Below are positions 1 through 53,808 of a DNA stretch of 53,808 nucleotides, piece by piece. Within the stretch, counting starts at the first letter, position 1. Each line of letters starts with the position of its first letter. This DNA comes from a virus (lineage: Duplodnaviria; Caudoviricetes). The stretch covers positions 1 to 53,808 of the IMG/VR virus record IMGVR_UViG_3300027586_000011; one strand, written 5' to 3'. A program made the translations under genes and the position numbers. The notes under the pieces are model-generated. The model searched no databases. It had not been told where the DNA came from and saw nothing but the letters and a program-made list of their open reading frames with translations.

Positions 1-2
1 CA

Positions 3-269
3 AATCCAATATACTCATGGCCTAAGTCTGCTTACCGATCTGGTGAATTCTTGGTTAAGATTGCAAATGGATCTAACACAGATATTTCAAAAATCCTTGT
101 GACACTTGATTCTTCAGACAATGTTGCTATTACAGAATACGGAATGGTCTCAACAGGATCATCTCTTGGATCAGTAACAGCAGATGTTTCTGGAAGCAAT
201 GTTCGTGTTATGGTTACAACAGCAAATAATACATCAACTATATCAGTTGTTGGTACCTTGCTTGCCTAA
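3..269 (+). CDS. C-terminal part of a probable tail fibre/virion appendage protein (5'-truncated by window edge)
   Basis: Frame is open from position 3 (NPIYSWPKSAYRSGEFLVKIANG...), so the track's TTG start at 51 is internal. Beta-rich S/T/V composition; lies next to other fibre-like genes. Confidence 0.55.
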   Translation, partial: NPIYSWPKSAYRSGEFLVKIANGSNTDISKILVTLDSSDNVAITEYGMVSTGSSLGSVTADVSGSNVRVMVTTANNTSTISVVGTLLA

Positions 270-304
270 TAAAAAATAAAAATAGTTGGAAGAGGGAGTA
301 ATAA

Positions 305-757
305 ATGGCAACAGTCGATAAAGACTTTAAGGTCAAGAATGGACTACAGGTCGCAGGATCTGGTAGTTTTGGAGGGACCTTAACAGTATCAACCCCAACA
401 GCGGATGCACATGCAGCAACAAAAGCGTATGTAGATTCTCTAACAGGGATGACTGTATCATCAACTGCTCCTTCTTCACCAACTAATGGCAAGCAGTGGC
501 TAGACACCACAACAAACAGAGTTAATTTCTATTACAATGGTTCTTGGTATACCCAAGCAACTATTGATGATACAAATAATCTTTCAGAGCACATTCACGA
601 TACCGCAATTGATGGAACAGGTTTCATTGTTTCGCAGTTCTATAATGCTGGAAGTTTTAATAGCCCATTGGGTGTAGGTTTGGATGCAGGTGGCCCCTCT
701 ACAACAGAGTGGACAGTTGTATTCGATGGCGGTAGTGCAGTAGATAATTTCAATTAA
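305..757 (+). CDS. Small virion/tail-fibre-associated protein
   Basis: 150 aa. PTADAHAATKAYVD and SSTAPSSPTNGKQWLDT motifs are typical of phage fibre proteins. SD-like GGGAG upstream. Confidence 0.55.
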   Translation: MATVDKDFKVKNGLQVAGSGSFGGTLTVSTPTADAHAATKAYVDSLTGMTVSSTAPSSPTNGKQWLDTTTNRVNFYYNGSWYTQATIDDTNNLSEHIHDTAIDGTGFIVSQFYNAGSFNSPLGVGLDAGGPSTTEWTVVFDGGSAVDNFN

Positions 758-765
758 TAAATTGA

Positions 766-774
766 TGTTATAAT
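766..774 (+). promoter_or_regulatory. Extended -10 promoter (TGTTATAAT)
   Basis: Exact TGnTATAAT in the intergenic gap; SD AAGGAG precedes ATG 815. Confidence 0.6.
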
Positions 775-814
775 GAGATAAGTAAATGGGCAGCCCCCAT
801 AAGGAGAAGATAAA

Positions 815-2479
815 ATGGCAACAAGAATGCAACAGCGCAGAGGAACTGCAGCACAATGGACTGCTGCAAACCCAGTTCTCGCAGCAGGAGAAATTGGATT
901 TGAGACAGACACTAACCAGTTCAAGATCGGCGATGGAGTCAATCTTTGGCAAGCCCTGTCTTACTTCAAGAACCTAGAAGACCTTGGTGGTTCTCTAGAT
1001 GATTATATTTTGGTAACAGCACGATCAGCAGCAAACGGTGTAGCACCACTAGATGCCCAAGGCGAAATCCCACTAGGCTTTATGGCTAAACTAGTTGATG
1101 GAGCAGATTCAAGCCTTAACACTCTAAGAGAACTTGGAGATTCAGTACAACTTAACACTGGTCACAGAAACTCATCAACAAATGTTCACGGAATTACAGA
1201 CACTGCAGCACTTACTACAACAACACTTCTTAATGCAGCAATTGCTACAGAAGTATCCAGTAGAGATGCAGCAGTATCAACACACAACGCTGATACAACA
1301 GGAGTACACGGAATTGCTGATACTTCAGCACTTGCATTAACTGCAACAGTTGCAACAGATATTTCTACAGCAGTTTCAACACACCAAGCAGATACAACTT
1401 CAGTTCACGGAATTGCAAACACTGCAAACCTAGCATTACTAACAGATGTTTCAGGTTCAGTGTCACTTCACAACTCAGATACAACAGATGTGCACGGAAT
1501 TCAAGATACATCAGCGTTAGCAACAAAAGAATACGCAGACACAGCAGTTTCAACACACCAAGCAGATACAACTTCAGTTCACGGAATTGCAAACACTGCT
1601 AATATAGCAATGCTTGCTGATGTTTCTAATCACTCAGATGATACAACATCAATTCACGGAATTTCTGACACAGCAAATCTAGCATACCTTTCAAACATTT
1701 CTGATCATAATTCAGATACTACAGATGTTCATGGTATTGCTGACACATCAGCACTTGCTACAACAGTAGCAACTGCTTCAGCAATTAGCACAGCAGTATC
1801 AAATCACACTGCAGTTACAACAAATGTACATGGTATTGCTGACACAGCACTCCTAGTCACAACAACTGGTACACAAACTCTAACAAATAAAACAATTACA
1901 TCACCTACAGGACTTGTAAAAGCAGATGTGGGACTTGGAAATGTTGATAATACAGCAGATACAGCAAAGCCAGTATCTACATCACAGGCTTCAGCAATCG
2001 CAACAGCAAAGGCAGAAGCAATCGCAGATGCAACATCACAGGTTAACGCACTACTAACTGGTGCACCAGCAGCCCTCAACACACTTGATGAACTTGCTGC
2101 AGCACTTGGCGATGATGAAAACTTTGCATCATCAGTAACAACTAGCCTTGGATTAAAGGTAGATTCTTTAACACCAATTTCACAAAAGACAGCATCATAC
2201 ACACTTTCATCATTAACTGAAAGAGATGACTTAATTGAGATGGGTTCAGCATCAGCGCTAGTTCTTACAATTCCAACAGATGCTACACTTAACTATCCAA
2301 TTGGAACTTCAATTGATATTCTCCAAACTGGAGCGGGACAAGTAACAATTGCCCCAGTATCAGGAACAGTTACAGTTAATGCTACACCTGGCTTAAAACT
2401 TCGTACAACTTGGTCATCTGCAACTCTCTTTAAGAGAGCAGCAAATACATGGGTTGTCTTCGGCGACTTGACAGCGTAA
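815..2479 (+). CDS. Tail fibre protein with Mtd-like (major tropism determinant) N-terminal domain and His-containing repeats
   Basis: N-terminus MQQRRGTAAQWTAANPVLAAGEIGFETDTNQFKIGDG matches the Mtd_N pattern. Also 8 copies of Hx7HGI, plus KADVGLGNVDNT and APAALNTLDELAAALG fibre motifs. Confidence 0.8.
   Translation: MATRMQQRRGTAAQWTAANPVLAAGEIGFETDTNQFKIGDGVNLWQALSYFKNLEDLGGSLDDYILVTARSAANGVAPLDAQGEIPLGFMAKLVDGADSSLNTLRELGDSVQLNTGHRNSSTNVHGITDTAALTTTTLLNAAIATEVSSRDAAVSTHNADTTGVHGIADTSALALTATVATDISTAVSTHQADTTSVHGIANTANLALLTDVSGSVSLHNSDTTDVHGIQDTSALATKEYADTAVSTHQADTTSVHGIANTANIAMLADVSNHSDDTTSIHGISDTANLAYLSNISDHNSDTTDVHGIADTSALATTVATASAISTAVSNHTAVTTNVHGIADTALLVTTTGTQTLTNKTITSPTGLVKADVGLGNVDNTADTAKPVSTSQASAIATAKAEAIADATSQVNALLTGAPAALNTLDELAAALGDDENFASSVTTSLGLKVDSLTPISQKTASYTLSSLTERDDLIEMGSASALVLTIPTDATLNYPIGTSIDILQTGAGQVTIAPVSGTVTVNATPGLKLRTTWSSATLFKRAANTWVVFGDLTA
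1367..1599 (+). repeat. 59-nt exact direct repeat (1367-1425 and 1541-1599) within tail-fibre repeats
   Basis: acagcagtttcaacacaccaagcagatacaacttcagttcacggaattgcaaacactgc occurs twice, in frame. Confidence 0.9.
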
Positions 2480-2512
2480 TAAAAATTCAATAAGAAATTA
2501 GGAGATTAAAAA

Positions 2513-3499
2513 ATGGCAGCAGGTAAAAGAATAGGTAAAAAGTCCCAGGCGTCAAATGACTTCTTGGAGCCATTAGCACCAACAGGTGTTACAGCAACAA
2601 ATGTTGGAACAGGAAGAGCATTTAATAATGGTGCAATTACTGTATCATTTTCTCTACCAGCACTTTCTCCTAATGCCACATCTTTTACAGCATCAGCATA
2701 CTGTAGCGTTCATGGTGTAACTCACACTGCAACAGGTGCATCTTCTCCATTAACTATTACTGGTTTTGGTTCTGGTGTTGCTACAACCGTTACAGTAACA
2801 GCAACTAACGCTGCAGGAACTTCAGCAGCATCCACTGCTTCATCATCGGTAACTGTCACAACGATTCCAGCAACCCCAGGTGCCCCATCTGCAGTAACAA
2901 ATGCTAATCTAGCATCTGATACAGTGTCTTGGACAGCACCAGCAACTGGTGGTTCTGCAATTACTGGATATACTTGGGCATCATCAGATTCAAAAACTGG
3001 AACAACAGCCTCAACATCTGCTGTTGTAGGACAAGAACAAGGAACTGCACAAACATATACAGTTTTTGCAACAAATGCTAATGGTAACTCATTAACATCA
3101 TCATCATCTGGATCTGTTACAACATTCTCGTTTACGCCATTTGCGTTTACGCCATTTTCATTTACACCTTATGCTTTTACTCCGTACTCATTTACGCCAT
3201 TTTCGTTTACTCCGTATGCGTTTACTCCGTATTCATTTACGCCATTTTCATTTACACCTTATGCGTTTACTCCGTACTCATTTACGCCATTTTCATTTAC
3301 ACCTTATGCGTTTACTCCGTACTCATTTGTACCATTTTCGTTTACTCCGTACTCATTTGTACCAGCCTATTCGTTCACACCGTATTCATTTACACCAGCA
3401 TATTCATTTACACCTTATGCGTTTACACCAGCAGGCGGATGTCGTGGTTCAAGACCATATCCATACTGCTTCTGCCAAGGCAGCATCTGGGCCTGCTAA
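2513..3499 (+). CDS. Fibronectin type III-domain protein with aromatic pentapeptide repeat tract and Cys-rich C-terminal peptide
   Basis: Two FN3-like units (APTGVTAT...TVTATNAAGTS; PGAP...VSWTAPATGGSAITGY...YTVFATNANGNS), then 20 x [FY][SA]F[TV]P, then AGGCRGSRPYPYCFCQGSIWAC. SD AGGAG upstream. Confidence 0.8.
   Translation: MAAGKRIGKKSQASNDFLEPLAPTGVTATNVGTGRAFNNGAITVSFSLPALSPNATSFTASAYCSVHGVTHTATGASSPLTITGFGSGVATTVTVTATNAAGTSAASTASSSVTVTTIPATPGAPSAVTNANLASDTVSWTAPATGGSAITGYTWASSDSKTGTTASTSAVVGQEQGTAQTYTVFATNANGNSLTSSSSGSVTTFSFTPFAFTPFSFTPYAFTPYSFTPFSFTPYAFTPYSFTPFSFTPYAFTPYSFTPFSFTPYAFTPYSFVPFSFTPYSFVPAYSFTPYSFTPAYSFTPYAFTPAGGCRGSRPYPYCFCQGSIWAC
3125..3430 (+). repeat. Coding tandem repeat, 15-nt unit x20 with 45-nt higher-order period
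   Basis: Units such as ttttcatttacacct / tatgcgtttactccg / tactcatttacgcca. Perfect 45-nt periodicity across 3233-3328; two single Ala insertions near the 3' end. Confidence 0.95.
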
Positions 3500-3503
3500 C
3501 TTC

Positions 3504-3512
3504 TGATATACT
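3504..3512 (+). promoter_or_regulatory. Extended -10 promoter (TGATATACT)
   Basis: TGnTATACT just after the stop of the FN3 gene; SD-like AGAGG before GTG 3541. Confidence 0.5.
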
Positions 3513-3540
3513 ATAAGTATAAACAGAAAGAGGCTAGTCA

Positions 3541-4257
3541 GTGGAAACAGAATATAACGAAAGTTCATATGCTTTTCTTGTAGAAAATGAAGTTTTTCAT
3601 ATTTTTCATGCAATTGCAGTAGAAGAATCTATTTCAAGCGGTTATAAAGAAGGATTTAATAATAATCCAATAGGAATAGACCTAGAATACTATCCCTTAG
3701 CCATGCGTGGTGATATTTGGACTGGATCAACATTTTCTTATAATCCAGAAGAGACTATTGTTGCATATGATGGAACATCTATGAATAGATCAAAAATGCC
3801 AGCGTTAGATACATCTCAATTTTCAAGATATGGTTTTATATCAAACAATAAATTATTTTTTGCTATGGTTTTTCCAAAGGGAACAGATCAAGAACTTATG
3901 TGGAAAAATGCATTTAAAACTGGAGCCAAAGCCCTAGATGTAACAGAATATAAAGATATTGAAGTAGGAGATAAACTAATAAACGATGCATTTGTTAAGG
4001 CAGACAACACTCAGGTTTTTAAAGATGGAACAAGCAGTTGGTCAAAATGGAAAAGTAATCTTGGAGATGCAAGACCATGGCATATGTTAAATCCAGGACA
4101 AAAAAAGGTAGATACAGAAACAGCAAAAACAAGAATGTCAATATGCCAGGCATGTCCAGAGTTAATCAAAGCAACAACAACATGCACTAAATGCGGATGT
4201 TTTATGAAACTTAAAACCAGACTTGAGGGCTCTTCTTGCCCTATAGGAAAGTGGTAA
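3541..4257 (+). CDS. Hypothetical protein: two tandem small domains plus C-terminal Cys-rich (DUF6171-like) metal-binding domain
   Basis: Internal duplication (YAFLVENEVF...GDIW / YGFISNNKLF...GDKL). C-terminus RMSICQACP...CTKCGCFM..K......CPIGKW. Confidence 0.6.
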   Translation: METEYNESSYAFLVENEVFHIFHAIAVEESISSGYKEGFNNNPIGIDLEYYPLAMRGDIWTGSTFSYNPEETIVAYDGTSMNRSKMPALDTSQFSRYGFISNNKLFFAMVFPKGTDQELMWKNAFKTGAKALDVTEYKDIEVGDKLINDAFVKADNTQVFKDGTSSWSKWKSNLGDARPWHMLNPGQKKVDTETAKTRMSICQACPELIKATTTCTKCGCFMKLKTRLEGSSCPIGKW

Positions 4258-4258
4258 A

Positions 4259-5050
4259 ATGAAACAGTTATATTTTTTACATATACCAAAAACTGCTGGT
4301 CAGTTTATAACAGAAGCAATAAGAGTTGCTTTAGAAAACAACAACATAAAAGATTATTTTATATACAATGGTGCTTTTGTCTCAGAAGAAAAGTTAAAAA
4401 CTTGTGTATACATAGGGTCGCACTTTGGAACCTATCCAATTGACATTATTCCTGAAATAGATACAGTTACAGTTTTAAGAGATCCAGTTGAAAGATCTGT
4501 TAGTCAATTTAATTTTTTATATGAAGAAAGATATAAAGACTTATACAAAGAAATTGATGGATACATATCCCGTCTTAGATTTTATCTTTTTGAAGATGAG
4601 AATGTAATTGGACTGAGAAATTATCAGGCTAGATTTTTGTGCAATGCTGCAGATAGCAGAAGGTTTGAATCAGAAGAAAATTTTAAATCAGTTCTAGAAG
4701 AATTAATTGTTCCGTTTGGACTTGGATTTCCAAATACTTGGTTTGTTGGAAATGAACTAACAAGTCTAAATCTTGCAAAATCTAAACTAGATAATATGTC
4801 AATAGTTGGAACTTCTGATAATCTTGATCCAGTTTTGGAAAAAATTAAGGTTTGGTTTCTAGAAAATTATGATGTAGAAATAAAATATTTACAAGACAGA
4901 ATTAACTCAAGCAGCATAACTGAAGATGGGGTAGAGTACACTACAGAAGATTGTGTTGCAATGCTTACAGAAGAAGAAATAAACACATTAAAACAATTAA
5001 ACAGCATAGATCAAGAGTTATACGAATATGCTAAAATTTTGTCAATGTGA
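4259..5050 (+). CDS. Sulfotransferase (Sulfotransfer_2-like)
   Basis: PAPS-binding motifs FLHIPKTAG (5'-PSB) and LRDPVERSVS (3'-PB); C-terminal LNSIDQELYEYA typical of the family. Confidence 0.8.
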   Translation: MKQLYFLHIPKTAGQFITEAIRVALENNNIKDYFIYNGAFVSEEKLKTCVYIGSHFGTYPIDIIPEIDTVTVLRDPVERSVSQFNFLYEERYKDLYKEIDGYISRLRFYLFEDENVIGLRNYQARFLCNAADSRRFESEENFKSVLEELIVPFGLGFPNTWFVGNELTSLNLAKSKLDNMSIVGTSDNLDPVLEKIKVWFLENYDVEIKYLQDRINSSSITEDGVEYTTEDCVAMLTEEEINTLKQLNSIDQELYEYAKILSM

Positions 5051-5056
5051 TATAAT
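5048..5056 (+). promoter_or_regulatory. Extended -10 promoter (TGATATAAT)
   Basis: Exact TGnTATAAT overlapping the preceding stop codon. Confidence 0.55.
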
Positions 5057-5078
5057 GTATTTATAAGAAAGGCACCAA

Positions 5079-5789
5079 ATGAACAATATTCAGTTTTTAT
5101 CATCTTTGCCAGAGTTTGCGTCTATCTTCCCATTACCAGAACCTGGACAAAAACTTGTTCCAGAATGGTATAGAAAACAACCAGGCCTTATTGATGACAA
5201 ATATGAAGGTGGTACTCTAAAACTTACAGTAAAAAAATGTCAACCATTTTTTGACGCAATGTCTATGGGCTATATTTTTAGGATGCCAGTAGATTTATAT
5301 ATTAATACAAAAAATGGAAAACTTGATTTTCAAATACCAAGAGAGTTTGAATCTCATCATGCCCACATAATCGCAAATCATTCAACAGAGCAAGTGTCTC
5401 ACTATCCAATAGATCTTAATGTTTATGTAAATCATATACTTAGAATACATCCTATGTGGATGGTAAAGACTCCACCAGGATACAGTACACTATTTACTAG
5501 TCCTGCACACCAACCACATATTCCAATCAAAGCAGTAGATGCTATAGTTGATACTGATAATTTCTTTTCAGATGGACATATATCTTTCTTTTTAGAAAAA
5601 GATTTTGAAGGTGTTATAAAGCAAGGAACTCCAATTATTCAGATTCTTCCTTTTAAAAGAGATGACTGGGAAATGACAGTTGATCCAAACCATGATCCAT
5701 TAATAACCGAAATTCAAAGAAAGGGAGTTAGATCTTCTTTTCAAAATGGTTATAGAATGAAGCATTGGGTTAAGAAAATATTTAAGTAA
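5079..5789 (+). CDS. Phage accessory protein of unknown function (possibly DUF6065-like, beta-rich)
   Basis: 236 aa. Motifs PEWYRK, TVKKCQPFFDAMSMGY, TPPGYSTLFTSP, AIVDTD and IKQGTPIIQILPFKR, a pattern I recognise from phage accessory clusters. Function not assignable. Confidence 0.5.
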   Translation: MNNIQFLSSLPEFASIFPLPEPGQKLVPEWYRKQPGLIDDKYEGGTLKLTVKKCQPFFDAMSMGYIFRMPVDLYINTKNGKLDFQIPREFESHHAHIIANHSTEQVSHYPIDLNVYVNHILRIHPMWMVKTPPGYSTLFTSPAHQPHIPIKAVDAIVDTDNFFSDGHISFFLEKDFEGVIKQGTPIIQILPFKRDDWEMTVDPNHDPLITEIQRKGVRSSFQNGYRMKHWVKKIFK

Positions 5790-5806
5790 ATCATTACTTT
5801 AGGGTG

Positions 5807-5839
5807 AGAGTTTTGGTTTTTATAAAACTCTGCTATACT
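5807..5839 (+). promoter_or_regulatory. Inverted repeat (AGAGTTTT-9nt-AAAACTCT) abutting extended -10 TGCTATACT of nrdJ
   Basis: Arms at 5807-5814 and 5824-5831; TGCTATACT at 5831-5839; SD GAAAGGA before ATG 5873. Confidence 0.5.
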
Positions 5840-5872
5840 TAAAACTATTCCGTTTTTGAAAGGACGATACAC

Positions 5873-7906
5873 ATGTCAGATTTTTTTAGTTTTAAACTTC
5901 CAGAGGACTTCGTAGAAAAATACAAGAACCAAGAAAGCCCATTTGGGTTTAAGGATGCAGCAGAAAATTCACTTGGAGAAATTACTTTTATTCGTACATA
6001 TTCTCGCATGAAGGAGGATGGAACTAAAGAAAGATGGCATGAGGTTTGTCGTCGTGTAATCGAGGGTATGTATTCAGTTCAGAAGAATCATGCTAAAGAA
6101 AACCGTTTGCCTTGGAATGACTACAAGGCACAGAAGTCTGCACAAGAAGCATTCCAAAGAATGTTTGAATTAAAGTGGACACCCCCAGGACGAGGTATGT
6201 GGGCATTCGGAACTCCTATGACTATGGAGAAGAAGAACTCAGCAGCACTACAAAATTGTGCAATGGTTTCTACAAAAGACCTTGATAAGAACGATCCAGG
6301 AGCCTTGTTTGCTTGGGTTATGGATGCTCTTATGCTTGGCATTGGTGTAGGGTTTGATACAGTAGGACAGGATAAGCATTTCTCAATCTATGCCCCGACA
6401 GAACCAGAACAGGTGTTCGAAATCCCAGACACTCGTGAAGGATGGGTAGAGTCAGTGCGAATCCTTATCAACTCATACCTTAGAGCAAACCAAAGCATTC
6501 AGAAGTTTAACTACGATTTAATTAGACCTCTTGGAGCCCCTATAAAGGGCTTTGGAGGCGTTGCATCAGGACCTGCACCTCTTATCAAGTTGCACAACCA
6601 TATAGACCGTGTAATAGGCTCTAGAGGCGGGGAAACACTAGACTCTCGTGCCATTGTAGACCTAGTAAACCTCATTGGTACCTGTGTGGTATCAGGCAAT
6701 GTTCGTAGATCAGCAACTCTTGCTTTGGGAAATGCGGGGGATGAAACATTTATGAATCTAAAGAACTCAGAACTATTCCCAGAGCGTAACTCTTTTGATC
6801 CAGATAATCCAGGTTGGGCTTGGATGTCTAATAATTCTATTTCAGCAGAGGTAGGAACAAAGTACGAAGACTATGTAGATTTAATTACAGAAAATGGAGA
6901 ACCAGGTTTTATCTGGCTTGATGTTGCTCGTAATTATGGCAGACTAAAGGATGCGCCAGATGGAAAAGACTATCGTGTGATGGGCTTTAATCCCTGTGCG
7001 GAGCAGCCATTAGAGTCATACGAATTATGTACACTTGTAGAAGTGCATTTGAATCGTCATGAATCTAAGGAAGACTTCCTGCGTACCCTGAAGTTTGCAT
7101 ACCTATATGGAAAGACTGTAACACTTGTTCCAACACACTGGCCACAAACAAACGGCATCATGCAACGCAACCGTCGCATTGGCACATCACTTACAGGTAT
7201 TGCATCATTTGCAGATCAAAAAGGTTTGCCAATAGTTCGTGAATGGATGGACGAAGGATACAACAAGATCCGCCACTACGACCACCAGTATTCAGAATGG
7301 CTATGTGTTCGTGAATCAATTCGTGTAACTACAGTTAAGCCATCAGGATCAGTCTCAATTCTTTCTGGTGCAACTCCTGGAGTTCACTGGGGTCCTGGAG
7401 GAAACTTCTTCCTTCGTGCAATTAGGTTTGGAAACACCGATCCAATGATACATTTGTTCAAAGCAGCGGGGTATACAATTGAAGACGATGTTGTATCAGC
7501 AAATACATCAGTTGTATATTTCCCAATTAAATCAGGTCATCCAAGATCTGAAAAAGATGTGACACTATTTGAAAAAATTGCACTTGCTGCAACTGCTCAA
7601 AAGTATTGGTCTGATAATGGAGTTTCTGTCACATTATCCTTTGATAAAGAAACAGAGTCAAAACATATTGTCCCAGCACTTAATATGTACGAAGGACAAC
7701 TAAAGGCTGTTTCGTTCCTACCAATGGGAAACACAGTTTATCCACAGCAACCATATACAGGTATTACTGAGGAACGGTATGAGTCATATATCGGGAAGTT
7801 GAAGCACATTGATTTTGCTGCAATTTACGACGGTGTGGATAATCTTGAGGCACAGGGTGAAGCCTATTGCACAACAGACTACTGCGAAATTAAAATAAAC
7901 AAGTAG
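5873..7906 (+). CDS. nrdJ: Class II (adenosylcobalamin-dependent) ribonucleotide reductase, monomeric RTPR type
   Basis: RTYSR, WTPPGRG, LQNC, GNVRRSA, GFNPCAEQ (radical Cys), ELCTLVE, TTVKPSG and C-terminal CTTDYC redox pair. No beta-subunit gene nearby; no intein evident. Confidence 0.92.
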   Translation: MSDFFSFKLPEDFVEKYKNQESPFGFKDAAENSLGEITFIRTYSRMKEDGTKERWHEVCRRVIEGMYSVQKNHAKENRLPWNDYKAQKSAQEAFQRMFELKWTPPGRGMWAFGTPMTMEKKNSAALQNCAMVSTKDLDKNDPGALFAWVMDALMLGIGVGFDTVGQDKHFSIYAPTEPEQVFEIPDTREGWVESVRILINSYLRANQSIQKFNYDLIRPLGAPIKGFGGVASGPAPLIKLHNHIDRVIGSRGGETLDSRAIVDLVNLIGTCVVSGNVRRSATLALGNAGDETFMNLKNSELFPERNSFDPDNPGWAWMSNNSISAEVGTKYEDYVDLITENGEPGFIWLDVARNYGRLKDAPDGKDYRVMGFNPCAEQPLESYELCTLVEVHLNRHESKEDFLRTLKFAYLYGKTVTLVPTHWPQTNGIMQRNRRIGTSLTGIASFADQKGLPIVREWMDEGYNKIRHYDHQYSEWLCVRESIRVTTVKPSGSVSILSGATPGVHWGPGGNFFLRAIRFGNTDPMIHLFKAAGYTIEDDVVSANTSVVYFPIKSGHPRSEKDVTLFEKIALAATAQKYWSDNGVSVTLSFDKETESKHIVPALNMYEGQLKAVSFLPMGNTVYPQQPYTGITEERYESYIGKLKHIDFAAIYDGVDNLEAQGEAYCTTDYCEIKINK

Positions 7907-7913
7907 CCTTCTG

Positions 7914-7922
7914 TGGTAAAAT
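7914..7922 (+). promoter_or_regulatory. Extended -10 promoter (TGGTAAAAT), near-leaderless
   Basis: ATG 7932 lies 9 nt downstream with no SD. Confidence 0.55.
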
Positions 7923-7931
7923 AGACTTATA

Positions 7932-10900
7932 ATGTCTACTCCATCGAACCTATATGCAGAAAAAATATTTAGTGAGCATCCAACTGCTTTGTGGGCGCTT
8001 GATGATCCAGTAGATTATTTATCATTAATTACAGAAAACCAAAGAAATATGGTTTCTTGGCCAACACCAATAAATGGATCAGTATCGACATATAGTGAAT
8101 TCTCTAACCAGCCTTTTGTTTCAAGTTCAATGTTCAAAGTTACAATGACAAGCCATGCCTCTAATATAAACTATACAACGCTTGTAAGTAATGACATAAC
8201 AAATTTTAGCAACCTTAGTAGCGACCTTGGAACATTTTCAATTGGTACATACATAAACTCAATAAGTCCATATATCGCAGAAGTTGCCATTGGCTTTGAG
8301 TATAATAGTTCTTATACTGGAGAGTTAATCCAAAACATAAAGAACTACACAATGCAAATTTCAGACTCTTGGAATTTTATTTCTGAAACATTTGATAGGC
8401 CAGATGACAACACTACCTTTAGAGTTGTAATAAAAATTGGCGCCTACTCTGGCGGGACAAATTCAGAGTATGATTTTTTAATAAATGGATTAACTGTAGG
8501 ACAATGGTCAGAAGAGTTTAATTCTTCTTCTCTTGGAATTTCCCCATCATCTTTACCAAGCACCATATCAATTCTTGGAGGATCAAGCGGGTACACAGCG
8601 AAAGCATATGGACTAGACGAAGACAATGGATACTACCTAATTAATAGCAATATATTAAGAGCAAGAAACAATGGCATTCCGCTATGCTACGGATCCTCAA
8701 ACTTGACATCTGTCTATCCAAACGGAACACTTCCTTCAATCATAATTCCTGGAAAAGGATTTTTAAATGAGGTTGGCAAATATCAAGATTATACTGCAGA
8801 ATTTTGGCTAAGAGTTAATTCTGACGCAGTAACAGAAAAAAGAATCTTTGGACCAATTGCTTCAGATGATGGCTTATATGTGAACGGTCCATTCATAATG
8901 CTTAAAATAAATAATAATACAAAATCTCACTATGTCGGAGAATGGTATAGACCAATGCTAATTGACATAAGAGTTTTAAAAAATTCTGCATCACTTTTAA
9001 TAAATGGAGAAGAAGTTCTATCAATGTCTTTTCAGACATCTGATTTGATTTTTCCAGAAGAATACTCGGTTGATAATAAAAATCAAAACTGGCTAGGGTT
9101 TTGGTCTTATGAGGATGTTACCCCAATGGAACTAGACTGTTTTGCCCTATACTCTTATTCTGTTTCACAGATGCTTGCAAAAAGAAGGTTTGCTTATGGG
9201 CAAGCAGTTGAGTTTCCAGAAAATATAAATACATCATACAGTGGTTCCTCTGTCTACATTGATTACCCTTTTGCAGATTACACAAGTTCTTATTCTTATC
9301 CCGATTTAGGAAACTGGAGCCAAGGATACAGAGACAACCTATCAATCAATGGAACCACCTTGGCAAACACAGAATACAGTCTTCCAGAAATTGTTTTAAA
9401 TAATAAAACACAGGCACAGTTTTACTCTGATTGTTCATCAGTGCAAAATGAATCTGAAAAATTTTTTGCAATTCAGCACAACAACTCTTCTCAAACAAAT
9501 GGATATATGCTATTTGATAAGTTTGAATATATTCAAGATCTAGTTTACTCTTTCTACGGAATATTTAAAAAGAGAAAATTAGTATCTGGTAAAGAAACAT
9601 TAATTAGGTTCCAGTCTGACCAATCAAACGATTACTTTGAGATATGTTTAAATGATTCAGAAATTAGTTATGAGTTAAGATATAACGATTCTTTAGAAGT
9701 GTTAGCACAGTCTGTTTCTGTTCCTATTGGAGAAAAGTTTATTGCTGGGTTGAACATTCAAAAGTTTGTAGAGTATCACGGTGGAAATGTTGCATCATTC
9801 TTCGGAAATAGGCAATCGTTAAAAATATATCTAGGTGGAAACAAATTAATGGAAAAGACATTCCATGGAAATATTTATAAGTTTGCACTGCTAACAGAAA
9901 GAAACTTTCAAGACATATCTCAACTATTTAATGAAGAGAATGGATTGCCACTACTTTTTGATGATGTTTTTGATATTTATATAAATGCAGATCTCTCTCT
10001 TGGTGCCGATTCTGGATTACTTACACAATCTCAGGTATGGGATTATTATATGGACGGCGGTTCAAAAACTTTACAAGAATATACTAGTAGCCCAGACGAC
10101 ACAGCGTTATGGCCAGAAGAACTTCCTCAAATAGGAGATCACGTGGCAAGTTATACTTTATTTGCAACTACACTATTTGAAGAATACATTTTGGATGTTG
10201 CGGTTCAAGGATACTGGGAAGACAATCTTCCACTAACCTACCTTGCTCAATATGTAACAGATAGCCGTGGTAAAAAGTATTATGACTTAGATTTTATTCA
10301 ATTTAATTTAAATTATCCAGCACCTTCAAAATTTATTCAGGAAACTGTTGACTCTGATTGGTCTTATGCAGAACTTCAAGAAAAGTTTTCTGTTCCAGTT
10401 GTGAGAGAGTATTCTTCATTAGACAATCATCTTTTTACTGGGTATGAAGATTATACTGATTTAAAAAATAACTCTTTAAAAACATTTAGGTATGACACAA
10501 CCGACTCCTTAGTTAAGTCTTATGTAACTTTTCAATATACAGAATCAGGAGCCAATGAATCTGATTCTTATTTTATTTACAAGGAAAAAGCATCAAAATA
10601 TGGAGTAGTGGAGCCAGGAGAAAATTGGATTAATACAAAGTATGAGGTTGTAAACAACATGCTTATCTATCCACCAAAAGATGCAGACATTCTTTCTTTG
10701 TCAATTGTGTATAGCCTTAACTTTATTGTTCGTGGAATCAGATCTGGCAGAATTAAACTTAGAAACCTTCAACTATGTTCACAGGCGTTTAATGCTACTG
10801 AGCCTAACGCCGTAGGAACAAGATTTGGAAACAACATTTATCCTTATAAAAAGTTAAATTATTATTACAACTATAAAACAAGAAACCCATTTACAATTTA

Positions 10901-11672
10901 CAAAGGAAGCACACCGTATTTATATTTGACAAGATTCAGCGGTATAGAGTTAAAAGACCAGTATGATCCTAAGATTAACAGAGGTCTTGCAATTCCTATT
11001 AACGAGTCAGAATCTAATAACTACAAGATATCATCAATTCAGATGGCAGTAAGATTTGACCAAGACTTTTTCCCATACTCAGAAGTACAAATTTTTCAAA
11101 TAGAATCTAAGGATGAACTTATAAAGGTTTTTATGAAAGCAAGCCAAAGAGATGGCAAGAGGGCAAAGATCTATGCAGTAAACGCTTCAACTGGCCAAGT
11201 AGATAATGGTATCTCATTTTATATTAATGGAAATGTAGTTAGAGAGCCACACATATCGGTTAAAGAGTGGGCATTTCTTGGAATGAACTTCACTGGTCTT
11301 TTAGATTTTAAAAATACTGTTGGATCATTAAACTTAACTGGTCCACTTACATTTAACACCATATCGTACTATAAGTCCACTCACCTACAAGAGATTCAGC
11401 AACAGTCAACGAGACCTTGGTTTAGAATTCAGGGCAATTTTAATAATGAAATCCCCTGGGATTTTTGGAGAACTCCAACTATTAAATGGAATGGTGTGCT
11501 CATTTTCTCAACAAAAAACTATTATGGAGTAGATCCTTCAGATGTTTATAAGAGTTATACAGGAACAGATAAGATAATCGTAGATTCTGACAAGGTTTTT
11601 AGTATCAATAGGTACAAATATACTATATATGGCGATGTTCAATGGCAACAGTCGGTCATCGATGCACTCTAA
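7932..11672 (+). CDS. Large virion structural protein, probably with LamG/concanavalin-like beta-sandwich domains
   Basis: 1246 aa. SEHPTALWALDD start and YTAEFWLRV, SLLINGEEV, SFYINGN beta motifs; lies upstream of the portal. Confidence 0.5.
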   Translation: MSTPSNLYAEKIFSEHPTALWALDDPVDYLSLITENQRNMVSWPTPINGSVSTYSEFSNQPFVSSSMFKVTMTSHASNINYTTLVSNDITNFSNLSSDLGTFSIGTYINSISPYIAEVAIGFEYNSSYTGELIQNIKNYTMQISDSWNFISETFDRPDDNTTFRVVIKIGAYSGGTNSEYDFLINGLTVGQWSEEFNSSSLGISPSSLPSTISILGGSSGYTAKAYGLDEDNGYYLINSNILRARNNGIPLCYGSSNLTSVYPNGTLPSIIIPGKGFLNEVGKYQDYTAEFWLRVNSDAVTEKRIFGPIASDDGLYVNGPFIMLKINNNTKSHYVGEWYRPMLIDIRVLKNSASLLINGEEVLSMSFQTSDLIFPEEYSVDNKNQNWLGFWSYEDVTPMELDCFALYSYSVSQMLAKRRFAYGQAVEFPENINTSYSGSSVYIDYPFADYTSSYSYPDLGNWSQGYRDNLSINGTTLANTEYSLPEIVLNNKTQAQFYSDCSSVQNESEKFFAIQHNNSSQTNGYMLFDKFEYIQDLVYSFYGIFKKRKLVSGKETLIRFQSDQSNDYFEICLNDSEISYELRYNDSLEVLAQSVSVPIGEKFIAGLNIQKFVEYHGGNVASFFGNRQSLKIYLGGNKLMEKTFHGNIYKFALLTERNFQDISQLFNEENGLPLLFDDVFDIYINADLSLGADSGLLTQSQVWDYYMDGGSKTLQEYTSSPDDTALWPEELPQIGDHVASYTLFATTLFEEYILDVAVQGYWEDNLPLTYLAQYVTDSRGKKYYDLDFIQFNLNYPAPSKFIQETVDSDWSYAELQEKFSVPVVREYSSLDNHLFTGYEDYTDLKNNSLKTFRYDTTDSLVKSYVTFQYTESGANESDSYFIYKEKASKYGVVEPGENWINTKYEVVNNMLIYPPKDADILSLSIVYSLNFIVRGIRSGRIKLRNLQLCSQAFNATEPNAVGTRFGNNIYPYKKLNYYYNYKTRNPFTIYKGSTPYLYLTRFSGIELKDQYDPKINRGLAIPINESESNNYKISSIQMAVRFDQDFFPYSEVQIFQIESKDELIKVFMKASQRDGKRAKIYAVNASTGQVDNGISFYINGNVVREPHISVKEWAFLGMNFTGLLDFKNTVGSLNLTGPLTFNTISYYKSTHLQEIQQQSTRPWFRIQGNFNNEIPWDFWRTPTIKWNGVLIFSTKNYYGVDPSDVYKSYTGTDKIIVDSDKVFSINRYKYTIYGDVQWQQSVIDAL

Positions 11673-11674
11673 TA

Positions 11675-11683
11675 TGGTATACT
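11675..11683 (+). promoter_or_regulatory. Extended -10 promoter (TGGTATACT), likely leaderless start at 11691
   Basis: ATG 7 nt after the -10 hexamer; no SD. Confidence 0.55.
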
Positions 11684-11690
11684 TATGGTT

Positions 11691-12095
11691 ATGAATATGG
11701 AAAATCCAAAGAAAAAGAAGAAGTCTGCCCCCAGAATGAAGGGGCAAGTGGGAGAGTCCCGTGTAAAAGTTATTGAAAAACACTACGAGTGGGGTCTTTA
11801 TGTATACAAAAAGGCTAACGGAAAATGGTTTACAGATGGAACTGGTTCTGTTTTAAATATTCAATCTCAAAAAGGTGACATATTTCAGATATCTAAACTT
11901 AAAGAAGCAGCAAAATATTACGGGGATGAAGGAGATGGAACATGCGTATTCGTTCCAGGACTAACAAGAATCTCAGAAGAAGAATACTCTGAGCAAAAGC
12001 AAAGACTATCAGAAGGACTTATTCCTTCAATGAACGATCTTGGAGCAGTTCAGGCAGCCAAGGACACTATTGCGAAATACGGAAGTGATGACTAA
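11691..12095 (+). CDS. Hypothetical protein preceding portal
   Basis: ORF coupled to the portal by TAATG overlap. Start chosen from promoter spacing (track start 11685). Confidence 0.6.
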   Translation: MNMENPKKKKKSAPRMKGQVGESRVKVIEKHYEWGLYVYKKANGKWFTDGTGSVLNIQSQKGDIFQISKLKEAAKYYGDEGDGTCVFVPGLTRISEEEYSEQKQRLSEGLIPSMNDLGAVQAAKDTIAKYGSDD

Positions 12096-13681
12096 TGAGT
12101 GAAGACAAAGAATTTTTTATTAGAGCAAAGACAGATGTTCCTCTTCCAGAAGATGACACATTTATAAAGCAAGACCCATTCAATCAGTCTTGGGATGTAA
12201 TTAAAGACCTTCAAGGACTTGACGCTAACTTTAAAAGAAGAACCTCTAGAATAATTAAAGGTGAAGCAACTCAAGCATACATTGATAGTTCAAGAGCAGA
12301 CAGCGTTGGTATTGATGGAGCAAGATCTAAAGAGATTAACTCAGGAGCAGTATTTAGAAATGCCTACGGACTCTTTGATGTAATTACTCCACCTTGGAAT
12401 TTATACGAACTTGCAAGTTTTTATGACACATCATTTGCTAATCACGCAGCCATCGATGCAAAGGTAGAAAACATTGTTGGTCTTGGTTACGAGTTTAAAG
12501 TTTCAAAGAGAACTATGCTTAAGTTGGAAGCCTCAGAGCCAAAGACTTCTGAGAATGCAAGAAAAAGAATTGAAAGAGCAAAGATTGAAATGACCGATTG
12601 GCTTGAGTCTTTAAATGATGAAGATTCTTTTACAACAACAATGGAAAAGGTTTTTACCGATTTACAGGCAACAGGAAATGCTTATCTAGAAGTAGGAAGA
12701 ACTGTTCGTGGAGACATTGGATATGTTGGTCATATTCCATCTACGACAATGCGTGTTCGTAGATTGCGTGATGGATATGTTCAGGTTATTGGAAACAAGG
12801 TTGTTTATTTCCGTAACTTTGCAGCAACAAATCCAAACCCACTAGGAACAGATGCTCGTCCAAATGAGATTATTCACTTTAAAGAATACTCACCACTAAA
12901 TACATTTTATGGAGTACCAGACATTATGTCTGCAATTGGATCACTACACGGAGATCAACTTGCATCACAATACAACATTGACTACTTCCAGAACAAGGCG
13001 ACTCCAAGATATGTTGTAACTCTTAAGGGTGCTAAGTTGTCCGCCGAAGCAGAAGACAAGATGTTTAGATTTTTGCAGACAGGTTTAAAGGGGCAGAATC
13101 ACAGAACTCTTTATATTCCATTGCCAGGAGACTCTGACACTAACAAGGTAGAGTTTAAGATGGATCCTGTAGAAAACGGAATTCAGGAAGCATCATTTAA
13201 AGAATACAGAAAACAGAATAGAGATGACATTCTTGTTGCTCACCAGGTTCCTCTTTCTAAGATTGGTGGTTCTGATTCTTCGGCCATCGCTGCAGCACTT
13301 TCACAAGATCGTACCTTTAAGGAGCAGGTTGCAAGACCAGCACAAAGAAATCTTGAAAAGATGATTAATAAAATTGTAAAAGAAAAGACAGATATATTAG
13401 AGTTTAAGTTTAACGAACTTACTCTTACAGATGAAATTGCTCAGTCACAGATTATCGAAAGACTTGTTAAGACACAGGTTATGCTTCCAAACGAGGGCAG
13501 AGAACTTCTTGGTCTTCCACAGATTGAAGGTGGCAACGAGCCCTTTGATCCAAAGCCAGAACAGGCAGCAAACGATAATGCAGACAGAGCACGAGACACT
13601 GAAAGAACAAACAACCAGTCTGATGGACCAGCCACAGTAAGTGGAAGAAATCCAAAAGGCGAAGGCCGAGCATCTCAATAA
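12095..13681 (+). CDS. Portal protein
   Basis: 528 aa. TGNAYLEV, NEIIHFK, FYGVP, YFQNKATP and ILVAHQVP are HK97/lambda-type portal motifs; precedes protease and capsid. Confidence 0.9.
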   Translation: MSEDKEFFIRAKTDVPLPEDDTFIKQDPFNQSWDVIKDLQGLDANFKRRTSRIIKGEATQAYIDSSRADSVGIDGARSKEINSGAVFRNAYGLFDVITPPWNLYELASFYDTSFANHAAIDAKVENIVGLGYEFKVSKRTMLKLEASEPKTSENARKRIERAKIEMTDWLESLNDEDSFTTTMEKVFTDLQATGNAYLEVGRTVRGDIGYVGHIPSTTMRVRRLRDGYVQVIGNKVVYFRNFAATNPNPLGTDARPNEIIHFKEYSPLNTFYGVPDIMSAIGSLHGDQLASQYNIDYFQNKATPRYVVTLKGAKLSAEAEDKMFRFLQTGLKGQNHRTLYIPLPGDSDTNKVEFKMDPVENGIQEASFKEYRKQNRDDILVAHQVPLSKIGGSDSSAIAAALSQDRTFKEQVARPAQRNLEKMINKIVKEKTDILEFKFNELTLTDEIAQSQIIERLVKTQVMLPNEGRELLGLPQIEGGNEPFDPKPEQAANDNADRARDTERTNNQSDGPATVSGRNPKGEGRASQ

Positions 13682-13710
13682 TTGAGATAGCGTAAAAAGG
13701 GCTCTATAAT
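13682..13710 (+). promoter_or_regulatory. SigA-type promoter TTGAGA-17-TATAAT
   Basis: -35 at 13682-13687, -10 at 13705-13710; ATG 13721 follows with no SD. Confidence 0.5.
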
Positions 13711-13720
13711 GTATACTAGC

Positions 13721-15067
13721 ATGACTATCTCAAAAGCACACTGGAATACAGACGGTGAGAATATTCGCCTATCAATGCCACTTAGTAAGGTGGACAAAGA
13801 CAGGCGTACCGTTTCTGGGTTTGCATCATTAGACAACCTTGACAAGCAAGATGATATTGTAACATCAGAAGCATCAATGGATGCATTTGCAAAATTCCGA
13901 GGTAACATTAGAGAAATGCATCAGCCATCAGCAGTAGGCAAAATGGTATCATTTAAAGAAGACAAGTACTTTGATCCAGAAACTAAAAAGTTTTATAAAG
14001 GTGTTTTTGTCTCTGCATATATTTCAAAAGGTGCACAAGATGCTTGGGAAAAAGTTCTTGACGGAACATACACAGGCTTTTCAATTGGCGGAAGAATGAA
14101 TAAGTGGGATGATGCTTATGATGAAAAATCAGATAAAACAATTAGAGTTATTAAAGAATATGATTTGGTAGAGTTGAGTCTTGTTGATTCCCCTGCAAAT
14201 CAGTTTGCAAATATTATGTCAGTTGAAAAAGTTGATGGACTAGATGTTATAAAAGGTGACGAAACAATTTTAGAGAATGTATTTTGGGACAAGCAATCAG
14301 GTTTGGTTATGCTTTCACAAAATGAATCAGAAGTTAGCCCAACTTCAGGTGAACCAATGGCAAACATAGGGTTCGTTGAAAAAACGGATAATGAAAAAAC
14401 AAACATGATAAAATTCTTAGTTGATAGTGCTAAAGGCATTAATACTTCTAAGATTAACAAGGAGGTAAGTCCTATGACAGAAAACACAGAAATGGTTGCA
14501 GAAGTTCTTGAAACAGAAGCACCAGTAGAAGTAGAAAAGTCAGAGGTCGCTCCAGAGGCAGATGCTAATACTCAGGAAGTAGCAAAGGCTGCACCATGTG
14601 CAGACTGCGGAAAGGCTATGGACGCATGCGAATGCGATTCAAAGGCTGACGCAAAAGAGGAAGAAGCAGAAGACAAGAAGCCAATGGCTCCTAAGTCAGA
14701 TGAAGTAGTTGTAGAAGCAGATGCACCAGCACTTGCAGAAGCAGTTGCAGAAACTAACGATGGTCTTGAAAAAGCCTTTAGCGATCTAGTTTTAACAGTT
14801 AAGTCATTGCAGGCAGAAGTAGAAATGCTTAAGTCTTCAAAGGTTGATGTTGAAACAGCAAAAACATCATTTGAAGCAGTTGCAAAAGATATTGCAGCAG
14901 TATCAAGTGATTTCAATGAATTTGGTAAGCGTGTGGAACTTGTAGAGCAAGACACTGCTTTCCGAAAGTCTGGCGATCTCGGCGAGATAGTACAGAATCA
15001 ACCTGAAACGGTTGAAAAATCCCTATGGGGCGGTAGTTTCCTCAAAACAGCCGACTTATTCAATTAA
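13721..15067 (+). CDS. Prohead (capsid maturation) protease fused to acidic coiled-coil scaffold
   Basis: RTVSGFAS, IREMH, GFSIGG and ELSLVDSPAN are HK97-type protease motifs; E/A/K-rich C-terminal half. Track start is 13709. Confidence 0.88.
   Translation: MTISKAHWNTDGENIRLSMPLSKVDKDRRTVSGFASLDNLDKQDDIVTSEASMDAFAKFRGNIREMHQPSAVGKMVSFKEDKYFDPETKKFYKGVFVSAYISKGAQDAWEKVLDGTYTGFSIGGRMNKWDDAYDEKSDKTIRVIKEYDLVELSLVDSPANQFANIMSVEKVDGLDVIKGDETILENVFWDKQSGLVMLSQNESEVSPTSGEPMANIGFVEKTDNEKTNMIKFLVDSAKGINTSKINKEVSPMTENTEMVAEVLETEAPVEVEKSEVAPEADANTQEVAKAAPCADCGKAMDACECDSKADAKEEEAEDKKPMAPKSDEVVVEADAPALAEAVAETNDGLEKAFSDLVLTVKSLQAEVEMLKSSKVDVETAKTSFEAVAKDIAAVSSDFNEFGKRVELVEQDTAFRKSGDLGEIVQNQPETVEKSLWGGSFLKTADLFN
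14474..15067 (+). CDS. Nested in-frame scaffold protein (197 aa)
   Basis: SD AAGGAGGT (14459-14466) 7 nt before an in-frame ATG at the protease/scaffold boundary; TGATAAAAT at 14406-14414. Confidence 0.65.
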   Translation: MTENTEMVAEVLETEAPVEVEKSEVAPEADANTQEVAKAAPCADCGKAMDACECDSKADAKEEEAEDKKPMAPKSDEVVVEADAPALAEAVAETNDGLEKAFSDLVLTVKSLQAEVEMLKSSKVDVETAKTSFEAVAKDIAAVSSDFNEFGKRVELVEQDTAFRKSGDLGEIVQNQPETVEKSLWGGSFLKTADLFN

Positions 15068-15102
15068 AAATAAAATAAGTAAATTCACTAGGAGGTGACA
15101 AT

Positions 15103-16248
15103 ATGTCGGAACAAAATATAGAAAAGAACCAGCCAGGTACTTCAGGTAACCTAGGCGGAACAGCACCAGGACTCTATCAGGGTCAGGGAGCGTTTGCATC
15201 TGGATCAGATGCAGGTTCAAATACACCAGGTAATTACACCGATGGTGGTGTCTTGGGTAATATCCCAACAGCGCTATCAGGAGTAAACTCTGGACCAAAT
15301 GCAGTTAACCCTTCAGGTGAGGCTGGATCAGGTATCCTACGCCCAGAGCAAGCACGTCGTTTTATTGACTACGTGTGGGATGCTACCATTCTCGCCCAAG
15401 ATGGCCGTCGCGTTACAATGAGAGCCAATACAATGGAACTCGAAAAGGTAAACGTCGGAGAGCGTGTAATTCGTGCAGCAGCGCAAGCAGTTGGCGACTA
15501 CACAAACGCAGGTGCAACATTCTCAAAGGTTGAATTGACTACAAAGAAGATTCGTCTTGACTGGGAAGTATCTGCAGAAGCACTAGAAGATAACATCGAA
15601 GGTGCACAACTAGAAGATCACATTGTCCGTTTGATGACAAATGCTTTCGGTAATGATATCGAAGACCTTGCAATCAATGGAACAGGCACAGGATCAGACG
15701 CATTCCTTGCAATCATGCAAGGCTTTGTTCATAAGGTAAAGAATGACGGAGATGCTCATGAGTCAGTTGTAACAGTCGCTAATAACGCCTGGACAACAGA
15801 TGTAATGCAGGACATCATTCTTGCAATGCCACGTAAGTATCGTGCCATCAAGTCTAACTTGAAGTTCTATGCTGGTACAGACGCATTCCAGGGAATCGTT
15901 AAGAATAACGGTACTCTAGCAGACGCAGTCGCAGAAGCATTTGCTTCTCAGGCTGGCGGTACTCCAACAAATCGTCAAGCATATCTTGACGGTGGAGCAC
16001 AGACATTCGGTGGAGCACGTACAACACGTGTTCTCGGAATTGATGTTCAGGAAGTTCCATACTACCCTGCAGGATATGTCGACTTGACATTCCCACAGAA
16101 CCGTGTATGGGGATTCCAGCGTGACATCACTGTAAACCGTGAATACAAGCCAAAGAAGGACACTGTAGAATATACAGTATTCGTACGCTTTGGTCTTGAG
16201 TGGGAAGAGCAAGATGCTATTGCCTACGCAGACGCTGCAGCAGAGTAA
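15103..16248 (+). CDS. Major capsid protein (HK97 fold)
   Basis: Strong SD AGGAGGTGA. Motifs GILRPEQARRFID, EALEDNIEG, DIEDLAINGTG and VLGIDV; position after protease; followed by a terminator. Confidence 0.9.
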   Translation: MSEQNIEKNQPGTSGNLGGTAPGLYQGQGAFASGSDAGSNTPGNYTDGGVLGNIPTALSGVNSGPNAVNPSGEAGSGILRPEQARRFIDYVWDATILAQDGRRVTMRANTMELEKVNVGERVIRAAAQAVGDYTNAGATFSKVELTTKKIRLDWEVSAEALEDNIEGAQLEDHIVRLMTNAFGNDIEDLAINGTGTGSDAFLAIMQGFVHKVKNDGDAHESVVTVANNAWTTDVMQDIILAMPRKYRAIKSNLKFYAGTDAFQGIVKNNGTLADAVAEAFASQAGGTPTNRQAYLDGGAQTFGGARTTRVLGIDVQEVPYYPAGYVDLTFPQNRVWGFQRDITVNREYKPKKDTVEYTVFVRFGLEWEEQDAIAYADAAAE

Positions 16249-16269
16249 TCTGTAAACAGTAAAAAATTA

Positions 16270-16306
16270 GGGGGAGTAGGAGTTAACGCTCTTACTCCCC
16301 TTTATT
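16270..16306 (+). terminator. Intrinsic terminator after major capsid gene
   Basis: 12-bp stem GGGGAGTAGGAG / CTCTTACTCCCC (one G-U), 6-nt loop, then TTTATT. Confidence 0.85.
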
Positions 16307-16314
16307 ACTTATAA

Positions 16315-16323
16315 TGCTATAAT
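16315..16323 (+). promoter_or_regulatory. Extended -10 promoter (TGCTATAAT)
   Basis: Just after the terminator; SD AAGGAGG precedes ATG 16341. Confidence 0.65.
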
Positions 16324-16340
16324 ACTAACAAGGAGGAATT

Positions 16341-16790
16341 ATGGAAAACATTAATGAAAATCCAATTGTTGAAGAAACAGTATACGAAGCACCAGTTTTT
16401 GAAGCACCAGTTGTGGAAGAGCCTGCTGTAGAAGCCCTAGTGGTTGAGGATGTTGTAGAAACTCCAGTTGTAGAAGAGGCTGCTCAGGCAGTTGTAGAAG
16501 CACCTGCATATCAGGCACCTGAAGAAGTTCAGGCACTTGGATCAGTAGCAGAAGGCGTAATTGGAGCAACAACAGCACCAAAGGCACCTGCTAAAAAGAA
16601 GTCACCAAAGGCTGCAGAAAACAGAGAAACTGTAGCAATTTACTCAACAAAAAATGTAACATGGTCAGAGGTGGGTAAAGTAAACCGTGGCTATAACATT
16701 GTTGAAAAGGATGCTGCTGAAAAGTGGCTTACTCGCTCCCATGTTCGTACAGCAACACCAGAAGAAGTTGCTAAGGAATTTGGTAAGTAA
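16341..16790 (+). CDS. Hypothetical head-associated protein with acidic low-complexity N-terminus
   Basis: E/V/A/P-rich N-terminal ~65 aa, K/A/P linker, small globular C-terminus; strong SD. Confidence 0.65.
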   Translation: MENINENPIVEETVYEAPVFEAPVVEEPAVEALVVEDVVETPVVEEAAQAVVEAPAYQAPEEVQALGSVAEGVIGATTAPKAPAKKKSPKAAENRETVAIYSTKNVTWSEVGKVNRGYNIVEKDAAEKWLTRSHVRTATPEEVAKEFGK

Positions 16791-16792
16791 AT

Positions 16793-17719
16793 ATGGAAAT
16801 ATTGAGAGTTCCGCCATACGAAACTATTGCAGTTAATTTTGTTGTCCCAGCAGGGTATAACAATATAGACTTTTACGCAAGAGTAACGGACATGGCGGAT
16901 CTTTCAATCCAAACTGTAGAGTTTTTAGAGTTGTCTACGGGAGAAAATATAAACATTTCTCTTCCTGGAAGATATGACAATGATTACAGAATAGAGTTTT
17001 GTACCCATGGGGCAGACCCAGATGATCCTGAACAAGTCATTCACGAAGAGTTTTATGAATTAATAAGACCATATGTAGACCCAAACACATTAGGAACAAC
17101 AGCATCAGAGATTGCTGAATATACAACATTAGAATTAGTAGCAAGATCAATGATAGACACATTTGTTCCAGAAGGATTTTATAATAAAAAGGTGACAGTC
17201 ATCGGAACTGGTAACGGATCAGATTACTTCTCTTTATGGGAAAAGGTCTATAGAGTATTTAAGGTTTATGAGAATAACCAATTAGTTTATGATAGATCAA
17301 CTCCAGAATTAAACGAGCACGAATATTCAATAACATCAGATAAAACCGCTATACAAAAAATACGTGATGGTGTAGTTAATAGGTATGAGTCCACAGCCCA
17401 AAACCTTCCAATAGCAAGCGGAGATCTTGCCTACTATGGATATGATGGTGTAGGATTCCCTTCAGGATATGATTACACATTTGTTGTTGATCACGGATAT
17501 ATAACAGTACCTGCTGATATTGAGTACGCAGCAAAACTGTTAGTAGAAGATCTTAAGTGTGGAAAACTTGACTATTACAAGAGATACATAACAGCATACA
17601 ACACAGATCAATTTAGAATTCAATTTGACAAAGCAATGCTTAGCGGAACAGGAAACTTCCTAGTAGATAAGATACTGGAGAAGTATGTTAAAAACATTGT
17701 TAAACCAGGGATAATCTAA
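16793..17719 (+). CDS. Probable head-tail adaptor
   Basis: Position after the capsid genes; GYITVPADIEYAAKLL is typical of adaptor C-termini. Confidence 0.65.
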   Translation: MEILRVPPYETIAVNFVVPAGYNNIDFYARVTDMADLSIQTVEFLELSTGENINISLPGRYDNDYRIEFCTHGADPDDPEQVIHEEFYELIRPYVDPNTLGTTASEIAEYTTLELVARSMIDTFVPEGFYNKKVTVIGTGNGSDYFSLWEKVYRVFKVYENNQLVYDRSTPELNEHEYSITSDKTAIQKIRDGVVNRYESTAQNLPIASGDLAYYGYDGVGFPSGYDYTFVVDHGYITVPADIEYAAKLLVEDLKCGKLDYYKRYITAYNTDQFRIQFDKAMLSGTGNFLVDKILEKYVKNIVKPGII

Positions 17720-18165
17720 TGATCTGCGAGCAACCAGATTATATTTTTCCAATGCAAGCAGATGTATATTATCCTCTTGTTGAACAAGGTCCATATGGAA
17801 ATGTAAAAAAAGCATGGATACAAGACAGAACAATTGCAGCCAATTTTAATTCTGCTGGTTCTGCAACAAAAGAAGATGTTGTTCCAAATGTAAACATTAC
17901 ACAAAAAAGTATTCTAATCGGCAGATGCAAAACAGACATAAGAGTATCTAGCCTTGATGCAAATAATGCCATGACTAACATAATCCTAACAAACATAAGA
18001 GATAAAAACTGCAACGAAATTTATGTAGAGACATCAGGTCCAAGATCAGGAAAGTCTACAATTTTTGAAATAGCAACACAAGAACCGTTTGTTGGCCCTT
18101 TTGGTGGAATTGAGTATTACAACTTACTCATTCGCAGGTCTGAAAACCAGGCGGTAGACATTTGA
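17719..18165 (+). CDS. Probable head closure/stopper protein
   Basis: Size, synteny and TAATG coupling. Confidence 0.5.
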   Translation: MICEQPDYIFPMQADVYYPLVEQGPYGNVKKAWIQDRTIAANFNSAGSATKEDVVPNVNITQKSILIGRCKTDIRVSSLDANNAMTNIILTNIRDKNCNEIYVETSGPRSGKSTIFEIATQEPFVGPFGGIEYYNLLIRRSENQAVDI

Positions 18166-18836
18166 TAACTCTAAGGTTTGACTCAAAATCTTTTAATAAA
18201 ACAATGAAGAATGTAATGAACTATTCTGGTGGATTCTTGGATGGAGCACAGATGGGAAAAAAAGATTTCTTTGATAATCTTGGACCAGAAATTGTTCAGA
18301 TTGCTTCTAACTTTATCGACACTAATGCTAAGGTATCTCCAGAAACATTACATCACGTATACGAATGGTACAAAACTGGATCTCCAGCAGCAAGACTTTT
18401 TGATATTAACTACACAGTTAGTAATTTAGGACTTTCTTTTATATCGGTATTTAGACAATCAAGAAGCGTCCAGGATGGCGGGACTGTTCCGTTTGCCAAC
18501 AAAGCAAAGATAATGGAAGAAAGTAGGCCAGTCGTAATAGCACCTAAAAACGCTCTAGCGCTTGCTTTTGATATTAATGGAGAGATGGTTTTTACAAAGA
18601 AGCCTGTAGTTGTTTCAAATCCAGGAGGACAAACACAGGATGGATTTGAAAAAGCATTTGATACATTCTTTGGACAGTACTTTACTCAAGCATTTTTAAA
18701 CTCAAGTGGACTTGCTCAATACTTTGAAAATCCAACCTCATATAAAAAGAATTTATCAAAAGGTAGTCGTGCAGGAAGATCAGCAGGAATATCTACTGGA
18801 TACAGATGGGTAGCAAATGCGGGGGTAATTAGATAA
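18162..18836 (+). CDS. Probable neck/tail completion protein
   Basis: Synteny within the neck module; TTGA start/stop overlap. Confidence 0.45.
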   Translation: MITLRFDSKSFNKTMKNVMNYSGGFLDGAQMGKKDFFDNLGPEIVQIASNFIDTNAKVSPETLHHVYEWYKTGSPAARLFDINYTVSNLGLSFISVFRQSRSVQDGGTVPFANKAKIMEESRPVVIAPKNALALAFDINGEMVFTKKPVVVSNPGGQTQDGFEKAFDTFFGQYFTQAFLNSSGLAQYFENPTSYKKNLSKGSRAGRSAGISTGYRWVANAGVIR

Positions 18837-19408
18837 TGACAATATATACAGAAGAAGAGCAAGCATCACTAGGCCAAGAACTATTAATAAACACACCAAT
18901 GTTATGGATTAATAAATATCTTCAAGAAAAACTAGCAGACTTACAAATTGGAGTTCCATTTTTTCCACCATCTCCAAACACAATAGATGATTTAACAGAA
19001 ACTTGGATAGTCGTAAACGATGAAAGATACCCATATCAAGGTTTGAAATGCACATTTGACAGACTAATAAGAATGAGAAGGACACCATTTCCCCACATAA
19101 AATGCGAACAGTTATTATACTATTTTTACGCAACTCAAGAGGGAGTCACTGACAAAATGATAGCAACTACCGAGACGGTACTCAGGTTGATGGATCGAGA
19201 GGACGAAACAGCAGAAGAGATAAACTCCTGGATGCAGGGTAAGACAATCGCTGGCCACACCCCAAAATTTAGATTCCATAGATTTAAAGTCTATCAACTT
19301 GAGGAAGTCGCAGATATTATTGATTTTGGTACGGCAAGAACTTACGGAGGCAACAAGATCATTATTGATTTTGACTACCACCAGGATAGCGCTTTAGCAA
19401 ATATCTAA
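18836..19408 (+). CDS. Probable tail terminator
   Basis: Immediately precedes the tail tube gene; acidic, 190 aa. Confidence 0.5.
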   Translation: MTIYTEEEQASLGQELLINTPMLWINKYLQEKLADLQIGVPFFPPSPNTIDDLTETWIVVNDERYPYQGLKCTFDRLIRMRRTPFPHIKCEQLLYYFYATQEGVTDKMIATTETVLRLMDREDETAEEINSWMQGKTIAGHTPKFRFHRFKVYQLEEVADIIDFGTARTYGGNKIIIDFDYHQDSALANI

Positions 19409-19414
19409 AAAGGC

Positions 19415-19423
19415 TGTTATACT
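19415..19423 (+). promoter_or_regulatory. Extended -10 promoter (TGTTATACT)
   Basis: Intergenic; SD GAGGTG before ATG 19477. Confidence 0.6.
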
Positions 19424-19476
19424 TAGACTGAGGAAACAAGCCCCTTAATTCAAAAAAGAAAAAAGAGGTGAAATAC

Positions 19477-20112
19477 ATGGCATATACCCGTGGTTCGAAC
19501 GCTAACATCATCGTTGGCGCAGCGGCTCTCTTCACATATGAAGACGGTACGCTAACAGACGCAGACCTTCCAGCATACGAAGCAGCGACATCATTTAGAG
19601 AATCTCTAACAGATGACGCTTCATTCCGCAATGTTGGTTACACCATGAATGGTTTGGAACTTCAGTTCCAGCCAGATTTTGGTGAGGTTGCAGTCGATCA
19701 GGTTCTTGACGTTGCTAAGTTGTTTAAGCAAGGCATGCAGGTTAACTTGAATACTACATTCGCAGAGTCAACTCTCGAAAATCTCTTGTTTGCTATTGCA
19801 GGCAAGGACTCAGATCTAACAGCATACAATACGGCTGGAGCAGGGTCATCAGCACTTAATCTTTCAGCAGGCGAAATTGGCGAATGTCCAGTAGAGCGTG
19901 GATTAGTTGCAGTTGGTCCAGGAACAGGTGACTGCGAAGCAGGTTCATCTATTGAACGTATCTACGTTGCATACCGTGCACTCTCAATTGAGAATGTTTC
20001 AGTATCAGCAAAGCGTGATGAAGCAACAATGTTTGAAGTTTCATTCCGCCTTCTTCCAAATGACTCAGCGTCATACGGTAAGATCGTTGATCGTGCAATC
20101 CCCAACGCATAA
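19477..20112 (+). CDS. Major tail (tube) protein
   Basis: NIIVGAAALF, NVGYTMNGLEL, ESTLENL and FEVSFRLLP motifs. Own promoter, SD and terminator; lies upstream of chaperones and tape measure. Confidence 0.8.
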   Translation: MAYTRGSNANIIVGAAALFTYEDGTLTDADLPAYEAATSFRESLTDDASFRNVGYTMNGLELQFQPDFGEVAVDQVLDVAKLFKQGMQVNLNTTFAESTLENLLFAIAGKDSDLTAYNTAGAGSSALNLSAGEIGECPVERGLVAVGPGTGDCEAGSSIERIYVAYRALSIENVSVSAKRDEATMFEVSFRLLPNDSASYGKIVDRAIPNA

Positions 20113-20136
20113 TATAATTAAATATATTGCAGATTT

Positions 20137-20176
20137 GCCCAGACCGTAAAAAGTCTGGGCTTTTCTGTTTTGTTTT
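20137..20176 (+). terminator. Intrinsic terminator after tail tube gene
   Basis: Stem GCCCAGAC / GTCTGGGC, 8-nt loop, then TTTTCTGTTTTGTTTT. Confidence 0.88.
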
Positions 20177-20184
20177 GGTATACT
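20176..20184 (+). promoter_or_regulatory. Extended -10 promoter (TGGTATACT), leaderless start at 20191
   Basis: ATG 6 nt after the hexamer; no SD. Confidence 0.6.
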
Positions 20185-20190
20185 TGTATG

Positions 20191-20874
20191 ATGGCCACAG
20201 AAGTATATAAAACAAAAATAATATCATTAGTAGATGATACAAAAATAGAGTTGTCTCCATTAAAAATAAAATATCTTAGAAAGTTTATGCTTGAGTTTGA
20301 AAATGTTAAAATAGCAAACGGAGACCTAGAAGCCATATCTGCCTTATCCGATTGCGCTATGATTTGTATGGAACAATATAAACCAGAGATTGCAGTTTCT
20401 CAGGAAGTATTTGAAGAATATATTAACCTAGAAATAATCTATAGCATTCTTGAAGTAGCAGCGGGAGTTAAAATAAATAAAGACTCAGAAGAAGAAGTAA
20501 AGAAACAAGCAGTAGATAGCGGATCAACCTGGGATGACTTAGACCTTGCAAAAATTGAGTCTGAGGTTTTTCTATTGGGCATATGGAAAGATTATGCAGA
20601 ACTAGAAAATTCTTTATCTATGCCTGAGTTAGTTATAACCCTTTCAACTGCAAGAGATCTTGAATATCAAGAAAAGAAATTTTTAGCAGCAATGCAAGGC
20701 GTAGATTTAGATAAGAACAAAAATGAAAAGAACGCCTGGGAAGAAATGAAGGCAAGAGTATTCTCAGGAGGCAAGGCAACAGACGCAAATGACATTTTAG
20801 CCTATCAAGGAATAAATGCTCAAAAGGCTGGTTTTGGAATCGGCATGGGCATGGATTATGAGAGAATAGACTAA
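20191..20874 (+). CDS. Tail assembly chaperone, long (GT-like) form
   Basis: Between tail tube and tape measure. N-terminal ~95 aa is paralogous to the next gene; extra C-terminal domain (GIWKDYAELENSLSMPEL). Track start is 20170. Confidence 0.7.
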   Translation: MATEVYKTKIISLVDDTKIELSPLKIKYLRKFMLEFENVKIANGDLEAISALSDCAMICMEQYKPEIAVSQEVFEEYINLEIIYSILEVAAGVKINKDSEEEVKKQAVDSGSTWDDLDLAKIESEVFLLGIWKDYAELENSLSMPELVITLSTARDLEYQEKKFLAAMQGVDLDKNKNEKNAWEEMKARVFSGGKATDANDILAYQGINAQKAGFGIGMGMDYERID

Positions 20875-20890
20875 AAAATACGCTTGGCTA

Positions 20891-20919
20891 TGGTATAATT
20901 AATTAATTCACATTGGAGG
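20891..20919 (+). promoter_or_regulatory. Extended -10 promoter (TGGTATAAT) and SD GGAGG
   Basis: -10 at 20891-20899; SD at 20915-20919, 6 nt before ATG 20926. Confidence 0.65.
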
Positions 20920-20925
20920 AAGTAC

Positions 20926-21246
20926 ATGTCAGAAAAGATTGAAAAATTTGAACTGTCACTAATAGATGGTACAAAGTTCGAAGCAAAGCCACTAAAAATC
21001 TCATTGCTAAAGCCTTTCATGAAGGCGTTTACAGGTTTGGCTGATGTTGCAGATGATAACGAAAAGTCTATGGATGTATTGCTAGACTGTGTTCAGATTG
21101 CATTTAAGCAGTATGTTCCAGATCTATCAGAAGATCGAGAAAAACTGGAGGAAAATCTAGACCTTCCTACAGTGTACAAAATTATTGATGCAGCATCTGG
21201 AATTCAACTCTCAGATCCAGCAGCATTGCTAAACGCACTAAAATAA
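20926..21246 (+). CDS. Tail assembly chaperone, short (G-like) form
   Basis: 106 aa, directly before the tape measure; paralogue of the upstream gene's N-terminus. Confidence 0.75.
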   Translation: MSEKIEKFELSLIDGTKFEAKPLKISLLKPFMKAFTGLADVADDNEKSMDVLLDCVQIAFKQYVPDLSEDREKLEENLDLPTVYKIIDAASGIQLSDPAALLNALK

Positions 21247-21269
21247 AACAGTAAAGAGGGTGCAATGAA

Positions 21270-24200
21270 TTGTCTGATGTAAATGCAAATATAAGTATCA
21301 ATTTTGATACTGGTCAAGCACTTGCAAGTTTACGTCAGTTACAGGCGGGTCTCAGCCGTTTTAATCAATCACTAACTCAGGGCAATGTCGCTGCTGCCAA
21401 TGCACAAAAGGGTCTTAATGACCAACTTATGCAGGCAATCAATGCCACTGGAAAGTTCGTTGCTACACAGAAAAATATAGCAACAAGTACATCTTCATTT
21501 ACATCAGCGCTTGAAAAAAATCAACTCTCAATGCGAGAGTACTTTAGGTATACTGCTGCTGCAGCGACAGCAAACACTAAAGTATTTAAAAACATGTTTG
21601 CCCAAGAGCGTGAGATTATTAACCGTGCTCGTAAAGATCGAGTAAAATCTCTTCAGGCTCAGTATATTCAGTTGTCAGATGCTTCAGGCAATTTTGTTAA
21701 AACTTTGCAGGTAGTTCCAAAGCACCTTCAAATGGTAAATGGTCAGTACGCAGACTATGCTACAAGAATGCAGATGGCAGCACAAAGACAGCAATTCTTG
21801 AATCAGTTGCTTAAGCAAGGCTCAACACAACTTCTAAACTTTGGTAAGAATACTCAGTGGGCAGGTCGCCAGTTAATGGTTGGTTTGACAATACCTCTAA
21901 CACTTCTTGGATCCACCGCAGCAAAAATATTTATGGAAATGGAAAAGGCTACAGTTAAATTCTCTAGAGTTTATGGAGATATGACAACTAGCGGAGATGC
22001 AACAAACAAAGCAATTGCAGATATTCAAAGATTAGGTAAAGAGTTTACTAAATATGGAGTAGCAGTAAAAGATACAATGGAAATGGCAGCATCTGCTGCT
22101 GCAATGGGTCTAACTGGAAATGCTCTAAATGCACAAGTAATTGCAGCAACAAGACTATCAGTTCTTGGACAAGTTGAACAGCAACAGGCTTTAGAGACAA
22201 CCATATCTTTAACAAATGCTTTTGGAATCGCAACTCAAGACTTAGCAAATAAGATTAACTTTCTTAACGCAGTAGAAAACCAAACAGTTCTTTCAATTGA
22301 AGATTTAACAATTGCCATTCCAAAGGCTGGACCAGTTGTAAAGCAACTTGGTGGATCTGTAGAAGATCTTGCATTCTTTATGACTGCAATGAAAGAAGGT
22401 GGAATCAACGCATCAGAGGGTGCTAACGCACTCAAATCTGGTCTTGCTTCTATGATTAACCCTTCAAAGAAAGCAAGTGAATTCCTTGCAGGCCTCGGTG
22501 TTAACATCAAAGGTATTGTAGAGGCAAACAAAGGAAACTTAAAAGGAACAATTGTTGGATTTGCACAAGCACTTGATACGCTAGACCCACTTAATCGTGC
22601 AAGAGCAATTGAGCAACTATTTGGTAAGTTCCAGTTTGCTCGTCTATCAACGCTATTCCAAAACGTAACAAAGGATGGATCTCAGGCATCCAGAGCACTT
22701 GCTTTAGCAGGAGCATCAGTTGAAGAACTAGCAATCTTATCTGAACGAGAACTTGGAAAAGTAGAGGATGCAACTGGTGTAAAATTTAAGAAGTCTATTG
22801 AAGACCTTAAGAATCAACTTATTCCAATAGGAAAAGCATTTCTTCAAGCAGCAACACCAATTGTAGAATTTGTTGGAAAACTATTAACAAAATTTAACAA
22901 CTTAAGTGAAGGAACAAAAAAGACTGTAGCAATTATTGTTGGAGTTGTCGGTGGCCTTGCTCCAGTTGTTTTGATGACATTTGGTGTTGTAATGAATGCA
23001 CTTGCAAATGGAATTAAATTATTTGCAAAACTTCGTGAGGGAGTTGCTAAACTTAACGGATCAAACAATGTTCTTGGCGGAGGGTTTGATTATTTAACAC
23101 AAGAACAGATTGAGAATGTTGCACAGACAAATGCGCTACATACATCACACTCTCAATTAATATCTACATTTAATATTGAAAAGTCTGCAGTGGATGGACT
23201 TGCAGCAGCATATGGAAACGCAGCAAGCCAAGCAAGAACATTAGCAGCATCCTCACCAGGATTATTTAACACTGTGCCAGGCCCAGCAGGTGCCGTTTCT
23301 GGATTACCTAAAAAGCCAATTGGGTTTGCACAAGGTGGTGTAGTTCCTGGAAGGGGAGATAAGGATACTGTCCCAGCAATGCTTACCCCTGGAGAAGTTA
23401 TTCTTACAAAAGACACTGTAAGAAATAATCCAGAGTTAGTTGCAGCATTACAAAATAATTCATTTAAGAAATATCATGATGGAACTGGTGGTGGCAGTGA
23501 AGACATTGCTGCTAGTTTAAGAGAAAGATTTACATCTACATCAGCACCAGGATCAGAAGCCTTCAAGGGAAGAATGAAAACATTAGTAGATGGAGCAATG
23601 TCGCAAACACAAAAAGGTGTAGAAAGAGTAATTAGGTTTGCAGCAGAATCAGGAGTAACAATTACTGCTGAGCAAACAGATCAAATAGAGTTCTATAGAA
23701 AAGAAATGCTTAAGTCAGTTCGACAGGCTGGAGATGCTCTAGTTGGTGCAATTGATTTAACTAAAGATCAAATTAAAGATAGACTTAAAACAATGTCTCC
23801 AATTGCAGGAACACAGGCTGCACCAAACAGAAACACATTTGATTTAGTTGATAAGCACGGTAGCCAAAACTTGTCTGAAACATTTGGTCACTTAACACCA
23901 GGAGTAAGAATGTCTGGTCCTCAAACTAGAGAAAGACTAGAGCCAGGATCAAAAGTTGCTACTGAAATTGATGCAATAGAGAGAGCAGCAAAACATTTAA
24001 ACAACCTTCCACAGTCTGACCCACGAAGACCTAAAACACCAATAGTTCCTGAATTCAATGTAGTCAGCGGACTTGGTATAGATGGCATGTCACAAGAAAC
24101 AAATACACTATTAAAAAATGGAACTAAAAATACACAAGAATTCTTAAATGAATTAGGCAATGTTGGACCAGTTCAAGCGTGGGATACACTAATGAAACAA

Positions 24201-27200
24201 AATGGCCTAACTATAGAAGAAAATGGCCGAGAAATAGAAATTTTACACGCAAAATTTAAGGCTTTTGTTGCAGACCTTGCAACAAAGAAAAAAGTAATTT
24301 CTGATGCAGATGTTACAGGATTCCTAACAGGAATAGAGAATGATCCAGATATTAGTCCAAGAATGAAAAATGCAGTATCAAGATCTAACAACACAATAAC
24401 AGCAGCCCGACTCAGTGGTGTTTCTTCTACAGATGGAGCAAACATAGAAGATGTTGTTAGAAGTGGAGAAGTAAAAGTACCTGGTTTAGTAGACCGTACA
24501 AAATTTAAAATTGCAAAATCTGGTAGTGCACAGGGTGGAGAGTCTGTATCTAATAGAGTTAATGGAATTGGATTCTATGATGCAGAAGTAGAAAAACAAC
24601 TAGCAGCAGAAGCAGAAACACTTAGACCTCCACGAGTAAGGGCTACTCCAGAAGCAGAAGCAGATGCTGAACTAGAAGGTGAAAAGATTGGCAAAGCAGC
24701 GACAAGAGGTGTAAGGAAGGGTGCAAAAACAGAGTCTCCTTCTACAGATGGAATTGAAGTTGGTAAAGATATTGCAGAAGGAGTTGTCATTGGTTTGCAA
24801 CAAGGAACACCAGGGGTTGTTTCTCAATCAGAACAACTTGGTAATGCTGCAGTTCCAAAAGAAGTAATAAACGAAAAGATGGATGTTGGAAACAAGGCAT
24901 TCTATGATGACCTTAATAATCCAGAAGACTATGAAGAAAGACAAATTCTTAAATCAGAAGATAGGCAAAGAAGAAAACTTGGTAAGGCTCGTGCAAGTGT
25001 TGGCAAAACGGATATCGACAACAAGCAATTTTATGATGATATTGATACTCCAGAATTTCGTGAACAAAGACAAATACTTAAGTCTCAAGATAGACACAGA
25101 AGAAAACTTGCTGCTGTTGGTCAGGTAGGAGCAGCAACGCCAACTGATGTACCTTCTCAGACTGCACAGTTAACTGCTGCCTCATCAAAAAGAGTTACAA
25201 CTGCAACTGAAAAATTAGCAGTTAAAACAGAAGAAGCCGCAATTGCTCAAGCCCAGATAGTTCAACAAATTAAGGATGAGAGTAGGTCAAGAGTTACGAT
25301 TAAGGGCAATACTGTAAATATTGGTAAGGCTCGTGAATTAGCGGATAAGGCTGAAAACGAAGCAGCAATTACTAAAGCCCGTGCACATGCACTTGAAGCA
25401 GAACAAGCAAAGCAAAAGAAATCAAACTCACCAACAACAATTACTGATGAACAGGTACTTGCTGCTAAAGAAAAAGCAAATGCTGCAGAATTAGAGTATA
25501 CACAAATAAGAAAAGAATTAGCAGAACAGGGTATAGGAGCAGCCCAACCAGCAGAAATTAAAAAAGATCAAGAAGTTATGTCTAATGGAACCGTTGAAGC
25601 AGGAGACGGTATGAGACGAATTGTTGAGGGTACAGACGACACAGCAGACTCAACTGTACTAGTTGCAGATAAAACAGATGAACTTGCCAGCATAACTGGA
25701 GAAGCAGTTGATGCTCAGATGGCAAATACAACCAACCTAATAACTGGTAGCAAATTAACAAATGCAACTACACAAAATCTTGGAGAAGTTCTTCAAGCAA
25801 CAGATCAAACTGGATTAGCCCAAGGTGATCTTGCAGAATCTTCAGAAAATACTGCTAGACTTAGTAAAGATATTGAAGAAAAAAAGAGAAAAGAAAACGA
25901 ACTAGCCAAAAAAAGACTTGCTCGTCTTATGGCTGAAGAATCTGTGGATGGAGTTATTCCTCCAGGTACGCAATCAGCAAGCAAGTATATTAACCCAGAA
26001 GAAGCCATGGGCGCAGAAGAAGCATATGACTATGCAATGGGAAGCGATCCAGACCCAAACGATCCAACAGATAAAGGTCAGACTGGTTTTACAAAAGATA
26101 AATTTGGCAAAATTCTAATTGATCCAGAAACTGGAAATCCAACACATCTTACAAAGAAAGAACTCACAAAAAAGACACGCGGACTTCGTAAGGAGAAGGT
26201 TAGTAAGATATCTGGTAAGGCAGCAGGAGCATTAGGAACAGCAACAATGGTTGCGGGTATGGCTGGTGCTCCACCACAGGTAACAGCAGCACTCGGCGCT
26301 GCAGCAACTGTTGCTCAGTTTGCACCAGCACTTGCAGGTATGGGCCCAATCGGTTGGGCAGTAGCAGGTATTGCAGCAGTAGGTGCATCTGCTTATTTGG
26401 TCAACAAACATTTTGAGGGAATGGCAAAAGCACAGGCAGAGTATGTAAGAAATACAACTGCAAGTTCTGAAAAACTAAAAGCCATTGGAGAATTAAACGG
26501 TGTCGTTGGTGCCAATGAAAAAATGAATAAGCGTAGAGAAAATGGACAACTTCAGGGATACAACGAAGTAGAAAGAAAAGGAACTGACTACGGAGTTAAG
26601 TATTTAGAAAATGCAACTGGAAAGTTAATGATGGATTCTCTTAAAACTAGCATTAATAAGACTGGAGCAAAAGAAGCAGCAGAAGAGGTTGCACTACAAC
26701 TTGCTGCACAGGTATCTGATGGAGTGCTTACTGCTGAGCAGGCAAAGAGTGTTGCATATCAGATTGGACTTAATCTAAAAGACTCTACAATGACAATGAA
26801 TATTAATGGAAATCTGAGAGCACTTATTGGACCTAACGGAGAAGATCTTATTAACGATCCATTTACAGCAAGAATGAGACTTGTTGCAGTTTCAGAAAAC
26901 AAAACAAAGACTGCTAAAGCAAATATTAAAAAGGCTCAAAAAGAAAATATTGGCTGGTCTTGGATGGGTCTTAAAAAATCTGGAGCAAATGAGGCTGCAC
27001 AGGTCGCAGCGCTTTCTGGTGCTGCAGTTGAAATGGCTTTGCTTCAAGCAGACTCAATGGCGGTATATGTTGAAAAGCAAAAAGAAACTCTTGAAGCACA
27101 AAAGGCAATCACAAAAGATAAAGCAGAGCAATTAAGAATTGATACGCAACTAGCAAACCTTGACTCAATGTCAGCAAGAGCAAATGCAAGAGTTGCTGTA

Positions 27201-30200
27201 TCTGTAGACAATGCCGTTGACCAGACAGATGGAATTATTACTGGACAAAGTGGTATTACAAATACAAATCCTATTCTTGGAATGATGAGTGGAAAAAACC
27301 CTATTGACGCACTGACAGGTGGTTATGGTATAGGTGCCCAAGGTATAGGTATGGCAATCTTACAAAGCACCATGCCTGGGGTAGGTGGAATACTTGGTTC
27401 TCTGCTCAACAGAGATGGAAGAGTAGAAGATGCTTACTTTGATGCAAACAAAGACGATGTAAAAGCAAAGTATAAAGGAACATCGCAAGAAGCGTCAGCA
27501 CAGAGAGTTTTAGATTTAGGTGCAAAAGCAGATGAGGATGCATCATTTAAAGGTGACAAAATTGCTGGAAGAAAATTTGAAGCCAAGTTACAAATCCTGA
27601 TGTCTTCTGGAGTAATGGATCCAGATTCAATAGAAAACCTTCTCAGAATATTTGGAGGAGATTATAAGAAATTAAATACTATGCTTACAGTTGGTATAAA
27701 AATGCACGGTGGAGCAAAGATGGCAGAACTTACTGGCCTTCTTGGCAGCACAAATGATGCAAGTGCAAAAAAGATAATTGTTCGAATGGTAAGAAAAAAT
27801 CCAAAAGAGTTTGATAAAATTGCAAGAGCCCTTGCACTTATAAAAGCATCAGATGGACTTGAAGTTAGCATGGACCTAATGCTTACAAATATGACTCAAT
27901 ATGAACTAGATCAACTTGCAAACAAACTAGACATAATTGATAAAATGAAAACGCCGATTGAGCAAGAAGTAATTATTAAATACGGCAAAGATCATGAAGT
28001 AGACATGAGTGGCATTATTGAAGACTGGGATTACTATGGACAAATGAAACCAGAAGTAAGAAAAGAAGCAGTTGCAACTTATGTAATGCTTAAAGAATTC
28101 CTTATGAGTTTTGATAGTCCAGAAGCAAAAAAACAATGGGCAATTGACACTGCAAAAGCCGCAGCAGAAATGGTTGGAGAAGAAGGCGACGCCAAATATC
28201 AAGAGACCTACGAAAAAACTTATAAACTGATAATGCTAGATGATACAGGTGCAGCAGCGTCTGGTCTTGTTCAAACAAAGTATGGTGAAGATCCAAACCT
28301 AGCAATTCTAACAGCAGGAAATATAGGTGATCCTCCAGAGAAAAAAGACAGAGACACAACATACGATGACCTTCTAAAGCGTCTTCGTAATGTTCGTAAT
28401 GCTGCTATTGATGCATCAAAGGGAGTTAAGGAACTAAACGCCGCACTTGCTGCATCTGGAGCAAAATCAGTTCAAAATAGATTTGAAGGTATTTCACAAC
28501 AACTAAGAAGTAAGGGTGTCAACGAAGAATTTATTGAATACCTAAAGGGACTTGACACAAAAGATTTAAAGAAGTTTGCATTTGTTGCTACTAAAAAGGG
28601 TACACAAAAATACACAGAAAAAGTTGGAAAAAGAAATAAAGATGGCAGTATTGCTAAAGATAAAAATGGCAAAGTCATAATGGTAAACAAAGAGCAGAAG
28701 TACAAGGCTGGCGATCTTGTATTGACTGATCTTGGAAATCAAATGAAGCGTGGTGGAGAAAAGGCTATAATTGGAGAATTCCAAGAAGCACAAAAGATAT
28801 CTTTAAGAAACCTTAAAGACCAAGAAACCGTACAAAGAAAACTTTCAGCACTAGGATATGATCAAATAGCAATAGAAAGAATTCTTGGAGATGAGATGTC
28901 AACTCAGATTATTGCTTCTAACAGATTAACAAAAGAAGAGTTAGCCCGAAGCGCTGCATTAGCAAAAGAAGTTTCTTTAAGAGAAAAAATAAATGGCTTA
29001 ATTGAAACAGGCAAAGAAGCATTAAAATTAGCAGCAAACATAAAGAAGGCTCCACAACTTCAAGAGTTCTTTGACAAAATGAAGAGTCAAGGAATAAATC
29101 TTTCCCCTGCAGCAATGCAAGGTATGTTAACAGATCCAGCGCAACTAGATGCTGCAATAGCAGCAATGGCTTTATATGAAGATGGTGCTGATGGAGCCCT
29201 TGGAAAACTTCAAGAAATTGTTACAGCACTAGAAGCCATTAAAGCAAATTCAAATATTCAACTTGCTCTTGAGTTTGCAGCAAAAGATAATTACGGAAAG
29301 GTACAGGCTGGCGCTGCAGCAGCGCAAAGAGTAATGGATACTAGGAGAGTTGCATACAACAACATGACTCCTGCTGAAATACAAAAACAGACTGTAACAA
29401 ATGCTAGAACTGGAGTAACAACTAATGCTGGCTCAATAGGATATGCAAGTGCTGTTAAAAATAAGTTTGGTGATGAAAAAACTGCAGCAGCACTCGAAGC
29501 AAGCATTGCTGGTAAGTCTTTGGCTGGAGTTCAAAAAGAAAGAGACGCCTTAGCAAAAAGATCTGCAGTTGCCGCTGCAGCAGCAAATGTTTCACAACAG
29601 ATGCTTAGTTCTGCACAAGATGCACTTTCAAAATTGCAAGAAGGTTTATCAAAAACTCTTGATGGTATTAATAAGAAGTATGATGAAATAATTAAGGGGC
29701 AGCAAAAGAGTATAGAGACTCTAAACAAAAGACTTAATGACGAGTTTGATAAGAAGATAAAGTTAAAGCAAGAAAGAATTGGAATGCTTTCTAATGACCT
29801 AACCCTTATGGACAAGCAGGCAGAATCTATTAATGAAAAATATGATGCTCAAGTCACAGCGCTACAAGAAGTTCAAAGAGTTCAAGAAGCCATTACTGCA
29901 CAACAACAACAGCAACTGGGATTAGCAGATGCACTAACCCAAGGAGATTTATCGGCTGCAGCCCGTGCTGCACAAGAAATTAGGGCAGCAAATGCTGCAC
30001 AATATGGTGGAGGTCAGTTTGAAGCACTTGATCTTTCAAGAAAGAATGAACTAGACTCACTTAAGGGTGCAGAAAGTGGACTTACAAGAAAGCAAATTAC
30101 AGAAGAGCAATTCCAAATTCAGCAAGATTTGTATAAACTTGAAACTGATCCAGTAAGAAAGAAAATACTTGAAGACATTGAAAAACTTACAGAAGCAATT

Positions 30201-31322
30201 GCAAAAAATGAAGAACTACGGACAAAAGAACTTGAAGATGCTGAAAAGAGCATAAAGGCTCAAATAGATGCACAACAACTTGTGGTAGATGCAGCACAGG
30301 CTGCTTCAGACATTCACTCAAAGATAACTGCTGATCTTGCTTTGCAGGATGCAGAACTTGCAAGTCAAGAAATTGCCTTAGCAGCAATTGTTGATAGCGT
30401 TGTGGATATAGATGACACAACTGGATTGACACTTGAGGACTGGAAAACTCTTGCTGAGAAAACTCTAGATGTTGAGGGATATGCTCAAGATATTGCACAA
30501 GCACTACTTGCAAGCGAAGGAAGTTCAGCAGCAATCGCTGCTTCGTGGGCAAGCATACTTGAGACGATGAAGAATCTACCAAAGAGTATTACAACAACAC
30601 AATTTATTAATACAGTTAACACCGTAACTACAAAGACAGTTACAACACCTGCAGATCCAACATCAACAGCATCAACAGCAAATGCAGCAGTCGATGCAGC
30701 AACAAAAGCAAAAGATGCTGCACAACTAGAAGTTGACACTGCAGATAAAAATTTACAAGAGGCATACAACAAAGGACAATGGTATAATTTCTCTTCTTTA
30801 CAGGGTATCCTTGCCGATAAAAAGTTAAAATTAAAAGATGCAATCACAGCCTTAGATGCTGCCATTGCAGCAGCAGCAGTCAAAAAAGAGCCAACGCCTG
30901 AAGAGGTTGCAGCAGCAAAAAAGAAAAAAGATGAAGAAGACGCAGCAGCAGCCCAAGCAGCAGCAGACAACGGAACATCTAGTTCCAACTGGAAACCAGG
31001 AGATCCATTGCTGTATCGTGCTAAGGGAGGAATGATTAACCCAATGAGATTTGCTATGGGTGGTTTTGCAAAGGGCTCAGATACAGTTCCAGCGATGTTG
31101 ACACCTGGAGAATTTGTTATGAGTAAATATGCTGTTCAATCACACGGAATTGGGAATATGAAAGCAATAAATAGTGGTGCCCCACTCGCTGGAGATTCAG
31201 TGTATAATTATAGTGTTAATGTTGCTGTGCAGTCAGATGCTAATCCAGATGAAATTGCAAGAGCAGTAATGAGACAAATAAGACAAGTAGACTCACAGAG
31301 AATTACGGGGAATAGAAACTAA
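21270..31322 (+). CDS. Tape measure protein (3350 aa)
   Basis: TTG start with SD-like AGAGGG. A/Q/K/E-rich helical composition; TP901-type core (GINASEGANALKSGL, AIEQLFGK); several hydrophobic segments; position after the chaperones. Confidence 0.92.
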   Translation: MSDVNANISINFDTGQALASLRQLQAGLSRFNQSLTQGNVAAANAQKGLNDQLMQAINATGKFVATQKNIATSTSSFTSALEKNQLSMREYFRYTAAAATANTKVFKNMFAQEREIINRARKDRVKSLQAQYIQLSDASGNFVKTLQVVPKHLQMVNGQYADYATRMQMAAQRQQFLNQLLKQGSTQLLNFGKNTQWAGRQLMVGLTIPLTLLGSTAAKIFMEMEKATVKFSRVYGDMTTSGDATNKAIADIQRLGKEFTKYGVAVKDTMEMAASAAAMGLTGNALNAQVIAATRLSVLGQVEQQQALETTISLTNAFGIATQDLANKINFLNAVENQTVLSIEDLTIAIPKAGPVVKQLGGSVEDLAFFMTAMKEGGINASEGANALKSGLASMINPSKKASEFLAGLGVNIKGIVEANKGNLKGTIVGFAQALDTLDPLNRARAIEQLFGKFQFARLSTLFQNVTKDGSQASRALALAGASVEELAILSERELGKVEDATGVKFKKSIEDLKNQLIPIGKAFLQAATPIVEFVGKLLTKFNNLSEGTKKTVAIIVGVVGGLAPVVLMTFGVVMNALANGIKLFAKLREGVAKLNGSNNVLGGGFDYLTQEQIENVAQTNALHTSHSQLISTFNIEKSAVDGLAAAYGNAASQARTLAASSPGLFNTVPGPAGAVSGLPKKPIGFAQGGVVPGRGDKDTVPAMLTPGEVILTKDTVRNNPELVAALQNNSFKKYHDGTGGGSEDIAASLRERFTSTSAPGSEAFKGRMKTLVDGAMSQTQKGVERVIRFAAESGVTITAEQTDQIEFYRKEMLKSVRQAGDALVGAIDLTKDQIKDRLKTMSPIAGTQAAPNRNTFDLVDKHGSQNLSETFGHLTPGVRMSGPQTRERLEPGSKVATEIDAIERAAKHLNNLPQSDPRRPKTPIVPEFNVVSGLGIDGMSQETNTLLKNGTKNTQEFLNELGNVGPVQAWDTLMKQNGLTIEENGREIEILHAKFKAFVADLATKKKVISDADVTGFLTGIENDPDISPRMKNAVSRSNNTITAARLSGVSSTDGANIEDVVRSGEVKVPGLVDRTKFKIAKSGSAQGGESVSNRVNGIGFYDAEVEKQLAAEAETLRPPRVRATPEAEADAELEGEKIGKAATRGVRKGAKTESPSTDGIEVGKDIAEGVVIGLQQGTPGVVSQSEQLGNAAVPKEVINEKMDVGNKAFYDDLNNPEDYEERQILKSEDRQRRKLGKARASVGKTDIDNKQFYDDIDTPEFREQRQILKSQDRHRRKLAAVGQVGAATPTDVPSQTAQLTAASSKRVTTATEKLAVKTEEAAIAQAQIVQQIKDESRSRVTIKGNTVNIGKARELADKAENEAAITKARAHALEAEQAKQKKSNSPTTITDEQVLAAKEKANAAELEYTQIRKELAEQGIGAAQPAEIKKDQEVMSNGTVEAGDGMRRIVEGTDDTADSTVLVADKTDELASITGEAVDAQMANTTNLITGSKLTNATTQNLGEVLQATDQTGLAQGDLAESSENTARLSKDIEEKKRKENELAKKRLARLMAEESVDGVIPPGTQSASKYINPEEAMGAEEAYDYAMGSDPDPNDPTDKGQTGFTKDKFGKILIDPETGNPTHLTKKELTKKTRGLRKEKVSKISGKAAGALGTATMVAGMAGAPPQVTAALGAAATVAQFAPALAGMGPIGWAVAGIAAVGASAYLVNKHFEGMAKAQAEYVRNTTASSEKLKAIGELNGVVGANEKMNKRRENGQLQGYNEVERKGTDYGVKYLENATGKLMMDSLKTSINKTGAKEAAEEVALQLAAQVSDGVLTAEQAKSVAYQIGLNLKDSTMTMNINGNLRALIGPNGEDLINDPFTARMRLVAVSENKTKTAKANIKKAQKENIGWSWMGLKKSGANEAAQVAALSGAAVEMALLQADSMAVYVEKQKETLEAQKAITKDKAEQLRIDTQLANLDSMSARANARVAVSVDNAVDQTDGIITGQSGITNTNPILGMMSGKNPIDALTGGYGIGAQGIGMAILQSTMPGVGGILGSLLNRDGRVEDAYFDANKDDVKAKYKGTSQEASAQRVLDLGAKADEDASFKGDKIAGRKFEAKLQILMSSGVMDPDSIENLLRIFGGDYKKLNTMLTVGIKMHGGAKMAELTGLLGSTNDASAKKIIVRMVRKNPKEFDKIARALALIKASDGLEVSMDLMLTNMTQYELDQLANKLDIIDKMKTPIEQEVIIKYGKDHEVDMSGIIEDWDYYGQMKPEVRKEAVATYVMLKEFLMSFDSPEAKKQWAIDTAKAAAEMVGEEGDAKYQETYEKTYKLIMLDDTGAAASGLVQTKYGEDPNLAILTAGNIGDPPEKKDRDTTYDDLLKRLRNVRNAAIDASKGVKELNAALAASGAKSVQNRFEGISQQLRSKGVNEEFIEYLKGLDTKDLKKFAFVATKKGTQKYTEKVGKRNKDGSIAKDKNGKVIMVNKEQKYKAGDLVLTDLGNQMKRGGEKAIIGEFQEAQKISLRNLKDQETVQRKLSALGYDQIAIERILGDEMSTQIIASNRLTKEELARSAALAKEVSLREKINGLIETGKEALKLAANIKKAPQLQEFFDKMKSQGINLSPAAMQGMLTDPAQLDAAIAAMALYEDGADGALGKLQEIVTALEAIKANSNIQLALEFAAKDNYGKVQAGAAAAQRVMDTRRVAYNNMTPAEIQKQTVTNARTGVTTNAGSIGYASAVKNKFGDEKTAAALEASIAGKSLAGVQKERDALAKRSAVAAAAANVSQQMLSSAQDALSKLQEGLSKTLDGINKKYDEIIKGQQKSIETLNKRLNDEFDKKIKLKQERIGMLSNDLTLMDKQAESINEKYDAQVTALQEVQRVQEAITAQQQQQLGLADALTQGDLSAAARAAQEIRAANAAQYGGGQFEALDLSRKNELDSLKGAESGLTRKQITEEQFQIQQDLYKLETDPVRKKILEDIEKLTEAIAKNEELRTKELEDAEKSIKAQIDAQQLVVDAAQAASDIHSKITADLALQDAELASQEIALAAIVDSVVDIDDTTGLTLEDWKTLAEKTLDVEGYAQDIAQALLASEGSSAAIAASWASILETMKNLPKSITTTQFINTVNTVTTKTVTTPADPTSTASTANAAVDAATKAKDAAQLEVDTADKNLQEAYNKGQWYNFSSLQGILADKKLKLKDAITALDAAIAAAAVKKEPTPEEVAAAKKKKDEEDAAAAQAAADNGTSSSNWKPGDPLLYRAKGGMINPMRFAMGGFAKGSDTVPAMLTPGEFVMSKYAVQSHGIGNMKAINSGAPLAGDSVYNYSVNVAVQSDANPDEIARAVMRQIRQVDSQRITGNRN
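24891..25109 (+). repeat. Degenerate 30-aa duplication (43-aa period) within tape measure
   Basis: NKAFYDDLNNPEDYEERQILKSEDRQRRKL vs NKQFYDDIDTPEFREQRQILKSQDRHRRKL. Confidence 0.85.
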
Positions 31323-32047
31323 TGCCAAACTCATACGCATATATGCGAGGTAGACAAAAATACCAAAGACCACAAGGAGTCTTATGGTCTGAGAACTCTG
31401 GAACATTAGTAGAAGATCCATCAAGTACTACAACCCCAAAACAAAAGGTTTATATTCCAACAGGTATTGAGATAGGAGCAGATCCAGGTTTGGCTACTGG
31501 AGATGATGTTCTCAATCAGTTCTTAATATTATCAGATGACAATAGAGGTCCAATAGATTTTAATCCAACAAGAATTGAAAAACGGGAGAGAATGATTAAT
31601 GGTCGTATGCGATCATATCATATTGCAGATAAACTTAGCATAAGTTTAAGATGGGAAAACCTTCCTTCAAGATCACACGGACTAAATCCATCATTTAATT
31701 CGTCTGGTAAGACATCTTTAATAGATGAAGGTTTGAGAGAGCCAGGAACAGATGGATTATTTTCACAACTTCCAAATATTACAATACAAAATCAACAATA
31801 TACTACAGATGGTGGCGCTGGCGGAGTAGAACTTTTAGATTGGTATGAAAATCATCAAGGATCATTTTGGATGTATTTATCATATGACAAATATAAAAAC
31901 TTTGGATCAGACAATAAAGCATATGGACATCTTCCTCAATATAATCAACTAATAGAAGTATTCTTTTCAGATTTCAAATACACAGTTTCAAAGCGTGGAA
32001 ATATGATGGATCTATGGAACATTGATGTAACCTTGGAAGAGGTATAA
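31322..32047 (+). CDS. Probable distal tail (Dit-like) protein
   Basis: First gene after the tape measure; RERMINGRMRSY and WNIDVTLEEV motifs. Confidence 0.6.
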   Translation: MPNSYAYMRGRQKYQRPQGVLWSENSGTLVEDPSSTTTPKQKVYIPTGIEIGADPGLATGDDVLNQFLILSDDNRGPIDFNPTRIEKRERMINGRMRSYHIADKLSISLRWENLPSRSHGLNPSFNSSGKTSLIDEGLREPGTDGLFSQLPNITIQNQQYTTDGGAGGVELLDWYENHQGSFWMYLSYDKYKNFGSDNKAYGHLPQYNQLIEVFFSDFKYTVSKRGNMMDLWNIDVTLEEV

Positions 32048-35000
32048 TGTTTGAAAACGAAGAACTCAAGAATCATCTTGAGACATCCTCAGTAATTAAA
32101 ACACAGTCTGCGATTATTGCAGAGTGGAATATGAATCTGCCAGGGAATATAGACACAATTGGAAATTACAGGTATAGACCAAATAGCCCAGAATCTGTAT
32201 ACGAATCTCTTCCAAATACATTTGTTGCAGAAAATGATCAAAGCGCTACTAGATTTTATTACGGGGCCACAGACTCTGATGTTGTTATTGATGGTACATT
32301 TACAGACAATGGACTTCCAACAACCTTGATGTCTAAGGGTGACAGGAATGCCCTCTTATACTCCCTAGAAGACTGTTTTAAGCCCTTTAGACCAAGGTCT
32401 GGGATCAATAAGGCCAGGGTGATGGACAAGTCCTTCATACACCATCCTAACTCAAATATGGCAAAAAGACCAAGATTTTATATATCAGACAAAAACGACG
32501 GGTTCAAATATTGGTCGTCATTTAGAAAAGAGATACAGTATAAGTATACATACTCAGACTCTACAGTTAGATATGGATTCCTTCCAACATTTGTAGATAA
32601 TGATGCAAGCCAGACAGTCAGAAATGCTGTATTTTTTGATAACAAAGAGTATGGAATATCAAAGCAATCTGGTTCAAGATACTTAATAGACGATACAGTT
32701 CCATTTGTTGTATACAAAGAATCTCTACCAGCAAACAGAGTCGTGTTAAAAATGCAGACTGGTGTCGGAGATGTTGACCTAGGAATAACTTCAGATCCAT
32801 TCTTTGGCTATGCAAACCAAAGAACCCCCGTTAAATGGAAAGTTCAATATTTAGAAAACAACAGTTGGATAGATATGCTTTCATTTAATGAGGCATCGAC
32901 GAGAGCCGACGGAAGTAGAATTATAAAATCAGATGGATATGTTGAACTGGCATATGGATTAAAAATTCCTAATGAGTATAAGGAAATATTTATCTATGCA
33001 GAAAGATATTCGTCAGAAGTTCCATTACCTAAAAAATCTGTTAATGGATACGCTTACTTGATTGCAAATGATAATGAGATTGGTCAGTTTTATATTTGGC
33101 TAGATAGCATAAATAATTATGCAAAGTTTAAACCTTCCTATGGGTGGTATCTGCAGGAAGAAACAGTTGAAAGATTAACAAATTTTGTTACTGATCTAAC
33201 AGCCCCAGACTATTATGTAAACTCAACTGATGGAAAAAACACTTATAGAGAGTTTCAAAACATACAAGGGTTAAGAGTAGTTGTCGAAAGCATAAACACA
33301 AATTTATCTGTATTTGATTTAATAGAAATATCTCCAAGACTTTCTGTAAACCTAACAGATAAAGCAACAAGTTTTTCAGTTAAAAAGGCTCTTTCTGATC
33401 TCGGCAAGAGCGGTCTTCCAGTAGGCCAACTTCTATCCGCAACTGGAACTCTCGAACTGTTTGATTTTGATGGAGCGTTTAATGAAAATAATCCAAACAG
33501 TATGATTTCTAAATATATTTCTAGGCATACCCAGATAAAGTTTTATGATGTTGTTTCAGATGTATCTGGCTATGACTATTTTATTCCTATCAAGACAATG
33601 TACGCATCTGGATTTCCTAAGTCAAATGATAAAGACAGAAGAATAACTCTAGATCTTAATGACCTATTCTTTTATTTTGATTCAATCGATGCACCACAAA
33701 CAGTTATGACAAGCGTATCTCTTAGTTCTGCAGTGTGTATGCTTTTAGATTCTGTAGGTTTTGCTAACTATACATTTAAAAGACTCCCAGGAGAAAAAGA
33801 ACTTATCATACCGTATTTCTTTATACAGCCAAATATTTCTGTAGCAGAAGTTTTACAAAGTCTAGCAATCTCAACACAGAGCGCAATGTTCTTTGATGAG
33901 TATAATAATTTTGTTATTATGAGCAAAGACTACATGCTTCCATCAAATAGCGAAAGAGAATCTACATTTACATTCTATGGATCAACAGACCAAGAACATC
34001 TAGGTGCAATAGAAAATAAGCCTACAAAGCCAAAACTTGCAAACATTATTGACCTTGTTTCTAGTGATAATCTTGTTTATAATGGAGGGAAAATTACATA
34101 TAGTCCAAAATATATTCAAAGAACATTTGGATCTATTAAGCAAGCAAGCATGATTGACAACCAAAAAACTTGGAGATATAAACCAGTTCTTCTTTGGGAA
34201 ATTGCTGGAACAGAAAACTTAAAATCAATAAACAATGAGGTTGGAAATATGTCCTCCTACATGTTAAGCGCAATTCCTTTAAATTCAGACTTGTCAAATC
34301 AAATACCAGTCGTATCTAATAGAGCAATTACAAATAACATAATTGATTTCGGAGAAGGTGTATATTGGATATCTAGGTACAATGGATATTTTTATAGTGG
34401 CGGAGAAGTAGTTAAGTATGACGCTGTAGAATATAATGTTACTGGAACTGGAAATGTTTGGATAACAAACTCTAATGAGTATAATGATTACTTTGGATCA
34501 GTTCCGTTTAACGGAAAAATATATCCAACAGGTCGTGTAAGAATTTATTGTGAGCCAGAGTATGAAACGGTGTCTGGTGTCCTTAAATTAAAAAATGGTA
34601 AAGTTGCAAAACATGGTAGAGGACAATTTGGAACACCAGTAGTTGTTCATTCTGCTGGCATTAATCCTAGATGGTATGACAATGCAAATGTCCGTGGCTG
34701 TGTTATGGATTCTAATAAATATTTGTTTACAGATACTGCACTTACAGCCCCAGGATCACTTACAAAAGATTTGTCATTAGAGGAGGGTCCTGCAGGAATA
34801 TCAAACACTTTAGCCCAGTCAACTGTAAGAAATGGCATCATTAAAAATTTTATGTCGACATACCTGGGAACAGAAACAGACCTAAACACAAGAAGAACAA
34901 CACAATCAGGAAGCATACAGTCTTCTGCATTAATGATGAATGGACCAGCATTTACAACTTCAGAGAAATCAACTGATTTTATTTCTTATGTATATAAACC

Positions 35001-36444
35001 ACTAGATAGCAAATTCAAACATTTTGGAACAAGAATGAGAATCATTGGAAAACTGACAACTGGTAACGATGGGCAGTCTGCAGTGGGATCATCAACATAC
35101 TATGTGGTTCCAGGAACTACTCCAGATAAAAACATAACTGTGTCTGGCGGTTCTGGTGGTCTAGGCTTAATGTTAAACCCAGAAAATAATAATGGATACT
35201 ACTTTGAAATTTCAGCACTTGGATCAAAGAAGATAGATAACAAAGCAAATAAATCTAATGTAAACAATGTTATGTTTTACAAAATAATGAAAAAAGCAGG
35301 AACAACTGAAGCAGTTCCAGTAAAACTTTGGGAAGGACTTGCAAATATTATTGTTGATGATGGAAACTTTACAGGACAATACAGAATGGCAAATGAAAAA
35401 AATCCAACTGTTTATGATCTTGCAGTTGAATATTTAGATATTGGAAAAATAAGAAAATTCTTTTTATATATAAATGGAACATTAATTAAAACAGTTGATG
35501 ACGAAAACCCTCTTCCAAAGTATAACAACATGGCAGCATTTGTTCGAGGATCATCAAGAGTTATGTTTGAGAATATGTATGCTATATCAGAAAACTATTC
35601 ACAGATACAAGGAACAAAAATAACCACTCCAGTTCAGTCTATATTTGATGAAGACGGAATTGATACAAACGAGTCATTCAGAAAACATTCTATGAGCGGA
35701 GTAATTCAAGGAACATATCTTAGCGGTATTGGTTCTTCTGAAAATCCAAGCCACAACATTTACTTTGAAGAGTTTGGCTCAATTATGAGAGAGGCTGCGA
35801 CATTTAATGTTAAATACGATAAAGCATTTCCAGCATTATATGCAAAGATGTCTCCAACCTTTAATAGAATAAAAGGATACACCGTGTCTGGATTTAGAGC
35901 GGGATCTTATGGTGCAGAGTTTATGATTTTTAATGCAACAGATACAGCCCTTAGCCTAGACTCAGGTTCTGGAAACTATCTTAGAATTCAGGGAGTTACG
36001 TTTACACAAGAAAATAAAAATGAACTAACAGTAGACAAGTTCTTTACAAAAAATAGTGACTTTTCCAATCCATCATTTAATGGAGAGGATATAGTTACAT
36101 CTCCGATAAAAGCATCTAAAGAATATCAAGATATTAAGGTTAGCAGAATGACCTACGGAGTTAAAGAGTTTTCTCTAGAAACCCAACACATTCAAACAGA
36201 AGATGCAGCCACAGAATTAATGTCTTGGCTAGTAAATAAAATAAGTAAGCCAAGAAAGTCTGTAGGTCTAAAAGTATTTTCTATGCCGATTGTACAACTT
36301 GGAGATATTGTTAAGATTGATTATGTCCAAGGTGGAATTAATAAAACTGGAGATCCAGAAACAGAGTATGTTGTGTATTCTATAGACTACTCTAAAAACT
36401 CATCTGGACCAGACATGACAATTTATTTAAGTGAGGTATCATAA
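32047..36444 (+). CDS. Large tail tip/hub protein
   Basis: 1465 aa after the Dit-like gene; AMFFDEYNNFV and PIVQLGDIVKI are hub-like motifs. Confidence 0.65.
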   Translation: MFENEELKNHLETSSVIKTQSAIIAEWNMNLPGNIDTIGNYRYRPNSPESVYESLPNTFVAENDQSATRFYYGATDSDVVIDGTFTDNGLPTTLMSKGDRNALLYSLEDCFKPFRPRSGINKARVMDKSFIHHPNSNMAKRPRFYISDKNDGFKYWSSFRKEIQYKYTYSDSTVRYGFLPTFVDNDASQTVRNAVFFDNKEYGISKQSGSRYLIDDTVPFVVYKESLPANRVVLKMQTGVGDVDLGITSDPFFGYANQRTPVKWKVQYLENNSWIDMLSFNEASTRADGSRIIKSDGYVELAYGLKIPNEYKEIFIYAERYSSEVPLPKKSVNGYAYLIANDNEIGQFYIWLDSINNYAKFKPSYGWYLQEETVERLTNFVTDLTAPDYYVNSTDGKNTYREFQNIQGLRVVVESINTNLSVFDLIEISPRLSVNLTDKATSFSVKKALSDLGKSGLPVGQLLSATGTLELFDFDGAFNENNPNSMISKYISRHTQIKFYDVVSDVSGYDYFIPIKTMYASGFPKSNDKDRRITLDLNDLFFYFDSIDAPQTVMTSVSLSSAVCMLLDSVGFANYTFKRLPGEKELIIPYFFIQPNISVAEVLQSLAISTQSAMFFDEYNNFVIMSKDYMLPSNSERESTFTFYGSTDQEHLGAIENKPTKPKLANIIDLVSSDNLVYNGGKITYSPKYIQRTFGSIKQASMIDNQKTWRYKPVLLWEIAGTENLKSINNEVGNMSSYMLSAIPLNSDLSNQIPVVSNRAITNNIIDFGEGVYWISRYNGYFYSGGEVVKYDAVEYNVTGTGNVWITNSNEYNDYFGSVPFNGKIYPTGRVRIYCEPEYETVSGVLKLKNGKVAKHGRGQFGTPVVVHSAGINPRWYDNANVRGCVMDSNKYLFTDTALTAPGSLTKDLSLEEGPAGISNTLAQSTVRNGIIKNFMSTYLGTETDLNTRRTTQSGSIQSSALMMNGPAFTTSEKSTDFISYVYKPLDSKFKHFGTRMRIIGKLTTGNDGQSAVGSSTYYVVPGTTPDKNITVSGGSGGLGLMLNPENNNGYYFEISALGSKKIDNKANKSNVNNVMFYKIMKKAGTTEAVPVKLWEGLANIIVDDGNFTGQYRMANEKNPTVYDLAVEYLDIGKIRKFFLYINGTLIKTVDDENPLPKYNNMAAFVRGSSRVMFENMYAISENYSQIQGTKITTPVQSIFDEDGIDTNESFRKHSMSGVIQGTYLSGIGSSENPSHNIYFEEFGSIMREAATFNVKYDKAFPALYAKMSPTFNRIKGYTVSGFRAGSYGAEFMIFNATDTALSLDSGSGNYLRIQGVTFTQENKNELTVDKFFTKNSDFSNPSFNGEDIVTSPIKASKEYQDIKVSRMTYGVKEFSLETQHIQTEDAATELMSWLVNKISKPRKSVGLKVFSMPIVQLGDIVKIDYVQGGINKTGDPETEYVVYSIDYSKNSSGPDMTIYLSEVS

Positions 36445-36998
36445 TGGCTAGTCTTATACCAGGAGATGTTAGCATTATGCCAATTCCTAGGGCTCCAGGA
36501 GATGTTAGCATTATGCCAGTTCCAGAGACTCCAACAACAACTAATCCAGGAACAACCCCGCCTGCAACAAAGATAGCAAGTCCAGATCTAATAATTATAA
36601 GAGATGAAATACTTCCTATTGACACAATGACAGACCTAGTGTTTGAAAATATTGGTGGACACGAACTCATAAATGTATCTAGACACGATTTAGTTAACGG
36701 CATAGATGTGTTATACCAGCCAATTAAAAATCTAAGCACACTATATCTTCAATATAATCCAGAAAACATTTTAAGACTTCAAGATACAACTCAGTCATAT
36801 TTTAAAAACTTTCCAATTCAGTATTCAAACAAGATACCAAATGTTGGCACAGGTTCTAACGGTGAGACTATATACATAGAAGAAGAAACTGGGGATTTAA
36901 TCATAAATGTGATAAACCTTGCAAAAGGAGAGCAAGTCGAAGTTCAGGTTCTAGCACAAGGAGAGGTATTTGATGATACAATATATGGTGGAGTGTAA
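36444..36998 (+). CDS. Minor tail protein
   Basis: Coupled by TAATG in the tail-tip operon; Pro/Thr-rich N-terminus. Confidence 0.5.
   Translation: MASLIPGDVSIMPIPRAPGDVSIMPVPETPTTTNPGTTPPATKIASPDLIIIRDEILPIDTMTDLVFENIGGHELINVSRHDLVNGIDVLYQPIKNLSTLYLQYNPENILRLQDTTQSYFKNFPIQYSNKIPNVGTGSNGETIYIEEETGDLIINVINLAKGEQVEVQVLAQGEVFDDTIYGGV
36459..36518 (+). repeat. 24-nt exact direct repeat (36-nt period) encoding PGDVSIMP twice
   Basis: ccaggagatgttagcattatgcca at 36459-36482 and 36495-36518. Confidence 0.9.
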
Positions 36999-37000
36999 AA

Positions 37001-38134
37001 ATGATAACTGAATTTGGCAAGGGAATAATCGGAAAGTACCTTATTGGTCAAGCACCAGCGTATGCCTCATATATTGCTATTGGCTGCGGACCAACTCCAA
37101 CTGAAGCAAACTCTCCAGATGTAGACTATTCGGCTAAAAAAACTCTTGATCTAGAAATGTTTAGGGTACCCGTAGTATCAAGAGGGTATGTAAACGATAA
37201 CGGGATTAACAAGGTAGTGCTAACAGCAGAACTACCAACAGAAGAAAGATATGAGATATCAGAGATAGGATTGTATTCTGCAGGATCAAACCCTTCAGCG
37301 TCTGTAAATGACAGTAGAACAATCTTTGCTTTTGATGACTCAAAAGAATGGGTTGTTGGTTCTGGAACGGCAATTCCTACAATATCAACTCCACTAGATG
37401 CTGGTGATGCTGGCGTTGACGATTTGGGCACAGATGAAATATCAGTAACTCATCCAGTATTTAAAACAAATGCAGACAACAGAGCCTTTGCTAATGTGAA
37501 TAGAGTTGCAAGATATGAAAGATGTAGATTTTTAAACAGAATGCTTATTGTCCGTGGGGATCATTCTACTTTAGGAGTTGTCACTACTAATTCTGTAAAT
37601 CATTTAAATCCAACAGGCGGTTCTTATATATCTTTAAGCGGAGAATCTCTCAACTTTACTCAAAATGCTCCAACAGATGAACTTAAACTTGCTTTCTCTG
37701 TTATAAATAAAAATCCAAGCCCATCATTTTTTCCAGACAAAGTTAGAATCTTAATTGATTTTTCTTCATCTGCAACATTTGATGCTGATGAATGGGCAAG
37801 GTTTGAAGTTATTTTAGATAACTATGATTTTGAAGCAAATAGATATATTGTAATAACAAAACAATTGCAAGATCTTTATAAGAGTGCCCCTGGATTTTCT
37901 TGGAACTCTGTAGACAATGTAAGAATTTATACATCAGTATTAAAAGCAGATGCCACTTCTTCTGATTTTTATGTAGCATATGATGCACTAAGATTAGAAA
38001 ACAAAAATGAATCAAATCCACTCTATGGAATGACTGGATACACTGTAATTAAAAACACTAATGCTAAGACAATTGTAAAGCAAGCAAACAAGACAAGTTA
38101 TGTAGAATTTAGATTTGCTATGGATGTAGGATAA
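37001..38134 (+). CDS. Minor tail/baseplate-anchoring protein
   Basis: MITEFGK..I...YIAIGCG...EISEIGLY resembles fibre-attachment N-terminal domains. Confidence 0.55.
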   Translation: MITEFGKGIIGKYLIGQAPAYASYIAIGCGPTPTEANSPDVDYSAKKTLDLEMFRVPVVSRGYVNDNGINKVVLTAELPTEERYEISEIGLYSAGSNPSASVNDSRTIFAFDDSKEWVVGSGTAIPTISTPLDAGDAGVDDLGTDEISVTHPVFKTNADNRAFANVNRVARYERCRFLNRMLIVRGDHSTLGVVTTNSVNHLNPTGGSYISLSGESLNFTQNAPTDELKLAFSVINKNPSPSFFPDKVRILIDFSSSATFDADEWARFEVILDNYDFEANRYIVITKQLQDLYKSAPGFSWNSVDNVRIYTSVLKADATSSDFYVAYDALRLENKNESNPLYGMTGYTVIKNTNAKTIVKQANKTSYVEFRFAMDVG

Positions 38135-38307
38135 TGGCAACCCCAGATTTAGGAATAAAAAAGGTTACAGTACTAGCAGCAGACCTCCCAGACCTGCCTA
38201 TTGGATCAACAAAGTATATTGTTAGGTTTAGATTTGTTTCTGATGACAAAAATAGAACATCTCACTGGTCCCCATCTCAGGAAGTTGATCCGTCTAATCC
38301 AGCCTAA
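38134..38307 (+). CDS. Small hypothetical protein (57 aa), missed by ORF track
   Basis: TAATG-coupled ATG; MATPDLGIKKVTVLAADLPDLPIGSTKYIVRFRFVSDDKNRTSHWSPSQEVDPSNPA fills the gap. Confidence 0.7.
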   Translation: MATPDLGIKKVTVLAADLPDLPIGSTKYIVRFRFVSDDKNRTSHWSPSQEVDPSNPA

Positions 38308-38321
38308 TAAGGCTGCCTTAG

Positions 38322-38330
38322 TGGTATAAT
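38322..38330 (+). promoter_or_regulatory. Extended -10 promoter (TGGTATAAT), near-leaderless
   Basis: ATG 38340 lies 9 nt downstream with no SD. Confidence 0.6.
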
Positions 38331-38339
38331 AGAATAACT

Positions 38340-38783
38340 ATGCCAAATATTCCAGCATTACCTGAGCGTGGCCAGCCACTAGATGTATCATATATATATA
38401 AAATTGTAGAAGCATTGACAGACATTAATAATGCTATTACTGTTTCAACTGGAAAAACAATAACTATTGACACAGTAACAACAGGACCTCAAAGTGGAAA
38501 AACATCAGATGCCAAGATTATTGGCGGATACAAAGAAATCGTTAGCGGTACAAGCGTAACTGCTGGAGAAGAAAAATCTTTTGATTATCCATTTTCTGAC
38601 TACAAGTATCCACCAATTGTTACTGCAACAGCAGTGAATATCAGCGGATCTGATGCAGGTAAAAATGTGTCCATTGTTTTAAAGCCAGTAACAACCAATA
38701 AGGTTGAAGGTGTTATTAGATTTAATTCCGCAGGTAACGCCACTGTTGGAATTAACCTTGTGATAATTGGTATACCTAATTAA
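38340..38783 (+). CDS. Minor tail protein with small beta-sandwich (H-type lectin/gp53-like) C-terminus
   Basis: F..YKYPPIVTAT...INLVIIG pattern. Confidence 0.45.
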   Translation: MPNIPALPERGQPLDVSYIYKIVEALTDINNAITVSTGKTITIDTVTTGPQSGKTSDAKIIGGYKEIVSGTSVTAGEEKSFDYPFSDYKYPPIVTATAVNISGSDAGKNVSIVLKPVTTNKVEGVIRFNSAGNATVGINLVIIGIPN

Positions 38784-38974
38784 TGCTAAAGTGTAACAAG
38801 TGCAGAGGAAGAATGTTTATTGACAGGATATACAGTTCTCCAATGCATCTAGAAACATATTGTATTTTATGTGGTAACAGAAAATTTTTTAATCCACCAG
38901 AAAGTTCTGAAGAGGGAAAATGGCTACTAAAAAAGGAACAACTGAAAGCGAAGGCTACAATCTCGCCAATGTAA
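38783..38974 (+). CDS. Zinc-ribbon protein
   Basis: CNKC...CILC in 63 aa; coupled start. Confidence 0.65.
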   Translation: MLKCNKCRGRMFIDRIYSSPMHLETYCILCGNRKFFNPPESSEEGKWLLKKEQLKAKATISPM

Positions 38975-39462
38975 TACCTGGTAATAAAAAGGTATGGTTT
39001 CTCAATGGCGATTTAGTTAGAGTACATCATTTCAACAAATCTAATGGAATTATGTCTGTTTATAATATTACAAAAGATCAAATTGAAAGTTGTTTAGTTA
39101 GTGATTTTAAAAAGAAAAGAGAACGAGCATACACTGTAGGTCAGACTGCTGATTTAGTTAATCGTCATAAAAAGTATATGCCTTCATTAATGAAACGAGG
39201 AGTCATTCCAATTCCAACAGGATCTCAAAAAGGCGGGGAAAGAGGATGGCAAGTAAGATCATACTACTCAGAATCCCAAGTAAGAGCGATTCGTGATATA
39301 CTTGCTACGCACCACATTGGTAGACCAAGAAAAGATAATTTAATAACAAATGATATTACCCCAACTAAACAAGAGTTGACACGAAGAATGGGGGATGGTA
39401 TACTTACATATACGAAGACAGAGGATGGACGGTTTGTTCCAATTTGGAATGAATCTATTTAA
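38920..39462 (+). CDS. MerR-like helix-turn-helix DNA-binding protein
   Basis: AYTVGQTADLVNRH...RGVIP...RSYYSESQV follows the MerR/excisionase-type winged HTH pattern; SD GAGGG. Confidence 0.65.
   Translation: MATKKGTTESEGYNLANVIPGNKKVWFLNGDLVRVHHFNKSNGIMSVYNITKDQIESCLVSDFKKKRERAYTVGQTADLVNRHKKYMPSLMKRGVIPIPTGSQKGGERGWQVRSYYSESQVRAIRDILATHHIGRPRKDNLITNDITPTKQELTRRMGDGILTYTKTEDGRFVPIWNESI
39376..39404 (+). promoter_or_regulatory. Near-consensus SigA promoter TTGACA-17-(TGG)TATACT upstream of the replication genes
   Basis: -35 at 39376-39381, -10 at 39399-39404, inside the 3' end of the MerR-like gene. Confidence 0.75.
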
Positions 39463-39475
39463 CGAAGGGTATGAA

Positions 39476-39685
39476 ATGGAAAACGATTTAACGAAGGTAT
39501 CCGTAACACTAGGATACACATTAAACCTTGGAAACTTTCAATCACTAAGACTTGATCTTGGCGTTGTTGATTCCAAGCGTGATGGAGAAAATACCGATCA
39601 GGCTTTTGAGAGAGTCTATAAGTTTGTTGAAGAAAAACTTACAGAAAAGATTAAAGAAGCACAGTCTGAGGCAGACGAAACATAA
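39476..39685 (+). CDS. Hypothetical protein
   Basis: MENDLTKVSVTLGYTLNLGNFQSLRLD. Start chosen downstream of the promoter and the previous stop (track start 39395). Confidence 0.6.
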   Translation: MENDLTKVSVTLGYTLNLGNFQSLRLDLGVVDSKRDGENTDQAFERVYKFVEEKLTEKIKEAQSEADET

Positions 39686-39993
39686 TGGCCGAACGCAAAG
39701 ACCGAATGGCTTTGCTTTCAAGATATGCCAAGTATCACACTGCAAAGTATGAGTCAAAGCCATCACTTAATCTTAATGTAGAGCAATGGGCTGCAGATGG
39801 ACTTATAGAGTCTTACACAATCTCTGGTTGCTATGACATACTTGAGTATTATTTTAAAGTAGCAGAGACACCCTCATGGAACCATTTTGCATATAATGCA
39901 GAAAAGATTTTACAGGCACAAAAGGATAGAATTAAAGATAATCAAGAAAGACTAGAGCGCAGACGAATGGCAAAGGAGTGGTTGAGTGAATAA
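39685..39993 (+). CDS. Hypothetical protein, possible helicase loader
   Basis: Coupled directly upstream of the helicase; function inferred from position only. Confidence 0.45.
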   Translation: MAERKDRMALLSRYAKYHTAKYESKPSLNLNVEQWAADGLIESYTISGCYDILEYYFKVAETPSWNHFAYNAEKILQAQKDRIKDNQERLERRRMAKEWLSE

Positions 39994-41212
39994 CACAGAG
40001 GGAAAACTTTTATCTGCAGTTCTTCAAGACAAACAAATTCATGTTCTTCTGCAAAATAACATTGACTCCCTTTTAAGAACTCATACAGATATTTGGAATT
40101 TTATTAGACTGTACTCAGAACAAAATGCAGCACTACCACCAGCATCCCTAGTGGTAGAAAAGTTTAGAGACTTTGAACCAGTTAAGGATATTGGATCTAC
40201 AAAGCACCACCTTGCAGAACTACAAACAGAATATTTAAATGACAGCCTAAAAGATATTCTTAGATCTGCAGCATCTGATGTTCAAAGCGGTAACGGCAAC
40301 GGTGCACTAGAAACTCTTATTACTAAAACATCAGAACTAAAAAAGAACACTTCCACAATTAGAGATATTGATGTCACAGATCTAGAGTCTGCGATTGCTT
40401 ACTTTGAAAATGTAAAGAAGCAACAAGCCCTAGGACATATCGGCATCAAGACTGGATTGCCAGGATTTGATAACTACTTGCCGTCTGGAATTATGCCAGG
40501 GCAGTTAGGAGTCTTCTTGGCATACCCAGGTATAGGAAAATCTTGGCTTGCTTTGTACTTTGCGGTTCAAGCATGGAAGCAAGGAAAATCTCCCCTTGTA
40601 ATCTCTCTTGAGATGTCTGAGACAGAAGTTCGTAATCGTGTATTTACTATTATGGGTGAAGGATTGTGGTCACATAGAAAAATCTCTAACGGAGAGATAG
40701 AATTAGACATGCTAAAGTCTTGGCACCAAAAGAATCTTCAGGGTAAGCCAGAGTTTCATATCATTTCAAATGACCAAGGCGGGGAGATTAATCCATCAGT
40801 ACTTCGTGGAAAGATCGATCAGTACAAGCCAGACTTTGTAATTGTTGACTACCTTCAGTTGATGGCTCCTAACCAGAAGTCAGACAATGAAACGGTACGA
40901 ATGAAGAACCTTTCAAGAGAACTTAAACTAATGGCTATTGGCGAAGAGGTCCCCATTATTGCTATCTCATCTGCCACACCAGATGACGCAAATGATTTAA
41001 ATAGCGTACCTACTCTTGGACAGACTTCCTGGTCAAGACAGATAGCCTATGATGCAGACTGGGTTTTAGCCCTAGGCCGTGCTACAAATAGTGATATCAT
41101 TGAGTGTGCTTTTAGAAAAAATCGTAATGGTTTTATGGGAGACTTCCTAGTTCAATGTGACTTTGATAAGGGATACTATAGATACAAAGATTTCGAAGAT
41201 AAGACGGTATAA
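39986..41212 (+). CDS. dnaB: DnaB-like replicative helicase
   Basis: IKTGLPGFD, Walker A AYPGIGKS, SLEMS, Walker B VIVDYLQLM, YDADWV, KNRNG. Confidence 0.92.
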   Translation: MNNTEGKLLSAVLQDKQIHVLLQNNIDSLLRTHTDIWNFIRLYSEQNAALPPASLVVEKFRDFEPVKDIGSTKHHLAELQTEYLNDSLKDILRSAASDVQSGNGNGALETLITKTSELKKNTSTIRDIDVTDLESAIAYFENVKKQQALGHIGIKTGLPGFDNYLPSGIMPGQLGVFLAYPGIGKSWLALYFAVQAWKQGKSPLVISLEMSETEVRNRVFTIMGEGLWSHRKISNGEIELDMLKSWHQKNLQGKPEFHIISNDQGGEINPSVLRGKIDQYKPDFVIVDYLQLMAPNQKSDNETVRMKNLSRELKLMAIGEEVPIIAISSATPDDANDLNSVPTLGQTSWSRQIAYDADWVLALGRATNSDIIECAFRKNRNGFMGDFLVQCDFDKGYYRYKDFEDKTV

Positions 41213-41218
41213 TATAAT

Positions 41219-41545
41219 GTGCAGAATTTTCATCATAGAGCAATCAAGAGGTTTAACCTTAATGGAGTCATCCATGATGATTCTGCAATTGAAAGATTAA
41301 AGGGTGAGTATATTAGACTTCTTGTCTCAGAGATGAAGTTGTCTGGATATGTGCCAAAGTTTGAGATTGAGCCAGATTTTACGCTAGACTTTAATGAAAG
41401 AAAAAAGTACTTTGAGTTTGAATTAACATTATATGGAATATATGTAGGGAAAAGGAAAAGCGAATGGATAAGCGGAATATACGGAAACAAAGCAATATAT
41501 ACGGAAAAGAGCAAGTTAAAAGAGTTCTCGCAGGATCAGGCATAG
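41219..41545 (+). CDS. Hypothetical protein
   Basis: 108-aa ORF between helicase and primase; TATAAT at 41208-41213 just upstream. Confidence 0.6.
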   Translation: MQNFHHRAIKRFNLNGVIHDDSAIERLKGEYIRLLVSEMKLSGYVPKFEIEPDFTLDFNERKKYFEFELTLYGIYVGKRKSEWISGIYGNKAIYTEKSKLKEFSQDQA

Positions 41546-42408
41546 ATGCTGTCTCTGAACTAGAGAATGAGTATATAGTTTATTGTCCATTTCACAATAA
41601 CACCCAGACTCCCGCAGGAGAAGTAAACAAAGATCAGGGAACATTTTTTTGTTTCTCTTGCCACAAAGTATCAGACCTAGTTGAATTAGTTATGCACACT
41701 TCTGGAAGATCCTATTTTGAGTGTGTTAGATTTATTAAAAGTAAAGAAAAAGAAATGGATCTTGAAAAACAAATCAACCAACAACTTTATGTTAAGCCAG
41801 AGTTTACAGCATATGATGAACTAATATTAAAACGACTATACAACAACCTTCTTTCTTTTTCAAGAGGCAAAGATTATTTATCATACAGGAAAATATCAAC
41901 ATCTTCCTGGGCAAAGTTTTCCCTTGGCTACTCAGAAAAACAAGACATGGTTACAATACCAGTACACAGTCCAGACGGAATACCAATTGGTTTTGTAGGA
42001 AGATCAATTGAAGGGAAAGAGTTTAAAAATACTCCAGGACTACCAAAAAGTAAAACATTATTTAATTTACACAGAGTAAAAACATCTGGAAAGGTTTATG
42101 TTGTTGAGTCATCATTTGACGCAATAAGATTAGACCAGGTTGGATTTCCTGCAGTAGCAACACTGGGTGCAACAGTATCAAATGCACAAATAGATTTGCT
42201 TCAAAAGTATTTTAATGATATCATTGTCATAGCAGATAACGATGAGGCAGGCGGAAACATGATGAAGAGAATTCTTGAAAGACTTGGATCTCGTGTATCT
42301 GTAATAAAACTAAATAAAGAATACAAAGACATAGGCGATATGGACGACGCAGCAATATCTGAACTAGAGTTTAGGTTTGACAACTCCATAGATTCTATGC
42401 TAAACTAA
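41464..42408 (+). CDS. dnaG: DNA primase (CHC2 zinc finger + TOPRIM)
   Basis: CPFH...CFSC zinc finger; GFVGR, LFNL, VVESSFDA and ADNDEAG. Confidence 0.9.
   Translation: MDKRNIRKQSNIYGKEQVKRVLAGSGIDAVSELENEYIVYCPFHNNTQTPAGEVNKDQGTFFCFSCHKVSDLVELVMHTSGRSYFECVRFIKSKEKEMDLEKQINQQLYVKPEFTAYDELILKRLYNNLLSFSRGKDYLSYRKISTSSWAKFSLGYSEKQDMVTIPVHSPDGIPIGFVGRSIEGKEFKNTPGLPKSKTLFNLHRVKTSGKVYVVESSFDAIRLDQVGFPAVATLGATVSNAQIDLLQKYFNDIIVIADNDEAGGNMMKRILERLGSRVSVIKLNKEYKDIGDMDDAAISELEFRFDNSIDSMLN
42377..42406 (+). promoter_or_regulatory. SigA promoter TTGACA-18-(TGC)TAAACT
   Basis: -35 at 42377-42382, -10 at 42401-42406; SD AAGGAG before ATG 42433. Confidence 0.65.
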
Positions 42409-42432
42409 TATAACAAAACAAAGGAGAAATAT

Positions 42433-43083
42433 ATGAGCGTAGTAAAGGGATTAAAAGCAATCAACGCCCTGCTCGACAAGCCAAAATCAGATGGACCAAA
42501 GGTTAAGTGGTTAAAACTTGCAGATGGTCAATCAGCAAAAATTAGATTCATTGAAGAACTGGATGAAGATTCAGCAAACTACAATGAAAATCGTGGCCTT
42601 GCACTTGTTGTAAAGGAACACACAAACCCAAAGGACTACAAGCGTAAGGCTGTAGATACAATGGAATCAGAAGGCCGTGACTGGGCAGAAGAAATGCATC
42701 GCAAGGACGTAAAGGCTGGATGGCGAGCACGACTTCGCTTTTATTGCAATGTTTTAGTAGACGATGGTATTGAAGAGCCTTATGTCGCTATCTGGTCAAT
42801 GGGTATCAGCAAGCAATCATCATTCAACACAATCAAAGAATATGCTATGGAGACTGGAAGCATTTCAAATGTTCTGTGGAAGTTAAAGCGTAATGGTCAG
42901 GGAACTGAAACTAATTACACACTTATTCCATCAGCACCAGACAAGGAACCATTTGACTGGAAAGATATTGAACCATATCCATTGGAGTCAGCACTTAAGA
43001 AGATTCCTTATGCAGAACAAGAAGCCTTTTATCTAGGCTTTGACACACCTTCTATTACATCGTCAACGAATGCCGACTGGTAA
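42433..43083 (+). CDS. Single-stranded DNA-binding protein (gp32-like)
   Basis: WLKLADGQSAKIRF and KLKRNGQGTETNY patterns; between primase and polymerase; tail ends in DW. Confidence 0.7.
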   Translation: MSVVKGLKAINALLDKPKSDGPKVKWLKLADGQSAKIRFIEELDEDSANYNENRGLALVVKEHTNPKDYKRKAVDTMESEGRDWAEEMHRKDVKAGWRARLRFYCNVLVDDGIEEPYVAIWSMGISKQSSFNTIKEYAMETGSISNVLWKLKRNGQGTETNYTLIPSAPDKEPFDWKDIEPYPLESALKKIPYAEQEAFYLGFDTPSITSSTNADW

Positions 43084-43086
43084 TAG

Positions 43087-46000
43087 ATGAATTATGTAGG
43101 CTTACATGTCCATACCCATTTTAGTTTATTTGATGGGATTGCTACTCCAGAAGAATACGTGAACCGTGCAGTTGAGTTGGGGATGCCAGCAATTGCCATC
43201 ACCGACCACGGTACTTTATCTGGGCATAGGGAACTGCACCGTATTGCAAAAGCAAATGGCATCAAGCCAATTCTAGGTCTAGAAGGATACATGTGTGCAG
43301 ACATATCTGATAAACGAGATAAGTCTGAAAGAGAAGGTCAACAAGATCTTGTCTACAACCACATTATCCTTCTAGCCAAGAATCAAATTGGTTTAGAAAA
43401 CCTTAACAAGATTAGTGAACTATCTTGGACAGATGGTTTCTTTAAGAAGCCAAGATTTGATTTTACTATTTTAGAAAAATATAAAGAGGGCATTATTGTT
43501 ACATCTGCTTGCCCAAGTAGTGTCCTTGTGAAAGCATTAGAAGAAGAAGAGTTTGCACTAGCCAAGAAGTATATCTCTTGGTTTAAGGAACGATTTAAAG
43601 ATGACTATTACATTGAGGTTATGCCTCACAATGATGCACAGATTAATAAGTATCTTATAGAACTCGCAGATGAGTTTGGAATCAAGGTTGTTGTGACACC
43701 AGACTGTCACCATGTTGATCCATCACAAAAAGAAGTTCAAGAGTTTAAATTGCTTATGAACACACACGGTAAGTTTGTAAAAGATGCAACATATGAAAAG
43801 TCAAAAAAGAAGGCTAACATGATGGAACGCCTTGACTATCTCTATGGCGAAGACCGTCAGATCACATTTAATAAGTTTGATATCCACCTGCTTTCATACG
43901 AAGAGATTAAAGCAGCCATGGAATCGCAGGGGATAGATAGACCTGACATATACTCAAACACAATCCTATTAGCAGAGACAGTAGAAGACTATGGAATCCA
44001 AGAAGGATTAGACTTGCTACCAGTACAGTACAAGAGTCCTGATAAAGAACTTGCAAAGGCTGCACTAGAAGGTTTGGTAGAGCGAGGTTTGTCAGAGAAT
44101 CAAGAATACCTTGATAGACTTGAAGAAGAGTTGCAGATTATTAAAGATAAGAAGTTTGCACCATACTTCCTTGTTGTGAGCAATATGATTAACTGGGCAA
44201 AGAAGGAAGAGATTATGGTTGGTCCTGGCAGAGGTTCTTCTGCTGGCTCTCTTGTTTGCTATGCACTAAAGATTACAGACATTGATCCCATTGAGCACGA
44301 TCTTTTGTTCTTCCGTTTTATTAATCCAGAGCGTAATGACTTTCCAGATATAGATACAGATATTCAGGATACTCGTCGTGAAGAAGTAAAGGACTATCTT
44401 GTTAGACAGTATCGACATGTTGCATCTATTGCTACATTCCTACAGTTTACTGGTAAGGGAATTGTAAGAGATGTTTCAAGAGTCCTAAACATTCCTTTGT
44501 CAGATGTTAACAAGGTTTTAAAAACTGTAGACACGTGGGACGACTTCTGTAGTTCAAAGTCAACTAGAGAGTTTCGTGATAAGTATCCAGAGGTAGAGAT
44601 TTACGGAGAACAACTTCGTGGTCGTATTCGTGGTACTGGAATCCATGCTGCTGGTGTTGTAACAGCAAAAGAACCAATCTTTAGATACGCACCACTTGAA
44701 ACAAGATCTTCTACAGGATCCGATGAAAGAATTCCTGTTGTTGGTGTTGATATGGAAGAGGCTGAAAGAATTGGTTTGATTAAGATTGATGCTTTAGGTC
44801 TTAAGACTTTATCTGTTCTTAAAAACACAATTGATATAATTAAAGAACGAGACGGAAAAAAGATTGACCTTCTTAAAATTAAAATGGACGACGCAAATGT
44901 CTATCAGATGTTATCAGATGGATACACAAAGGGTGTATTCCAGTGTGAAGCAGCACCATACACAAACCTTCTTGTTAAGATGGGCGTTAAGAACCTAAAC
45001 GAACTTGCAGCATCAAATGCTCTTGTTCGACCAGGTGCAATGAATACTATTGGAAAAGACTATGTTGATCGTAAACATGGTCGTCAGAACATATCATACA
45101 CACACCAAGTACTAAAGGAATTTACAGAAGACACTTATGGCTGCATTCTTTACCAGGAACAAGTTATGCAGGCATGCGTACACCTTGGCGGTATGTCCAT
45201 GTCGGAAGCAGATAAAGTTAGAAAGATCATTGGCAAGAAAAAAGATGCTAAAGAATTTGATCAATTTAAAGAGAAATTCGTAGAGGGAGCATCTAAGTTT
45301 ATTGCGCCTAATGCTGCTCGTGATCTATGGCATGACTTTGAGGCTCACGCAGGGTACTCATTTAATAAGTCACACGCAGTAGCATACTCAACACTATCTT
45401 ACTGGACAGCATGGCTAAAGTATTATTACCCACTTGAGTTTATGTACTCAGTGCTAAAGAATGAAAAGGATAAAGATGCGAGAACTGAATATCTTATTGA
45501 AGCAAAAAGAATGGGCATTAGCGTTAAGTTACCTCACATTAACGATTCGGATATTGATTTTAAAATTGAGGGTAAAGGCATTCGGTTTGGACTCAGTGCT
45601 ATTAAGTTCATATCTGACAAAATTGGTGAAAGATACATATCTGCACGACCATTTAATTCGTACAAAGAACTTGAAGAATTTACCTTTACAAAAGGAAACG
45701 GAGTAAATAGCCGTGCACTCCAAGCGCTAAGAGTTATTGGTGCAGCAACCTTTAATGATAATCCTAGAAATGATCAGGAAATTAAAGAGAACTTGTATGA
45801 ATACTTAAACCTTCCAGAGTTTAATATTTCAATACCTTCTCATTATTATGCATTCATTCAGGACATTGTTGACTTTGAAGAAAAAGGGTCATACATTTTT
45901 ATGGGTATGGTAAAATCAATTAAGCGAGGAACAGGATGGTCACGAGTTGAGATTTTGGACAAGACTGGCAGCGTCGGTATATTTGATGATGAAAATACAA

Positions 46001-46362
46001 CTATCGAAACAGGTCGTTCTTATTTGGTTCTTTGCAATGACAACAGGATTGTTTCTTTCATACCTTCTGAAGAAATAAAAGAATCATCACACGCACTTGT
46101 TAAATTTCTTGGGTATAAACAGTTACCATACAAAGATGAAGAAATGTTTGTTGTGTCTTTTAAGCCAAGGATTACTAAGACTGGAAAGAAGATGGCATCT
46201 TTGACACTTGCAGACACAAGCAGAGATCTTCATTCTATTACGGTTTTTCCTACATCATTTGCAAAAGCATATATGAATATTGAAGAAGGAAAATCTTATA
46301 AGTTTGATTTTGGAAAGACTAAAGACGGAACCGTAACATTGGAGGATGTACATGTCAGTTAG
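43087..46362 (+). CDS. dnaE: DNA polymerase III alpha subunit (family C)
   Basis: PHP domain (LHVHTHFSLFDG, AITDHG), GPGRGSSAGS, catalytic PDIDTD, KIDALGL, YSFNKSHA. Confidence 0.96.
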   Translation: MNYVGLHVHTHFSLFDGIATPEEYVNRAVELGMPAIAITDHGTLSGHRELHRIAKANGIKPILGLEGYMCADISDKRDKSEREGQQDLVYNHIILLAKNQIGLENLNKISELSWTDGFFKKPRFDFTILEKYKEGIIVTSACPSSVLVKALEEEEFALAKKYISWFKERFKDDYYIEVMPHNDAQINKYLIELADEFGIKVVVTPDCHHVDPSQKEVQEFKLLMNTHGKFVKDATYEKSKKKANMMERLDYLYGEDRQITFNKFDIHLLSYEEIKAAMESQGIDRPDIYSNTILLAETVEDYGIQEGLDLLPVQYKSPDKELAKAALEGLVERGLSENQEYLDRLEEELQIIKDKKFAPYFLVVSNMINWAKKEEIMVGPGRGSSAGSLVCYALKITDIDPIEHDLLFFRFINPERNDFPDIDTDIQDTRREEVKDYLVRQYRHVASIATFLQFTGKGIVRDVSRVLNIPLSDVNKVLKTVDTWDDFCSSKSTREFRDKYPEVEIYGEQLRGRIRGTGIHAAGVVTAKEPIFRYAPLETRSSTGSDERIPVVGVDMEEAERIGLIKIDALGLKTLSVLKNTIDIIKERDGKKIDLLKIKMDDANVYQMLSDGYTKGVFQCEAAPYTNLLVKMGVKNLNELAASNALVRPGAMNTIGKDYVDRKHGRQNISYTHQVLKEFTEDTYGCILYQEQVMQACVHLGGMSMSEADKVRKIIGKKKDAKEFDQFKEKFVEGASKFIAPNAARDLWHDFEAHAGYSFNKSHAVAYSTLSYWTAWLKYYYPLEFMYSVLKNEKDKDARTEYLIEAKRMGISVKLPHINDSDIDFKIEGKGIRFGLSAIKFISDKIGERYISARPFNSYKELEEFTFTKGNGVNSRALQALRVIGAATFNDNPRNDQEIKENLYEYLNLPEFNISIPSHYYAFIQDIVDFEEKGSYIFMGMVKSIKRGTGWSRVEILDKTGSVGIFDDENTTIETGRSYLVLCNDNRIVSFIPSEEIKESSHALVKFLGYKQLPYKDEEMFVVSFKPRITKTGKKMASLTLADTSRDLHSITVFPTSFAKAYMNIEEGKSYKFDFGKTKDGTVTLEDVHVS

Positions 46363-47362
46363 TATAGAAGAGGCTTTAGCACAACTTGATCCCAAGTTGA
46401 GGAAAAGATTGGGTAGCGGAGTTGGAGTTAACTACGAATACCAACCTACTCCTAGTTTTGGCTTAAACCGTGCTCTGGGTGGAGGTCTTCCTTATGGTAG
46501 ACAAGTTCTTATTTGGGGCTCAAAGTCCTCTGCAAAGTCTTCTATGTGCCTTCAGATGATTGCTTTGGCACAAGCAGAAGGTAAACTATGTGCATGGATT
46601 GATTCAGAAATGTCATACTCAGAAGACTGGGCTAGACAGATGGGGGTAGATCCAGAAAAACTAATCTACTCACAAGCAAGAACTATTAGTGACATGGTAG
46701 ATGTTGGCGTAGGACTAATGAATGCAGGAGTTGACTTAATCGTGGTAGACTCTATTACATCAATGCTTCCAGCAATCTATTTTGAAAAAGATACAGATGA
46801 GATGAAAGCATTAGAAAATACAAAGCAGATTGGAGCAGAGTCCCGTGACTTTAGTAACGCATGGAAAATGCTTAATTATGCTAACAACAAGGTTAAGCCT
46901 ACTCTTCTTGTTCTTATTTCCCAGTCTCGCAATAATATTAATGCTATGTATACTAGCCAGCAGCCTTCTGGTGGTCAGGCTACTAAGTTTTATTCTTCTT
47001 GCATTGTTAAACTATTTAGTTCCGAATCAGACAATCAAGCGATTAAAGGAAAGATTAAAGTAGGAGATAAATTAATTGAAGAAAAAATTGGTAGAACTAT
47101 TAAATGGGAACTTCAGTTCTCCAAAACCTCTCCAGGGTTCCAATCTGGTGAGTATGATTTTTACTTTAGAGGTGACGATATTGGTCTTGATACCATTGGT
47201 GATTTGGTTACTACCGCAGAACTAAACGGGATTGTAGAGCGCACAGGTGCTTGGTATATACTTCCTGATGGATCTAAAGTACAAGGCAAAGAAGCATTTG
47301 TTAATCGTGTAAGAGAGGATCTTGATTTGCAAAAATCTATAAAGGATAAATTAAATGGCTAG
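46352..47362 (+). CDS. recA: RecA-family recombinase
   Basis: GGGLPYGR, variant Walker A GSKSSAKS, WIDSE, VVDSI, GGQATKFYSS, GAWY; SD GGAGG at 46341. Confidence 0.9.
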   Translation: MSVSIEEALAQLDPKLRKRLGSGVGVNYEYQPTPSFGLNRALGGGLPYGRQVLIWGSKSSAKSSMCLQMIALAQAEGKLCAWIDSEMSYSEDWARQMGVDPEKLIYSQARTISDMVDVGVGLMNAGVDLIVVDSITSMLPAIYFEKDTDEMKALENTKQIGAESRDFSNAWKMLNYANNKVKPTLLVLISQSRNNINAMYTSQQPSGGQATKFYSSCIVKLFSSESDNQAIKGKIKVGDKLIEEKIGRTIKWELQFSKTSPGFQSGEYDFYFRGDDIGLDTIGDLVTTAELNGIVERTGAWYILPDGSKVQGKEAFVNRVREDLDLQKSIKDKLNG

Positions 47363-47531
47363 TTTTACTGTATATTACGGAAAGTTTATATGCCATGAAT
47401 GCAAAACAGAAGTGAAATCTCTTAGGCTTTATGCTGAGACAAAAACAATGACTTGGATGTGTCCAGAAAAACATCTAAGCACTGTTAAGTTTGGTAAACA
47501 GAAATACAGGGGCAATGACAGAGAAAAGTGA
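47355..47531 (+). CDS. Small zinc-ribbon-like protein (58 aa), missed by ORF track
   Basis: MASFTVYYGKFICHECKTEV...WMCPEKH...; overlaps the recA stop and the next start. Confidence 0.7.
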   Translation: MASFTVYYGKFICHECKTEVKSLRLYAETKTMTWMCPEKHLSTVKFGKQKYRGNDREK

Positions 47532-47799
47532 ATCTAAGAGAATAGGTGCTAAACAGCACAAGAACTCTGGTCGTAATACTCAAAAGGGAGATGCCTCCTG
47601 GAAAAACTTTGTTGTAGACTTTAAAGAAGTTGGAAAGTCTTTTACATTAAATAAAGAGGTTTGGGCAAAGGCTACAACCGATGCCATGAAGAATGGAAAA
47701 GACCCAGCAATAGTGGTTGTTATGGGCGAGGGTAATTCTAAAGTAAGACTTGCTATAATTGAGATGAGCATATTAGAAGATCTAGTGGAGGGTGTATAA
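47515..47799 (+). CDS. PD-(D/E)XK nuclease, Hjc-like Holliday junction resolvase
   Basis: E...NSG....GD......VDFK catalytic pattern in 94 aa. Track start is 47491. Confidence 0.6.
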   Translation: MTEKSESKRIGAKQHKNSGRNTQKGDASWKNFVVDFKEVGKSFTLNKEVWAKATTDAMKNGKDPAIVVVMGEGNSKVRLAIIEMSILEDLVEGV

Positions 47800-47806
47800 T
47801 AGTATC

Positions 47807-48409
47807 ATGATAGAACTAAGAAATATTGTAATAGATGACATACTTACACAAGAAGATTATGCTGTTATCTATAGCGTAATTGATACAACTCCAATGGAGA
47901 GTACAAAAGTCCAAACTAGAATTGGTCATCGCGCTTATTTGGTTGACCTTACTGAGCCAATTAGGAAGAAACTAGAAAAAACAGTACAAGATATTTTTGG
48001 TGACAAGTGGGAACTTAATGCCTACCAGTTTGCAAGATATTCAGATCAAAATGGATATGTCCAGAAACTTCCTCCCCATTATGATGATGCTTTTCAAGAT
48101 CACAAACTAACTCTGGATGTACAACTCAAAAGCAATATGAGTTGGGGAATTGTTGTTGAGGGAGAAACATACACACTAAGAGATAACCAGGCAGTTGTTT
48201 TTTATGGCACTGACCAGATACACTGGAGAGAAGATATTGAATTTCCAAAAGATGGAGTTCTGGATATGATATTTTGTCATTTTTCTTTAAAAGATAAAGA
48301 GGCTGGGAAAATTTCAGCAGAGCATAAAGAAGACATGAAACAAAGAGAAATAGATTGGTTAAAGATTGTTGATATATCAAGAGAAGAACTTACAACTGAA
48401 AAGGAATGA
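47807..48409 (+). CDS. 2OG-Fe(II) oxygenase-like protein
   Basis: LPPHYD (HxD) ... QIHWR (distal His) jelly-roll pattern. TATAAT at 47795-47800 gives a leaderless start; a second TGCTATAAT at 47751. Confidence 0.7.
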   Translation: MIELRNIVIDDILTQEDYAVIYSVIDTTPMESTKVQTRIGHRAYLVDLTEPIRKKLEKTVQDIFGDKWELNAYQFARYSDQNGYVQKLPPHYDDAFQDHKLTLDVQLKSNMSWGIVVEGETYTLRDNQAVVFYGTDQIHWREDIEFPKDGVLDMIFCHFSLKDKEAGKISAEHKEDMKQREIDWLKIVDISREELTTEKE

Positions 48410-48714
48410 CAATGGAAAATAATACAACATTAGATATGGTAAATGGTCTGGCCGAGATTGCAGAGTATATGGAAGATGAAGAACTTACTACGGCCCTTAC
48501 ATTTATTGCCAAGGTAATTCTTAAACCAGACATTCCAGTTAATGTTGCCCATATTGAGATTGTAAGACTTCAAGCAATCGCAGCAAAGATGGCCTTCAAA
48601 GCAACATGGATGGCAAATGTTGACAAATCTGATCGTGGCAAAAAGAACTTATATTACACTGCAGCAGAATCTATTAACAATTTGGTCTCTGCACTCAAAT
48701 ACATTACACGCTAA
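48406..48714 (+). CDS. Hypothetical helical protein
   Basis: 102-aa ORF coupled by ATGA overlap. Confidence 0.6.
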   Translation: MTMENNTTLDMVNGLAEIAEYMEDEELTTALTFIAKVILKPDIPVNVAHIEIVRLQAIAAKMAFKATWMANVDKSDRGKKNLYYTAAESINNLVSALKYITR

Positions 48715-48718
48715 CATC

Positions 48719-48727
48719 TGCTATACT
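48719..48727 (+). promoter_or_regulatory. Extended -10 promoter (TGCTATACT)
   Basis: Intergenic; SD GAGGA before ATG 48758. Confidence 0.55.
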
Positions 48728-48757
48728 TATATAATAAACAGAGGATAAAATAAAAAA

Positions 48758-49603
48758 ATGACTAAAAATTTACTAAAGACCGTAATGATAAAAAAGGACA
48801 ATCTTCCAGAAGATCCCGAATGGATTGAGGGTTTGGCTGCTGAGATGGAAAAAGGCTACACGATAGATCTTAAGCCAAAGTTTACTAAGAAATATACATT
48901 TGCACCATCTACACTGACATACGGAGCAGGAGAGTGTGCTCGATTTTGGTACTTGGCATTTGATGGGGCAGTCTTTTACGATAATGCAGATGCCTTTGGT
49001 GTTGCTAATAGAACACAAGGAACTCTTGCTCACGACAGAATTCAAGATGCAGTATTAAAGTCTGGTCTTCTTGCAGAGGATATGGAATTTGATGCTGAAC
49101 CAAGTAAGTATAAAAAGCAAATTCATCCAGGTTTAGAATTTAGAATTAAAAGCGATGATCCTCCAATCTCTGGATATGGAGATGTTATGCTTAACTATAA
49201 GGGTAACACAATTCTTGGCGAAATAAAAACTGCTCCAATTGAGGGGTTTGAATATCGCAAGGCAAAAAGGAAGGGCAAGATCGCTCACCTTATGCAGTTG
49301 ATTATGTATATGAAGATAATGAAAAAGGATAAAGGAGCACTCATTTATGAAAATAAAAATAATCACGAGTTGCTTGTTATTCCTGTAGAAGTAAACGATC
49401 ATTACCGTCGGTGGGTAGACCAGGCATTTGATTGGATGAGGTTAGTAAGAAAAGCGTGGGAAGATCAGACTTTGCCACAAAAAACATATAGAGCAAACTC
49501 AAAGATTTGCAAAGTGTGTCCCATTCAAAAAGCATGTGCCGAAGCAGAGGCAGGGGTAATCAAAATTAAACCTCTGGAGTTACTAGAAAATGAAGAACTG
49601 TAG
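48758..49603 (+). CDS. Cas4/RecB-like PD-(D/E)XK exonuclease with Fe-S cysteines
   Basis: ECAR, GTLAH, GYGD, GEIKT, QLIMY and CKVCPIQKAC; no other cas genes or array. Confidence 0.8.
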   Translation: MTKNLLKTVMIKKDNLPEDPEWIEGLAAEMEKGYTIDLKPKFTKKYTFAPSTLTYGAGECARFWYLAFDGAVFYDNADAFGVANRTQGTLAHDRIQDAVLKSGLLAEDMEFDAEPSKYKKQIHPGLEFRIKSDDPPISGYGDVMLNYKGNTILGEIKTAPIEGFEYRKAKRKGKIAHLMQLIMYMKIMKKDKGALIYENKNNHELLVIPVEVNDHYRRWVDQAFDWMRLVRKAWEDQTLPQKTYRANSKICKVCPIQKACAEAEAGVIKIKPLELLENEEL

Positions 49604-49868
49604 TTGGTGTGACAACCAATTTGAAACAAAAATATCTTATCAGATATATTGTTCGATAGATTGCAGAGAGTCTGCAACTAAAGAAAAAATTGCTGCACGA
49701 TATTTAATATCAAGAAGACAAAAACGTATTGGAAAAGAAAGACTTTGTAAAAATTGCAAAGAGGAATTGTCAATATATAATGATGATCCTCTTTGTAATT
49801 CTTGTTTGGTAAACCCTGCAGAAGTAGCAAAAGCCTTAAAAGAAATTAAGAGGAGAACAAAAGAGTGA
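49590..49868 (+). CDS. Cys-rich zinc-finger protein
   Basis: CSWC, CSIDC, CKNC, CNSC. Confidence 0.65.
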   Translation: MKNCSWCDNQFETKISYQIYCSIDCRESATKEKIAARYLISRRQKRIGKERLCKNCKEELSIYNDDPLCNSCLVNPAEVAKALKEIKRRTKE

Positions 49869-50461
49869 AACTTTCAGTTGTAACTAAGACCATCAAGCCA
49901 AAGACTATATGCGCTATAGATGCAAGCACAAACAGTCTTGCTTTTGCTCTTTTTGATACCCAACAAAAATCATTGGGTACTGTAGGAAAAATAAACTTTG
50001 AAGGAAAAGATACATATGAAAAAGTTATGGATGCAGGCAAAAAGGTAAAAGCATTTTTTGATTACTATGGTGGGTTTGAGGCAATAGTAATTGAGCATAC
50101 TGTATTTATGAATAGCCCAAAGACCGCTGCAGACCTTGCTCTTGTTCAGGGAGCCATACTAGGATCAGCAGGTCAGGTAGGAACAAAAATAATTGGCAAG
50201 GTTGCACCTATTACCTGGCAAAACTTTATTGGAAATAAAAAAATATCTAAAGATGAAAAATTATTTATTAAGTCACAAAATCCAGGGAAGTCAGAATCAT
50301 GGCTTAAAACCTATGAGAGAGAACTAAGAAAGCAAAGGACCATAAAGTATATAAATACTATTTATGATAGAACAATTACTGATAACGATGTAGCAGATGC
50401 TTGCGGTATCGGTCATTGGGCCTTGTCAAATTGGAATAAAGCGATAGGAGTTGACAATTAA
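49865..50461 (+). CDS. RuvC-like Holliday junction resolvase
   Basis: AIDAS, IVIEH and DVADA carboxylate motifs. Confidence 0.78.
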   Translation: MKLSVVTKTIKPKTICAIDASTNSLAFALFDTQQKSLGTVGKINFEGKDTYEKVMDAGKKVKAFFDYYGGFEAIVIEHTVFMNSPKTAADLALVQGAILGSAGQVGTKIIGKVAPITWQNFIGNKKISKDEKLFIKSQNPGKSESWLKTYERELRKQRTIKYINTIYDRTITDNDVADACGIGHWALSNWNKAIGVDN

Positions 50462-50479
50462 TACTATGGGTGCTAAACT
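50451..50479 (+). promoter_or_regulatory. SigA promoter TTGACA-17-(TGC)TAAACT
   Basis: -35 at 50451-50456, -10 at 50474-50479; overlaps the start of a small HTH gene. Confidence 0.55.
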
Positions 50480-50621
50480 ATATACATCAGAGGTTTTTAT
50501 GCGTAAGAGATATCTTATGGATAAAAAGACTCCAGAAGATATTGCTAAGGAGTGCGGAGTGAGTCTAGAGACTATTTACGTATACCTTGCTAAATTTGGA
50601 TTAAGGAAATCAAAACGATGA
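50466..50621 (+). CDS. Small helix-turn-helix protein (51 aa), missed by ORF track
   Basis: KTPEDIAKECGVSLETIYVYL is a classic HTH; alternative ATG at 50499. Confidence 0.75.
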   Translation: MGAKLYTSEVFMRKRYLMDKKTPEDIAKECGVSLETIYVYLAKFGLRKSKR

Positions 50622-50740
50622 GCAAAGTAGAAAAAGCATTAGTTGCCATTGCTGTAGTAGGCATGGTCGGTTTTGGATTTGCAATTACAGCACTAAAAGG
50701 AATTCCAGAAGCATTTGATTGGGAGGAAGATGATGAGTGA
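50618..50740 (+). CDS. Small single-pass membrane protein (40 aa), missed by ORF track
   Basis: ATGA-coupled; MSKVEKALVAIAVVGMVGFGFAITALKGIPEAFDWEEDDE. Confidence 0.6.
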   Translation: MSKVEKALVAIAVVGMVGFGFAITALKGIPEAFDWEEDDE

Positions 50741-50975
50741 AAACTTAAACATAACAGTTGATCAAGTAAACAACCCAAGACATTACACATCAGACCCTTC
50801 TGGTATTGAGTGTATAGAGATTACTAGACACAGAAACTTTAATATTGGCAATGCCTTTAAGTATCTTTGGAGAGCGGGACTTAAAGATGAACAAAAAACA
50901 ATTCAAGATCTTGAGAAAGCAATCTTTTATATCAAGGATGAAATAAACAGACTAGAGGGCAAGTATGTCAACTGA
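50733..50975 (+). CDS. DUF3310 (SaV-like) protein
   Basis: VNNPRHY, IECIE, GNAFKYLWRAG and DLEKAIFY; SD GGAGG upstream (ATG 50730 or 50733). Confidence 0.8.
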   Translation: MSENLNITVDQVNNPRHYTSDPSGIECIEITRHRNFNIGNAFKYLWRAGLKDEQKTIQDLEKAIFYIKDEINRLEGKYVN

Positions 50976-51501
50976 AGAAGATTTAGTAAAGCATCTTGAT
51001 CAAGTAAATCAAGTAGTTGAAGAATACTTAAAGGGTAATGACCCAACACAGATATCAAAAGAATTAGCAATACCAAGACAAAGAGTTGTTGCATACATTG
51101 ATGAGTGGAAAGTTAATGCATCTAACAATGCAGTAATTCGTGCTCGTGCAAGAGAAGCATTGGCTGCTGCCGATGCTCATTATGGAAAATTAATTTCAAA
51201 ATCTTATGAGGTTATTGATGAAGCATCTATGACTAATAATCTTAGCGCAAAGACTGCAGGAATTAAACTTGTTATGGATATAGAGTCTAAGCGCATTGAC
51301 ATGCTGCAGAAGGCTGGCTTGCTTGAGAACAAAGAACTTGCAGAAGAGATGATAGAAATTGAGCGTCGTCAAGAAGTTCTTGTTGTTATATTAAAAGACA
51401 TTGCATCTGAATATCCACAAGTCCGTGACGAAATTATGCGTAGACTATCATCATTTGCAAAAGACAACGAGGTGATTACAGTTGTCCACGATGTTCAATG
51501 A
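50965..51501 (+). CDS. Probable terminase small subunit
   Basis: N-terminal HTH (PTQISKELAIPRQRV) and helical body; directly upstream of the large terminase. Confidence 0.6.
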   Translation: MSTEEDLVKHLDQVNQVVEEYLKGNDPTQISKELAIPRQRVVAYIDEWKVNASNNAVIRARAREALAAADAHYGKLISKSYEVIDEASMTNNLSAKTAGIKLVMDIESKRIDMLQKAGLLENKELAEEMIEIERRQEVLVVILKDIASEYPQVRDEIMRRLSSFAKDNEVITVVHDVQ

Positions 51502-53263
51502 GTTTCTTGAAGCACTAAAGTCTGATCATTTTGAAGAGATTCCTGTAGATACAAGGACATTTGTTGAAGGCGAAGATTTTTTAGGTCAACCACCCTTATC
51601 AGATATTCAGTATGACATTGTTGAAGCAATGAGTCAGATATATCGCAAAGAAGATTTAGTCAATCTTATGGGTGAAGAAGCAGGAACAAGGTACTATGAA
51701 AAATACACAAAGAATGAAATCATTCTTCAACTTGGAAAGGGATCTGGAAAAGACTTTACATCAACAGTAGCATGTTCATACATTGTATACAAACTGCTAT
51801 GTTTAAAAGATCCAGCAAAATATTTTGGTAAGCCATCTGGTGATGCTATTGACCTCATCAATGTGGCTATTAACGCACAACAAGCAAAGAATGTTTTCTT
51901 TAAAGGATTTAAGTCTAAGATCGAAAGATCACCTTGGTTTATAGGAAAATATTATGCAAAGGCTGACTCTGTTGAGTTTAATAAATCAATTACAGTTTAC
52001 TCTGGTCACTCCGAAAGAGAGTCTCACGAGGGTTTAAACCTTTTACTTGCGGTGCTTGATGAGATTTCTGGTTTTGCGTCTGAGGTCAACACAGGAAATG
52101 AGCAAGGAAAGACTGCTGATAATATTTACAAAGCATTCCGTGGATCAGTAGACTCTCGTTTCCCTGACCTTGGAAAGGTTGTTCTTCTCTCATTCCCAAG
52201 ATTTCCAGGAGACTTTATTTCAGAAAAGTATGATGCAGTTATTGCTGAAAAAGAAGTAATTGAAAGAACCCATGAATTTATAATTAACCCATTGTTGCCA
52301 GACACAGACCCAGGAAATAAATTTCAAATATCTTGGGATGAAGATCAGATTGTCTCGTATAAGTATCCAGGAGTTTTTGCACTAAAGCGGCCTACCTGGG
52401 AAGTAAACCCTACTAGAAAGATTGATGACTTTAAAATTGCTTTTATGACAGATCTTGGAGATGCTATGCAAAGATTTGCTTGTGTTCCAACATTTGCTTC
52501 TGATGCATTTTTTAAGCAGGCAGACAAAGTAAGATCCTGTATGACTCTTCGTAATCCTGTGGATAACTTTAGAAGGTTTGATGAAGCATTCAAGCCTGAT
52601 CCAGACAAGGTTTATTATGTCCATGCTGACTTAGCCCAAAAGCACGATAAGTGTGCGGTAGCAATTGCTCACGTAGATAAGTGGGTAAATATCCAGGTAA
52701 TTAACAACTACGAACAAGTAGCACCAATAGTTATAGTTGATGCCGTCGCTTGGTGGGAGCCAAAGGTAGAAGGCCCAGTTAATCTTTCAGAAGTTAAACA
52801 ATGGATTCAGAATTTAAGAAGACTTGGTTTTAATATTGGAATGGTTTCGTTTGACCGTTGGCAATCATTTGATATTCAAAATGAATTAAAGCAGGTTGGA
52901 ATAAGAACTGATACTGTTTCTGTTGCTAAAAAACATTATGAGGATATGGCTATGCTTGTGTATGAGGAAAGAGTTGCCATGCCATCTATCGAACTTCTGT
53001 TTGATGAACTAACCCAGTTAAAGATAATGAAAAATGATAGAGTTGACCACCCCCGCAAAAAGTCAAAGGACTTGGCAGATGCTGTGTGTGGAGCAATATT
53101 TGGGGCAATATCACATACCCCAAAAGACCAAAACCAGGTCATAGAAGTTCATACTATTAGTGATCGACCTAAGCAGGTTGACATGGGTAAGAACAATGTG
53201 ATACACTATAAACCTATGCCAGATGATGTAAAAGACTATCTGGATAGATTTAATCTATTATAA
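51491..53263 (+). CDS. Terminase large subunit
   Basis: Walker A LGKGSGKD, Walker B AVLDE, coupling motif LSFP; nuclease HADLA, FDRWQS and KDLADA. Track start is 51482. Confidence 0.9.
   Translation: MFNEFLEALKSDHFEEIPVDTRTFVEGEDFLGQPPLSDIQYDIVEAMSQIYRKEDLVNLMGEEAGTRYYEKYTKNEIILQLGKGSGKDFTSTVACSYIVYKLLCLKDPAKYFGKPSGDAIDLINVAINAQQAKNVFFKGFKSKIERSPWFIGKYYAKADSVEFNKSITVYSGHSERESHEGLNLLLAVLDEISGFASEVNTGNEQGKTADNIYKAFRGSVDSRFPDLGKVVLLSFPRFPGDFISEKYDAVIAEKEVIERTHEFIINPLLPDTDPGNKFQISWDEDQIVSYKYPGVFALKRPTWEVNPTRKIDDFKIAFMTDLGDAMQRFACVPTFASDAFFKQADKVRSCMTLRNPVDNFRRFDEAFKPDPDKVYYVHADLAQKHDKCAVAIAHVDKWVNIQVINNYEQVAPIVIVDAVAWWEPKVEGPVNLSEVKQWIQNLRRLGFNIGMVSFDRWQSFDIQNELKQVGIRTDTVSVAKKHYEDMAMLVYEERVAMPSIELLFDELTQLKIMKNDRVDHPRKKSKDLADAVCGAIFGAISHTPKDQNQVIEVHTISDRPKQVDMGKNNVIHYKPMPDDVKDYLDRFNLL
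53178..53207 (+). promoter_or_regulatory. SigA promoter TTGACA-18-(TGA)TACACT
   Basis: Inside the terminase 3' end; SD AAGGAG before ATG 53280. Confidence 0.6.
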
Positions 53264-53279
53264 ACAAGGAGAATACCGA

Positions 53280-53808
53280 ATGAATTCATTCAAGAAAATC
53301 GCTCTAGCCATGGTTGCAGCCATGACTCTGGGCACAATCGTAGCAACGCCTGCAAACGCTGCTGTAATGACAGTCGCTGTATCGCTTGACACTGTAGCAA
53401 ACACTACAGCATCAGCAATCGCAACGCCTGCATCACTACCAGTCCCTGCAGACAACTCAGTAGATGCTGCTGACGCACTAAAGTTTATTGCAACAGTTGA
53501 TGTTGGAACAAGCGTTTCAGTCGTAGCAACAAATGCAACAATCGTGTCTGCACTACACACAACTGCTGCACCAGTAGGAGCAACATCAGGATCATCATCT
53601 TTGACGATTGCCACTGGTACAGGAACAACAGCAACATTTTGGGTATACACAAAGACCACAGCAATTGGTACAGTTGTAATCACTAATGGTGGAACACAAC
53701 TTACATACTACGTACAGGGAACTGCTGGTAAGATTAATACTCTTACAGTATCTGCTCCTGCTGCTGGTGCTGCTGGTACAAAGCAAGACATCTCAGTAAC
53801 TGCAACAG
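53280..53808 (+). CDS. Secreted Ala/Thr/Val-rich surface-like protein (3'-truncated), missed by ORF track
   Basis: MNSFKKIALAMVAAMTLGTIVATPANA|A is a Sec signal peptide with an AxA site; strong SD; frame open to the window end. Confidence 0.8.
   Translation, partial: MNSFKKIALAMVAAMTLGTIVATPANAAVMTVAVSLDTVANTTASAIATPASLPVPADNSVDAADALKFIATVDVGTSVSVVATNATIVSALHTTAAPVGATSGSSSLTIATGTGTTATFWVYTKTTAIGTVVITNGGTQLTYYVQGTAGKINTLTVSAPAAGAAGTKQDISVTAT

Follow-up and report, generated by a model that had tools for sequence, protein, structure and literature searches.

We analysed a 53,808-nucleotide stretch of viral DNA (the window), which comprises positions 1 to 53,808 of the IMG/VR record IMGVR_UViG_3300027586_000011. 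An open reading frame on its plus strand (2513..3499) encodes a protein of 328 amino acids, P0001, which consists of an N-terminal peptide, two fibronectin type III (FN3) domains, an aromatic-proline repeat and a tail with four cysteines, followed by the stop codon. The N-terminal peptide (residues 1–21; 2513..2575, plus strand) is conserved in alignment A1, where K5, F17, L18 and P20 are invariant or nearly so, and AF2 predicts a short helix at residues 11–17; the peptide may have a docking role. The first, FN3-like domain (approximately residues 22–117; 2576..2863, plus strand) was modelled by AF2 at pLDDT >90 with strands between residues 24 and 98, and was also found by Foldseek. The second (approximately residues 118–204; 2864..3124, plus strand) was recognized by AF2, Foldseek and a Pfam fn3 match. 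This match, the sole Pfam entry for P0001 at E ≤ 1, covers residues 128–197 (E 6.4e-4) and at 20.3 bits lies under the 25-bit gathering cut-off, which several relatives exceed (e.g. P0016 with 36.5 bits and P0045 with 39.4 bits). Foldseek aligned the AF2 model with the tandem FN3 pairs 4bqb (E 1.5e-11), 3lpw and 1qg3, at E-values of 1e-11 to 1e-10 and TMt of 0.5–0.65. Together with the pLDDT of >90, these matches indicate that P0001 contains the seven-stranded beta-sandwich of FN3 in tandem. Matches in BFVD were annotated as 'Fibronectin type III [uncultured Caudovirales phage]' and as actinophage minor tail proteins, and a search of the ESM Atlas with P0001 returned FN3 clusters only.

The FN3 pair is followed by a tract of 102 amino acids (3125..3430, plus strand, in frame with the ORF at 2513..3499) that is built of 20 [FY][SA]F[TV]P units, 18 of them pentapeptides and two AYSFTP hexapeptides. 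Its composition (F27 Y13 P20 T18 S14 A8 V2) amounts to 39% aromatic residues and 20% proline, and direct reading bears out what the first-pass annotation had described: 40 aromatic residues and no charge (D, E, K, R and H all zero). The annotation had also noted a super-repeat of FSFTP-YAFTP-YSFTP, and Tandem Repeats Finder indeed reported a period of 45 nt (15 aa) at the core of the tract (3146..3345, plus strand; 4.4 copies, 91% matches, score 337), as well as a period of 15 over 3131–3430 (19.6 copies, 67% matches). We shuffled the sequence 2000 times and counted [FY]xFxP units, of which P0001 has 20. Shuffles of the whole protein contained 0.49 units on average (maximum 5), and shuffles of the tract alone 2.03 (maximum 8). 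The autocorrelation of proline positions within the tract is essentially non-zero only at lags 5, 10 and 15. A +2-frame ORF that overlaps the tract (3141–3506; 121 aa, rich in His, Leu and Arg) was rejected as a by-product of the stop-free repeat. The tract is followed by a C-terminal tail of 22 residues (3431..3496, plus strand) with the four-cysteine motif C-x-G-x-[KR]-P-Y-P-Y-C-x-C ... W-x-C, which AF2 predicts to form a small beta-hairpin knob (pLDDT ~81, strands at residues 320–322 and 325–327). The same PYPYC tail closes 8 of 317 distinct proteins examined, including the PASTA-type protein P0134.

We then considered whether the tract is real and how it is encoded. In Logan contigs from two freshwater metagenome runs, X1 and X2, positions 2872–3307 were covered with 0 differences, although X1 may be the source sample. 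Contigs of a third freshwater run, X3, covered 3052–3399 and 3389–3539. The reads were checked through contigs, none of which reaches across the whole tract, and uncovered bins in X1 and X2 carry no weight. One X3 contig joins position 3232 to 3278 and is exactly 45 nt shorter, with a joint that is ambiguous over 51 nt; this may be a collapse of the repeat in assembly. The 45-nt copies within the tract differ from each other by 1–5 nt, as expected from the recent duplications that had been proposed. Codon counts confirmed the synonymous variation described for Thr (ACG 5, ACA 7, ACT 6), Pro (CCA 9, CCT 4, CCG 7) and Ser (TCA 10, TCG 4), while the Phe at unit position 3 is encoded by TTT in 19 units and by TTC in one. 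The codons are thus diversified, and include NCG codons that are rare upstream of the tract. When the tract was aligned with that of its closest relative (locus L001), 43 codons were identical, 43 differed synonymously and 10 non-synonymously, with one indel of six residues; the substitutions that can be seen change the second, small residue of a unit. These counts and the family-wide conservation of Phe3 and Pro5 (~100%) agree with the earlier proposal of selection at the protein level. These comparisons show that the tract is translated into protein and constrained by purifying selection.

P0001 belongs to a metagenomic phage family with at least 1,675 homologous proteins at E ≤ 1e-3 and at least 214 viral contigs. 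The N-terminal ~200 residues are conserved, at 60–80% identity among relatives, while the C-terminal modules are highly variable. At least four repeat units were present at the same position in 120/120 homologues among the matches listed and in 74/80 viral loci; the remaining six loci carry (FGA)n in place of the tract. Of the tracts of 171 distinct relatives, 169 lack any charged residue, and such residues number just 2 among 10,901 tract residues versus 8.2% upstream. Across the family, units begin with F (.71) or Y (.29), have G, S or A at position 2, F at position 3 (1.0) and P at position 5; FGFTP is the most frequent of them (268 among those counted). Units of five residues (FSFTP, FGFTP, PFFPP), eight residues (FGAFGFTP) and three residues ((FGA)n, without proline) occupy the same position, and the 15-residue super-repeat is limited to P0001 and close relatives. 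Tract length, which ranges from 4 to 30 units in the family, differs in 9 of 22 near-identical pairs; L055 and L056, for example, are 100% identical before the tract and have 18 versus 9 units. The first-pass annotation had suggested a length-variable contingency locus. The length variation is borne out between genomes; every change, however, keeps the frame and is a multiple of 15 nt, and therefore represents a length polymorphism and not an on/off switch.

We further searched for the repeat outside this family. Neither the gene (blastn) nor the protein (tblastn) matched any of 50,697 phage records, nor did the 150-aa protein encoded nearby; no cultured phage among these records carries the cassette, although near-identical records may be absent from the set. 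When cellular genomes were scanned for a DNA pattern of four units in a row, at least 120 loci were found, most of which proved on translation to be short non-coding tandem repeats. Since most of these loci merely fit the degenerate pattern, the scan says little on frequency, and only a few long ORFs are real. A search of a representative library with residues 196–328 yielded 966 matches at E ≤ 1e-3 and 150 at E ≤ 1e-10, counts that overstate the family because many matches are unrelated low-complexity proteins; the first 60 of 146 newly listed proteins were screened, and those drawn on below were inspected at the sequence level.

What follows the repeat differs between relatives: of 171, 89 carry a segment of Hint size, 32 a Cys-rich segment and 50 a short end with almost nothing after the repeat. 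The window protein itself has no Hint domain: its repeat is followed by just 22 residues, compared with the approximately 130–200 of a Hint fold, and Pfam returned neither a Hint nor an intein match. A profile built from the C-terminal domains of nine relatives matched 22 PDB sequences at E ≤ 1, with an intein as the best match (4.8e-7) and the BIL 2lwy at 1.2e-4. Pfam found Intein_splicing in 6/9 and Hint_2 in 3/9 of these domains, with the scores seen lying under the curated cut-offs. With the AF2 model of the relatives' domain (pLDDT 84.4), Foldseek returned 51 matches at E ≤ 1e-3; BIL2 6y75 ranked first (TM 0.69/0.76), and inteins and hedgehog 1at0 were among the others. In alignment A2, six of the nine Hint-type domains start with Cys and six end with His-Asn. 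By profile and model, the C-terminal domain of these relatives is a Hint fold with a Cys/Ser nucleophile and, in many, a C-terminal His-Asn; its self-cleavage is putative. It is followed by 0–3 residues after His-Asn, or ends in His-Asp plus a tail, and this terminal placement argues that it is neither an intein inside a host protein nor a releaser of a toxin domain.

The repeat is also found in other proteins, where it links different modules. It connects PASTA to Cys domains and the PYPYC tail in P0129 and P0134, PASTA to four TSP1-like modules in P0122, PASTA to Hint in P0179, and a fibre domain to Cys domains in P0124. The repeat thus lies between folded modules, at varying length, in P0122, P0129, P0134, P0179 and P0144, and according to AF2 also in the window protein, which is what is expected of a linker. 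It joins small domains predicted to bind the cell wall and domains that are putatively self-cleaving.

The genes around P0001 point to a fibre cassette. Directly upstream lies a fibre gene of 554 aa (815..2479, plus strand) with an Mtd_N N-terminus (Pfam E 1.4e-15, plus PHROG tail-fibre families), HG-x-x-DT repeats and a C-terminal domain of ~100 aa, and an Mtd_N fibre gene occupies this position in 77/80 related loci. Its C-terminal domain is 35% identical (E 4e-9) to residues 152–222 of P0124, which continues with YSFTP repeats; by this identity, P0124 is a fused form of the fibre C-terminal domain and the repeat. Further upstream, the same conserved cassette encodes a fibre-like protein of 150 aa (305..757, plus strand; weak PHROG tail-fibre matches; upstream in 65/80 loci) and the 3' end of a larger gene, also fibre-like, that is truncated by the start of the window (3..269, plus strand). 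The latter is present in 52/80 loci and is homologous to the end of a 524-aa ORF, L202:8395-9969. The contig of the closest relative contains a second pair, a fibre C-terminal domain followed by a PASTA-repeat protein, and a relative's contig encodes a collagen-like fibre (L202:2067-2792). Other neighbours are DUF6171, a weak sulfotransferase-like gene, a DUF6065-like gene and RNR. P0001 itself weakly matches phrog_6977 'minor tail protein' (E 0.002), and this match, together with synteny, gene fusion and fold likeness, suggests that it is located in the virion. The RNR is 61% identical to those of Actinomycetia phage DSL-LC01 and Mycobacterium phage Gaia, and the MCP 43% identical to Streptomyces phages. 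Given these matches and the freshwater runs, the source is probably an uncultured freshwater siphophage that infects actinobacteria.

AF2 (monomer, 49-row alignment) assigned the tract a pLDDT of <50, versus >90 for the FN3 domains, and residues 224–307 are without secondary structure. Low confidence is not proof of disorder, since low scores are frequent for repeats with shallow or misaligned alignments, and an ordered oligomer would escape such a model. An uncharged tract with 39% aromatic residues is expected to be poorly soluble, so that self-association or a folded core fits better than a free tether. In addition, a 22-residue knob would be an odd cargo for a spacer and 50/171 relatives end at the repeat, so that 'linker' alone is not the whole function.

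The reading that we prefer, with about an even chance of being correct, is that the tract serves a fibre-associated adhesin as an aromatic-proline stalk that is tunable in length and probably sticky. This comes close to the hydrophobic adhesive stalk among the earlier suggestions. Selection maintains charge exclusion and the unit pattern aromatic-small-Phe-[Thr/Val]-Pro rather than the exact sequence. Units are gained or lost in frame, in steps of 15 and 45 nt, by slippage or unequal recombination. The tract connects the N-terminal peptide and FN3 pair, presumably close to the virion, to an exchangeable end module. In the window this is the four-Cys knob; relatives have either a putatively self-cleaving Hint/BIL domain or hardly anything there. 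The repeat likewise joins PASTA, TSP1-like and other Cys-closed mini-domains in further proteins encoded by these phages. We infer that the tract is extended or disordered and sets the reach of the end module. Its dense array of aromatic rings could bind weakly and multivalently, either to the wall of the host cell or to the tract itself, and an adhesive role is suggested by the roughly three in ten relatives that end with the repeat itself.

The tract could instead be an ordered homo-oligomeric fibre (a trimeric beta-spiral or beta-helix) or a cross-beta, amyloid-like aromatic ladder, with the C-terminal knob or Hint domain nucleating its folding. C-terminal chaperone domains nucleate the folding of other phage fibres, and tailspikes have auto-cleaving intramolecular chaperone domains, which the exchangeable and possibly released C-terminal modules (Hint) would resemble by analogy. 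Alternating aromatic and small residues with Pro at every fifth position would suit short beta-strands with turns, the gene lies within a fibre cassette, and the high aromatic content speaks against a soluble coil. The 15-residue super-repeat also recalls the 15-residue repeat of adenovirus fibre shafts. However, this super-repeat is restricted to the close relatives of the window, a single fold geometry could hardly accommodate units of 5, 8 and 3 residues at the same position, one of two otherwise identical proteins has only half the copies of the other, and the AF2 monomer showed no structure. We therefore regard an ordered fibre as possible but unlikely. It is very unlikely that the tract matters mainly as DNA, as a repetitive cassette that recombines where phages exchange their C-terminal modules, with the peptide as a tolerated by-product. 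It does sit exactly between the conserved N-terminal 200 residues and the variable modules, other shuffled modules are flanked by the same repeat, and rapid gain and loss of units reveals active recombination or slippage. The excess of synonymous changes (43 versus 10), the near-invariance of Phe3 and Pro5 and the exclusion of charge from 169/171 tracts nevertheless point to the protein, and codon diversification lowers DNA identity rather than raising it. A role as DNA can complement the sticky stalk, but cannot replace it.

Two further explanations concern the fate of the peptide. As a scaffold for dense post-translational modification (for instance by hydroxylation, by sulfation or by O-glycosylation at Thr/Ser beside Pro), similar to mucin-like or Pro/Thr-box linkers, the tract would be functional and soluble in its modified form, which would solve the solubility problem; each unit offers Ser/Thr two residues apart and a Thr-Pro dipeptide. 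A weak Sulfotransfer_2 match lies nearby (E 3e-4) and a DUF6065-like gene is in the downstream flank of 68/80 loci, but both matches are under curated cut-offs and the sulfotransferase-like gene is found beside the repeat in only 5/80 loci. No glycosyltransferase or hydroxylase was recognized among the scanned neighbours, and the FGA and PFFPP variants lack Ser/Thr, which leaves this scaffold highly improbable. The suggestion of tandem core peptides freed by Pro-directed cleavage, as in a RiPP-like precursor, is almost certainly wrong. Many near-identical short units ending in Pro and the Cys-rich C-termini of some relatives are compatible with it, but the tract is preceded by ~200 residues of two well-folded FN3 domains and not by a leader peptide. 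Moreover, no protease or maturase was found among the neighbours, sister proteins hold the repeat between folded domains and the gene belongs to a fibre cassette.

The sticky stalk can be compared with several known systems. Low-complexity linkers and stalks include the collagen-like G-x-y repeats of phage fibres and the PT linkers of actinobacterial glycoside hydrolases. Like these, the tract is repetitive, Pro/Thr-rich and length-variable through gain and loss of units, and lies between folded binding modules; unlike them, in the window it is 39% aromatic, contains no Gly and strictly excludes charge. In the literature searched, we found no description of such an aromatic-Pro composition or repeat, and none of Hint domains in phage fibres. 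The 15-residue repeat, alternating hydrophobics, turn-forming Pro and viral fibre setting are shared with the triple beta-spiral shaft of adenovirus and reovirus, but here the 15-residue period is lineage-specific and family units have 3, 5 or 8 residues. Pentapeptide-repeat proteins (PF00805) share the tandem five-residue period, but their consensus is A[D/N]LXX as opposed to [FY][SA]F[TV]P and Pfam gave no such match at E ≤ 1; their right-handed quadrilateral beta-helix was not predicted for the tract, at a low-confidence AF2 pLDDT of <50.

The cohesive FG-repeat domains of nucleoporins are uncharged and unstructured with hydrophilic spacers, and in Nup98 an autoproteolytic domain follows the FG domain. 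The tract is likewise uncharged, predicted to be unstructured and regular in Phe, with FGFTP or (FGA)n in relatives, and the Nup98-like order of a repeat followed by an autoproteolytic-type domain is an analogy only. There is no homology, the window tract has 0 Gly and no FG dipeptide, the FGFTP and (FGA)n units of relatives lack hydrophilic spacers, and aromatic density is several-fold higher, in the extracellular setting of a virion. In relatives only, the domain directly after the repeat is like BIL/Hint domains (Clostridium thermocellum BIL 2lwy, Tetrahymena BUBL BIL2 6y75, hedgehog 1at0). BIL2 links the domain that precedes it to a lysine without ATP (PMC8616854). By analogy, the tract might be an extracellular counterpart of a cohesive FG domain, a charge-free polymer brush on the fibre that sticks to itself or to glycans. 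In most relatives, Hint/BIL would activate the C-terminus of the tract as a thioester, followed by ATP-independent covalent ligation to an amine of the virion or host cell wall, much as Tetrahymena BIL2 acts on ubiquitin-like domains; the window would have a disulfide or metal knob instead. Such a phage adhesion device, uniting a phase-forming repeat and self-catalysed covalent anchoring, would be of a new class. We consider this extension decidedly unlikely.

Host recognition by phages depends mainly on their fibre proteins. To our knowledge, hardly any of the phages that infect abundant freshwater bacteria have been cultured. The repeat is an apparently undescribed linker or stalk module, conserved yet variable in length, across a large group of these uncultured phages. 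It is a widespread module, ~40% aromatic, ~20% Pro and essentially chargeless, whose length can double between otherwise identical proteins. Should the tract prove to be a sticky or cohesive tether, it would offer a simple physical route for tuning phage reach and adsorption, and would be a natural aromatic low-complexity material that functions extracellularly. Its association with terminal Hint/BIL domains suggests that intein-like chemistry may serve to mature phage fibre components or to attach them covalently. Finally, the motif could be used as an annotation marker for fibre and adhesin genes of this phage lineage.

The ORF at 2513-3499 (+) encodes 328 residues, and its nucleotides 3125-3430 specify 20 consecutive units with the consensus [FY][SA]F[TV]P (18 pentapeptides and two AYSFTP hexapeptides). 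The composition of the tract is F27 Y13 P20 T18 S14 A8 V2, that is, 40 aromatic and no charged residues. Tandem Repeats Finder detected a 45-nt period at 3146-3345 (4.4 copies, 91% matches), superimposed on a 15-nt period. Shuffling gave at most 5 units in 2000 whole-protein permutations and 8 in 2000 tract-only permutations. These results confirm the aromatic pentapeptide tract with a super-repeat that the first-pass annotation had placed here. Every unit keeps Phe3 and Pro5, while Thr, Pro, Ser and Ala codons differ synonymously. Of the tract's 60 Thr/Pro/Ala/Ser codons, 21 are NCG (ACG, CCG, GCG, TCG), compared with 3 of 114 upstream in the same gene. This excess may reflect codon diversification that limits repeat identity at the DNA level.

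The possibility that the tract is an assembly artefact had been raised, and contigs of other freshwater metagenome runs spoke against it: they match 2872-3307 and 3052-3539 piecewise with 0-3 differences, although none spans the tract end to end and the run with the best coverage may be the window's own source sample. One contig of the freshwater run X3 (record 14) joins 3232 to 3278, is thereby shorter by exactly one 45-nt super-repeat and is otherwise identical; as the joint is ambiguous over 51 nt, this may be an assembly collapse and not a natural allele. In a codon comparison with the closest relative (L001, 81% identity), 43 codons of the tract are identical, 43 differ synonymously and 10 non-synonymously, and there is one 6-residue indel; the corresponding codon counts for the N-terminal 204 residues are 92, 68 and 39. 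The repeat is therefore constrained at least as strongly as the folded domains, in line with the earlier proposal of protein-level selection.

A word-seeded HMMER search, in which 8,000 candidates were scored, identified at least 1,675 homologues at E ≤ 1e-3, all metagenomic. At least four aromatic units were present at the same place in 120/120 homologues among the matches listed. In IMG/VR, relatives are encoded in 214 stretches, from which we kept 80 loci for counts; 74 of these have at least four units. In the other six (L019, L042, L044, L046, L047 and L070), a pure (FGA)n tripeptide run without Pro replaces the pentapeptides and precedes a domain of the size of the Hint (intein-like autoprocessing) domain described below. 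These genes start near 5983-6001, or at 991 in L042, and L019 reaches about 26 copies. Over 171 distinct proteins, the tract ranges from 4 to 30 units (18-164 residues). D, E, K, R and H are absent from it in 169 proteins, and only two charged residues occur in 10,901 tract residues, against 8.2% in the upstream part. The family unit has F/Y at position 1, G/S/A at 2, F at 3 (frequency 1.00), T/S/V/A at 4 and P at 5, with FGFTP the most frequent form; other lineages use PFFPP, PYFVP or FGAFGFTP. The family thus conserves its composition and an approximate alternation, without a single geometry. Length changes rapidly: it differs in 9 of 22 protein pairs with at least 95% identity before the tract, and the related loci L055 and L056 have 18 and 9 units, though they are 100% identical upstream and share the same tail.

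We modelled the window protein with AlphaFold2 on a 49-sequence alignment. The model has a short N-terminal helix followed by two beta-sandwich domains (pLDDT >90). Foldseek matched these to tandem FN3 pairs; their viral matches were models of 'Fibronectin type III [uncultured Caudovirales phage]' and of minor tail proteins from actinophages. The repeat was given no structure (pLDDT <50 for 224-307), while the last 22 residues, with four Cys, form a small beta-hairpin (pLDDT ~81). This four-Cys tail, with its PYPYC motif, recurs in 8 of the 317 distinct proteins compared. Pfam returned fn3 alone, below threshold; a Pfam pentapeptide-repeat identity for the tract was rejected by the same scan.

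What follows the repeat varies across the 171 proteins: a domain of at least 120 residues (89), a Cys-rich tail (32) or only a few residues (50). On profile and model evidence, the large domain, which the window's protein lacks, is Hint/intein-like and predicted to self-cleave. A profile of nine such domains matched in the PDB the gp41-1 intein (E 4.8e-7), other inteins and a C. thermocellum BIL domain, and sub-threshold Pfam matches were to Intein_splicing (6/9) and Hint_2 (3/9). For its AlphaFold2 model (pLDDT 84.4, pTM 0.80), the best structural match is BIL2 of Tetrahymena (6y75, TM 0.69/0.76), followed by inteins, 2lwy and the hedgehog autoprocessing domain. In many examples Cys is the first residue after the repeat and His-Asn plus 0-3 residues forms the end; others start with Ser and end with His-Asp plus a tail. 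The relatives' Hint domains group with BIL domains. Tetrahymena BIL2 ligates the preceding domain to lysines and needs no ATP (PMC8616854). In polymorphic toxins, HINT domains free the toxin that lies C-terminal to them (PMC3417536); such release does not apply here, where the Hint domain is terminal.

The window is a linear IMG/VR virus record, estimated to be ~50% complete, with genes for the portal, protease, capsid, tail and replication. Its RNR shares 61% identity with the enzymes of Actinomycetia phage DSL-LC01 and Mycobacterium phage Gaia, and its capsid protein 43% with the counterparts in ~127-kb Streptomyces phages. The repeat gene comes last in a conserved cassette, after a large fibre-like gene (3' end at 3-269; 52/80 loci), a 150-aa gene (305-757; 65/80) and a 554-aa Mtd_N fibre gene (815-2479; 77/80), many loci being truncated. 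On the closest relative's contig (L202), a second pair lies ~6 kb upstream, a 210-aa protein directly followed by a PASTA-repeat-PYPYC protein. The C-terminal domains of the 210-aa protein and the 554-aa fibre are 40% identical (E 5e-16), and the sister protein P0124 combines that domain (35% identical, E 4e-9) with repeats in one chain. The parallel arrangement of two gene pairs, together with this fusion, supports the view that the repeat proteins act alongside these fibres or at their ends. The fibre region of L202 also encodes a collagen-like (G-x-y) fibre protein (2067-2792, +) and, judged by eye, a putative lytic transglycosylase or lysozyme (6083-6673, -).

Directly downstream of the window's repeat gene, a 238-aa protein (3541-4257, +) has a Cys-rich C-terminus resembling DUF6171 (E 7e-6; 26.7 bits, cut-off 27) and phrog_13558; we found it in 12/80 loci, downstream of the repeat gene every time. 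The downstream flank of the cassette holds a weakly sulfotransferase-like gene (4259-5050, +; E 3e-4, below cut-off; 5/80 loci) and a DUF6065/phrog_7084 gene (5079-5789, +; 68/80 loci), both of which could encode modification enzymes. Between the RNR and portal regions, a 1246-aa protein (7932-11672, +), conserved in 12/80 loci at 44-87% identity, matched nothing in Pfam or PHROG. An ORF of 3350 aa that begins with TTG (21270-31322, +) lies between tail genes and presumably encodes a very long tape-measure protein.

We favour, with about even confidence, the reading that the tract is a length-tunable, uncharged aromatic-Pro stalk. It would project from a conserved FN3 base on the fibre and hold an exchangeable end module outward; fully extended, the 102-residue chain would measure roughly 30 nm (at ~3 Å per residue). 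Its aromatic residues probably also make weak, multivalent contacts to glycans of the cell wall or to the stalk itself, since 50 of the 171 relatives end in the repeat. Its extended state, adhesive role, virion location and host we infer. An ordered oligomeric or cross-beta fibre is unlikely, as periodicity and copy number both vary. A DNA-level recombination cassette could complement the stalk; as the explanation of the tract it is improbable and leaves the protein-level constraint unexplained. We think slightly less of a scaffold for glycosylation or other modification, and give hardly any credence to units that serve as tandem cleavable cores.

We rate the repeat among the low-complexity linker or stalk modules of phage adhesins. 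Its role would be that of the linkers, collagen-like or rich in Pro and Thr, that occur in fibres and secreted enzymes, although its residue make-up differs greatly from theirs. Like FG-nucleoporin domains, it is uncharged and has Phe at regular intervals, but the tract in the window contains no FG dipeptide and there is no homology. In the literature searched, mostly outside subscription journals, neither the repeat nor a Hint domain on a phage fibre was found described.

Searching residues 196-328 against 1.84 billion representatives returned many unrelated low-complexity proteins, and several matches with clear YSFTP-type repeats that serve as linkers in other architectures. P0129 and P0134 consist of a PASTA domain, repeat, Cys-closed domain, repeat and PYPYC tail, the tail of P0134 being homologous to that of the window's protein. 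P0122 has PASTA, repeat, four TSP1-like modules each followed by repeat, and a Cys tail; P0179 has PASTA, repeat, Cys domain, repeat and Hint domain. In P0124 the fibre domain precedes repeats alternating with Cys domains, and P0144 (1018 residues) is FN3-rich, with repeat and, by eye, a Hint-like domain that had no family match. Two proteins from cellular MAGs, L100:835-6057 (+; 1741 aa, Pseudomonadales) and L177:3-659 (-), carry SPFAFSP pentapeptide runs in what looks by eye like a pre-peptidase C-terminal-type domain, and represent a separate case of F-x-F-S-P repeat use, in secreted proteins of bacteria. In an Edaphobacter MAG, a 754-aa stop-to-stop open frame (L160:808-3069, +) ends in five FNFSP units; by eye it looks like a phosphoesterase, that is, a cellular enzyme with an aromatic pentapeptide tail.
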